Assembly: GCA_046563655.1 (NCBI GenBank)
Contig: CM102287.1
Span: 4,154,001 to 4,218,000, forward strand
Source: Yuukianura sp. NJ FZ-2021
Taxonomy: Eukaryota
Length of the DNA: 64,000 bases
Direction of reading: 5' to 3'
In this document: positions 1-64,000 of the stretch, one piece after another
Layout: every line of letters begins with the position of its first letter
Numbering within the stretch: the stretch's first letter is position 1
Program-made: the position numbers and the translations under genes
The notes under the pieces: model-generated
The model's database searches: none
Told to the model about the DNA's origin: nothing
What the model saw: only the letters and a program-made list of their open reading frames with translations

Positions 1-1382
1 ATCACATTTTGCTTTCTGTTTTTCACATACGCTAAAGGTAAAGTAAACGGATATACAAATCAAACTCAGTTAAAAAATTTTGAAATTTTGTTTAAAAAAA
101 ATCAACTCGGTTCAAAAAAAAAACTTTCCTTATTTAATTAACGGACTGGATTTATCAGGTTTTATTGAAGTAGCGAAAGCTACTTTATGTTTATGAGTTG
201 GAGTGGAGTTGTCTGTCTGCCCGTCTGTGTGATTGACATTTCGACATTTGATGTGCTTATTTTTTCTCAAATAACTTTGGATTTTGTTTTCAGGAATAAC
301 GGCGAAGGACACGACGAGAGAAACGGCAGAAACGTGGAGGAAGTGGACCGTTATCGGCAGGGGTATAACGGCATGGCGTAACAAACTAAATTCAGAAGTC
401 GGAGCACTGCAAATTTTTATGGGAGAAGATTTCAGTCCTCGCTGCTTTTATTACTTTGGAACAGGCATAGCTGAAGATTTATATGATGCTATGGACTTTT
501 CAATCCGTGAAGGAAAAGAAATGATCCAGAAAGTTAAGGAGGAATCCATCAATAGAACGCTGACGATTGGGAACTTTGCAAAGTACAAATACGACATCGA
601 CACCAACCGTCACGAAAGGCAACTATGGATTGGTGCTTGGTTGCTGGCTTGCGCCGACACAGAGTTCCGGAACAAACTGTTCTTCCACTACTATAGCATC
701 ATTGTGCCAGATCCAGAGTCAACGCAGACACTGCTATACCACATCTACGCACTCGAATATCCGAACTACCTAATTGGTACCGTAAAATTCCTGATTTTGA
801 ACTCCGAATTTACAGATTTCTGCATAAAGTTGCATTTTTTTTAAATTATTATAATGTGTAATTTTAGTTTCAGAAGGAACGGTTGAGGACCCGAAGAGAA
901 ACGAAACGGAAGAAAGGTGGGAAGCTATGGAGCGTGCTGTTGCGGCATTGCGTCTCAAGTTCGAAGAAGAAGTCCGAACGTTTCAAAGTTTTCTTGGCTC
1001 CAGCAATCACTCCTGGCATGAACAACTCAAATTTGACCGTTTCCAACCTACCGTGCAACATCGAATTCGTGGTGTACATAATGAGATCAAGAAACTTGAG
1101 GAGGAAGTGGCCAATAGGACGCTAACAGTAATGAAGTTTGTAGAGTTCAAATACGAGTACGAGCGTATACGTAAAGTCGTGCAATCGGCCTACAATTATT
1201 ATTGGCTAGTGAATTTAGCAGACGCAGAACTTCGGGACAAATTGTTCTTCCGCTACTACAGTATCCTTGTTTCAGATCCACAGTCGACACAGACGCTACT
1301 CTACGACCTCTACGCGCTCCACTATCCAAACTACTTGGAATCTCCTCCAGCACTTCCTATAAAGATATCCCATAAAAAATAA
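1..1382 (+). CDS. Orphan secreted two-domain protein, tandem copy 1 (5' truncated by window); exons <1-37, 294-776, 874-1382
   Basis: GT-AG phase-1 introns keep frame. Exon 1 tail ITFCFLFFTYAK matches the signal exons of copies 2 and 3. Exons 2 and 3 are homologous (NRTLT..F..YKY...DAE.RDKLFF.YYS..V.DP.ST.TLLY.LYAL.YPNYL). Confidence 0.85.
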
Positions 1383-1958
1383 TTACATACAATACAATAA
1401 AAATAAATATAAATAACAAGTTTTAAAAATCTTGTTGTAACTGTTTGCGAATTCGAAATGTGCAATTTGCAAAACAATTAAAAATCTTATTAATCTTTGC
1501 CTCATTTAGGTTCAGTAAACTTTTTAAAAGTTTTGAAGAATTCTTGAAGAAAACTTTTTTAATAGTAAAATCTGACAAAGGAGGTTTTTAAAAACAGTCT
1601 AAAAAAAATATTGGAAAAACGAAAAACAAAAATGAATTGTCGAGGAACTTAAAGGAAAACGCGATTGAAGGGATTTTAAAATTCTTTGACCTTCGGGTTG
1701 GCTTTTTTTCAAACAAAGAAATTCCCAATTTCAGTGCGAAGAGGGATTACCTATGTCAGGCTGCAGTTAAGTGGACTTAAAAATTTGTAGGCAAAAAAAA
1801 ATGTTTTTTTTGAAAGTCTTAGTTTTTCGACTTTTATTTTGGATTTTTTAAAAAAGTTCAACAAAACCGGAGGGAAATTCGTTCCAAAAAGCATTTCCGT
1901 TTTGTTCTCTAGTAGAAACCGTGGAGAAGTTTTCATAAAAATATAATCACATCGAAAC

Positions 1959-3658
1959 ATGTATAAACTCAACACTTTCATCATATTTTGTTTTCTTTTC
2001 ATTTACGCTAAAGGTACAGTTAAAGGGATATAAGAAATCAAATTCACTTCAAAAATTTAAAAATTTTGTTGAAAAAAACACTACCTTCAATTCAACAAAC
2101 CAACTTTCCTTGCAATTATAAAAATGACGGATTGGATTTAAGTTTTATTTAAGTGGCGAAAGCTACTTTATGTATTGAATTGTCTGTCCGTCTGTCTGTC
2201 TGATTAACATTCGGTCTGCTTCACAAACCTTTTTTTTTCCAAATTATAATTTTGAGTTTTGCTTTCAGGAATAACGGCTGAGGACGTTACGAGGCATAAA
2301 ACGACAAGCAGAGGTCAAAAGTTGAATTCTATCGGGCGTGGCATAACGGCATGGGGCGTCAAACTGAGAGAAGAACGCAGAACGCTTCAATTTTTTCTTG
2401 GAGAGGAATTCAGTGCTCGTTGCCTTGGTACAATCTTAAGTGAAATTTTACAGCAATACATGGACAATGCAACTCGTAAGACAGAGGAAGTCCTCGTGGA
2501 AGTTAAAGAGGAATTCGTCAATAGAACTCTGACGATTTGGAACTTTGCATTGTACAAATACGACATTGACAAAAACCGTGACAATTTGCAAACGCATATT
2601 GACCTTTGGTTGCAGCTTTGCCCCGACGCAGAATTCCGGGACAAGTTGTACTTCCACTACTACGGTATCATTGTTCCAAATGCAGAGTCGACGCGGACAC
2701 TGCTGTACAACCTTTATGCACTCGAATATCCAAACTACTTAATTGGTACCATAAAATTCCTCATTTGAACTACCAATTTAATTTTACACCAAGGTTCCTT
2801 GACAATCAAATTGTATTTCCTACAACAGGTGGTCCAATAACTCGGGGTTTTCAAAAATCTTGAATCAATCAATTTTCCCCCCAATTTTGTTTGTACTTTC
2901 CCCCACAATTTTTTTTCAAACTAAATCGCATGGGAAGAAGAAAAAAATTGGACAAATGTCAAAAATTGCCACAGAAATGGAAGTGAAGTTTAACCGGGTT
3001 TTATTTTTGAAAATTATGGCAAAATATTGAAAAATCAGTTATTGGAGCACCTGGTGTAGAAAACGTGTTTTCTTTGTTTACGAACCTTGTATTATACATA
3101 GAGCTGGAATTCTTTTTAATAAGACTATTATAATTTTCAATTTTATTTTCAGAACAAACGGTTGAGGACGGCAGGAGGAACGAAACGGAACGAAGGTGGG
3201 AAGCTATCGACCGTGCTGTGGTGACATTACGTCTTAATCTCGAAGAAGAACTCAAAACATTGCAAAGTTTTCCTGGAAGGATCTTAAGCTATCGCTCCTT
3301 CCTTAAGCCCATTGATATTCGCAAATTCCTGGCTACCGCTGACCTTCGAGTTCGTTCTGTATACGATGCGCTCCAGACAATTGAGCATGAAGTGGCCAGC
3401 AGGACGCTGACAGTTGGAAAGTTTGCAAAGTACAAATACGACTACGAGCGATACCACAAAGTCTTGCAAACGGAATACTGCTACTATTGGCTTGACCATT
3501 TAGTAGATGCAGAACTTCGGGACAAGTTGTTCTTCCAGTACTACAGTACCATTGTTCCACATCCACAGTCGACGCAGACACTGCTTTACGACCTGTACGC
3601 ACTCCACTATCCAAACTACATGGAATCTCCTCCAGCACTGCCTAACGATATTCCATAA
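1959..3658 (+). CDS. Orphan secreted two-domain protein, tandem copy 2; exons 1959-2013, 2269-2745, 3153-3658
   Basis: Exon 1 MYKLNTFIIFCFLFIYAK is signal-peptide-like. Spliced frame is open to the stop at 3658. Homologous to copies 1 and 3. Confidence 0.85.
2790..3089. mobile_element. hAT-like MITE in intron 2 of copy 2
   Basis: Termini CAAGGTTC...GAACCTTG with a degenerate 8-bp TSD (ttttacac/tattatac). Absent from intron 2 of copies 1 and 3. Same family at 20899 and 51475. Confidence 0.75.
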
Positions 3659-4333
3659 AAAATTATTATTATGCAATAAAAATATTTAATATAAATATAA
3701 ATAACAAGGTTTGGAAATATTTTTTGTCATTTTTTATTTTTTGCAAGTTCGAAATGTGCAACTTACAAAAAGAAAATCATATTGACCTTTGGCTCGTTTG
3801 GGTTCAGCAAACTTTAAAACGTTTTTAACATTTCTTGGAAAAAAAAAAGCTTTTTTTTAATCACAAAGTCTCACAAAGGCGGTCCTCAAAAACAGTGTTA
3901 ACAAAATATTTTAACAAAACAAGAATAACTTTTCGTAGAACTTAAAGGAGTAGTTTTGGAATTCTTTCAAGTTATCGGCTTAGTTTTTTCTTTAAATTCG
4001 GACTTTCAGTGAGAAGAAGGATTAGGTGAAGTAAAGTTGACTTAAAATTGTGTAAATTTAGAACAAGATTTGTTTGAAACCCTTTGCTTCTTGCCTTTTT
4101 TGGATTAACTTTTTAAAAAAATGCAAAGGAATTATTTCAAGTCTATTTCAATATTTGAAGAGTTTGACCTTTTGTGACCCATGAATAAAATAATTCGAAC
4201 CCTGAAAATTTGGGGTTGAAAAAGTGCTATAAAACCGGAGAGAAATTGGTTCCAAAAATCATTTCCATTTTGCTTTCTCCAGCAAACTGTCGACAAGTTT
4301 TCAAAAAAAAAAGACAATCCATTAGCTTGAACC

Positions 4334-5763
4334 ATGTATAAACTCAACATTTTGTTCACATTTTGTTGTCTTTGTTTCACAATCGCTAAAGGTAAAGTAA
4401 ACGGATATGCAAAATAAAATTAGATTAATTAAATTCAAAAAAAAAAAAAAAAACTAACTACCTAGCTTAAAAAAACTGGCAAACTTTTCTTGGATTTAAC
4501 TAGCAGAGAATTGGATTTAAGACTTAGGTTTTATTTAAGTAGCGAAAGGTATTTTATAAATTATTGTTTTCTGTCAGTCTGTCCGTCTGATGAATATTTG
4601 GTTTGCTTCACGAGCAATTTTTAATTTTTTTTGATAAGTTATAATTTTTAATTTGAATTAATTTTGAATTGCTTTCAGGGATAACGGCCAAGGATGCTAC
4701 GAAGCATGAAACGGCAAGCGTACGTCAAAAGTGGGCCACTATCGGGCGTGGTATAACGGCATGGCTTAACAAACTGAACGAAGAACGCAGAACGCTTCAA
4801 TTTTTTCTTGGAGAGGACTTCCGTGCTACTTGCTCGCCTAACCTTGGTATAACCTTAAGTAAATTTTTAGAGCACTACATGGACAATTCAACTCGTGAGG
4901 GCGAAGAAGTGCTCGCGAAAGTTAGGGAGGAATTCGTCAATAGAACGCTGACGATTTGGGACTTTGCATTGTACAAATTCGCACTCGACACCAACCGTGA
5001 GATTTTGCACAGGCGTATTGCTTTTTGGTTGGAGCTTTGCGATGACGCAGAATTCCGGGACAAAGTGTTCCTCCACTTCTACAGTATCCTTGTTCCAGAT
5101 CCAGAGTCGACACGGACACTGCTATACAACCTCTACGCACTCCAATATCCAAACTACTTAATTGGTACCGTAAATTTTCTGATTTGGACTAGCAATTTAC
5201 AGATTCTAAATAGGAGTTTATTATAAGTTCGAATTTTATTTTCAGAACGAACGGTGAAGGACCCTAAGAATAAGATGAACGAAAACGAAACGGAACAAAA
5301 GTGGGAAGTTATCGACCGTGAAGTTGCGGCATTACGTCTTAAGCTCGAAGAGGAAATCAGGACGCTTCATAGTTTTCCTGGAGAGGTCTTCAGCGATCGC
5401 TCCTTGCTTAAGGCAATCGAAATTTCCAAATTCCTGAGTATCGCGGATCTTCGAATTCGTTCGGTATACGATGCGCTCGAGGCAATTGAGGACGCAGTGG
5501 CCAATAGGACACTGACAGTAGGGAAGTTTGCAAAGTACAAATACGACTATGATGGATACCACAGAATTTTGCAAACGCAATACCGTTATTATTGGCTTGC
5601 TAATTTAGTAGACGCAGAACTTCGGGACAGGTTGTTCTTCCAGTACTACAGTTTCATGGTTCAAGATCCACAGTCGACACAGACGCTGCTCTACGACCTC
5701 TACGAGCTTCACTATCCAAACTACTTGAAATGTCCTCCATCACGGATTAACGAAATTCCATAA
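4334..5763 (+). CDS. Orphan secreted two-domain protein, tandem copy 3; exons 4334-4391, 4679-5164, 5246-5763
   Basis: Exon 1 MYKLNILFTFCCLCFTIAK, same intron positions and phases as copies 1 and 2, open frame. Confidence 0.85.
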
Positions 5764-6285
5764 TTAAGATAAATAATTAATATATGAAAAACTTGTGCAT
5801 AACACAATAATAATAAATATAAAGTTTGGCAAATACTTTTGCGATTTAGTTTTAGCTCAATGGATATAAGGCATTTGCGAAAAATTGAACAAAAAATTAT
5901 TTCGGCATAGGCTGATTTTGATATTACTTTTTAATCGATAACTTTACGGTTACGATTTTTCTAATTCTACATTTCTAATTAATCATGAAATTAACGGAAT
6001 TTTGAGCAGAAATCGTTTATAACCGATGCGGATTCTTTTTGCTTCAGTAGAAAGCATGGAGCGGCATTTTTATCGCATGTTTACAATTGGCCAAATTCAC
6101 AGCTGATTTCTTTGACAGCACAAAAGTCCCTGGAACTGGAAGAAGGGAGGCAGGGGGAGTAATCTTTATAACATCGTTTTTAATTTGTGAATCTATGTCT
6201 TTAGATTAATTAAACGACTAATTGTTATGATTAAATTGTAGATTTACAGCCCGTACATGTCGAACTAGTCCGCTTTTTAATTGTA

Positions 6286-6783
6286 ATGGTAATTGTTAAC
6301 AAAAGTGGTAGAGACCGGTTGTTTCGTAAGGTTCGTCAAGTGGTAACCCCTACTACTCTGCCAATTGGAAGATTACCTTATTACTACAGAGTGTCATCAC
6401 CAATTTCCTGGACACAGTACTGGAAACAAAGGTCCAGATTTTGTATCCTAACGATCGCCATCTTGCTCATCATCATCCTCTTCCTGACTAAAATCTTCTT
6501 TCAACGAGTTAGGCAGGTTCGGTTTGAGGAATATGCAAATGAGGTATGTTGACCTAGTTGACCTCAATCACGTCTTATACTTTTACACGCCTTTTGTATA
6601 CTTATACATTGTTTGTCTCCTCAGGAAGTAAGGAAGTGATTGAGCAATTAATTGGTTTTTGCGTATTGTGCATTTTAGGTAACGATTTTGGAGGAAAAAC
6701 TTCAGAGTCTCAGATCGAATATCCAGAAATCACAACTCCTGCTTCGGAAGTTCAAGGACGAGAGGGGGTTCCATGCCGGTTGA
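6286..6783 (+). CDS. Small (~120 aa) single-pass membrane protein with C-terminal coiled-coil-like segment; exons 6286-6543, 6679-6783
   Basis: Hydrophobic segment FCILTIAILLIIILFLTKIFF. Donor gag|gtatgt and acceptor ttttag| are in phase 0, giving ...YANE|VTILEEKLQSLRSNIQKSQLLLRKFKDERGFHAG*. Confidence 0.55.
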
Positions 6784-6925
6784 ACTTCCGAAGGTAAGTG
6801 GGGTTGTTAATCGCTTGCACTTTTAGTTCTAGTTTTGAAAGAAGTGTCGGTTTTATTAAGTTCGGTAATCATTTTTTGTTTGCCAGAGTTCCACCAAGCG
6901 AGATTACCAAAACGTCGACAGCAAG

Positions 6926-7484
6926 ATGGAGGTGGAGGACAGCGTTTTTGAGACTGAGGCATACAAATTGTTAATCTCGGATATCGTTGAAGCGGAACGA
7001 GACGGTCAAGATTTCCTGGTGACATTGTCACTGGCAGCATTAAAAGACAGTAGCAATTCAATTGCTGGAAAACGCTCAAGGGGAAAGAAAGTTGTGCTCA
7101 AGGTCAAACTGGTTTGGATCCAAGGGACTGTCAAAGAAATCAAGGGGCAGGGACATGACAAAACTTTGGTAATCAGTGACCGACATGACGATGCAGAGAT
7201 TATTTGTTTCGACACGGTTCCAGGCGGTGATCATCCAGAGATCCGGATCGGTTAGTGATTCAATTTCGTTTCAAACTTTTTGAAATTAGGTTTACAGCGT
7301 TTTTTTTTCAATTTCAGGAGCCTATGTCGGAATAGTTGGACAAATCGATGAGATTGACCCTGTAGTTAGAATTAAACCGTCCAAGGTCATGTGCTTGACA
7401 GGTCAACCGCTTCTAGAATCTATTTGGGACGAAGAAGTTAAGGACCTGAAAGCTTTTCTCCTCGGCCTGATCAAACCAGTGTAA
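6926..7484 (+). CDS. RMI2: RecQ-mediated genome instability protein 2-like (OB fold); exons 6926-7250, 7318-7484
   Basis: Motifs KLLISDI, VWIQGTV, G.YV.IVG, K..K...L...P.LE.IW.EEV.DL resemble RMI2. A phase-1 intron joins the exons in frame. Confidence 0.75.
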
Positions 7485-7927
7485 AAAAATTACTTTCTGT
7501 TTTCTTACTTTTCTTTCTTATTTTTGATGACTTTCTTTTATTAAAATCGGTTAGCTGCTTAATAATTTGAAATAATGGTTTGTTAATTGATTCATTCGTT
7601 TCCTTCCTATTGTTGTCCCAGTAGGTGTGAAATTTTAAGTGGATGTCCCGACAGATGAGAAGAGGAAGGCGCGTTTGCACACTTTGAAGCACTTTAAAGT
7701 CTTCTCTTGTTTTGATGTTTTTTGCTCGGACTTTCCCGTTTGTGTCGGTTCAAGTTTTCAAATTGATCTAAATGCTTTCCTAATTATTAATTAGCAAAAT
7801 GGCAGGCCGGAAAACCGAATTTCTTAATTAATTGAATCAGATTCGCTTTTGGAAGCAATACTTGAAGTTGGCGTTGTTGGCTGGTAAGGAGACCAAAATC
7901 CTACACAACTTTGACTTTGGCAACACG

Positions 7928-8741
7928 ATGATGACAGTAAAGCGTAATGTCCTTGGTATTCTCCTCTACTTGACCTTGACGGTCGCTAACGCTGACGATT
8001 TCGAAGAAACGAATTACGGTGTAAAATACGCCAGTAATTGTGAAGGTATGAAAATTATGTACTAATAAATATTTTTAAATGTTTTGTGATTCGTTGTAAT
8101 TTGGCTTTTTTTTTATACAGTCTGCAAAATACTGGCGTCGGAGCTGGAAGCTAAACTGGAAGCAACTGCCAAGTTGGGTGGACTCATCGAAACTAGTTAC
8201 CACATTGACAAGCGACTCCAGGAGAAGAAAGAATACAAGACAAGTTTGCTGAGACTTCTGGAGTCAATGGAATCTGCTTGCGATGGAGTCCTTCTGTACA
8301 ATATCCATAAAGAACGAAAGGACAGCACGAGATTTGCCAAAGGTCAGAGTGAAACATTCTCGACGCTTCACGGTCTTGTGTAAGTCAACCAAAACAACCA
8401 AACTGATTTTACATTTACGTTTTACGTTTAATTGTCACTTTTACAGGGCAAAGGGCGTAAAAGTTGATATTGGAATTCCATATGAAATGTGGGACAAACC
8501 ATCGGCGGAGGTCACTCAACTCAAGTCCCAATGTGAAGAGATGCTGGAACGATATGAATCTGACATCGAAGATTGGTATGAGCAGCGCCAAGGAGAGATT
8601 TCTCTTCAGGATTACCTTTGCAAATCAATTGTTCTTAAAAATCAAGATGCTTCGTGCTTAACTGAAAAAATTAAAAAGGAACCCGAACACGAAGCAGAAT
8701 CCAAGCCCAAAACGAAATCAAAGAAGAAACAAGAACTGTAA
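7928..8741 (+). CDS. Canopy (CNPY3/CNPY4-like) saposin-fold ER protein; exons 7928-8045, 8121-8379, 8447-8741
   Basis: Signal peptide, YGVKYASNCEVCK, YNIHKERKDSTRFAKGQSETF.TLHGLV.KGVKVD.GIPYE.WD.PSAEVT.LK.QCE, and C-terminal KDEL-like KQEL. Confidence 0.92.
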
Positions 8742-10063
8742 TCAATACTTCATCAGTCTTCTTCCTATGCTTCCTGCAAAAATAACTCGTCTTCCCTAGA
8801 CAGTATCAACAAGTCAGTCAAACTGATACTTCCAGCTTCAACGTATCCCTGCTGAAACCCCAGCATCGATTGATCAAGTTGATTTTAAGTATTCAATTAA
8901 TTCTAGGTCTCTTCTCTCTTGTCATTTTTTAATTTTTGTAGAAACTAAAGTCTTTGTTTTGACTTTCAATGACTTCGGCTAAACGTATGGGCTTTGCTGA
9001 TGTAAAATCCGCCTCAATCAAATAAAAATTTATTGATTAAATGACACTGATAATTGGTTGGATTAATCGACTTGATAAAACTAGGTACGCACAGGCAGCA
9101 TTTTCTGATCATGGTGACATATGGAGGTCAGTGTAACTTTTACTGAGACCAAGGGTTAAATGTTACGCTTGTCAGCCAATCATGAAAAGCAACGATAGGA
9201 GTTCAAGTACATTGCAAAATTGCAATAAATGTTAAAATTTATTGCAACCATATGACAAAATACAAAACTATTTTAATTATTCCAACATTTAGAATTTAGT
9301 ATAATTAAAAACAAATCGTTTTTCTCACTAACCAGGGGAGCAGTTAGCCAATGAAGTACTTTTCAACATAACTTTTACTGCAATCGCGAAAATCATTCCT
9401 CAACTTATTCCCATGACATAAAAGTTATTCTAAATTATTCAATTCAAAATTATTCTTATTAGACTCCGACTCCACACGACAATAAAATTCTAACTTTCAA
9501 CGAAATTTTCCTAAGGATTATTTTTTTAATTTGGTAAAGTGTTTTGATTCGTAATGACGGACTTCACAGTTCACAAATAACTTTGCTTGGGCTTTGGCTT
9601 TTGTTATTTGCGTAGAATACTAATTTGTTGCGACATCTTTTTTTAAAAATGGCAATTCGAACGTTAGTTTTGCCACTTGTTGCAAAACTATAAAACCGGA
9701 TACCGAATTCCCCTCTCCCATCAAAGTCTCTTTGGAATCGAGTGAGTCGCTCCAGAACCAGATCCAGAATCTTTCCAGAACTTTACATAACTGCTGATTT
9801 GGAGGAGAATTTATGTGGGTCTTCGTTTTGCAGTGATGATGTCAGCCATACCATACCTAACTAAATCTCGATACAATTGATTATCAAGGAATCAACTACA
9901 TAGTAAGTAGACAAAGAAAGAGGTGAACAAGTCCAACAAAATATTTAATAGTACTTTTATGAAACTGCGGACCTGCGTTGTGGTGATGAGGTCACTTCAG
10001 TATGTACTATATCACCTGACTGAATTCTGTTTCGGTAATCTGTAGATCAGCTGTACCGGTTGA

Positions 10064-10754
10064 GGTTAGATTATCGTTGTTGGGGTAGTTCAAATTTTTT
10101 CTAAGTTTTTTCGTCAAAATTTTCGAAATTTTTTTTTCGTTTTTTTCACTTTTTATCACTTTTCAAACGTTTTTGGAACGTTTGGAGCAAAAAAAATTTT
10201 TTGACCCCAAGGGTCCCCCCTTCTCATTTTTTTGAAAATCTGGACTCGAAAATTTTCTAAGTCCGCAAACTGAATTGGGCACCCCTGACAACCTCAAAAA
10301 TGACCCCTGTGAAACTTGTTCAGAATCATGAGGGAAGTATTTTTTGTCCTATGGACTGTCACCGTACGACCACTCATTGAGGTCAAAGGTCAACGGAAAG
10401 AAAAATTGGGGAAATGTTTGTGCTGACCTCTTACCTCAATGAGTGGTCGTAGGGTCATAGTCCATAGGACAAAAAATACTTCCCTCATGATTCTGAACAA
10501 GTTTCACAGGGGTCATTTTTGAGGTTGTCAGGGGTGCCCAATTCAGTTTGCGGACTTAGAAAATTTTCGAGTCCAGATTTTCAAAAAAATGAGAAGGGGG
10601 GACCCTTGGGGTCAAACAATTTTTTTTGCTCCAAACGTTCCAAAAACGTTTGAATAGTGATAAAAAGTGAAAAAAACGAAAAAAAAAAATTTCGAAAATT
10701 TTGACCAAAAAACTTAGAAAAAATTTGAACTACCCCAACAACGATAATCTAACC
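10064..10754. mobile_element. Foldback MITE, ~315-bp arms, GG...CC termini, 8-bp TSD CCGGTTGA (Merlin-like signature)
   Basis: Near-perfect inverted arms. TSD at 10056-10063 and 10755-10762. The paralogous empty site at ~35709-35716 has a single copy. Confidence 0.85.
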
Positions 10755-11006
10755 CCGGTTGATAATCATGTTCAAATGGTAATTTTTAATTTGTCGTTTT
10801 CAGCACGGTCGTCTGTCGTGCGGGCCCGGAGTTGCGGTACTCGGGGTCGGGGGTACTCGAACTCGAGGTGCTGGATACAATTTACGTTGACATATCTCGG
10901 TCTCTCTGTTCTACTTCATATTCCGATCCATATTTTAATGAGAAATTGAAGGAATTGTACTCGACGAGACACATTTACTCACCTCTTTTTACGAACAATA
11001 ACCACG

Positions 11007-14000
11007 ATGGGCAAAACAAGATGGAGTACAAGTTGGACCGGAACAAGAAAGCGGAGAAAGCCAAAGTCAAAGACCAATTCCAGCCCAACCTCGACTACAA
11101 AGAAGAAAGCGGAGACCGATAACGTGAAACCAACAGGATCAAAAGTTAATTCAGTCCAAGAGGCAAATTCTAGCACCGATTCAATCAATTCGTCAAAGTC
11201 TCCGGAGATTCCTAGGAAAGTAATGAACAACAGCACTTCAAATGCAAACGAGATTCCTGTAGACTGTGCTCGGGGTCGTCGCACTAGGGGGCGAATGAGT
11301 TACGTCGAAGACATGATTTCTTCTTCCGAAGAGGATCAAGACAACGAAAAACCGGAAGACAACGGTACTGACATTGCTCGTGCCAAACAAAACAGGACGC
11401 CGGAGATGCCTGTTCTGGTTCCAGAAGTATCTTCAGTCGCGGATGCTGGCCAGGATGACTCTGGTTCGGAATCAGACTCAGAGGACGGGAAGAACCAATC
11501 TCCTTCCAGTTCAAATACACAAAGCGGTAATCGGAAACGAAGACGAAAGAAGAAACTGTTTACAACGAGAAAGTCTCCCAGAACAAGTTCACCATCAAAG
11601 ACTGTCAATATTTCATCTTCAGCACCACCAGCATCTCACGACAATTTGCCTACAGGGTAAGGTCATTTCAACACAGTTTGAATTTTGGAGTTGAATTTTC
11701 TAATTGTTTTTATTCAATTCTCAGAGACCTTTCTGATTTCGCCGAGGAAGTTGAAATCAAGGAACCAAGAATTTGCTTGACCCGAGTAAACGATTTGGAA
11801 GAGTTTCGTGAATCGTTGCGCCAGTTTGAAGAAAATCTTGCCAAGAGCTTATCAGGAAAAACAGAAACGGCGAAGGAGACAAAATTAGTTGGTTCTGATT
11901 CCGAATCGGAGTCAGAAGATGAAAAATCGGAGTCTTCTGAAGAAGACGATGAAAAGCCAGGAACTTCTACAGCAAAACCAACATTTCGTTGTCGTCCATG
12001 CAAATCGTCCTTTGAAGATGAAGATTCTCTCAAAAGTCACATGGAAAAAGTTCATCCTCAAGAACCACAACGCACCAAATGCAACTACTGTTCCAGATTT
12101 TTTCCAAATCCTATGCAACTTGAAGCTCACGAAGCCTTTCACAGTAACAAAACCAAGTTGTCATCGTTTATCCCTGAACGTATGGACTACGTTTGTCAAT
12201 TTTGTCAGGCGAGGTTCAAGAAACCCAACGGCCTATCAAGACACATTTCCCAGAAGCATTCCCTCGCAAGAGGATCTCTCTCAGTGGATCTTCTGGACAA
12301 GAATACTAGAGATCTACGAAGACAAATTGCAGTGGCCAGGAAACATATTCGACCAATCCGGAAAGATCCAATTCGCGAACCACCTTCTCCGTTTGTATCA
12401 GAAACAGCCGAGCCAATGCACGTCACTGTCGAACCGGTACTTCAAAATCCCGAACCAGTTCAAACTTATCAAGCTTCTGGACCAATTTATGTCCGAAATG
12501 GAATCATTGAACTTGGACCTGTCAAGGAAGAAATCGTTGACGAAACGTTTGAACCACAGGAAGAAGACGAAGTAATCACTCCAATGCTTCTGAATGTTGG
12601 TGAGCGAGGACCAAAAGAAGAAGATGAAGACGAAGCTTATCCATTGGCCGACATGTTGGAAGTAGATGAAGTGTCACCACCTATAATTGACCCCTCTGAA
12701 AGTGTAATTCCATTTGACATGACAAACGGTGTCAAATGTAGCATTTCAGATATGGGTTCACTTTTGGACTTACTGGATGGACCAGATCCAAATGCTGGTG
12801 TTCCTGGATTCCCCAAAGCTATGCTTACTCTCAACTATGAAGATGGAGTTGGTGACAAGGCCAAAGATTCGGAGCTGGCCAGTGACCGTCCAGGACGTTT
12901 TAAATGCGAATTCTGTCCGCGTGTACTTGGATCCAAGATGCACCTTCTCGCTCATCGAAGAGAGTCACATTCAGCCAGAATTCGAAAACCGTATATCTGT
13001 ATGCACCCAAATTGTTCCCAGCGATTTGAGTCTTCACAGAGTCTTCAGTTTCATCGAAACAAGGAACATGCCAGAAAAGAAGACGTGGTAGCTGAAGCTC
13101 CAATTGTCAGAGTACCGATACCGATTCCAGAACCGGTACTACCGCAACCAGTTCCAGTTCTACCGAATCAACCAGTACAAGAAATCGTTCCAAATGTTCC
13201 GACAGTACGAGAAGAAATAGAGCCAGAGGGAGATACCGATGTCGGTACCGGTTCGTCATCGTCACTTGCTGGACATATTGCTCCAACTTCAGCAGAACCG
13301 GCTTTAGAAGACTTGCCAGAATCAGCACGAGTAGTTCGAGATCCTACTATGCCTCTACGACTGACCGACGGAAGTGAAGATTTACTGCTAGGATTCAAGT
13401 ATGCCTGTCCCATGTGTGGTGCTAAGTTTAAGAAAATGTCGACATATTTGCAACATGAGTGGTTACATTCTGATGAAGTGACGAGGAAACAGATACAACG
13501 AAGACGAAAACTGGAGCTGAAGTGGAACGTCAAAGACAAACCCAAGCCGTACAAACGACGGATGACGGTGAACAGAGCACTTGGGCCAAAGCAATTTTTG
13601 GGTAGAGATGCTGCTGACGAAGAAGAAGAATCAGCTGGTAAGTAACCAGGCCTGGAAATTGTCGGGTATCCGGGTATCCAGGATACCAGGAAATTTTGGG
13701 CGAAAAAAAAAATTTTTTTTTTAGAAAAAATGGAGAAAAAAGCAAAAAATTAAAAATTAAATTTTTTGCATTTTGTAATGGAAAGCATAACACTTTCCCA
13801 AAATTCTACGAAAAAATTCCTCAAACTCTAGGAAAGGTAAAATTCCTAAAATCTAGGAAAGCAGAACCAGGCCTGGAAATTGTTTTTTCTTCCTGGTATC
13901 CGGAGTCCCATTTCCTAAAATTGCGGCTCGCGCGTTCGGCGCTCGCCGCTCGCTTTTCATTTTAGAAAAATTGCAACCAAACTGAATAGCTCCGATCTAT

Positions 14001-17000
14001 AAGCCTATCTATCTGCGCCGAAGGCGCAAGGATTTTTTTTTTCATTTGTACTGCGTGATAGGCAATTCAAACAGGCACGGACGGGGGTCCAGGCCAAATT
14101 TGGGTCTCGGGATTACGTATTTTTGCGTAATTTTTACTCGTTATTTTTACTGTTCTCGCGTCCAAGCATTCGATGGAATTTACGAAGAATTAGTCGCCGA
14201 AGGCAGGCGCCATTCTTTTTTCGATTTTGAACTCGATAAAAACACTTCCTACCCCTCAAACCGGGTCAAAAATGGCTAGAAGGGGAAGAACAAAATTGCG
14301 CTGGGAGGCGCGAAATTTTTTCGATTTCGGATGGAAAAAGTCACTTCTGACCCCACAATTTGGGTTGAAAATAGCTAGAAGGAACGACATCGCGCCGTTA
14401 GGCGCGAAGCTTTTTAGATTTTGAAACCCGAAAAATCACAACTAACCCCGACAATCAGGTCCAAAATGACTAAAAATTAAAAAATCGCGCCGTTAGGCGC
14501 GAAGCTTTTTCGATTTTCCAACCCGAAAAATTCATAACTGACCCCGCAAATCGGGTCCAAAATGTCTAAAAATTGCAAAATGTTTTGATTTTCTAGCTTT
14601 AAAAGTTGCATTTAAGCCCGCCAACCAAGAGAAAACAAGAGGCAAAGCAATCGCGCCGCTAGGCGCGAGAAATTTTTCGATTTTAGCATTAAAAAAAATC
14701 ATTTTCACCCCCAAAGCCTGACAATTTCTCATCGCGTCCAATAGATTACACGGAAACAACTTGTGCCGGAGGCGCATAGAATTTTTCGATAATTAGGTGC
14801 CTAGAAAGCTAGGAAAGCTAGGTTTCGTTAGATATTTTAGGAAGTCCTAGATTTCCTAGATTTTTAGGAAACCCAACTTTCCTAGATTTTTAGAAAGTTT
14901 AGCTTTCCTAAATTTTTAGGAATTTTAGCTTTCCTAGATTTTTAGGCAATCCACCTTTGCTAGATTTTTAGGAAGCTGGGCTTTCCCAGATTTTAGGAAA
15001 GCTGTCTTTCCTAGATTTTTAAGAAGCTCTGCTTTCCTAGACTTTAGGAAGTTCTGCTTTCTTAGAGGTTAGGAAGTTCAGGAATTTTAGCTTTCCTAGA
15101 TTTTAGGAAACCCACCTTTCCTAAAATTTTAGGAAGTTCCGCTTTCCTGGGTTTTAGGAAACCCGTCTTTCCAAGATTTTTAGGAAGTTCTGCTTTCTTA
15201 GATTTTAGGAAGTTCAGGAATTTAGCTTTCCTAGATTTTTGGGAATTTTAGCTTTCCTAGATTTTTAGGAAACCCATCTTTCTTAAATTTTTAGGAAGTT
15301 CAGCTTTTCTGGATTTTAGGAAACCCGTCTTTCCAAGATTTTGAGGAAGTTCTGCAGCAGAACTTCCTCAAAATCTTGGAAAGACGGGTTTCCTAAAACC
15401 CAGGAAAGCGGAACTTCCTAAAATTTTAGGAAAGGTGGGTTTCCTAAAATCTAGGAAAGCTAAAATTCCTGAACTTCCTAACCTCTAAGAAAGCAGAACT
15501 TCCTAAAGTCTAGGAAAGCAGAGCTTCTTAAAAATCTAGGAAAGACAGCTTTCCTAAAATCTGGGAAAGCCCAGCTTCCTAAAAATCTAGCAAAGGTGGA
15601 TTGCCTAAAAATCTAGGAAAGCTAAAATTCCTAAAAATTTAGGAAAGCTAAACTTTCTAAAAATCTAGGAAAGTTGGGTTTCCTAAAAATCTAGGAAATC
15701 TAGGACTTCCTAAAATATCTAACGAAACCTAGCTTTCCTAGCTTTCTAGGCACCTAATTATCGAAAAATTCTATGCGCCTCCGGCACAAGTTGTTTCCGT
15801 GTAATCTATTGGACGCGACGAGAAATTGTCAGGCTTTGGGGGTGAAAATGATTTTTTTTTAATGCTAAAATCGAAAAATTTCTCGCGCCTAGCGGCGCGA
15901 TTGCTTTGCCTCTTGTTTTCTCTTGGTTGGCGGGCTTAAATGCAACTTTTAAAGCTAGAAAATCAAAACATTTTGCAATTTTTAGACATTTTGGACCCGA
16001 TTTGCGGGGTCAGTTATGAATTTTTCGGGTTGGAAAATCGAAAATGCTTCGCGCCTAACGGCGCGATTTTTTAATTTTTAGTCATTTTGGACCTGATTCT
16101 CGGGGTTAGTTGTGATTTTTCGGCTTTCAAAATCTATAAAGCTTCGCGCCTAACGGCGCGATGTCGTTCCTTCTAGCTATTTTCAACCCAAATTGTGGGG
16201 TCAGAAGTGACTTTTTCCATCCGAAATCGAAAAAATTTCGCGCCTCCCAGCGCAATTTTGTTCTTCCCCTTCTAGCCATTTTTGACCCGGTTTGAGGGGT
16301 AGGAAGTGTTTTTATCGAGTTCAAAATCGAAAAAAGAATGGCGCCTGCCTTCGGCGACTAATTCTTCGTAAATTCCATCGAATACTTGGACGCGAGAACA
16401 GTAAAAATAACGAGTAAAAATTACGCAAAAATACGTAATCCCGAGACCCAAATTTGGCCTGGACCCCCGTCCGTGCCTGTTTGAATTGCCTATCACGCAG
16501 TACAAAGGAAAAAAAAAATCCTTGCGCCTTCGGCGCAGATAGATAGGCTTATAGATCGGAGCTATTTAGTTTGGTTGCAATTTTTCTAAAATGAAAAGCG
16601 AGCGGCGAGCGCCGAAGGCGCGAGCCGCAATTTTAGGAAATGGGACTCCGGATACCAGGAAGAAAAAACAATTTCCAGGCCTGTAAAGTAACATTGAAAT
16701 TTCAATTGAAAATTTTTGGAAAAGTCAGCTTTTAATTTTCAATTTTTTTTTCTTTTTGCTTCCAGCCTCAGCGCCCGCTGCCGAAGGACACCCCCAAGGA
16801 GAACCAGAGTCTGACGTTTCTGAAATTCCGATTATTAGTCAAGTAGTGTCGAAACCTAAACCAGTACAGTCTGTTGCTCCTGTTCAAAAATTGCGTAATC
16901 CCGAACCGACGTCAATCAGTGTCGGATCACCACAGTCAAGTTCAAACAGTTCCAGCGATGATTCAGCATCTACGCTTCTGCCCATTTCAACTATTCCTCC

Positions 17001-19306
17001 AAGGCCAGTCCAACTTCCAGTTCCAGCACAAACTGGAGTTTCATTCAGGATTTGTCGAGATCCACCACGATACAACATTGAATCCAAAATATGCGATATT
17101 TGTGCACATGTATGCTATGGTACATTCGGCCTGGAGAATCACATGCTCACGGTACACAACATGATTCTCTGTATAGCCTGCAACTTGTGCTCGACGTCTC
17201 AAGCAGCTCATGAAATCCATTTGCTCAGTGACCATCCCGACCATGAGCATTTCTGTCGACCTTGTATCAAATTACTTCACAACGCATCTCACTTTGCTCG
17301 ACATGGAGACAGTGAACCACATAAACTCAAAGTACAACAACGAGATCATGAAATGCGGGCGGCTGAAACTGAGGTCAATCTAGACTGTGAAGTGGAATGT
17401 CAACATCGCAATTTCATCTGTGACATTTGTTCCAGCGGACAACACTCTTTACCCAAACTGGAACTCCATGTTCTCCAAATTCATCAACAGTTTTTATGTA
17501 CAATTTGTCAAAAACTGTACGGAAGTAGGAGTGGACTGGAGTTGCATCGACGGGGTCACGTGGGTGAATCCAAATTTGATTGCTTGATGTGTATGATTCC
17601 TTTTAAGAAAAAAGCTTCGTTATCGTCACATCAGAAGTCAAGAGGTCACATGACCCGTGTCAGAGAAATTAATCAGTCAGCAAAAGCTCGTCCTGCTCCA
17701 CCAATCGTCCTGTCTACTCCGCTTCCAGAAACTGGAGAACGCTTGGTATTTGTTCAGGTACGCCATCATTCACTTGATTATACTGCATTTTTCCCCTATG
17801 CAGTTGTTGATTTGTTTTTGACGCGCAGAGTCTTGAAAGGAATTCTGCTTAACCAGACACATTTTCATATTAAATTTTTAGCTTTTTGAAAGGAATTCTG
17901 CTTGTTATTAAACAGACAAATTTTCATATTAAATTTTCAGCTTTTTGGAATTTGGAATTCTGCTTGTTAAACAGGCAAATTTTCCCACTACAAATTTTTA
18001 GCGTCTTGAAATTTGGAATTCCGTTTTGAGCTAAAGACCGTTTTCATTTGATGGTACATGTAGAGGCGACTGTTTCACTTCAACCTGAGACGTTTCTAGG
18101 GATCACGCATTAAAAATCAAATGAAGAACTGCACATGGAAGGAAATGAAGTATAATCGTAGTCAATTACTTTTGAATTTTTAACTTACTGGTTTATTTTT
18201 TTTTGAAGGTTGCGCCAAATCAAGACTCTGCCGAAGTCATAGTGGGTTCGGATCCAGCTGAAGCGGAAGATGACGAGGCGTTCCGTGTCCATGAGCTGCT
18301 GAGGAATCCACAAACGGGTGACTACCAATGCTGTCTTTGTATGGATGAGTTTCTGGACTATGAAGTATTTGATGATCACATGGTCATTGGACACGATGTG
18401 AGCTTATTCAAGAAAATCTCGGCTCGAGTGTGCAAAATTTTTAAGTCCCTGAACCAGAAACCGCAGATTTTCAAATGTACCGCCTGCAAGAAAATATTTC
18501 TGGACAATTCGTCTTTCAGACGTCACTGGATGCGGTTTCACAGCAGCAGCAGTACTAATCAAACGCCTAACTCGGACTGTACTTTAGAAACAAGTCAAGG
18601 TGACTCGGACATTGAAATACTGGAAGACGATCCACCGGATATCCCGCAGCATCAGCATCCTCTCCCTCCAGTACTCGTGCCAACACTGACCAAGATCGAA
18701 AGAAATACTGACGATATGGATTCGTTTCCAAAAATTCAGAGTGTTTCTGGGACACTCCATGTCAATGACATTCGAAGTGTGACAACTTCTGTCCCATCAC
18801 AAGCATCAGCACAGAATATGTCCAAGAAACTGTTTGTACCTATTGGCGGATCGCCCCAATTGGCTCAGATGCTGCAGCAGTCGACAAGTACTGGCAGAAG
18901 TACTATACTGCCAGTATCCAGTACTCCTGGATCAATTGTAGCTCCAATGCGAACTGTCTATGCTTGTGGACAATGTGACAACTTGTACTCAAATCAAGTT
19001 GATTTAAACAACCATGTTGTCGGATGTCGCAAAACTTTAAAACCCTGGACCCCTCTAGATCCAAAAATACTTGCGCAGCATGTTTCAGACAAAACTCCGA
19101 TTCCAATGGAAAATGTACGAATCACGGTGCCGAAACGACCGCCACAAGTAGTTGATTTGACTAGTGATGATGAAGACAGTACTGAGCAAGCATCACTGGC
19201 AGCATCGGAGCATCCAGAATCGCTGAAATTGACTGACAGCGATACTGTTGTAATGGACGCTTCTGACACTGACATGCCCAGTAATGGTAGCCTAAACCTA
19301 ATGTAA
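11007..19306 (+). CDS. Multi-C2H2 zinc-finger protein (~1550 aa, ~15 fingers), intact copy A; exons 11007-11656, 11725-13637, 16766-17757, 18209-19306
   Basis: Splice phases 2/1/0 are consistent (4653 nt). Repeated CxxC...H...H motifs and a basic NLS-like RKRRRKKK. Splice sites are conserved in the paralogues. Confidence 0.85.
13647..16683. mobile_element. Non-autonomous hAT-like element containing a ~2.8-kb palindrome, in ZF intron 2
   Basis: TIR CAGGCCTGGAAATTG at both ends, TSD taagtaac/taaagtaac, absent in copies B and C. Internal CTAGGAAA-rich degenerate repeats; hairpin centre at 15356. Confidence 0.9.
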
Positions 19307-20599
19307 TCTTAAGCATAATTGTAGTAAATTTTGTTAGGTAAAATAATTACCTTGACCTTTGACCTTGTACGGGAAGACTTGTTTATGATTTAATTCCTTC
19401 GTTCTTAATTTTTTCTCTTGTTTAGAACAGTTTCGTTTTCACTTTGTTTTTTCTACTTCTTCTAATAATCAGCGTTTACAGCGCAGCGCAATTATAGTTA
19501 GCCCATTTTAGAATTTCAATTCTAATTAAAAGTTAATTGAACAATTAAGTTTGAGAAGTAGTTTTAAAGCATCATTTTTTGCCAAGGTGGATCTTATAAC
19601 ATGAAAGTTAAGTTAAATTTAATTAATTAACTTGGTAAGTCTTCGTAAAACACCTTTCCAACAATGTAATTTTCTTAAGGTGCGAACCCACAACAATAAT
19701 TGTTCAACTTCTTTCCAACAATACAGAGGGGGCGGGGCGTGAATATAATAAAATAAACAGCATTTTATGTGTAAGAGATATGCCTTTGTTATATCCAATA
19801 ATTTTTAGAGTCTCCGTAACCTCTTGACCCACTAACACTAATTAACTTAACTAATTAACTAAATATTTTAGTTAATTAAGTGATTATAGCCTTTATTTCA
19901 ATTGGAGCAGTTTAGCTCCTCCTCCTTTCAACTTTTAGTTTAAAAAGCAGGAGTCTCTTTTTTATATTTTAGAGAAGCGTAATGACGTGCGTAGACGTAA
20001 GGCGTCAACGCAAGTTTTTTGAACTTGAAAATTTTGATTTTCAAAATTTCAAAACAAAAATTATTGTGCTCTGGACCTTCCCGAACAACACCCGCCTTAT
20101 TTTTTGGGATTTTGAAAAAAGTGGATCATAAAAAAGAGAAATGTAGATCTTCCGGACTTTTGTTTTTTGAGTTACAGTTCAGAGCCAAGTCTAAAAACAG
20201 AAACAAAAGAGAGTGATTTTTCAAAAAAAAACTGGCAAACTTTTCCAAAACAAAATTCAAAACACCATTTTCGAATTTTGAGTTTTAAAAAGGACTCAAA
20301 ATACTCAAACGCAGAGATTCCTCCAAAGACTCAAAAACTATCACAAAAAGCTTGACAACAAAACCCAACTAACTATTCAAAATTTCTAATTAGTTTTATA
20401 AATTCCCGCGTAAATTCAAAACTACTTTTACGATTTACGAGAAACGAAATGGAAAGCGGATGGAAACGGTTAATTTTTGATAGAAACAAGAACGTTTTTA
20501 GTACGTTTAGAGAAAAAGTGCGTGTTGGTGGCAGGTCAGAGGGCATTTGGACATTGACAAGAGACACAAAAATTGGCGTGACAGCAGCAGTAGCAGCAT

Positions 20600-23285
20600 G
20601 GGGTGAAGTGAGACTTAGACGACGACGAAATTCAAGTAGCTACACAGGCACCTTTACGCTTGCGCTGAAATCTCAATGGAACAAAACGCTTTTGTGTGTC
20701 ACAGAAGACGGAATTTACGGTTTCAATTTTCATACCATCTCGTTCTCATTTTCGTCTGGAGACGTTTCCAGCGCTGGCAGCGGCGGGGGCGTGGAAACAG
20801 GAGCAGAGCTGGATCGGTTTCCTGTTCCAAATCCTTTCGGACATCCTTACACCAAAAATCAATCAATTAATTGCACAACTAACTAGTTAAGGTACAGCCA
20901 AGGTTCCTTAACAACCGACTTGTATTTCCTACAACCGTAGCAGGTAATTTGGTCGGAAGTGAATTGGTCGGAATGGCAGAGGTCGGCAGGCGTATATGGG
21001 ATTTAGGTTAGGTTTGGTTAACCTTTCTAATGCTAGGGGTAGGTTAGGGTTGCCGACATCTGCGTTTTCGACCAATCCAATTCCGACCAAATTACCTGGA
21101 ACCCCTACAACAGGTTGTCCAATAACTCAGGGTTTCCAAAAATCTTACTTCAATCAAATTTCTGCAGCAATTCTGACCAATCCCATTTACATTACATGAC
21201 AAAAATCGCCATAGAAAGGCAGATTATTTTTAAACAAAAATTTCCAGTTATTGGACAACCTGGTGCAGAGAAGTTTTTTTTTTGTTGTTTACGAACCTTG
21301 GGTACAACTTTTTAGTTTCGGACTTACCCAAGTCACCGCTGTCGGAAGACTCTGTGTACTCTGGTGTATACTCTTACTGTCCACGTCGTCGGAGTATCCG
21401 TCGCAGTTCGATCAATCGCTGGCGGTGAGCGCAGTCCACGGTGACCCAAGCCAGAACTTACACCCGACGTTGTGCTTGAAGAGGCCACACTTAACGTAGA
21501 TCTAAACGTTCTCGTTTCGACATAGACGTCTGACGCTGAAATCGTTTCCACTTCTGACGTTGTCACGGACGACGCAGTCGTCGTCGTGCCTGGATTGAAT
21601 GAGCTGCTCTGCTGAGACGAAGTTGGACGACGAGACGAACCGAGTGAGTTACTGAGATTCCAGGAGTTACGGATCAGCCGTCCATCGGGCATCATTGGCT
21701 GCATATGAGCCATATACTGTTTAGAATTCATACTGCTAAGGGTTAACGGTACGCCAACTGACTCTGGAAAAACAAAAACACAAACACAATTAGGTCAACA
21801 GTCCATTTCATCCTACAATTTTTTCACAAAAACACCCTCATGCACTAAATTTTCAGCAGTTTCTCGTGATTGTGTGTTCATGCAACTATTTCCGTGATGC
21901 AACCCTCCCTCGCTTGTATACAACTGCCATGCAATTTCCAAAATTTTTCAAAAAATTTGTCAAAACGCTTTTTTTTTTCTAAAAAAGCTCACTCGTCTTA
22001 AGTTAAAAGTTAAAAGAGATTATTAATGACAGACCATGTTGGGGAAAAAGATGCGAGGAGGGCAGCAGAGAAGAAGAGAAGTGTTAATTATTGTTGGTAA
22101 TTTTTAGATTTCAAGAAATTTTGAGAAATTTCTAGAAATTTTGAAATTTTCAAGCAGTTGTGGTAGTGCTGTCTTTCAAAATCGGACCTTTGGAAGGGCC
22201 TGCCGGTCCGAGTCCATCAGCCGCTACGGAGCCACTTCTCTTCGGAGTCCGCGGTGGAACCGGCGGTGGGACTTTTGATTTCGTACTCCCCATGTGTCCC
22301 GCCCTCAAAACGGCTGGGTAACTCGTTGTACTGGTGGCGCAGCACCACCAGCAGTTTCCGTCGTACTGGCTCCGCCTCCCAAACTACTGCTCCCACCCTT
22401 ATTCTTTTGAACAGCCAAAATTTGAGTTTCCTCGACAGCGTTCCCACCATTTCCGACCGTAGGCCTTTTCCCCACGGAATTTGAATTAATAGTTGGTGAC
22501 GGTGGCAGCGTCTCCGCCTGAGTAGAAGACGCCGCAGGATGGCTACAAGGCTGTGGAGGTACACTTCCTAAAGTTATAAATTCAAAGAAGTGTGTCACAA
22601 GCCAAGCTTTTTAAAAATTTTTGTCTTGAAGTGGTCAAGGTAGAGAAAAAAATCAAGTTTTCAAAACAAGATTTAAAAAAGTCAAAATACAAACAGAATT
22701 TTAAAAGCAATTGACATAAAGTCCCCAGAAAGCAATATCCTTTCCCCGTTTTCCCGAAAACCAAGCAAACTTAAAAGCTTCCCCAGAAGAACCAAACATT
22801 TTGAAACCAAAGATTCAAAAAATTTGAAACAAAACACATATTAAATTCTTCATTTTTTAAAAAGCGGTTCAACAAGAACTCACCAACAACATTGGTGTTC
22901 GGTTCAGAGTTGTCCAGTTGCTCTCCGGAAGATTTTAATCTGGGTGGCGGGCGTTTCTTTGATGGAGAATGCTTTAGAGCTGACAAAATTAAACAAAAGA
23001 AAAAAAATTCCAGATTTTAGACAATTAGGACCAACGGACAATACGGACAACAGGTAAACTAACTACACAACAATTTGACACACAAATACAAAAAGGTACA
23101 CACATTTTACATCCACACACAATTACACACACAGCTCACATAGGTCAACGTCACACAGTTACAGTTAAACATTTACATTTGCAGAATAATGCTTCGTATT
23201 CTCTCCTGCTCAGTTTCACAAAAATTATAAGCACAAACACAACAGAACAGCAAAATTTGAACAAAAATTAAAAAAAACACAAACA
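20600..23285 (-). pseudogene. Duplicated 3' exons of the PIP5K gene (no kinase domain), with deletions and frameshifts
   Basis: Direct repeat of ~51140-53715 with the same peptides ([37 protein letters not shown]). The frame breaks near 21370 and 20840. Confidence 0.85.
20899..21300. mobile_element. hAT-like MITE carrying a nested 168-bp insertion (20936-21103)
   Basis: Outer TIR CAAGGTTC/GAACCTTG with TSD ggtacagc/ggtacaac. Inner IR CAGGTAATTTGGTCGGAA with 8-bp TSD cctacaac; the inner element is absent at ~51504. Confidence 0.85.
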
Positions 23286-23324
23286 CAAGAATAGGTACGG
23301 AAGCGTAAAAGGGCCAAATCACTC

Positions 23325-23570
23325 CCCACTGCCCACTGCTCGGTACTCGATGCCCACTGCGCGGTTCCCAGTACTCGGTGCTCGGTTCCCAGTACTCGGT
23401 GCACGGTTCCCAGTACTCGGTGGTTCATTCCTCGAGATTCATTTCCCAAGATTCATTTCTCGAGATTCGTTTCTCGAGATTCATTTCTCGAGATTCATTT
23501 CTCGAGATTCGTTTCTCGAGATTCATTTCTCGAGATTCATCTCCCAAGATTTATTTCGCGAGATTCCATT
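23325..23570. repeat. Two adjacent minisatellites: ~21-bp (CAGTACTCGGTGCACGGTTCC) and 14-bp (GAGATTCATTTCTC)
   Basis: Tandem units read directly, immediately after the duplication breakpoint. Confidence 0.85.
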
Positions 23571-24019
23571 TTGTTACCTAAAACATATAAATTAGGTTAA
23601 CAAAATGAGTCCAAATTTGAATTCTAGTTTTACCCAAATGTGCAGAAAGTCGAGGATCTTCTTCTGAAAATGCAACTTTTCTTCCGAGTGGGTAATGTAT
23701 CTCATCATTCAAATTCCCACGTCGCCATATTTAAGATCGCGAGAGCTATCACTATCGATATCTTTTTATTCTTCCAGTCACACCCGAAGACACACCTGTA
23801 GCAAGAACCGTAACGCAACCATCCTTGTCTCCGGCAGTTGTCTCAACGCGTAGCCAGCATTTGAGTGCGTATTTTGAAATTTAACATGCCGCCATGTTAA
23901 ATTTCATATTTGTTAAGAGTTGAGGCATTTCGTACGCTTTAAATTTAACCTTGTGGCCCACTAAACGTTTTGTGCTTTTTAGAACTGCAATTTAAAATTA
24001 CAGTTGTTTCATTTGAAGC

Positions 24020-24475
24020 TTCACATCAGAAGTCAAGAGGTCACATGACCCGTGTCAGAGAAATTAATCAGTCAGCAAAAGCTCGTCCTGTTCCACCAAT
24101 CGTCCTGTCTACTCCGCTTCCAGAAACTGGAGAACGCTTGGTGTTTGTTCAGGTACGCCATGACTAACTTGATTATACTGCATTTTTTCCCTGTGCAGTT
24201 GCTGACTTGTTTTTGACGCGTAGAAACGTATTTGGTTGAAGTAAACCAAACTCACACTTAACACTTTCACTTATTTACTCACGAAATTTCCTATTAAATT
24301 TTTAGGTTTTTGAACTTTGGAATAATTCAGCTTGTTAAACAGGCAAATTTTCTTATTAAATTTTTAGCTTTTTGAACTTTGGAATTCTGCTTGTTAAACA
24401 GACAAATTTTCTTATTAAATTTTTAGCTTTTTGAACTTTGGAATTCTGCTTGTTAAACAAACAAATTTTCACTCC
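24020..24475 (+). pseudogene. Fragment of ZF exon 3 end plus intron 3 (copy-B type)
   Basis: SHQKSRGHMTRVREINQSAKARP...VFVQ. The intron sequence is the inverse of ~31560-31915. Confidence 0.85.
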
Positions 24476-24725
24476 CAAGCCGAAGACAACAAGCAATTCT
24501 GGAGGAATCATTGGAGAGGAGAGTTCCAAATTGTAGGGCTGGAAGAGCGTTGAGCCAATCACCGGAGTGTGGAGTAGCAGCAGCAAGCAATCGAGCCTTG
24601 TCAGTTAGAGACGAAGAGTCTTGGAGGAGATGGTTGTAGTGGAGACGGCTAAGTTCAAGATCCCAGTAATGTTGTTGGTTGGTGACTTCTGGAATCTCGA
24701 GACTTTTGTCAATCCATTGTCTAGA
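24470..24725 (-). mobile_element. Non-LTR retrotransposon fragment (CRE-like, region upstream of the RLE domain)
   Basis: Peptide DKARLLAAATPHSGDWLNALP..FGTLL.....RIACCLRLG resembles the post-RT segment of RLE-type non-LTR elements. Confidence 0.6.
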
Positions 24726-24769
24726 GGCAAATTTAATGCTTATTTGCAAATTTAATTTAAAAATTTAAT

Positions 24770-25540
24770 GCACTAGTTAAACTTTGTTTCAAAATTTTGA
24801 ACTTTTTTTCAAAATTTTCACATTTTTTTCAAAATTTTGAACTTTTTTCAAAACGTTGAACTTTTTTCAAAATTTTGAACTTTTTTCAAAATTTTGAACT
24901 TTTTTCAAAATTTTGAATTTTTTTCAAAATGTTGAACTTTTTTCAAAATGTTGAACTTTTTTCAAAATTTTGAACTTTTTTCAAAATGTTGAACTTTTTT
25001 CAAAATTTTGAACTTTTTTCAAAATGTTGAGCTTTTTTCAAATTTTGAACTTTTTTCAAAATTTTGAACTTTTTTCAAAATTTTGAACTTTTTTCAAAAT
25101 TTTCACATTTTTTTCAAAATTTTGAACTTTTTTCAAAATTTTCACATTTTTTTCAAAATTTTGAACTTTTTTCAAAATTTTCACATTTTTTTCAAAATTT
25201 TGAACTTTTTTCAAAATTTTCAAAATTTTGAATGTTGAGCTTTTTTCAAATTTTGAACTTTTTTCAAAATTTTGAACTTTTTTCAAAATTTTCACATTTT
25301 TTTCAAAATTTTGAACTTTTTTCAAAATTTTCACATTTTTTTCAAAATTTTGAACTTTTTTCAAAATTTTCACATTTTTTTCAAAATTTTGAACTTTTTT
25401 CAAAATGTTGAACTTTTTTCAAAATTTTGAACTTTTTTCAAAATTTTGAACTTTTTTCAAAATTTTGAACTTTTTTCAAAATTTTGAACTTTTTTCAAAA
25501 TATTGAACTTTTTTCAAAATTTTGAACGTTTTTCAAATCG
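24770..25540. repeat. 19-bp AT-rich minisatellite (TTTTTTCAAAATTTTGAAC)n
   Basis: Tandem units. The same array recurs at ~26460-26920, ~28390-28795 and ~30265-30665. Confidence 0.95.
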
Positions 25541-26305
25541 TTTTGGTTATTCAAATCAACTTGATTTGAGTACAAGTTGTCACATTGTCCACAAGCATAG
25601 ACAGTTCGCATTGGAGCTACAATTGATCCAGGAGTACTGCATACTGGCAGTATAGTACTTCTGCCAGTACTAGTCGACCGCTGCAACATCTGAGCCAGTT
25701 TCGATGATCCGCCTACAGGTACAAACAGTTTCTTGGACATATTCTGTGCTGATGCATGTGATGGGACAGAAGTTGTCACACTTCGAATGTCACTCACATG
25801 GAGTGTCCCAGAAACACTCTGAATTTTGGGAAACGAATCCTGGTGGGAGAGGATGCTGATGCTGCGGAATATCCGGTGGATCGTCTTCCAGAATTTCAAT
25901 CTCCGAATCACCCTGACTTGTTTCCAAAGTACAGTTCGAGTCTGGTATTTGATTCGTGCTGCTGCTGCCCCTGTGAAATCGCAGCCAGTGACGCCTGAAA
26001 GACGAATTGTCGAGAAATATTTTCTTGCAGGCTGTACATTTGAAAATCTGCGGTTTCTGGTTCAGGGACTTAAAAATTTTGCAAACTCGAACCGAGATTT
26101 TCTTGAATAAGCTCGCATCGTGCCCAATGACCATGTGATCATCTAACACCTCATAGTCCAGGAACTCGTCCATACAGAGACAGCATTGGTAGTCACCCGT
26201 TTGTGGATTCATTAGCAGTTCATGGAGACGGAACGACTCGTCATCTTCCGCTTCCGTTGTATCCGAATCCACTATGACTTCGGCAGAATTTTGATTTGGA
26301 GCAAC
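25540..26305 (-). pseudogene. ZF exon 4 copy (internal deletion, 3' truncated by minisatellite)
   Basis: VAPNQNSAEV...CCLC...CTAC, with a frameshifting deletion near 25840. Confidence 0.88.
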
Positions 26306-26919
26306 CTTTAAAAGAATGAAACAGTACTGTTCCTCTCGCCCTATAATGGGACTCTGGAATTGAGGTATATGGTGGATATCAGGTACACGAAGAAACAAAT
26401 CGACGATTTTGTAAATAAAACGTTTTTTTAACCAGCATGATTCATCCATGCACTAGTTAAACTTTGTTTCAAAATTTTGAACTTTTTTCAAAATTTTCAC
26501 ATTTTTTTCAAATTTTTGAACTTTCTTCAAAACGTTGAACTTTTTTCAAAATTTTGAACTTTTTTCAAAACGTTGAACTTTTTTCAAAATTTTGAACTTT
26601 TTTCAAAACGAACTTTTTTCATTATTTTGAACTTTTTTCAAAATTTTGAACTTTTTTCAAAATATTGAACTTTTTCAAAATTTTGAACTTTTTTCAAAAT
26701 TTTGAACTTTTTTCAAAATGTTGAACTTTTTTCAAAATGTTGAACTTTTTTCAAAATGTTGAACTTTTTTCAAAATATTGAACTTTTTCAAAATTTTGAA
26801 CTTTTTTCAAAATTTTGAACTTTTTTCAAAATGTTGAACTTTTTTCAAAATTTTGAACTTTTTTCAAAATGTTGAACTTTTTTCAAAATTTTGAACTTTT
26901 TTCAAAATTTTGAAAAAAG

Positions 26920-28235
26920 TTCTTAATTGTTCAATTAACTTTTAATTAGAATTGAAATTCTAAAATGGGCTAACTATAATTGCGCTGCGCTGTAAACGCT
27001 GATTATTAGAAGAAGTAGAAAAACAAAAGTGAAAACGAAACTGTTCTAAACAAAGAAAAAATTAAGAACGAAGGAATCATAAACAAGTCAAAGGTCAAGG
27101 TCATCATTTTACCTAACAAAATTTACTAAAGTTATGCTTAAGATTAGGTTAGGTTTCGGCTACCATTACTGGGCATGTCAGAAGCGTCCATCACAACAGT
27201 ATCGCTGTCAGTCAATTTCAGCGATTCTGGATCCTCCGATGCTGCCAGCGATGCTTGCTCAGTACTTTCTTCATCATCACTAGTCAAATCCACTACTTGT
27301 GGCGGTCGTTTCGGCACTGTGATTCATACATTTTCCATTGGAATCGTAGCTTTGTCTGAAACATGCTGCGCAAGTAGTTTTGGATCCAGAGGTGTCCAGG
27401 GTCTTAAAGTTTTGCGGCATACGACAACATGGTTATTCAAATCAACTTGATTTGAGTACAAGTTGTCACATTGTCCACAAGCATAGACAGTTCGCATTGG
27501 AGCTACAATTGATCCAGAAGTACTGGATACTGGCAGTATAGTACTTCTGCCAGTACTAGTCGACCGCTGCAACATCTGAGCCAGTTTCGATGATCCGCCA
27601 ATAGGTACAAACAGTTTCTTGGACATATTCTGTGCTGATGCTTGTGCTGGGACAGAAGTTGTCACACTTCGAATGTCACTCACATGGAGTGTCCCAGAAA
27701 CACTCTGAATTTTGGGAAACGAATCCATATCGTCAGTATTTCTTTCGATCTTGGTTTGTGTTGGCACGAGTACTGGTGGGAGAGGATGCTGATGCTGCGG
27801 AATATCCGGTGGATCGTCTTCCAGAATTTCAATGTCCGAGTCACCTTGACTTGTTTCTAAAGTACAGTCCGAGTTAGGCGTTTGATTAGTACTGCTGCTG
27901 CTGTGAAACCGCATCCAGTGACGTCTGAAAGACGAATTGTCCAGAAATATTTTCTTGCAGGCGGTACATTTGAAAATCTGCGGTTTCTGGTTCAGGGACT
28001 TAAAAATTTTGCACACTCGAGCCGAGATTTTCTTGAATAAGCTCGCATCGTGCCTAATGACCATGTGATCATCTAACACCTCATAGTCCAGGAACTCGTC
28101 CATACAGAGACAGCATTGGTAGTCACCCGTTTGTGGATTCATTAGCAGTTCATGGCGACGGAACGACTCGTCATCTTCCGCTTCCGTTGTATCCGAATCC
28201 ACTATGACTTCGGCAGAATTTTGATTTGGAGCAAC
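26920..28235 (-). pseudogene. ZF exon 4 copy plus 3'UTR with a premature stop (CGA>TGA at 27324)
   Basis: Open from the acceptor at 28235 to ...PMENV*; copy A reads PMENVRIT. Confidence 0.85.
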
Positions 28236-30158
28236 CTTTAAAAGAATGAAACAGTACTGTTCCTCTCGCCCTATAATGGGACTCTGGAATTGAGGTATAT
28301 GGTGGATATCGGGTACACGAAGAAACAAATCGACGATTTTGTAAATAAAACGTTTTTTTAACCAGCATGATTCATCCATGCACTAGTTAAACTTTGTTTC
28401 AAAATTTTGAACTTTTGTCAAAATTTTCACATTTTTTTCAAAATTTTGAACTTTTTTCAAAACGTTGAACTTTTTTCAAAATTTTGAACTTTTTTCAAAA
28501 CGAACTTTTTTCATTATTTTGAACTTTTTTCAAAATTTTGAACTTTTTTCAAAATATTGAACTTTTTCAAAATTTTGAACTTTTTTCAAAATATTGAACT
28601 TTTTCAAAATTTTGAACTTTTTTCAAAATTTTGAACTTTTTTCAAAATGTTGAACTTTTTTCAAAATTTTGAACTTTTTTCAAAATTTTGAACTTTTTTC
28701 AAAATGTTGAACTTTTTTCAAAATTTTGAACTTTTTTCAAAATGTTGAACTTTTTTCAAAATTTTGAACTTTTTTCAAAATTTTGAAAAAAGTTCTTAAT
28801 TGTTCAATTAACTTTTAATTAGAATTGAAATTCTAAAATGGGCTAACTATAATTGCGCTGCGTTGTAAACGCTGATTATTAGAAGAAGTAGAAAAACAAA
28901 AGTGAAAACGAAACTGTTCTAAACAAAGAAAAAATTAAGAACGAAGGAATCATAAACAAGTCAAAGGTCAAGGTCATCATTTTACCTAACAAAATTTACT
29001 AAAGTTATGCTTAAGATTAGGTTAGGTTTCGGCTACCATTACTGGGCATGTCAGAAGCGTCCATCACAACAGTATCGCTGTCAGTCGATTTCAGCGATTC
29101 TGGATCCTCCGATGCTGCCAGCGATGCTTGCTCAGTACTTTCTTCATCATCACTAGTCAAATCCACTACTTGTGGCGGTCGTTTCGGCACTGTGATTCAT
29201 ACATTTTCCATTGGAATCGTAGCTTTGTCTGAAACATGCTGCGCAAGTAGTTTTGGATCCAGAGGTGTCCAGGGTCTTAAAGTTTTGCGGCATACGACAA
29301 CATGGTTATTCAAATCAACTTGATTTGAGTACAAGTTGTCACATTGTCCACAAGCATAGACAGTTCGCATTGGAGCTACAATTGATCCAGAAGTACTGGA
29401 TACTGGCAGTATAGTACTTCTGCCAGTACTAGTCGACCGCTGCAACATCTGAGCCAGTTTCGATGATCCGCCTACAGGTACAAACAGTTTCTTGGACATA
29501 TTCTGTGCTGATGCATGTGATGGGACAGAAGTTGTACACTTCGAATGTCACTCACATGGAGTGTCCCAGAAACACTCTGAATTTTGGGAAACGAATCCAT
29601 ATCGTCAGTATTTCTTTCGATCTTGGTTTGTGTTGGCACGAGTACTGGTGGGAGAGGATGCTGATGCTGCGGAATATCGTGGATCGTCTTCCAGAATTTC
29701 AATCTCCGAATCACCCTGACTTGTTTCCAAAGTACAGTTCGAGTCTGGCATTTGATTCGTGCTGCTGCTGCCCCTGTGAAATCGCAGCCAGTGACGCCTG
29801 AAAGACGAATTGTCGAGAAATATTTTCTTGCAGGCTGTACATTTGAAAATCTGCGGTTTCTGGTTCAGGGACTTAAAAATTTTGTAAACTCGAACCGAGA
29901 TTTTCTTGAATAAGCTCGCATCGTGCCTAATGACCATGTGATCATCTAACACCTCATAGTCCAGGAACTCGTCCATACAGAGACAGCATTGGTAGTCACC
30001 CGTTTGTGGATTCATTAGCAGTTCATGGAGACGGAACGACTCGTCATCTTCCGCTTCCGTTGTATCCGAATCCACTATGACTTCGGCAGAATTTTGATTT
30101 GGAGCAACCTTTAAAAGAATGAAACAGTACTGTTCCTCTCGCCCTGTAATGGGACTCT

Positions 30159-30771
30159 GGAATTGAGGTATATGGTGGATATCAGATACACGAATAACCA
30201 AATCGACGATTTTGTAAATAAAACGTTTTTTTAACCAGCATGATTCATCCATGCACTAGTTAAACTTTGTTTCAAAATTTTCACTTTTTTTTCAAAATTT
30301 TGAACTTTTCACAAAACGTTGAACTTTTTTCAGTGTTGAGCTTTTTTCAAAATGTTGAACTTCAAAATGTTGAAGTTCAAAATTTTGAAAAAAGTTCAAA
30401 ATTTTGAAAAAAGTTCAAAATTTTGAAAAAAGTTCAAAATTTTGAAAAAAAGTTCAAAATTTTGAAAAAGTTCAACATTTTGAAAAAAGTTCAAAATTTT
30501 GAAAAAAGTTCAAAATTTTGAAAAAAAGTTCAACATTTTGAAAAAAAGTTCAAAATTTTGAAAAAAGTTCAACATTTTGAAAAAAGTTGAACATTTTGAA
30601 AAAAGTTCAAAATTTTGAAAAAAAATGTGAAAATTTTGAAAAAAGTTCAAAATTTTGAAACAAAGTTTAACTAGTGCATGGATGAATCATGCTGGTTAAA
30701 AAAACGTTTTATTTACAAAATCGTCGATTTGGTTTTTCGTGTACCTGATATCCACCATATTCCTCAATTCC
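30159..30771. mobile_element. Foldback-type element: unique ~110-bp TIR ends (GGAATTGAGG...) plus inverted 19-bp minisatellite
   Basis: GGAATTGAGG at 30159 is mirrored by CCTCAATTCC ending at 30771, and the array polarity switches near 30365. No clear TSD. Confidence 0.7.
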
Positions 30772-30879
30772 TCTCACGTTGAAGTAAATCCGTCGCTTCT
30801 ACATCTACCCTCAAATCAAAACGCTTTTTCGGTCAACTCAAAAAGGAATTCCAAATTTCAAGACTAAAAATTTAGAAGG

Positions 30880-31657
30880 AAAATTTGTCTGTTTAAGAAG
30901 CAGAATTCCAAAGTTCAAAAAGCTAAAAATTTAATAAGAAAATTTGTCTGTTTAACAAGCAGAATTCCAAAGTTCAAAAAGCTAAAAATTTAATAAGAAA
31001 ATTTGCCTGTTTAACAAGCAGAATTATTCCAAAGTTCAAAAAGCTAAAAATTTAATAAGAAAATTTGTGTTTAACAAGCAGAATTCCAAAGTTCAAAAGC
31101 TAAAAATTTAATAAGAAAATTTGTCTGTTTAACAAGCAGAATTCCAAAGTTCAAAAAGCTAAAAATTTAATAAGAAAATTTGTCTGTTTAACAAGCAGAA
31201 TTCCAAAGTTCAAAAAGCTAAAAATTTAATAAGAAAATTTGCCTGTTTAACAAGCAGAATTATTCCAAAGTTCAAAAAGCTAAAAATTTAATAAGAAAAT
31301 TTGTGTTTAACAAGCAGAATTCCAAAGTTCAAAAGCTAAAAATTTAATAAGAAAATTTGTCTGTTTAACAAGCAGAATTCCAAAGTTCAAAAAGCTAAAA
31401 ATTTAATAAGAAAATTTACCTGTTTAACAAGCAGAATTATTCCAAAGTTCAAAAAGCTAAAAATTTAATAAGAAAATTTGTCTGTTTAACAAGCAGAATT
31501 CCAAAGTTCAAAAGCTAAAAATTTAATAAGAAAATTTGTCTGTTTAACAAGCAGAATTCCAAAGTTCAAAAAGCTAAAAATTTAATAAGAAAATTTACCT
31601 GTTTAACAAGCAGAATTATTCCAAAGTTCAAAAAGCTAAAAATTTAATAGGAAATTT
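30880..31657. repeat. ~59-bp minisatellite, ~13 units, in ZF copy B intron 3
   Basis: Unit AAGCAGAATTCCAAAGTTCAAAAAGCTAAAAATTTAATAAGAAAATTTGTCTGTTTAAC. Confidence 0.95.
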
Positions 31658-34600
31658 CGTTTGTAAGTGAAAGTGTTAAGTGTGAGTTTGGTTTACTTCA
31701 ACCAAATACGTTTCTACGCGTCAAAAACAAGTCAGCAACTGCACAGGGAAAAAATGCAGTATAATCAAGTTAGTGATGGCGTACCTGAACAAACACCAAG
31801 CGTTCTCCAGTTTCTGGAAGCGGAGTAGACAAGACGATTGATGGAACAGGACGAGCTTTTGCTGACTGATTAATTTCTCTGACACGAGTCATGTGACCTC
31901 TTGACTTCTGATGTGACGATAACGAAGCTTTTTTCTTAAAAGGCATCATACACATGAGACAATCAAATTTGGATTCACCAACGTGACCCCGTCGATGTAG
32001 CTCCAGCCCACTCCTACTTCCGTACAGTTTGTGACAGATTGTACATAAAAACTGTTGATGAATTTGGAGAACATGGAGTTCCAGTTTGGGCAAACTGTGT
32101 TGTCCACTGGAACAAATGTCACAGATGAAATTCCGATGTTGGCATTCCACTTCACAGTCTAAGTTGACTTCAGTTTCTGCCGCCCGCATTTCATGATCGC
32201 ATTGTTGTACTTTGAGTACTTTGAGTGGTTCACTGTCTCCATGTCGAGCAAAGTGAGAAGCGTTGTGAAGTAATTTGATACAAGGTCGACAGAAATGCTC
32301 ATGGTCGGGATGATCACTGAGCAAATGGATTTCATGAGCTGCTTGAGACGTCGAGCACAAGTTGCAGGCTATACATAGAATCATGTTGTGTACAGTGAGC
32401 ATGTGATTTTCTAGACCAAAAGTGCCGCAACAGACATGTGCACATATATCGCATATTTTGGATTCTATGTTGTATCGTGGCGGATCTCGACAAATCCGGA
32501 ACGAAACTCCAGTTTGTGCTGGAACTGGAAGTTGGACTGGCCTTGGAGGAATAGTTGAAATGGGCAGAAGCGTAGATGCTGAATCATCGCTGGAACTGTT
32601 GGAAGTTGATTGTGGCGATCCGACACTGATTGACGTCGATTCGACATTACGCAATTTTTGAACAGGAGCAACCGACTGAATCGGTTTAGGTTTCGACACT
32701 ACTTGACTAATAATCGGAACTTCAGAAACGTCAGACTCTGGTTCTCCTTGGAGTTGTCCTTCGGCAGCGGGCGCTGAGGCTGATTGGAAGAAAAAAAATT
32801 GAACATTAAAAACTGACTTTTTCCAAAAAATTTGATTAAAAATACAATGTTACTTACCAGCTGATTCTTCTTCTTCGTTAGAAGCATCTCTACCCAAAAA
32901 TTGCTTTGGCCCAAGTGCTCTGTCCACCATCATCCGTCGTTTGCTCGGCTTGGGTTTGTCCTTGACGTTCCACTTCAATTCCAGTTTTCGTCTTCGTTGG
33001 ATCTGTTTCCTCGTCACTTCATCAGAATGTAACCACTCATGTTGCAAATAGGTTGACATTTTCTTAAACTTGGCACCACACATGGGACAGGCATACTTGA
33101 ATCCAAGCAGTAAATCTTCACTTCCGTCGGTCAGTCTTAGAGGCATAGTCGGATCTCGTGCTGCTGGTACCGATTCTGGCAACTCTTCTAAAGTCGGTTC
33201 TCCTAGAGGTGGAGCAATCTGTCCAGCAAGTGACGAACCGGTACCGATATTGGTATCTCGGTCTGGCTCTACTTCTTCTCGTACCGTCGGAACAGTTGGG
33301 ACGATTTCTTCTACTCGTTGGTTCGGTCTAACTGGATCTGACTGCGGTAGAACCGGTTCTGGAACCTGTATCGTTACTGGAATCGGTATCGGTACCCTGA
33401 CAACTGGAGCTTCAGCGACCACGTCTTCCTTTCTAGCATGTTCCTTGTTCCGATGAAACTGAAGACTTTGTGAAGACTCAAATCGCTGAGAACAATTTGG
33501 ATGCATACAGATATACAGTTTTCGAATTCTGGCTGAATGTGACTCTCTTCGATGAGCGAGAAGGTGCATCTTGGATCCAAGTACACGCGGGCAGAATTCG
33601 CATTTGAAACGTCCTGGACGATCACTGAGCGGCTCCGAATCTTTGGGCTTGTCACCAACTCCATCTTCATAGTTGAGAGTAAGCATGGCTTTGGGGACTC
33701 CAGGAACACCAGCATTTGGGTCTGGTCCATCCAGTAAGTCCAAAAGGGAACCCATATCTAAAATGCTACATTTGACACCGTTTGTCATGTCAAATGGAAT
33801 TACACTTTCAGAGGGGTCAATTATAGGTGGTGACACTTCATCTACTTCGAACATGTCGGCCAATGGATACGCTTCGTCTTCATCTTTTGGTCCTCGCTCA
33901 CCAACTTTCAGGAGCATTGGAGTGATTACTTCGTCTTCTTCTGGTGGTTCAAACGTTTCGTCAACGATTTCTTGCTTGACAGGTCCTAGTTCAATGATTC
34001 CATTTCGGACATAAAGTGGTCCAGCAGCTTGATAAGTTTGAACCGGTTCGGGATTTTGAAGTACCGGTTCGACAGTGACGTGCAATGGCTCGGTTGTTTC
34101 TGATACAAACGGAGAAGGTGGTTCGCGAATTTGATCTTTCCGGACTGGTCGAATATGTTTCCTGGCAACTGCAATTTGTCTTCTTAGAAGATCTCTAGTA
34201 TTTTTGTCCAGAAGATCCGCCGAGAGAGATCCTCTTGCAAGAGAGTGTTTCTGAGACATGTGTCTTGATTGGCCATTGGGTTTTTTGAACCTCGCTTGAC
34301 AAAATTGACAAACGTAGTCCATACGTTCAGGGATAAACGGTGACAGTTTGGTTTTGTTACTGTGAAAGGCTTCGTGAGCTTCAAGTTGCATAGGATTTGC
34401 AAAAAATCTGGAACAGTAGTTGCATTTGGTGCGTTGTGGTTCTTGAGGATGGACTTTTTCCATATGACTTTTGAGGGCATCTTCATCTTCAAAGGACGAT
34501 TTGCATGGACGACAACGAAATGTTAGTTTTGGTGTAGAAGTTCCTGGCTTTACATCGTGTTCTTCAGAAGACTCCGATTTTTGATCTTCTGACTCCGATT

Positions 34601-35764
34601 CGGAATCAGAACCAACTAATTTTGTCTCCTTCTCCGTTTCTGTTTTTCCTGATAAGCTCTTGGCAAGATTTACTTCAAACTGGCGCAACGATTCACGAAA
34701 CTCTTCCAAATCGTTTACTCGAGTCAAGCAAATTCTTGGTTCCTTGATTTCAACTTCTTTGGCAAAATCAGAAAGGTCTCTGATTGTAAAACAAAAAATT
34801 AAAAAAAAAACACAAAAATATTCACAATGTTCTGAAGTGACGTTTGACCTTACCCTGTAGGTAAATTATCGAGAGATTCTGGTGGTGCTGCAGAAGAAAT
34901 ATTGGCAGTCTGTGATGGTGAACTTGTTCTGGGAGACTTTCTCGTTGTAAAAAGCTTCTTCTTTCGTCTTCGTTTCCGATTACTGCTTTGTTTATTTGAA
35001 CTAGTAGGAGATTGGTTCTTCCCGTCCTCTGAGTCTGATTCCGAACCAAACTGGTCCTGGCCAGCATCCGCCAATGAAGATACTTCTGGAACCAGAACAG
35101 GCATCTCCGGCGTACTGTTTTGTTTGACACGACTTTTGTCAGTAGCCTTGTCTTCGTCATCTTCTGATGAAGAAATCATATCTTCGACGTAACTCATTCG
35201 CCCCCTCTTGCGACGGCCCCGAGCACAGTCTACAGGAATCTCGTTTGCATTTGAGGTGCTGTTGTTCACTACTTTCCTAGGAATCTCCGGAGACTTTGTG
35301 GAATTGTCTGAATCGCTGCTAGAATTTGCCCCTTGGACTGAAGTAACTTTTGATCCTGTTGGTTTCACGTTATCGGTGTTTGCTTTCGTATTTGTAGTCG
35401 GGGTTGGGCTGGAATTGGTCTTTGACTTTGGCTTTCTCCGCCTTCTTGTTCCAGTCCAACTTGTACTCCATCTTGTTTTGCCCATCGTGGTTATTATTCG
35501 AAAAAGAGGTGAGTGAAAGTCGACCTGTACTCGGAATTGTACTCGACGAGGCCTTCAATTTATTCTCATTAAAATATGGATCGGAATATGAAGTAGAACT
35601 GAGAGACCGAGATATGGCACCTCGAGTTCGAGTACCCCCACTCCGGGCCCGGACGACCGTGACCGTGCTGAAAACGACAAATTAAAAATTACCATTTGAC
35701 CACGATTATCAACCGGTACAGCTGATTTACAGATTTTTTAGATTATCGACCGGGTTAACCACCG

Positions 35765-36122
35765 GGTTAGATTATCGTTTCTGGGGCAGTGAAAATTTTT
35801 CTAAGTTTTTTGCTAAAAATTTTCGAAATTTTTTTTTTTCGATTTTTTCACTCTTTATTATGTTTCAAACGTTTTTAGAACGTTTGGAGCAAACAAAATT
35901 TTTGACCCCAAGGGTTCCCCCTTCTCATTTTTTTGAGAATCGGGACTCGAAAATTTTCCAAGTACAAAAACTGAAGCGGTCACCCCTGACAACCACAAAA
36001 ATGACCCTTACAAAAGTTGTTCAGAATCTTAAGTGGAGTATTTTTTATCCTATAGACTATGACCCTACGACCACTCGTTCAGGTCAGAGGTCAACGGAAA
36101 GACGAATTGGGGAAATGTTTGC
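35765..36122. mobile_element. Single diverged arm of the 10064-10754 foldback family
   Basis: GGTTAGATTATCGTT... is collinear with 10064-10420. Confidence 0.75.
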
Positions 36123-36142
36123 GTTATTATTATATATGTATT

Positions 36143-36583
36143 TTATAATTTAAGGTTTAAAATATAAAACCTATAATGGATTTTAACGCTTCACTTTTCT
36201 GCCTTAAGCTTTTTAGGAAGTCAAAAAAAACGTTTTTTCCCCCCACAAAAATTAAATTTTATATTTTTATTCTTAAATTACAAAGCCCCCTTTATAATCT
36301 AAGGTTTAAAATATAAAACCTATAATGGATTTTAACGCTTCACTTTTCTGCCTTAAGCTTTTTAGAAAGTCAAAAAAAAACGTTTTTTCCCCCCACAAAA
36401 ATTAAATTTTATATTTTTATTCTTAAATTACAAAGCCCCCTTTATAATCTAAGGTTTAAAATATAAAACCTATAATGGATTTTAATGCTTCACTTTTCTG
36501 CTTTAAGCTTTTTAGAAAGTCAAAAAAAACGTTTTTTCCCCCCATAAAAGTTAAATTTTATACTTTTATTCTTAAATTACAAA
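36143..36583. repeat. ~149-bp tandem repeat x3
   Basis: AAGGTTTAAAATATAAAACC recurs at 36152, 36301 and 36451. Confidence 0.92.
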
Positions 36584-36852
36584 TATGTTATTCCCATATG
36601 TTATTGGGGAAATGAAAGGTTCCAAATTGCCATTTTTAAAAAAAGATGTCGCAACAAATCGTAGTTACGCAATTAAACAAAAAAAAGTTTATTTTTTTTA
36701 TTTATCGAAACACTTTACTAAATTAAAAAAATAATCCTTAGAAAAATTTCATTAAAACTTAGAATTTGTTGTTGTGTGGAGTCGCAGCCTAATAAGAAAA
36801 ATTTTGTTTTGTGCATTACAATAACTTTTAACTATCAGAATGGTTGAGGAAT

Positions 36853-37715
36853 AAACCGGTTGTAAACCGCCCATAATGATAATAGCTCAGAAATTAGGGG
36901 TTGCCGCCCAGGGGTGGGGGTATCCCCCCACTTTTCCGCTCCCCAGGGGGAGTGGGGGTGTGTTCCCCCCTCTTTCCCGCCCCCCCCCCGGTGGAGTGGG
37001 GTGGCTTCCCCCCACTTTTTTGCTCCGCACCCCAGGTGGCGTGGGAATGGGTTCCCCCTACTTTTTAGCTCCACACCCCAGGAGGCGTTGGGGTGTGTTC
37101 CCCGGGGGAGAGGGAGTGTGTTCCCCGGGGGAGGGGCGTGGGCTCCCCCGGTGGTGTGAGTGTGGGTCACCCGGGGTGTGTGACGGTGGGTCACCCGGGG
37201 TGTGTGACGGTGGGTCACCCGGGGGTGACGGTGGGTCACCAGGGGTGTGTGACGGTGGGTCACCCGGGGGTGACGGTGGGACACCAGGGGTGACGGTGGA
37301 TCACCCGGAGCTGTGGGGTGGGTTCCTTCCGCTTCCCAGCTAGCTGGACGTTAATATGAAAAAAAAGTTGACCTTTGACCCGGAAGCAGGTCACTTGGGG
37401 TCATGTGATCTACACAAAAGTTGTTGGTCTCGACGAGATGAACAACTTTTGTAGAGGTCATTTTACGGGTTACCGGGGATAAAACCGGTTGACCTTGACC
37501 TTTGACCCGGAAGGAGTTGACACACGGGGGTCATATTCAATAGTGAATAGGTCCGGGTCATGGCATGGTCACTGGTGAAAACCCGGTTGAAATTGGTCCA
37601 CCAGTTCCGGAGATAATCGTTCTAATGTTTTCCGGGACAGACGGACAGACGGACGGACAGACGGACAGACGGACAGACAAACTACTTTTATAATAATAGC
37701 TTCGCTATTATAATA
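36853..37715 (-). mobile_element. Helentron-associated (HINE/DINE-1-like) non-autonomous element
   Basis: 5' hairpin ATAATAGC-TTC-GCTATTAT, (GTCY)n microsatellite, GC-rich central tandem repeats, subterminal IR and 3' stem-loop CGGTT-TAC-AACCG followed by TTT. No TSD; empty site at ~9395. Confidence 0.75.
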
Positions 37716-38359
37716 ATTTTCGAGATTGCATTAAAAGTATGTTGAAAAGTACATCATTGGCTAACTGCTCCCCTGGTTAGTGAGAAAAACGATTATTTGT
37801 TTTTAATTACCTAATAACTTAATTCTAAATGTTGGAATAATTAAAATAGTTTTGTATTTTGTCATATAGTTGCAATAAATTTTAACATTTATTGCAATTT
37901 CGCAATATACTTGAACTCCCTGTCGTTGCTTTTCCAGATTGGCTGACGTAAGCGTAACATTTAACCCTTGGTCTCACTATAAAAGTTACACTGACCTCCG
38001 TATGGCACCATGATGAGAAAATGCTAGTTTCATCGCGTCGATTAATCCAACTGATTATCAGTTTCATTTAATCAATTATATTTTTATTATACTTTGATTG
38101 ACGCAGATTTTACATCAGCAAAGTCCGTATGTTTAGCTGAAGTCATTGAAAGTCAAAACAAGGACTTTAGTTTCTACAAAAATTAAAAAAGGACAAGAGA
38201 ACTAAAATAATTGTTGAATACTTAATTTGATCAATCGATGATGGGGTTCCAGGAATACGTTGTAACTGGAAGTATCAATTTGAGTGACTTCTTGATACTC
38301 TGGGGAAGACGAGTTATTTTTGCAGGAAGAAAATAAGAAGATTGATGAAGTATCATTGA

Positions 38360-39176
38360 TTACAGCTCTTGTTTCTTCTTTGATTCCGTTTTGGGCTTGG
38401 ATTCTGCTTCGTGTTCAGGTTCCTTTTTAATTTTTTCAGTTAAGCACGAAGCATCTTGATTTTTCAGAACAATTGATTTGCAAAGGTAATCCTGAAGAGA
38501 AATCTCTCCTTGGCGCTTTTCATACCAATATTCGATGTTAGATTCATATCGTTCCAGCATCACTTCACATTGGGACTTGAGTTGAGTGACCTCCGCCGAT
38601 ATGGCTTGTCCCACATTTCATATGGAATTCCAATGTCAACTTTTACGCCCTTTGCCCTGTAAAAGTGACAAGCGTAAAACATAAACGTAAACGTTAAATT
38701 AGTTTGTAGTGTGTCGATTTTGGTTGACTTACACAAGACCGTGAAGCGTCGAGAATGTTTCACTCTGGCCTTTGGCAAATCTCGTACTGTCTCTTCGTTC
38801 TTTATGGATGTTGTACAGAAGGACTCCATCGCAAGCAGATTCCATTGACTCCAGAAGTCTCAGCATACTTGTTTTGTATTCCTTCTTCTCCTGGAGTCGC
38901 CTGTCAATGTGGTAACTAGTTTCGACGAGGCCGCCCAACTTAGCAGTTGCTTCCAATTTAGCTTCCAGCTCCGAAGAAAGTATTTTGCAAACTAGGCAAA
39001 AAAAGTCAAATTACAACCAATTATAAAACATTTTAAAATGGATTAGTGCTGATTTTCATGCCCTCACAATTACTGGCGTATTTTACACCGTAATTGGTTT
39101 CTTCGAAATCGTCAGCGTCAGCGACCGTCAAGGTCAAGCAGATTAGAATACCAAGTACATTACGCTTTACATTCAT
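38360..39176 (-). pseudogene. Canopy copy B (inverted): 2-nt insertion in exon 3 (~38600), exon-1 donor GT>GC, fused to a foreign polyQ ORF
   Basis: ORFs 38729-38956 and 38360-38614 match copy A. gacaagccatatcggcg here versus gacaaaccatcggcg in copy A. Confidence 0.85.
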
Positions 39177-39675
39177 CCTACTGCTGGACAAGCATGCTTG
39201 TCCAGCATCCGGTCTCTGCTGAGGCTGCTGCTGCTGCTGATGATGATGATGATATGGTTGTTGCAGTGTGTTCTGGGCGTGGGCAGGTACCGGCTGGTAC
39301 TGCTGAGAGTACATGAGGTCCGCACCCGCAGACATCATTTTGCTATGACTTTCAATTACGGACGGATCAATCAATTAATGCAGTCAATCGTACAACAAGC
39401 AAATCACTGTTTAAAAGTAAATGAATGATGCAGAAACGGAAGCGCACGTTTAATAACGTTTGGTAAATAATTTCGTCTTCTCTTCCGTTCTTCGTCTTCT
39501 ACTCATCCATGGCTCAACCGTCGGCAATTTCAGCTGCACCCCGCTTCTGATGATATCATCTGTCAAAATAGAGTGAGGACCATTAAAAAGTAGACACCAA
39601 CAAAGATAATAATATTTATTTTTCAGTTTCGGGGGGGGGGAGGGATGAATAACTTGACGACGTATGCTGCATGTA

Positions 39676-40040
39676 CTACGGTGGGGAATGTAGGGGAAAC
39701 GGCGGGAAATATGAGGAAAACTGTGGGGAACGTGGGGAAAACGGTGGGAAATGTGGGGGAACGGTGGGGAATGCGGGGAAACCTGTGGGAATTGTGGGGA
39801 AAACGGTGGGGAATGTGGGGGGCGGTGTGGAATGTGGGGTGGGGCGGTGTGGAATGTGGGGGGGGGCGGTGTGGAATGTGGGGAAAACTGTGGGGAATGT
39901 GGGGAAAACTGTGGGGAATGTGAGGAAAACGGTGGGAAATGTGGGGAAAACGGTGGGAAATGTGGGGGAAACTGTGGGGAATGTGGGGGAAACGGTGGGA
40001 AATATGAGGGAAACTGTGGGGAAAACGGTGGGAAATGTGG
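39676..40040. repeat. G-rich ~21-bp minisatellite (GGGGAAAACTGTGGGGAATGT)n
   Basis: Tandem units with many G-runs. Confidence 0.92.
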
Positions 40041-40067
40041 TTAGACTGTCTGTTAGACTGTCTGTCA

Positions 40068-43000
40068 GGTCGAGCACAAGTTGCAGGCTATACAGAGAAT
40101 CATGTTGTGTACAGTGAGCATGTGATTTTCTAGACCAAAAGTACCGTAACAGACATGTGCACAAATATCGCATATTTTGGATTCAATGTTGTATCGTGGC
40201 GGATCTCGACAAATCCGGAACGAAACTCCAGTTTGTGCTGGAACTGGAAGTTGTACTGGCCTTGGAGGAATAGTTGAAATGGGCAGACGTGTAGATGCTG
40301 AATCATCGCTGGAACTGTTGGAAGTTGATTGTGGTGATCCGACACTGATTGACGTCGGCTCGAGATTACGCAATTTTTGAACAGGAGCAACCGACTGAAC
40401 CGGTTTAGGTTTCGACACTACTTGACTAATAATCGGAACTTCAGAAACGTCAGATTGTGGTTCTCCTGGGAGTTGTCCTTCGGCAGCGGGCGCTGAGGCT
40501 GATTGGAAGCAAAAAAAAATTGAAAATTAAAAACTGACATTTTCGAAAAATTGTTAATTGAAATTACAATGTTACATACGAGGTGATTCTTCTTCTTCGT
40601 TAGCAGTATCTTGGGCTTGACCTCTACCCACAAATTTTTTTGCCCCAAGTGCTCTGTCCGTCATCATCCGTCGTTGGGTCGGCTTAGGTTTGTCCTTGAC
40701 GTTCCACTTCAGTTCCAGTTTTCGTCTTCGTTGTATCTGTTTCCTCGTCACTTCGTCAGAATGTAACCACTCATGTTGCAAATAGGTTGACATTTTCTTA
40801 AACTTGGCGCCACACATGGGACAGGCATACTTGAATCCTAGCAGTAAATCTTCACTTCCGTCGGGCAGTCTTAGAGGCATAGTAGGATCTCGTGATACTG
40901 GTGCTGCTAAGTCTTCTAAAGTTAGGTTTCTTTTCGGTTCTCCTGGAGGTGGAGCAATCTGTCCAGCAACTGATGACGAACCAGCACCTACATCTATATC
41001 TCGTTCTGGCTCTACTTGTTCTCGCACCGTCGGAACAGTTGGGACGATTTCTTCTACTGCAGGTTGATTCGGTAAAACTGAAACTGGTTGCGGTAGCACC
41101 GGTTCTGGAATCTGTATCGATACTGGAATCGGTATCGGTACTCTGACAATTGGAGCTTCAGCAACTACGTCTTCTTTTCTGGCATATTCCTTGTTTCGAT
41201 GAAACTGAAGACTCTGTGAAGACTCAAATCGCTGAGAACAATTTGGGTGCATACAGATATACGGTTTTCGAATTCGGGCTGAATGTGACTCTCTTCGATG
41301 AGCAAGAAGATGCATTTTGGATCCAAGCACACGTGGACAGAATTCACATTTAAAACGTCCTGGACGATCACTGGGCAGCTCCGAATCGTTGGCCTTGTCA
41401 CCAACTCCATCTTCATAGTTGAGTGTAAGCGTTGCTTTGGGGACTCCAGGAACACCAGCATTTGGGTCTGGTCCATCCAGTAAGTCCAAAAGTGAACCCA
41501 TATCTGAAATACTACATTTGACACCGTTTGTCATGTCAAATGGAATCACACTTTCAGAGGGGTCAATTATAGGTGGTGATACCTCATCTACTTCGAACAT
41601 GTCGGCCAATGGATACGCTTCGTCTTCATCTTCTTCTTTTGGTCTCGCTCACCAACTTTCAGAAGCACTGGTGTGATTACTTCGTCCTCTTCTGGTGCTT
41701 CACACGTTTCGTCAACGATTTCTTCCTTGACAGGTCCAAGTTCAATGATTCCATTTCGGACATAAATTGGTCCAGAAGCTTGATAAGTTTGAACCGGTTC
41801 GGCATTTTGAAGCACCGGTTCGACAGTGGCGTGTGTGACACTCAGGGGTCACATGGGCTTGAGAGACAAAGGATGATAGTGCAGAAAAAATATTGACTCG
41901 GTTGTTTCTGACACAAACGGAGAAGGTGGTTCGCGAAGTGAATCTTTCCGGATTGGTCGAATGTGTTTCCTGGCAACTGCAATTTGTCCTCTTAGATCTC
42001 TAGTATTTTTGTCCAGAAGATCCACCGAGAGAGATCCTGTTGCAAGAGAATGTTTCTGAGAAATGTGTCTTGACAGGCCATTGGGTTTTTTGAACCTCGC
42101 TTGACAAAATTGACAAACGTAGTCCATACGTTCAGGGACAAACGGTGAAAGCTTGGTTTTGTTACTGTGAAAGGCTTCGTGAGCTTCAAGTTGCATAGGA
42201 TTTGGAAAAAATCTGGAACAGTAGTTGCATTTGGTGCGTTGTGGTTCTTGAGGATGAACTTTTTCCATATGACTTTTGAGGGCATCTTCATCTTCAAAGG
42301 ACGATTTGCATGGACGACAACGAAATGCTGGTTTTGGTGTAGAAGTTCCTGGCTTTTCATCGTCTTCTTCAGAAGACTCCGATTTTTGATCTTCTGACTC
42401 CGATTCGGAATCGGAACCAAACAGTTTTGTCTCCTTTTCCGTTTCAGTTTTTGCTGATACGCTCTTGGCAAGATTTTCTTCAAACTGGCGCAACGATTCA
42501 CGAAACTCATCCAAATCGTTGACTCGAGTCGAGCAAATTCTTGGTTCCTTGATTTCAACTTCTTCGGCAAAATCAGAAAGGTCTCTGAGATTTGAATAAA
42601 AAAAAAATTAGAAAATTCAACTCCAAAATTCAAAATGTGTTGAAATGGCCTTACCCTGTAGGCAAATTGTCGAGAGATGCTGCTGCTACTGAAGATGAAA
42701 TATTGACAGTTTTTGATGGCGAGCTTGTTCTGGGCATAGAGTAACCATGACGATTCGATTTTTTTTTCTTTTAGCTAGAGTGGACATAAGGCATTTTTTC
42801 AACAAAATTTTTGAAACATTTCCAAAGCGAAAAAAAACCGTTTTCATCCCAAGTTTAAGCCAGGTTCACACAAACGATGAATTGCAGGTACCATTTTACC
42901 ATTACCATTAACTACTTAAAACTATTTGGAATTAAGTGAGATTTTATTTCACAACAGAGTTTAAATTCGCGAATCGGAAATACTCTGGATCTAACATTAC

Positions 43001-43912
43001 TGACCTCTGAAAATTACAGTTTTGTTAGAAGTGTTACGAATAGTAGTTGGGTTTAGCTTAATGGTTTCCTGTTTGGCTATGTAATGAAACCTAATCTTAC
43101 AGTATTGTCTAATGACCAAGCGAAGCAAAGTAAGCACGTGTGAAGACTCAAAAGTGTGTTCATCCATGCTGATCATCCTCAATTCTCCGAAGATGTCCCC
43201 TTGCTGAAGAGTTTGGAGGGTGACAACGTTAAGTATTAGTAATTAGAATTAGGAAATAGTAACTTTAATTTAACTTTTTCGAAAGCAATTTTAGCAGGAG
43301 GACGAATTGTTGGGTTGCTGTCACCTCTTCTAGGCATACTACTAGTCACCAGTTGTATCGTGACAGATATGGGCGGATATTTTGTCTCAAAACCCCTGCT
43401 TTTCGCAATTCTATTCATAATTTTAGAAATTTTGAAGACTGAAAATCTAAATTTCATTTTTGGTGTGAACCTTGCTTAAACTTGGGATGAAAGCGGTTTT
43501 TTACCTCTTTTAACCTCTTTTAATTTGTTTCAAAAATTTTGTTGAAAAAATGCCTTATGTCCACTCTAGTTAAAAGAAAAAAAATCGAATCGTCATGGTT
43601 ACTCTATGGTTCTGGGAGACTTTCTCGTTGTAAACAGTTTCTTCTTGCGTCTTCGTTTCCGATTACCGCTTTGTGTATTTGAACTGGAAGGAGATGGGCT
43701 CTTCCCGTCCTCTGAGTCTGATTCCGAATCAGAGTCATCCTGGCCAGTATCCGCTGCTGAAGATACTTCTGGAACCAGAATAGGCATCTCCGACGTCCTG
43801 TTTTGTTTGGCACGAGCAATGTCAGTACCGTTGTCTTCCGGTGTTTCCTTGTCTTGATCCTCTTCTTAAGAAGATAACTCATTCGCCCCCTATTGCGACG
43901 ACCCCGAGCACT
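40068..43912 (-). pseudogene. ZF gene copy C (inverted): partial exon 1, exon 2 and partial exon 3, disrupted
   Basis: ~60-bp insertion near 41830-41895, frameshift near 41640, TE in exon 1, truncated at both ends. Confidence 0.88.
42735..43608. mobile_element. Non-autonomous DNA transposon, CATAG...CTATG termini, long TIRs, 8-bp TSD GTTCTGGG (P-element-superfamily-like)
   Basis: TIR CATAGAGTAACCATGACGATTCG... TSD at 42727-42734 and 43609-43616 inside ZF exon 1; empty in copies A and B. Confidence 0.85.
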
Positions 43913-43920
43913 CTGGCACC

Positions 43921-44265
43921 CTTTTGACCCCTTAAGGGGTCAAAGGGTCAAGGACTTGGAATTTCCGGATTCTGACTCCACAGCTGTAGTGGGGGGACCT
44001 AATGGACTTGTTTTTTGGATAGTGATCTTTTGACCCCCTTGAGGGGTCAAAGGGTCAAGGACTTGGAATTTCGGGATTCTGACTCCACAGCTGTAGTGGG
44101 GGGACCTAATGGACTTGTTTTTTGGACAGTGACCTTTTGACCTCTTAAGGGGTCAAAGGGTCAAGGACTTGGAATTTCGGGATTCTGACTCCACAGCTGT
44201 AGTGGGGGGACCTAATGGACTTGTTTTTTGGATAGTAACCTAAAATTTGGAATTTCGGGATTCTA
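43921..44265. repeat. ~107-bp tandem repeat x3 with internal palindrome TTTGACCCCTTAAGGGGTCAAA
   Basis: AGGACTTGGAATTTC recurs at 43951, 44058 and 44164. Confidence 0.9.
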
Positions 44266-44289
44266 GTGTCGTTGGTCAAGGTCAAGTAT

Positions 44290-44800
44290 TTAAATTGTGT
44301 TTACCATTAGGTGCTGAAAATTGTTTTTGGAAATGCCAAGCAGTAACTCGTAGTCATCATTAGTGAGGTCGGACTTTTCCCCAAAGTCTGTACGAATCTT
44401 GGCAGTAAGGTCAGTCGTCAGGAAATGGATCCAGCCAGAAATTCCATTAGGTGGCGCTGCCAGTGTTGAATGTCGTGCTGTGATTTTCATCAGAGCGTCC
44501 AAGATGAAGCTTTGACCCTCCAGGTGACTTGAGCAGACGCGGTTGTTTGCACCAACCAGAATTCTTGTCTTCTTCCAGGCGTCATGGATGGCCCAACGTG
44601 GGATTCTTTGCCTTCCTTTTGGATCTGCGCACAAGAAGCAGCACCTTTGTGTAGTTTTCGTACGCAGAATTCCAGGAATTTTGACAAGATTGGCGTCGAT
44701 GTAATTTTCTGTGATGGTCTTGGGCTTAGAGTCATGTGCAGGACCGGTGTATGCCTTCCTTTTCAACCGATTTTCAGACAATTTTTGAATGCCAAATGTC
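44290..44800 (-). mobile_element. Transposase N-terminal fragment (THAP-like C2CH plus helical segment; PIF/Harbinger/ISL2EU-like)
   Basis: CFLC-x31-CSSH with IP and W, followed by LTNDDYELLLGISKNNFQHL, a pattern seen before DDE_Tnp_4-type domains. The catalytic domain is absent. Confidence 0.55.
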
Positions 44801-45008
44801 AACTGTTGGAGATCACAAGACTGGGATGCGATCACGACTCGCTGACTCAGGTCCAAGTTCCGTTGTTGTAGGGTAGAGCAGTACATTCGGAATATTTGAA
44901 GTCTCGTCTCCAATTTTCCGGACACTGTTGTAATGGTTACCTAAACCAAGAAAGTCTCATTAATGTATCATTTTTGGTTACCAACTATAAAACGTTATAT
45001 TATATATA

Positions 45009-45704
45009 CCCTAATTCCTCGCCTACAAGCCGCGGATTATCTGAGAAATTCCGAAAAATTTTGAAAACAAAATAATTTTTTTTCGCTGAAAACTGAAGAA
45101 TTTTGTTAAAAATCTGTCGGAATTGCCGGTAAATGTTCTACATCCTATTTAAAACGGCTTTCATCTAATGTTAATTCATCAAATCCAGCATTTTTGTCAC
45201 GGTTCTGGTGTCTGGCGAATCAAATTTGTACAAATTCGTGCATAATTAAAAGATGTTTGGAGGAAACTGGGAATACTTTTACTTTCACCGGGTAACCGGA
45301 TTTTTTATAATTTCTTTCTGAAAAAAATTAACCTAACCTAGCCTACCAATATTGTTTAAGCCCTTTAAAACGTAACCGAGTTAACTTGTAAAACGTTGAT
45401 AAAAAATTAACATGAGCCCTTATGGGGACATTTCAATTTTCAAACTTTTTTAAAAATTTCAGTTTTTGAGATTGTAGTAAAAAAAAATATTTTTTCATTG
45501 TCAGGGGTGCATAAGGTATTTCAGGAAAAAAAATAAAAAAAATGGAGTTTCACGATGAAAGTACAATAATTAACCTGAAACTGTAGTAATCTGTACAGTT
45601 TCCTTTTTAACTTTAAAGTTTGCGTTTTTGCGCTGTCAAGGTATTTTTGAAAATTTCTTGGTGCGGCTTATACGCGAGTGCGGCTTGTAGGCGAGGAATT
45701 AGGG
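45009..45704. mobile_element. Tc1/mariner-pogo-like MITE in OTU intron 3
   Basis: TIR CCCTAATTCCTCGCCTACAAGCCGC at both ends, flanked by TA. Confidence 0.8.
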
Positions 45705-46289
45705 TACAACAGTGTTTTTGCTTTTTTACCATTTTCATAAAAGATGTGCATTTCCAATTGAGGTCCACCAGACAATGTTCGAAATTGTAATGGACTTTGA
45801 TTCAGTTGGTGGATTATAAGAGCAACATTATGCAACCGAGAAAAGGCAGCAATTGATTCATTTCCGGCGTATGTTCCTGGTTGCGAGAGTTGTGACACTA
45901 AAAAGACAGACACTGGAGGGTCGAATTGTTTTTAAACGTGAAACTAGTTTAATCTTAAGGGAATTACAGTATTCGTCAAATGTACTATCGTTCTCGTCCA
46001 AAAAAGGTTCAAAATCATTTCTGTTATTTCGCATGTAGGCCACAACATTTCTCCTATGTGTCAAGTGGTTGATCTTCCGTCAATTTGATCCGCCAGACTA
46101 CGAAAAAGGCAGTTGCTATAAATAAAAATGAAAAAATAAAGTGCAATAAGTAATTGTATAATTGCATAATAAGTTTACAAAAATAACTTACCCATCCCCC
46201 CTCATTCTGCGTATATCAAGACCTCGGGAAGCCAACTGCTGAGTAACTAGCTTAGCGGAGTGGCCAAAGTTCCGATCAGTTCCGCACAT

Positions 46290-46600
46290 TGTTTTAGTTC
46301 CAGAGGTCAATCCAGGTCGAGTTGCAAAATCTGTTCCAGAATTCATTCTCGTTTGAGAGGTCAGTTCAGTTGCAGAGGTCATTTCAGGTCGAGTTGCAAA
46401 ATCAGTTCCAGAGGTCATTTCAGTTCCAGAGGTCAATTCAGTTCCAGAGGTCATTTCAGTTCCAGAGGTCATGTCAGTACCAGAGGTCATTTCAGTTCCA
46501 GAGGTCAATTCAGTTCCAGAGGTCATGTCAGTTCCAGAGGTCATTTCAGTACCAGAGGTCATTTCAGTTCCAGAGGTCATTTCAGTTCCAGAGGTCATTT
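46290..46600 (-). repeat. 18-bp coding minisatellite encoding (TSGTEM)n
   Basis: CCAGAGGTCATTTCAGTT units, in frame in ORF 46188-46760. Confidence 0.9.
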
Positions 46601-47234
46601 GTTGAATTTTCCGGTTTTTCATAAGTCCAGACGCATTCCTCATTCCCGCAAAACATTTTCCGCATATACTGCGAGATTTCCCATCAACATAGTACGCACG
46701 AGTATTGGAAGCATTCCAGCGAGAACAACAGCATTTGCAGTCACACTGCCACTTTCCCATGCTTCAACTTTAACGTTAAAAAGCTGAGCTAATTAGATTA
46801 CTGAGCAAAATTAATCTAGAACTGAAACGTAATTAGGTAGTAATGTGGAAAATTCTTAAACCAAAAATGAACAAATCAAAAATATAATTGAAAATCCCCA
46901 GCAATCAAAATTAAAGAGACATCATCTCCCAGAAGTGTTTCTACTATAATCTCAGAATTTTCAATAACTTTTTCAAGCCACATTTTGTGGGTGTAAGTGT
47001 TGTTAAATAAACAGTTTTCACTCTCTTCAAAAAAAAAATTAAAGAAAATACGGAATCTTTTATTTCAATACAGTAATTCATAATTGTTCATATTAATTTC
47101 AACATATACACACAAAGCGGCAACTGTTGCCAAGGCATCATTTTCAGGATTCTTAGAGAAAGTCGACGTTTTTTTTTTTAGAAAAAACGGCCAAAAGTGA
47201 ATGTCCCTTTCGAGCAATTTCAAATGCAAGGACT

Positions 47235-47586
47235 ACTTACGACACCCTGCCGTGACACCTTCGCTGCGTCCTACCTAGCAACATCATCTTCCGTTCTTGG
47301 TCATCCTGCTGCCATTGCCGAAATCCATAAGCATGACCTCTACCGTGACCTTGACCATCGATTTATTGTTTCCATCATTGCAGTCGAGACAACTGGAGTC
47401 TACGGGGAAGAAGGCCGACGTCTACTCAATTCCATTGGACATCGCCTCTCAGAAGCCACCGGTGACAATCGAGCAACATCCTTCCTTTTTCAACGAATTA
47501 GCCTTGCCATCCAAAGAGGAAATGCCACTTCTATATTGGGAACCCTACCGTCAGGAAAAAAACTCTACGAAATCTATATGATTTAA
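47235..47586 (+). mobile_element. Non-LTR retrotransposon 3' end, restriction-like endonuclease region (CRE-like)
   Basis: CRDTFAASYL...AE..K...Y..L...AVETTG.YG.EG......IG.RL...TGD.R..SFLFQRISLAIQRGNA.SILGT. Confidence 0.75.
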
Positions 47587-47633
47587 ACATTTTTTAAATA
47601 CCTCTTTGAATACCTCAACCTGCCTCTGGCAGG

Positions 47634-48434
47634 AGTAGGTACAATGTGTAGGAATAGCCCAAAATGTCAATCAAAATAATGATTGACAGGTAGGGTTTTA
47701 GCATTGGCCTATTGTTAGGTTTGGGTAATTAAAAAAACTAATTAATAAATAAATACTAAATAAAAATAATTAGGACTAATTAACTAACCCCCCCCCCTCC
47801 CCGACTAATTAACTAATCCCCCCCCCCTCGGCAAATGGGGGTTTTGTATTTGTTTGGGTTAGGTAAGTGTAATTAAAAAGGGCTAATTAATAAATAAATA
47901 TATTAATCAACTAATTAACCCCCCCCCCCCGAATTAACCCCTATTAACTTCATCGGTTAACCCCCCCCCCCGACTAATTAACTAACCCCCCCGGACTAAT
48001 TAACTAACCCCCACCCCTCGACTAATTAACTAACCCCCACAATATCCCCCCCTGACTAAACTAACCCCCCCCCCCGAGTAATTAACTACCCCCTTAACCC
48101 TTACAAAGACAATTGCATTACCCCCTTCCCCTCACCACTAATAAATTATCCCTCCTCCAACTTCGTGGAGTGGGGGGTGTCAGTGAAGGGCGGGGTAGAA
48201 AAGTTAACTGTGGGGCTTGAATACAAAACCCCCATTTGCCGAGGGGGGGGATTAGTTAATTAGTCGGGGAGGGGGGGGGGTTAGTTAATTAGTCCTAATT
48301 ATTTTTATTTAGTATTTATTTATTAATTAGTTTTTTTAATTACCCAAACCTAACAATAGGCCAATGCTAAAACCCTACCTGTCAATCATTATTTTGATTG
48401 ACATTTTGGGCTATTCCTACACATTGTACCTACT
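47634..48434. mobile_element. Foldback MITE, ~215-bp TIRs, AGT...ACT termini, 6-bp TSD GGCAGG
   Basis: 47634-47850 is the inverse of 48220-48434. Internal CTAATTAACTAACCCC repeats. Confidence 0.85.
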
Positions 48435-48914
48435 GGCAGGTGTAAGTTTTTTCAGTTCTGTGGTGTTAAATAAAAGAAAAGAAACTTACAACATCACGAA
48501 ATTTTGGCGCTTACCTGAAAAGCCTATGATTTATCAACCGTAAAAATCTGGTTATGTTGTAAGTAGTCCTTCTACAGATTTTTGTGGGCTCAATTTAAAC
48601 CAATAATCGAAAACGTCCTTTTCTTATTAAATTTTTAGCTTTTTGAACTATGGAATTTTGCTTGTTAAACAGACAAAAATGTTCCTTCTAAATTTTGAGT
48701 CTTGAAATTTGGAATTCCTTTTTGAGTTGACCGAAAAAGCGTTTTGATTTGAGGGTACATGTAGAGGCGACGGATTTACTTCAACCTGAGACGTTTATAG
48801 GTGCGACGCGTTAAACATCAACTGAAGAACTGCATGAACTGAAAAAACTGAACTATAATAGAAATTTAGTCAATTAATTGGAATTTTTAACTTCCTTGCT
48901 TAATATTTTTAAAG

Positions 48915-49846
48915 GTTGCTCCAAATCAAAATTCTGCCGAAGTCATAGTGGATTCGGATCCAACGGAAGCGGAAGATGACGAGTCGTTCCGTCTCCATGA
49001 ACTGCTAAGGAATCCACAAACTGGTGACTACCAATGCTGTCTCTGTATGGACGAGTTCCTGGACTATGAGGTGTTAGATGATCACATGGTCATTGGGCAC
49101 GACGTGAGCTTATTCAAGAAAATCTCCGTTCGAGTTTTTCTTTTATTTAAAATTTTTAAGTCCCTGAACCAGAAACCGCAGATTTTCAAATGTACAGCCT
49201 GCAAGAAAATATTTCTGGACAATTCGTCTTTCAGACGTCACTGGTCAGATTCCACAGCAGTACGAATCAAACGCCTGACTCGAACTGTACTTTGGAAACA
49301 AGTCAGGGTGACTCGGACATTGAAATTCTGGAAGACGATCCACCGGATATCCCGCAGCATCAGCATCCTCTCCCGCCAGTACTTGTACCAACACTGACCA
49401 AGATCGAAAGAAATACTGACGATATGGATTCGTTTTCCAAAATTCAGAGTGTTTCTGGGACACTCCACGTGAGTGACATTCGAAGTGTGACAACTTCTCT
49501 CCCATCACATGCATCAGCACAGAATATGTCCAAGAAACACTTTGTACCTGTAGGCGGATCAGCCAAACTGGCTCGGATGTTGCAGCAGTCGACTAGTACT
49601 GGCAGAAGTACTATACTGCCAGTATCCAGTACTCCTGGATCAATTGTAGCTCCAATGCGAACTGTCTATGCTTGTGGACAGTGTGACAACTTGTACTCAA
49701 ATCAAGTTGATTTGAACAACCATGTTGTACGATACCGCAAAACTTTAAGACTTAAGGATCCAGAACCGCTGAAATTGACTGACAGCGATACTGTTGTGAT
49801 GGACGCTTCAGACATGCCCAGTAATGGTAGCCGAAACCTAACCTAA
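48915..49846 (+). pseudogene. ZF exon 4 copy D (frameshift near 49250, internal deletion)
   Basis: ORFs 48948-49397 and 49190-49846 match exon 4 of copy A in two frames; only an intron-3 remnant lies upstream. Confidence 0.85.
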
Positions 49847-51293
49847 TCTTCAGCATAACTTTAGTAAATTTTGTTAGGTAAAATGATGACCTTAACCTTT
49901 GACCTTGTTCGGGAAGACTTGTTTATGATTTAATTCCTTCGTTCTTAATTTTTTCTCTTGTTTAGAACAGTTTCGTTTTCACTTTTGTTTTTCTACTCCT
50001 TCTAATAATCAGCGTTTACAGCGCAGCGCAACTATAGTTAGCCCATTTTAGAATTTCAATTCTAATTAAAAGTTAATTGAACAATTAAGTTTCAGAAGGA
50101 GTTTTAAAGCATCATTTTTTGCCAAGGTGGATCTTATAACATGAAAGTTAAGTTAAATTTAATTAATTTAATTATTAATTAACTTGGTAAGTCTTCGTAA
50201 AACACCTTTCCAGCAATGTAATTTTCTTAAGGTGAGAACCCACAACAATAATTATTGTTCAACCAATCAACTTCTTTCTAACAATACAGAGGGGCGGGGC
50301 GTGAATATAATAAAATAAACAGCATTTTATGTGTAAGAGATATGCCTTTGTTATATCCAATAATTTTTAGAGTCTCCGTAACCTCTTGACCCACTAACAC
50401 TAATTAACTTAACTAATTAACTAAATATTTTAGTTAATTAACTGATTATAGCCTTTATTTCAATTGGAGCAGTTTTAGCTCCTCCTCCTTTCAACTTTTA
50501 GTTTATAAAGCAGGAGTCTCTTTTTTATATTTTAGAGAAGCGTAATGACGTGCGTAGACGTAAGGCGTCAACGCAAGTTTTTTGAACTTGAAAATTTTGA
50601 TTTTCAAAATTTCAAAACAAAAATTATTGTGCTCTGGACCTTCCCGAACAACACCCGCCTTATTTTTTGGGATTTTGAAAAAAGTGGATCATAAAAAAGA
50701 GAAATGTAGATCTTCCGGACTTTTGTTTTTTGAGTTACAGTTCAGAGCCAAGTCTAAAAACAGAAACAAAAGAGAGTGATTTTTCAAAAAAAAACTGGCA
50801 AACTTTTCCAAAACAAAATTCAAAACACCATTTTCGAATTTTGAGTTTTAAAAAGGACTCAAAATACTCAAACGCAGAGATTCCTCCAAAGACTCAAAAA
50901 CTATCACAAAAAGCTTGACAACAAAACCCAACTAACTATTCAAAATTTCTAATTAGTTTTATAAATTCCCGCGTAAATTCAAAACTACTTTTACGATTTA
51001 CGAGAAACGAAATGGAAAGCGGATGGAAACGGTTAATTTTTGATAGAAACAAGAACGTTTTTAGTACGTTTAGAGAAAAAGTGCGTGTTGGTGGCAGGTC
51101 AGAGGGCATTTGGACATTGACAAGAGACACAAAAATTGGCGTGACAGCAGCAGTAGCAGCATGGGGTGAAGTGAGACTTTAGACGACGACGAAATTCAAG
51201 TAGCTACACAGGCACCATTACGCTTGCGCTGAAATCTCAATGGAACAAAACGCTTTTGTGTGTCACAGAAGACGGAATTTACGGTTTCAATTT

Positions 51294-54200
51294 TCATACC
51301 ATCTCGTTCTCATTTTCGTCTGGAGACGTTTCCAGCGCTGGCAGCGGCGGGGGCCTGGAAACGGGTGCGGAGCTAGATCGGTTTCCTGTTCCAAATCCTT
51401 TCACCGGAGTTGTCGGACATCCTTGCACCAAAAATCAATCAATTAATTGCACAACTAACTAATTAAGGTACAACCAAGGTTCCTTAACAACCGACTTGTA
51501 TTTCCTACAACAGGTTGTCCAATAACTCAGGGTTTCCAAAAATCTTACTTCAATCAAATTTCTGCAGCAATTCTGACCAATCCCATTTACATTACATGAG
51601 AAAAATCACCATAGGAAGGCAGATTATTTTTAAACAAAAACTTCCAGTTATTGTACAACCTGGTGTAGAGAGGGTTTTTTTTTTGTTTACGAACCTTGGG
51701 TACAACTTTTTAGTTTCGGACTTACCCAAGTCACCGCTGTCGGAAGACTCTGTGTACTCTGGAGTATACTCTTCTGTCCACGTCGTCGGAGTGTCCGTAG
51801 CAGTTCGGTCAATCGCTGGCGGTGAGCGCAGTCCACGGTGACCCAACCCCGAACTTACACCCGACGTTGTGCTTGAAGAGGCCACACTTAACGTAGATCT
51901 AAACGTTCTCGTTTCGACATAGACGTCTGACGCTGAAATCGTTTCCACTTCTGACGTTGTCACGGACGACGCAGTCGTCGTCGTGCCTGGATTGAATGAG
52001 CTGCTCTGCTGAGACGAAGTTGGACGACGAGACGAACCGAGTGAGTTACTGAGATTCCAGGAGTTACGGATCAGCCGTCCATCGGGCATCATTGGCTGCA
52101 TATGAGCCATATACTGTTTAGAATTCATACTGCTAAGGGTTAACGGTACGCCAACTGACTCTGTAAAAGACAAAAACATAAACACAATTAGTTCAACAGT
52201 CCATTTCATCCTACACTTTTTCCACAAAAACACCTTCATGCACTAAATTTTCAACATTTTCTCGTGATTGTGTGTTCATGCAACTATTTCCGTGATGCAA
52301 CCCTCCCTCGCTTGTATACAACTGCCATGCAATTTCCAAAACGCTGCAAAATTTTTCAAAATTTTGTCAAAACGTTTTTTTTCTAAAAAAAAAAAAAAGC
52401 TCACTCGTCTTAAGTTAAAAGTTAAAAGAGATTATTAATGAATGACAGACCATATTGGGGAAAAAGATGCGAGGAGGGCAGCAGAGAAGAAGAGAAGTGT
52501 TAATTATTGTTAGTAATTCTTAGATTTCAAGAAATTTTTTTGAAATTTCTAGAAATTTTGAAATTTTCAAGCAGTTGTGGTAGTGCTGTCTTTCAAAATC
52601 GGACCTTTGGAAGGTCCCGCCGGTCCGAGTCCATCAGCCGCCGCAGAGCCACTTCTCTTTGGTGTCCGCGGTGGAACCGGCGGTGGGACTTTTGATTTCG
52701 TACTCCCCGTGTGCCCCGCCCTCAAAACGGCTGGGTAACTCGTCGTACTTGGTGGAGCAACTTGTGGTGGGGCAGCACCACCACCAGTTTCCGTTGTACT
52801 GGCTCCGCCTCCCAAAGTACTGATCCCACCCTTATTCTTTTGAACAGCCAAAATTTGAGTTTCCTCGGCAGCGTTCCCACCATTTCCGACCGTAGGCCTT
52901 TTCCCCACGGAATTTGAATTAATAGTTTGTGACGGTGACAGCGTCTGCGCTTGAGTAGAAGACGCTGCAGGATGGCTACAAGGCTGTGGAGGTACACTTC
53001 CTAAAGTTATCAATTCAAAGAAGTGTGTCACAAGCCAAGCTTTTTAAAAATTTTAGTCTTGAAGTGGTCAAGGTAGAGAAAAAATCAAGTTTTCAAAACA
53101 AGATTTAAAAAAGTAATTAATATAAACCGAATTTTCAAAGCAATTGACATAAAATCCCCAGAAAGCAATATCCTTTCCCCCCTTTTCTGAAAACCAAGCA
53201 AACTTAAAAGCTTCCCCTGAAGAACCAAACATTTAGAAATCAAAGATTCAAAAAATTTAAAACAAAACAAATGAAATTTCGTTTTTTTAAAAAGCGGTTC
53301 AACAAGAACTCACCAACAACATTGGTGTTCGGTTCGGAGTTCTCCAGTTGCTCTCCGGAAGCTTTTAATCTCGGTGGCGGGCGTTTCTTTGATGGCGAAT
53401 GCTTTAGAGCTGACAAAATTAAACAAAAGAAAAAAATTCCAGATTTTAGACAATTAGGACCAACGGACAATTTGGACAACAGGTAAACTACTACACAACA
53501 ATTTGACACACAAGTACAAAAAGACACACACATTTACATCCACACACAATTACACACACAGGTCACAAAGGTCAAGGTCAAGGTCACACAGTTAAACATT
53601 TACATTTGCAGAATAAATGCTTCGTATTCTCTCCTAAACACTTTCAAAAAAATTATAAACACAATCAAAACAAAAACAGCAAAATTTGAACAAAAATGTA
53701 AAAAAAAACACAAACAAAATGACCTAGGTTGTGAAAAATCAGGAAGTGCATAAGCCATTAAGGAAGCGTCCAAGGTATTGCTACTTTTTTGCAAATTTTT
53801 AGCCAGGAATTGCGAATTTGGCAATTTTCTAAAGCAAGAATTTGCAAAAACCACCTTTTCTAAAAATGGTTTTGTGAAAGCATTTTGAAAAGAGAAGCAA
53901 GTGATGCTGATGAAGCAATTTTTTAACAAGATTTAAACTTCTTGTTTCTTTCTGCAGCAAGGTTTGCAAAAAGAGTGATGTTGACTTTTTTTTTTATGTA
54001 AAAAAAAAGTTTTAAAAAGCTTTTTCTGTTTTTCAGAAAACTGAAAAATGCGGGAATTTTTTAGAGTATTTTTTATACCTAAATAGGTAGAGACGAGATT
54101 ACGGAATTTACGATGATTTCCTTTGATTTCGGGTAAATCCACTATAAAAAACCACCGAAAATTACGTGGAAAAAAGTCAGAGTTAATTTTTTGTGTGAAT

Positions 54201-57055
54201 TTTTTTTGGCAGTGGTTGGTTGGTTGCATGGCGAGAGGAAGTCAAGAAGATGAGAACGTGGACAGTCAATTGTTTTTAGGCAGCAAGACAAAGAAACCAA
54301 GAGAGAAAAAACAACAACCATCAAATTTGTGTGAATTTTCAAAAATTTAACAACAAGATTTTCAAAAATAGGGTTTTAAAAAAATGTTTTCAAAAACCCT
54401 TGTTTAAAAAAACACAAATCAAAGTCGTGTGTTTCAAACTCAAAATAAAAAAAAAAACCTTTCAAAAAGACAGAAGACGAGAAGTGAGTTTCAAATCAAA
54501 GTTTGTAGAAAATGTGAACGAGAAAAACTAAAACGTTTCGTTGCATTGCACTTTGCAAAGTTTCGACAATTCAGTTTTCAAAAAGTGTCAAGATTTCAAA
54601 AAATGCAATGAAACTGAATAATTTCAAAAATGTGGACTTACGGGAAGGAATTTTACGGAAAACGCTTTTTGTCATAAAAGTCATAAATCTCTCAGCGTAG
54701 AATCCAGGCCGATGAACGGAGACTGTATCCTAAAAACAACAAAAATTAAACTTAAAAAAACGCCAAACGTGAAATTTTCGCGTACGCGGATAAAAAGTCA
54801 AACTTACTCCGTCGTGTATCATGGCTTTGAACGTATGTTCTAATTTCTTCTTGAGTCGATAACTTTGGAGAATATCAATCAAGCCAAGGAATAAAAGAAG
54901 TCGCTCTCCCTTAGCATTTCGAGCAGGAATTCCTCCTGGCCTAGATTTTCAAAAAAAAAAAAAAAAAAAAAATCATAAAAATCACATATTGAAAAGTTAC
55001 ACTCCGTTGTCAAAATTTTGTTGAAAAACTCCTGGTATCTCTGACTTTACTGCAGTTACGGTAACATACTTTCCCGAAATAATCGTTTTGAAAAACAAAA
55101 GTTAAAACGAAACGTACGGTACATCCTCCTCGGCATCAATCGGTTCACTTTCGGCTTGAATACTTTCCAGAGCCGTCGAATGTTGAACGACTTTTTGACG
55201 ATTGACGGACCGGCTACGACTGAGTCCACTTCCAGGCGTGAAATCTCCAACTTCATCGTCCTCATCATCACTATCAACTACTCTAGCTCCTCGTTCCTAC
55301 AAAACATAATCAAAGTTAAGTTAATTACTCAAGTTAAACATTTTCATAAATACTGAATCTTGACCTTACATGAGCACGTTGTGCCTTCTCCTTTGCTGCA
55401 ATATCCAGATTGTGGATTCCTACCAGCAGAGAGTAGTCCATGATTTTGAAACTTTCTAGAACAAGACAGTCTCGCTGCATAGTTTTAATTAAAGCTTGGC
55501 AAGTATCTGCTTCTAGTAGGAGTCCGTCTGGATGATGTTCCAGGAAATCCAAATCCTTGTAAGTTGGATACGCCTTTTGCTGTTCCTGTTTGCTAGCCTA
55601 CAAGTAATTGAGTTTGGACAAGAAAAATCAATTAAAGACTTCCCTCTCTTTTGACTTTCGCATGAGATTCGTATCTCATGCGTCATGGGATATCTAAAAG
55701 TAGAACTTGGAGAAAAGTAGTAAGCTATAATGAAATTTACCTTTCGTTTGTAAGTGGATCCTTTCAAGTCGTACTTTTGATGCATTTTGACGGAAGAGGG
55801 TAATAAGTTATTCATCACAACGAGCCTCACATTTTTAGAATTACACTGATAGCAAAATAAACCAAAGAACTTGGGCAGAAGTGTCCTAGGATTTTGATTG
55901 AGGTTCATATAGTATCCTGGAAGCAACTTTTGAAGGAAATTACACTCTTTCAACATCACCGTTTTGACAATAAATTCATCGTCATCAGTCAAGTAAAAGA
56001 TGCTGCCACTGGCTCCAGGATTGGACAGTTCTCGCATCGGTACATTGCACATTGACATCTGAAAAGACGAAATCAAACAACAACATTTGAGATAAAACAC
56101 TAATCAGCTGATACAAGATTTGTGCAACTTTACCAGAAAGTCATCTGGCCTAATTCCAAATAAATCACGAAAGTAACGAAACGCAATAGGAGCATAGGTT
56201 TTGAACCGGAAGTCGGAGTAGGTATGAGCCTGTGTGTGATTGGAGCCGCTCGCAGGAAAGTATGTCTCCTCCACAGTCACGAAATCCTGACAACAGATGA
56301 CAATTTAACAATAGAATTTGAAATTCCTCAAAAACAATGGAATTTTTACATGAATTGACCAACGTTTTAGTACAACTTACAGGCATGAGGATATCTCTGT
56401 CTGGTTTGGAAGCCAATCCACCGATAGCATGTTGTACACCCAGCTGGATTGAGCCCATGATTTGAGACGTTTGGATCTTCTTGTACGTAACATCTCCTTC
56501 CTTGACTCGTCGATGACCGATTTTCTTCTCCCGATCTGATTTACTACGAACGACAGAAGGAGCTCCAGAAGGACCTGGACCAGGAGTAGGCGTTTTCGGA
56601 CCATTGGAGTCATTGAGTCCTACCAGCGGAATCTGAAACGATAGAATCAAAAATGTATGTCAATCGATTGATCTTACAAATGGACAGATCAGTAATCATT
56701 AACGCAGCAGCCTCCATATGCAACAAGTTCAGCCAAGATTTTTTTATACTACTACGTTACCAAATCATTGAGATTTTTCTTTCGTTATGTATGCACCACC
56801 TCAAGTACTCTGACCCACTCACCCACTTAGCAAAAAACGTTATCATTAATGCGATCGCAAACACTCATGTAGTAGGTCAAGCACCTTATGCCTTACGGAA
56901 ACTCATGTCTTCGATAATGATCCAAATTGTATAGATTTAACTTAATGAAGATGATGACATGTTACCTCAATCGGTGGCGGTCTGTTGACCGGTTGACCTT
57001 CGTTGGGTCCTAGTGCATACGGATTGGCATTCCGGTCATCTTCCTCATCTGCCAT
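51294..57055 (-). CDS. PIP5K1: Type I phosphatidylinositol-4-phosphate 5-kinase; exons 57055-56966, 56632-56381, 56286-56134, 56058-55741, 55597-55370, 55296-55118, 54940-54808, 54729-54642, 53409-53314, then 53000-52567 or 52160-51726 + 51421-51294
   Basis: [88 protein letters not shown]. Confidence 0.95.
51475..51698. mobile_element. hAT-like MITE in a PIP5K intron
   Basis: TIR CAAGGTTC/GAACCTTG with a perfect 8-bp TSD GGTACAAC. Confidence 0.85.
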
Positions 57056-57245
57056 CGTAGGGCCTGGAGGTCAGGGTGGGGACGATACAGAGATCACAAT
57101 ACGTTTTCGTGGTTCCTGCACGTCAAAGGAAGTGGGAGAGAAGACGTTTGTGGTTGACAGGGTTGTGGTAGCCTCCCTTTTAGCCAGAACAGTCAATTAA
57201 GAATCCGTGTCCAGAATTAAGTTGACTTTTAATTAATTTGGAGTA

Positions 57246-57402
57246 CAGTGAGCTGCGAATGTTTTGGACCAAAAAACCATTACCAAGACCTCTTTTCTTT
57301 TCCACCTCGATTTCGACCCTTGATCCAAGGGTCGAAATCGAGGTGGAAAAGAAAAGAGGTCTTGGAGAAGGTTTTTTGGTCCAAAACATTCGCAGCTCAC
57401 TG
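57246..57402. mobile_element. Palindromic Tc1/mariner-like MITE
   Basis: TA-CAGTGAGCTGCG...CGCAGCTCACTG-TA, an almost perfect 157-bp hairpin. Confidence 0.85.
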
Positions 57403-57561
57403 TAGGTGTTATGACAAGTGGGAGCGTATTTTCAGTGGAAAACTAACATGATAACTCCCACTCCCTTCCTCGTTACTCTCTCGAATGCTAAAAACTTCCG
57501 TCCGACTTGTCCGATATCCGACAAATCTCTTTCAAAATAAACTTTCATGAGATCCCCCAAC

Positions 57562-57913
57562 CATAGCTCGGCACTTCTCCGATCCCCGCTCTCCGCTCTT
57601 GCAATCCCCGCTCTCCGATCCCAGCTTTGGGAACGGGGATCGCCGCTCTCCGCTCTTTTCAAAAAGAGCGGAGAGCGGAGACGTGGGAGCGGAGCAAATC
57701 TTCCGATCTTTTTCGCTCCCCGTTCCCCGCTCCTAATGCTAATAGCATGGGGAACGGAGATCGGGGAGCGCCGCTCCCGGGGGATGGGAGAGCGGGTGCA
57801 TGGGAGCGGAGGGTAGGCGCAAAAGATCGGGGAGCGGGTGCATGGGAGCGGGGGGTAGGGCCAAAAGATCGGGGAGCGGGTGCATGGGAGCGGAGCAAAA
57901 GTGCCGAACTCTG
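57562..57913. mobile_element. hAT-like GC-rich MITE
   Basis: TIR CATAGCTCGGCACTT / AAGTGCCGAACTCTG with a perfect 8-bp TSD CCCCCAAC. Internal GGGAGCGG repeats. Confidence 0.85.
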
Positions 57914-58737
57914 CCCCCAACAAACCACCCTGTCATCTCATAACTCCATAGCATGCGCCGTAGAATGATGTCTAACTTAATTAGTTAATTGGCACAAACC
58001 AATTATGATTAACGATAAATGATATTACCTTGTGATATCAGTGCATTTAGTCACTGGATGGACATTCGTTGAGGTCAACGGGCGTAGAAATGTCGATGGC
58101 CCTGGTCAGGGCGGTGCACGACTCTAAATTTGGAGGTGTGAAAAATGAAGTGTTTGGTGTTTTTGCTTTCGATTGCTTTGGCTATAGGCTTTCCCTTTCA
58201 TCTCTAGGACATAGGCCCTTAGGATCCACTTAACGGGACATTGATAAGAAGGGAATTCTTGGTTAGGTTTGTTTTGATTCTTAATTTAGATAAACATTAC
58301 CACACTTCTATTAATTAACTGCGGTGGTCCTGCTCTTCCTCATTCATTACTGCAAGTTTCCGGTGGTGTCGTCCCTTGAGCCTTGACCTCTTAAATGTGA
58401 CAGGTCAAATCGGCTGGCAATTTCAATTTAGGGAGACACTTGACGCAGGTAAAAATTGTTCTATTTTTGGTTGCTTTTTGGAAATACACAGAAAACTAAA
58501 AAGTTTGTGTTGTTCACAGAATTACGCCAATAGGATTGCAGGATTCATGATTTCGAAAATGCTCAAAATTGCTATCAGTTAATCAAAGGAAATTACACGA
58601 ATTGCATATGGGTTTGGCGGTGTTTCAGTTTCGGTAAAATTAAGGACCACATGATGCCAATACGATTGACGTTCAAGAATAGATAGCTGATTTTGCAGTT
58701 ACCACAACCGATTATTGGATTATTGCTGCATGGGAAG

Positions 58738-61700
58738 ATGAAGGATCCTTTGATTTCTAATTTGAACTGCTGGCATAAAGTTGTCATTCTCCAATGCATT
58801 TGTGAGTGATTATGCCAATAATAGTATTTTTAGATTATCTGCACTGCTGCTAATGTTTACTAATTTGTTAATTAATTTTAGGCCTCACAGTAAGTGGTTA
58901 CGGAATCAAGTTCATAGTAGAGCCACAGGATACGATTGTTCCAGCAGGAGGAAGCGGTATTCTGAATTGTGCTGCCAGGTAACAAATCAATTGCTTTTAA
59001 GCGTTTAAAATGTCGTTGGAATTTGCAATTTGTGATTTGTTTCCCATTGATAATTACTAGGGGAATTCCACCGACAAATCTCCCGAGAATTTCCTGGAAA
59101 AAAGACGGATCGCTGATTTCTTTTGTAGGAGACACTCGGAGGTATAAGTGCCAACGTTAATTAACTTCTTAAGCTTCATCAATTAACTATCTCTAAGCTT
59201 TTGTACTAATCTTGCGGCTTTAATTACCAATTTATGCAGCGAAGATGAAGAGTCGTATTTCAAAAGGTTTGGAATCGTTTAGGTTCAGAGTGTTCAAAAA
59301 ACGTTTTAATTTTAATAACACTGTAAATTTTTTCACAGATCCATCTTGGCCAACGGTTCTCTCCATATCACTTCCCTGTTTCGCACCAAAGAGGCACGAC
59401 CTGATGAGGTTAGTGTCACTAACGCTAACGCTCAATTAGCTTAAGCAATTCATTAATTGTTTAACTAATTAATTGGTCTTACTTAATTTAATTAAGTTAC
59501 TGATTTAATTTCTCCCCTCGCCCTCAGAGTCGACATGAATTTGATCTGTCGATGTTTTTATTAGGGAGTTTACCAATGTTTTGTAACTTTGGATGGCGTT
59601 GGATCCATACTTTCCCGCTCAGCCAAGCTACAAACATCATGTAAGCATCAAAATTTCGAAAACTTTTCTTTTTTTTTAGTCAAATTTTGCACATTTTTAC
59701 TCAATTTGGTTTTTTTGATTGCAGCGCTTGCAAGGTTCGATGAAGAGCCGGAAGATATTACCGTCGGGTTGGGCCAAACTGCTCGTTTCAGTTGTTCAGC
59801 CCAAGGAATTCCTCCACCGACTGTCGTTTGGTTCAAAGATGGCCATCAACTGACGCTGGACTTGACGAGAATGACAATTCTCAGGTCAGGGTCACTTGAG
59901 CTCAGCCATGTCCAACTACTGGATGAGGGTAAGCACAACCAACATCTTTTGACAGCCAAGGTCAAAGGTCAGTTGACAATGTTTATCTCTGCATTGTAGG
60001 GGCCTATCGCTGTAACATTTCCAATGGAGACAAGTTTGCCATGAGCAGAGAAGGACGCTTGACACTAAATCGAAGTCCAGTTCGAGATACTGCTCCAGTA
60101 TTTACGACAGTACCGAAAAGTCAGAGTGTCATGGCATCTCAGTCGGTTGTTCTGGAATGCTCGGCAGTAGGATATCCAGTTCCGACTTTATCTTGGATCA
60201 AGAACGGAAAAACAATTGATTTAGAGTAAGATTTTTATCGCTCGAATTTCGATAACTTTTTTATCCTTAAGTAATTTTTTACACAATTGTTATGATTTAT
60301 GAATTTGTAACAAACTACTGAAGATTGTTTCAATTTTCCAGAACTTTGGGTAATCGTTACGCACTGGTTGGTGAAGGGAACCTGGCAATTTCAAACGTAG
60401 AAGAATCTGATAAGGGTACCATTGTTGTAAGTTTCGGTTTTTAAAAAAAGAAACTTTTCTAAAAGGATCTTACCGGATAAGCCTTGAGAGAGTCTAGAAA
60501 AAGAACAATGAACATTTTGAAATTTTTTTATTTTTTGGGTTTAACTTTAGTGTCGTGCGGAAAATCATGAAGATTCTACAGACGCTTCTGCTACTCTGGA
60601 TGTCCAAGGTTAGATGACCATAACGTTCGATAGCTTGTTAGGTTGACTTTCCAACGTTATTTACTAACCTTTGACCTTTTCTATTGTTTTTGAAACAGTT
60701 CCACCCAGAGTACTCACAACTCCAGGAAACTTTTACGCTTATGAAAAAGAGGACGTGGAACTACCTTGTAAAATTTATGGAAAGCCAGGTTCGACATTTT
60801 CTGAAATTCGAACTCGTAAGTGTTTTTAGGTTTTTTTAAAAATATACTTGGAAACTTTAATTTCAGCTCCAGTAATCCAGTGGTATAAAAACGGAGACAT
60901 GATTATGGAGGGAGACTACTTCCAAGTATGGCAACTTTTTTTTTTACCATGAACCATACCATTTCAAAAGTAAAAATTTCAGAAAAGATTTTCAACTTTT
61001 CGGCTCTGTTTTTGTTTTCTTAGATCATCAACGGAAATAATTTGAAAATTTTGGGATGCTTGAGTTCTGATACAGCGATGTACCAGTGTTTCGGAACTAA
61101 TCCTAGCGGAAACGTCCAAGCTTCAATGCATCTTCGAGTTCTCAAGAAAGGTAACGCATCCGTTCCATTTTTTTGTGTCCTTTCCGTTTCAACATTCAGC
61201 GTTTCATATTTCAAATTTAAGCACTTCCGAGCTTCGCTTTTTTCTAAAAATTGAAAACTTTATTTCTTTGTCTTAGAAAATTCTTTGTGTCTGTTGTGTC
61301 TTGGGTAATTTTTTCCCCTCATCATTTTTGTCCGTTTTTTTGATTTGGAATTAATTTTTGAATTTTTGTTTTGTGCATTTTGTGGTTGTTTTTTTGAATT
61401 TTCCTGCTCATGAAAAGGCGAAGAGATTCCTGAAGAAATCCATCTCGATGACCTTGACTCCTCCTTTCCAGGTGAAATTCTGCCTCCAGCCATTTCTGCC
61501 GGAAATGTCACCGTGGTTCCATCAGCACCGCGCGACCTCGTCGCTTTGCTCGTCTCAACAAGATTTGTAACACTTTCCTGGAAAGCTCCAGCACATCTAT
61601 CCAGCACTGGAAAACTAATTGGGTACAGTGTGTATTACAAAGAACTGGGATCAGATCGAGAGCGAGTTGTGAACACAACGGAAGCCGCAGTGGAGGAAGT

Positions 61701-64000
61701 CAATATCCAGGGACTCCAGCCCAACAAACGCTACACGTTTCGAGTTGTGCCATTTGATGACAAAGTGGTGGGTCAAAGTTCAAGTGAAATCACGGTCTTG
61801 ACTCAACCGGAAGTAGACGTTCCTGGACAACCAAGATTTTTGAAGGCGTGGCCAGTATCGCCTACTCGAGTGGACTTGCGCTGGGCTCCACCGGAAGTGA
61901 CAAATGGAAGGATCGAGCGATACAAAATCTTTTACGCTGAAGCGTCAGATCATGCTTATGATGGAAGTGATTTGGAAAAATTTTCGACCGAAGATTTAGA
62001 AACGCTGGACGAACTGGATGAAGAAGAGGATTACTTGATACCGAAAAACGGAGTTATTCAGAGTCTGACTGTGACGATACCGGAAGCATCGCTGGAAGAT
62101 TTGAGAATATTTACGGAGTATTTCATCTGGGTGGTGGCGATTAACCCGAATGGACCGGGAACAAATTCGGACCAAGTTCGGGTTACGACACTTTCCGATG
62201 CTCCGACCGATACGCCTCACAATGTCTCGGCTGAACCGGCATCGTCTACCGTAAGTTGACCAGTACCGTTTCGGTATTATATAAAGTGCTAAAAAGTTTT
62301 TGAAATTTTTCATTTGAAATGAAATTTTGCTTTTTAGAGTATCGTAATCCACTGGGATCCTCCACCACTGGAATTCCGAAACGGAATTATAACTGGATAC
62401 AAACTGAAGTATAAACAACGCGGACGGAAACGAGCTGAAACGCTGACGACCGATGGAAACAGTCGATCGCTGGCGCTGAATGACCTTGACAGAGGTGTGG
62501 AGCATCAAATCAAAATCGCTGCGCTGAATGTCAATGGCACTGGGCCGTTTACAGAGTGGGTCAGTGCTACAACTTTTCCAAGAGATTTGGACGAATCACA
62601 GGTTCCAGAAAAACCGAATTCCTTAACGGCTCAAGCCAATGCTGACAGCATCACCATCACGTGGTCTCCACCGCTGAATTCAAATCAAATGATTAGAGGT
62701 TACACAATTGGTTGGGGTACGACATTTTGAAAGTACATTTTCAAAATTTTGAAAAATGGATTTTAATTTTTTCTTTTTGAATTCCAGGCAAAGGAATTCC
62801 TGACGTCTACTCAAAAGTTGTTGACGGGAAGAAGCGATCGTACACCATAGAAAAACTGCAGCCGAATTTTGAGTACGTCATAAGCCTCCGAGCGTCAAAT
62901 CAAGTCGGAGATGGAATTCCAATCTACGAAAATGTCCGAACACGAGAATCAGCGTTGGACGAAAGTGACGACGGCCACCATCCGCGGTTTCGCGGTCCAC
63001 AACTGGCCACTCCGACTGGACTTCGAGCCATCATCATTTCGTCCAGCTCAGCAGTACTTTCTTGGACAGATACTTCGTTAAGCAAAGGTCAAATCGTTAC
63101 TGACCGAAGACATTATACTGTTCGCTATGCTCCGACAGACATTCTCGGTCTATCCAGGACAAAACCAGCGTACAAGTACATCAATTCCACTGCTCTCAAC
63201 TTGATCATCAACAATTTAAAAGGAAACACAATGTATGAATTCAGCGTCAAAGTTTCAAAAAGTTGGTTTTCATCGGAGTGGAGTCTGGTTGTGCTGAATA
63301 AAACGCTGGCAGCATCTACTGCTGCTCCGCCGCTTCCAGATTCCAGCTCAGCGATGCCTACGACTCCGAGCGGACCAGGGTCACACACAAGTGCGCAAGA
63401 TTTGACCTTGTTGGCAGTTACAGGGTAAGATCAAAAATTAAAAATGAAGTTTTTAATTTTTGATTGAAATTTTCAAAATTTTGAACTTGAGGTCTGAACT
63501 TTGGTTTTTAGCACTGATGAAACTTCTACTGTAATTCTGAATTGGCAACCACCGAAACTGAGCAGAAGTGAAGACCTGCGTGGCTATATTATCTTTTACA
63601 CCACGAATCCTCAGAAAGAGTGGGTGCAAGAGGCTGTTCCGGACGATGCTTTGACGTATCAAGTGTCCAACTTGACCCCTGACACGAAGTACTTCTTTCG
63701 TATGGTGACACGACTTAATAAAAGTGTCAGTCCATATACTGAAACTAAGACCGTGGTCACACCAACTACAGCGTCAGCCAAAGGAAATCCAGGAATTGTT
63801 CCTGGTGGAAACGGAAAAATCTCAACAGGTTGAAATCTGATATTGATCTCTGTTATGATTACTTTGAAATCATGAGATAGTAGTCCGTTATGATTACAGT
63901 TTTTGAATTTTTAGTTTCGATTTTCCGATTACAAATGTAATTGAAATTCACTGCTAACGTTTCAGTTTTTTTTGATTTTTTCAGATCCGGCAGCCAAGAC
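58738..64000 (+). CDS. Neogenin/DCC/frazzled-family receptor (Ig domains then FN3 domains), multi-exon, continues beyond window; first exons 58738-58801, 58882-58978, 59061-
   Basis: Signal-like start and Ig motifs FIVEPQD, LNCAA, WKKDG, WFKDG, DTAMYQC. FN3 motifs VPSAPRDL.A.LVSTRFVTLSW, GSDRERVVNT, NGIITGYK.KYK, AALNVNGTGP, IRGYTIGWG.GIPDVY, LNWQPP. Confidence 0.9.

Follow-up and report, generated by a model that had tools for sequence, protein, structure and literature searches.

An OTU protease gene and the N-terminal part of a transposase frame lie together on the minus strand of a 64,000-nucleotide stretch of contig CM102287.1 from Yuukianura sp. NJ FZ-2021 (the window). Both modules are real and share their strand. 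Sequence comparison supports the assignment of the first to an OTUD3-type protease gene with introns and an inserted MITE, and of the second to the N-terminus of a DDE_Tnp_4 (PIF/Harbinger-ISL2EU) transposase. Our preferred reading, which we hold tentatively, is that they are the dead remnant of one transcription unit in which an OTUD3-derived module stood upstream of the DNA-binding head (C2CH finger and helical module) of an ISL2EU-like transposase. Such a unit would most likely have encoded OTU and transposase as one polypeptide belonging to a cut-and-paste element; the odds of a chance junction, in DNA that is rearranged and rich in repeats, are almost as good as those of an original fusion. 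The copy in the window is non-functional: exon 2 of the OTU gene is frameshifted, the two frames are offset, a deletion beyond a possible exon end at 44305 has taken away HTH_Tnp_4 and DDE, and a MITE sits in intron 3.

Structure of the OTU Gene

The OTU gene comprises four exons (46760-44813, minus strand) with GT..AG borders throughout. Its coding sequence specifies a Cys cluster at the N-terminus, followed by ~15 MTSGTE repeats and then by an OTU domain of OTUD3 type. Exon 1 (46192..46760) begins with the ATG at 46760, immediately downstream of an in-frame stop, and contains in order the Cys cluster (MGKWQCDCKCCC...ICGKC), the MTSGTE-type repeats (14.9 copies of an 18-nt unit, 46333-46600), and a pre-catalytic segment ending in ..RMRGDG at the donor TGG/GTAAGT (exon borders are marked here by a slash); the Cys cluster and the (TSGTEM)n linker ahead of the OTU domain are thus both present, as the preliminary description of this DNA had it. 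Exon 2 (45968..46115) encodes the catalytic Cys loop NCLFRSLADQIDG and, after a one-base frame shift, (R)KINHLTHRRNVVAYMRNNRNDFEPFLDENDSTFDEY. The shift falls at ~46072-46079, between ADQIDG and INHLTHRR, and the exon-1 frame meets a TGA at 46063-46061 within exon 2, so that the OTU reading frame is not intact. The OTU core, SQLSQPGTYAGNESIAAF...IIHQLN...EMHIFYEN, is encoded by exon 3 (45730..45897), and exon 4 (44813..44940), entered through the acceptor TTTAG/G, encodes (G)NHYNSVRKIGDETSNIP..., which includes the catalytic His motif, before the OTU frame ends at the TGA 44815-44813. Introns 1 and 2 measure 76 and 70 nt, and intron 3 measures 91 nt when the MITE is subtracted. The catalytic Cys loop (D-G-N-C-L-F) is read across intron 1 as ..RGDG/NCLFRSL, a motif judged by eye in a piece too short for a database match, and the His loop (H-Y-x-S-V) is read across intron 3 as ENG/NHYNSV, colinear with the core. 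The four exons and the two loops of the catalytic set described earlier were therefore recovered, but they do not form a continuous ORF, the frameshift in exon 2 having been overlooked.

Intron 3 (44941-45729) is enlarged by a MITE (45007..45706) whose inverted ends, 27 nt long and 100% complementary, lie at 45007-45033 and 45680-45706. These perfect terminal inverted repeats (25-27 nt) are bordered by TA on both sides, and the element proper is therefore 45009-45704 (~696 bp), exactly where it had been placed before; without it the intron is short. The insert has a GC content of 0.33 and no long ORF (the longest overlapping ORF is 62 aa), and a single copy is present in the window. It resembles TA-flanked MITEs (Stowaway/Tc1-mariner-like) in its perfect TIRs, TA flanks, AT-richness, and lack of a long ORF.

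Searches of PDB matched exon 2b to residues 42-72 (E=4.1e-5) and exon 3 to residues 77-128 (E=3.5e-9) of human OTUD3 (4bou), the sole PDB match for both; the two matches are colinear, and 39 of 84 columns are identical, as counted from the alignments. The nearest ESM Atlas clusters of exon 3 are of the OTU/otubain type only. A 73-aa piece at exon 2 scored 16.9 bits against Pfam OTU (E=0.0097), under the cut-off of 23.3 because the query is a fragment. The last 46 aa of exon 1 gave only chance matches in PDB (E>1), exon 4 alone (41 aa) gave no match there, and the exon-1 N-terminus had no usable match in ESM Atlas. Word-index protein searches (lengths "longer") yielded 8 candidates for exon 3, none at E<=0.001, and 8000 for exon 1, where the sole match at E<=0.01 (E=4.6e-3) was dismissed as an unrelated 1094-aa protein with 26% query coverage, probably over the repeat region.

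This similarity to human OTUD3 is as close as a host orthologue would show, which counts against a fusion. Together with the three short canonical introns, which are like those of a host gene, it would suit a chance junction, in which a pseudogenised host OTUD3-like paralogue and an unrelated transposase fragment, truncated 5′ and 3′, were joined by deletion or rearrangement and never made up one gene. Such an accident is quite possible; however, it leaves the Cys-cluster N-terminus, which is not a known feature of OTUD3, unexplained, and would require an OTU gene without its C-terminal region and 3′ UTR. OTUD3 has a C-terminal UBA-like region; here only ~30 residues follow the OTU catalytic domain, and there is no room for a 3′ UTR ahead of the transposase homology. 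The retained introns and the host-level similarity would also suit capture without fusion, either as an internally deleted, non-autonomous ISL2EU-like element that had acquired a piece of host OTUD3 including its introns, or with OTU as a separate accessory ORF. We consider this unlikely, in part because the overlapping coding regions leave no intergenic space for a second promoter.

The Transposase-Type Frame

A transposase-type frame (44293..44940, minus strand) is open for 216 codons from stop to stop, one base off the OTU frame, and for 198 codons from its first ATG at 44886. An overlapping ORF with a C2CH motif had been proposed at 211 codons; the overlap and the pattern are as described, but the length is not. 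The proposed relation to transposases holds, since 101 sequences are related to the frame at E<=1e-3 (the best at 3.3e-18); among these relatives Pfam finds DDE_Tnp_4 in 30, HTH_Tnp_4 in 38, and either one in 45. When the relatives were compared with the window by tblastn, 98 of 98 HSPs fell in one frame; the homology spans 44778 to 44305, and one HSP extends to 44865. AlphaFold assigns pLDDT >90 to residues 70-198. A word-index protein search ("longer") with residues 50-216 gave 188 candidates, none at E<=0.001.

The window keeps just the C2CH finger and the helical module that follows it. The downstream parts of the relatives, namely HTH_Tnp_4, DDE_Tnp_4, and a C-terminal SWIM-like Cys/His region, are all missing; the SWIM-like match was seen in 4 of the 71 sequences (the window ORF and 70 relatives) of alignment A2, with a best E of 0.0043. 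The finger (C101, C104, C136, and H139; ~44524-44640) follows the pattern C-x2-C-x31-C-x2-H, whose Cys/His columns are invariant or near-invariant in alignments A1 and A2. It had been called THAP-like, and the C2CH pattern agrees, but Pfam THAP is not among the 25 families listed, of 52, for the 71 A2 sequences at E<=1, and the Foldseek fold search gave no confirmation (P-element THAP 3kde came third, at E=1.6, and no match reached E<=0.001). The segment LTNDDYELLLGISKNNFQHL lies at ~44305-44364. The segment DD..LL.GISK..F..L sits upstream of the position of Pfam HTH_Tnp_4 in the relatives, and its identification as an HTH was rejected: it is not HTH_Tnp_4, and against PDB the profile of the relatives showed nothing at this segment but a weak villin-headpiece likeness (E=0.16).

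No OTU domain was found in any of the 101 relatives, either by Pfam (E<=0.001) or by phmmer with the OTU pieces of the window (best E=0.38). This speaks against a fusion and for a chance junction.

The Junction Between the Two Frames

The OTU and transposase parts lie on one strand, with overlapping coding regions and no spacer. The last OTUD3-like residues are at ~44900 and the first transposase-like residues at 44778, leaving a gap of at most ~110 nt in which neither domain is cut. For a chance junction, this would mean that a single join spared both domains, at this distance and in the same orientation. The tight same-strand junction, the wholeness of both domains, the lack of room for a 3′ UTR, and a transposase frame that stays open across all of exon 4 to the intron acceptor argue instead for the fusion that we favor. 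However, the window contains no continuous OTU-C2CH frame. The transposase frame is shifted by one base relative to the OTU frame, which terminates at a stop of its own (TGA 44815-44813), 12 codons ahead of the general start of transposase homology in the other frame; this counts against a fusion and is as expected of a chance junction. The earlier claim that the OTU gene runs directly into the transposase N-terminus is thus borne out for the two parts, their strand, and the absence of a spacer, but not for the frames, which are offset, nor for the OTU gene itself, which is frameshifted.

If the two modules were formerly in one frame, as we infer, a further 1-nt indel or a poor intron within 44900-44815 would be needed. 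Sixteen GT..AG pairs, including one of 64 nt at 44884-44821, would join the frames, but the splice sites of all sixteen are poor. The four accepted sites show a GTAA-type donor and AT-rich bodies, neither of which is seen in any of the candidates; all were rejected as evidence, and this counts against a fusion.

In the spliced model the exon-1 frame is the transposase frame, and two opposite 1-nt errors would therefore restore one ORF. This relation, and the openness of both the OTU frame (~145 codons without internal stop) and the 216-codon transposase frame, would be consistent with a domesticated, chimeric host gene in which an OTU protease had recruited the DNA-binding head of a transposase and lost the DDE part, the frame breaks being assembly errors. 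We regard such a gene as highly improbable, however. Two independent assembly errors would be needed within 1.3 kb, neither of them at a long homopolymer, the ORF ends abruptly before a satellite, and the locus lies in rearranged, repeat-rich DNA; the word-index searches with exon 1, exon 3, and the transposase frame, which gave no relevant match, are weak evidence in the same direction.

The N-Terminal Cysteine Cluster

A CxxC...CxxC motif occurs in some 20 of the 101 relatives, mostly at or near the protein start, and in these a low-complexity linker of 80-180 residues separates the motif from the C2CH finger. The OTU gene likewise has a Cys cluster first and then a repeat linker, and it aligns colinearly with the motif. 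A compacted HMM, built post hoc, gave the N-terminal 60 residues of the OTU gene 14.2 bits, compared with a maximum of 9.4 in 1000 shuffles, and ranked the full ORF second of 1979 window ORFs. With the unmodified HMM, the ORF came 31st of 1979, and its score of 9.9 bits compared with 9.2 for the best shuffle. Among 87 ORFs containing CxxC, hhalign gave it the highest raw score, at a probability of 25% and with a tiny margin over zinc-finger decoys. The shared layout is a point for the fusion, but the likeness of the Cys cluster to the CxxC...CxxC motif is weak and not significant, which counts against it, as does the fact that one copy only was examined. The arrangement may reflect an undescribed ISL2EU-like lineage carrying an OTUD3-derived domain in the variable linker between the CxxC...CxxC zinc motif and the C2CH finger, an interpretation that we put forward with some doubt.

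Surroundings and Missing Parts

The OTU gene and transposase fragment lie within a 4.7-kb unique, repeat-rich stretch with an incomplete copy of a duplicated host gene on either side. Its left boundary is a truncated exon 1 copy of this C2H2 zinc-finger gene (43609..43911, minus strand), which has 90.6% identity to 11584-11266 and whose homology breaks at 43911. Besides the OTU-transposase unit, the stretch holds the MITE, a 106-bp satellite, a foldback element, and a retroelement-like ORF. The satellite (43920..44241) consists of 3.0 tandem copies with 94% matches, each opened by a palindrome centred on TTAA; it could represent repeats from the subterminal region of the element, or be a satellite with no relation to it. 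Between it and the fragment lies the end of the transposase homology with the next 63 nt (44242..44304, minus strand), where ATG/GTAAAC provides a possible splice donor at 44304. These 63 nt are already similar to a portion of the tandem-repeat unit, and a fourth copy of direct-repeat family D3 is found at 44247-44264.

Several parts expected of a host element were sought. Outside 44272-44865, tblastn of the 101 relatives against the window gave nothing better than E=0.039 for the DDE domain, and no further transposase pieces and no second copy of the unit were found in the window. The end at 43912-43990 had no inverted mate in 44242-48700 at <=2 mismatches in 14 nt, bar chance matches, the 25 longest of 105 inverted pairs included nothing suitable as TIRs enclosing the unit, and no TSD of a host element, including a 2-bp AT duplication, was found in the window. 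Of the 141 window ORFs with >=90 aa, 38 were scanned with Pfam, and among these 38 no YqaJ second ORF and no integrase or RepHel was detected. That no TIR mate, TSD, DDE domain, or YqaJ ORF turned up in these searches of the window counts against a fusion.

The position of the unit, with a broken copy of a duplicated gene on each side and this assortment of repeats around it, is in line with a chance junction, as is the fact that no detected TIR or TSD encloses the unit. Its location in a unique, repeat-rich stretch was also counted among the points for a fusion. A transposase cut exactly at a possible exon end and followed by repeats is what a deletion derivative would show, and in this respect capture without fusion gains some credit; so it does from ISL2EU and Harbinger elements, which normally have a second ORF (available text of PMC4482050, PMC4122938, and PMC9179366). 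However, the second ORFs described there encode a YqaJ exonuclease in ISL2EU and a Myb-like protein in Harbinger, not OTU, and no element termini were found in the window.

Implications

For the single polypeptide that we tentatively favor, the unit would presumably once have been mobile. An intact ancestor may have bound its element ends through the C2CH and helical modules and cut and pasted the element with its DDE domain, while the tethered OTUD3-type protease, by analogy with Ginger1 and Helitrons, might have stripped ubiquitin either off the transposase or off repair factors acting at the break. The earlier suggestion that the protein countered ubiquitin-based silencing drew no support from the analysis. 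If the fusion is correct, no DDE_Tnp_4-type transposase with a ubiquitin protease of its own would have been known before, and DNA transposons would have recruited OTU independently for a third time, Ginger1 and Helitrons being the earlier cases. Should intact copies exist, Ginger1 (integrase-type), Helitrons (rolling-circle), and a DDE_Tnp_4 element would seem to have recruited deubiquitinases convergently, and ubiquitin removal could then be argued to be a general need of transposition. An accidental junction would instead make the locus a common accumulation of pseudogene and repeat debris at a duplication breakpoint.

Comparison with Known Systems

Compared with OTUD3, the window gene adds the N-terminal Cys cluster and the MTSGTE repeat, has nothing after the domain, and is broken in the frame of exon 2. 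OTUD3 prefers K6 chains and also cleaves K11 linkages, according to the available text of PMC9741609, and if the fusion is genuine, a domain of this type would point to a specific, testable signal.

The relatives of the transposase frame share an N-terminal C2CH finger, HTH_Tnp_4, and DDE_Tnp_4 with the ISL2EU group of PHIS (PIF/Harbinger-ISL2EU-Spy) elements, whose transposase architecture is given as THAP, HTH, and DDE in the accessible portions of PMC4482050 and PMC4122938. The SWIM-like C-terminus and N-terminal CxxC...CxxC motif of the relatives are not mentioned in those portions. In contrast to ISL2EU, the window copy is without HTH_Tnp_4, DDE, TIRs, the 2-bp AT duplication, and the YqaJ ORF. 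A full-text literature search combining OTU with ISL2EU returned no report of OTU in this group.

That Ginger1 transposases and Helitron proteins carry OTU domains is established, in agreement with the preliminary description, and is a point for the fusion; the proposed role of these domains is ubiquitin handling during transposition (PMC2836005 and PMC9741609, as far as the available text of each extends). The unit described here resembles Ginger1, Helitrons, and Helentrons in having an OTU cysteine-protease module inside what would be a DNA-transposon protein. However, Ginger1 and Helitrons use a Gypsy-type integrase or RepHel, and the OTU of Ginger1 is C-terminal, whereas here the OTU module lies upstream of a DDE_Tnp_4-type head.

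An OTUD3-Type Gene With a Broken Frame

Splice sites on the minus strand divide the OTU gene into four exons (46760-46192, 46115-45968, 45897-45730 and 44940-44813), with donors GTAAGT, GTAATT and GTAAAA and, at every acceptor, a T-rich tract ending in AG. The introns measure 76, 70 and 789 nt; the third falls to 91 nt without the MITE that the preliminary description had recognized there, which is TA-flanked, has 27-nt perfect inverted ends and spans 45007-45706. Exon 1, directly 3′ of an in-frame stop, encodes the N-terminal Cys cluster noted earlier (MGKWQCDCKCCC...ICGKC), followed as described by a linker in which an 18-nt unit recurs 14.9 times (84% matches) and encodes about 15 MTSGTE-type repeats. 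It terminates in ..RMRGDG, exon 2 goes on with NCLFRSLADQIDG, and exon 4 contributes NHYNSVRKIGD. Exon 2b (the part of exon 2 after its frame shift) and exon 3 each matched one PDB sequence, human OTUD3 (4bou). The two matches are colinear, covering residues 42-72 (E=4.1e-5) and 77-128 (E=3.5e-9); 39 of 84 columns are identical by hand count. The catalytic motifs are therefore present, in a domain of OTUD3 type, but the complete four-exon catalytic set proposed previously is not in an intact frame: exon 2 carries a one-base shift at about 46072-46079, and reading from the ATG meets a stop at 46063-46061. The assembled gene is broken.

The Overlapping Frame and Its Relatives

Exon 4 is overlapped, at a one-base offset, by a minus-strand open frame (44940-44293) with 216 codons between stops, or 198 counted from the first ATG. 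Searched exhaustively with HMMER, a set of 1.84 billion representatives returned 101 proteins at E<=1e-3 (best E=3.3e-18; best identities 37-44%), all matching query residues ~51-213. Pfam, run over all 101 at E<=0.001, assigned DDE_Tnp_4 to 30 and HTH_Tnp_4 to 38, with either or both in 45, which bears out the transposase identity first suggested for this frame; the 56 relatives lacking a family were mostly short fragments. The C-x2-C...C-x2-H residues are invariant or near-invariant in alignments with the relatives, and these features thus identify the family as the N-terminal DNA-binding head of PIF/Harbinger-ISL2EU-type transposases. ISL2EU elements are described as combining THAP, HTH and DDE domains, with YqaJ in a second ORF (PMC4482050, PMC4122938, PMC9179366), an architecture that the family appears to fit. 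While the conserved C2CH pattern of the supposed THAP-like finger was upheld, Pfam THAP was absent among the families listed at E<=1 (best 25 of 52) for the frame aligned with 70 relatives (71 sequences). An AlphaFold model from those 70 relatives (confident over residues 70-198; mean pLDDT 80.6) matched nothing in the PDB at E<=0.001 by Foldseek, the P-element THAP domain ranking third at E=1.6. The DD..LL.GISK..F..L segment (LTNDDYELLLGISKNNFQHL, 44305-44364, minus strand) lies upstream of the relatives' HTH_Tnp_4 and, with its counterparts, weakly resembles villin headpiece (PDB 1yu7, E=0.16); Pfam VHP matched 3 of the 71 aligned sequences (best E=0.048). Pfam SWIM occurs near the C-terminus in four of the 71 (best E=0.0043), and about 20 of the 101 relatives (P0022, P0026, P0043, P0046, P0068, P0071, P0084 and P0089 among them) carry a CxxC-RRIxSN...(I/L)CxxC motif, mostly at or near the protein start, separated from the C2CH finger by an 80-180-residue low-complexity linker. 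Neither motif is mentioned in the sections of the ISL2EU descriptions consulted (PMC4482050, PMC4122938, PMC9179366).

A Rearranged Setting

Animal DNA in the window includes a canopy/MSAP-like exon, PIP5K exons, Ig/FN3 receptor exons and C2H2 zinc-finger gene copies. This multi-exon zinc-finger gene is present in four or more copies, full or partial and in both orientations (10950-19306, 25495-35554, 40065-43865 and 48891-49846), which indicates recent segmental duplication with breakpoints. Elsewhere, three tandem pairs of open frames of 170-189 codons (275-5763, plus strand), which share the ending ..LLY.LYAL.YPNYL.. and have no credible Pfam match, have the appearance of a gene family expanded by tandem duplication; low-complexity stretches at 36835-37350 and 39450-40182, with PHxP/TVGNVGK-type repeats and several open frames on both strands, are probably satellite-like DNA, not genes.

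In the 40065-43865 copy, exon 1 is cut short at the very point where the OTU-transposase locus begins, its similarity (90.6% identity to 11584-11266) ending abruptly at 43911; zinc-finger-family intron similarity restarts at 48619 in reversed orientation. The intervening 4.7 kb (43912-48618), of which the window holds no second copy, also contains the MITE and a 106-bp tandem repeat (43920-44241; 3.0 copies, 94% matches), whose units each open with a perfect 16-bp palindrome centered on TTAA (GACCCCTTAAGGGGTC) and whose degenerate partial fourth unit extends to 44264, adjoining the transposase frame end. A 134-codon frame at 47182-47586 (plus strand; ending ..SFLFQRISLAIQRGNATSILGTLP) matched no Pfam family at E<=0.01 and presumably resembles C-terminal tails of retroelement proteins. 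Next to it lies a foldback-type element (47634-48434), whose inverted arms agree over 192 nt at 100% (or, in blastn, over 217 nt at 99%) and enclose C/G runs with GACTAATTAACTAA-like units between. The broken flanking copies and these repeats therefore mark a rearranged, repeat-rich junction.

One Gene or Two

A chance junction, at which a host OTUD3-like pseudogene met a transposase fragment truncated at both ends, is a plausible account of this locus. OTU was found by Pfam (E<=0.001) in 0 of the 101 relatives, the window's five OTU pieces reached only E=0.38 against them by phmmer, and the domain's OTUD3 similarity equals that expected of a host gene. On the other side, both parts lie on the same strand, at most ~110 nt separates the last OTUD3-like residues (..RKIGDETSNIP, ~44900) from the first transposase-like ones (44778), the junction clips neither domain, and the OTU gene lacks both a tail and a 3′ UTR. 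These features tentatively favor a single ancestral OTU-transposase unit, which is slightly likelier than the chance junction. The OTU gene's N-terminus, Cys cluster then repeat linker, is also laid out like the relatives' CxxC...CxxC N-terminus and aligns to it colinearly, but judged by profile scores the likeness is not significant: the exon-1 ORF ranked 31st of 1979 window ORFs with a plain HMM (9.9 bits versus a shuffle maximum of 9.2), reached rank 2 only with a post-hoc compacted HMM (14.2 versus 9.4 bits), and gave 25% probability in hhalign, with a tiny margin over zinc-finger decoys.

Also against one gene, the OTU and transposase parts are in different frames, the former ending in TGA at 44815-44813. 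Capture, or an accessory OTU ORF, without fusion is a reading we consider unlikely. Candidate introns joining the frames were rejected, all 16 GT..AG pairs having poor sites and GC-rich bodies. Once the exons are spliced, exon 1 and the transposase share a reading frame, so a pair of 1-nt changes of opposite sign would be enough to recover a single ORF, but chance alone could give such agreement one time in three. That ORF could belong to a host chimeric gene whose frame breaks are assembly errors, which seems very improbable.

As for the remaining transposon parts, all 98 tblastn HSPs of the relatives against the window fall in one frame, one starting at 44865 and the others at or below 44778, and all but one end within 44305-44293, next to ATG|GTAAAC, where an exon may end. 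HTH_Tnp_4, DDE and the C-terminal SWIM-like motif were not found in the whole 64 kb (best other match E=0.039). The homology ends 63 nt from the 106-bp repeat, and no inverted mate for the 43912 end was found in 44242-48700, nor a TSD, nor a YqaJ ORF among the 38 window ORFs scanned with Pfam. Whatever its origin, the remnant cannot transpose.

Comparison With Known OTU-Bearing Elements

A full-text search of a collection of papers found none containing OTU together with ISL2EU, and its sole co-occurrence of OTU and DDE_Tnp_4 was as separate mentions in methods. For Ginger1 and Helitron proteins, OTU domains have already been published, and the portions of these reports consulted propose roles in repair signaling or protection from degradation (PMC2836005, PMC9741609), whereas the preliminary description had imagined that the protease might counter ubiquitin-based silencing. 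If the fusion is not real, the locus is ordinary debris; if it is, an OTU-bearing transposon protein would have arisen again, as in Ginger1 and Helitron, here with an ISL2EU-type head.
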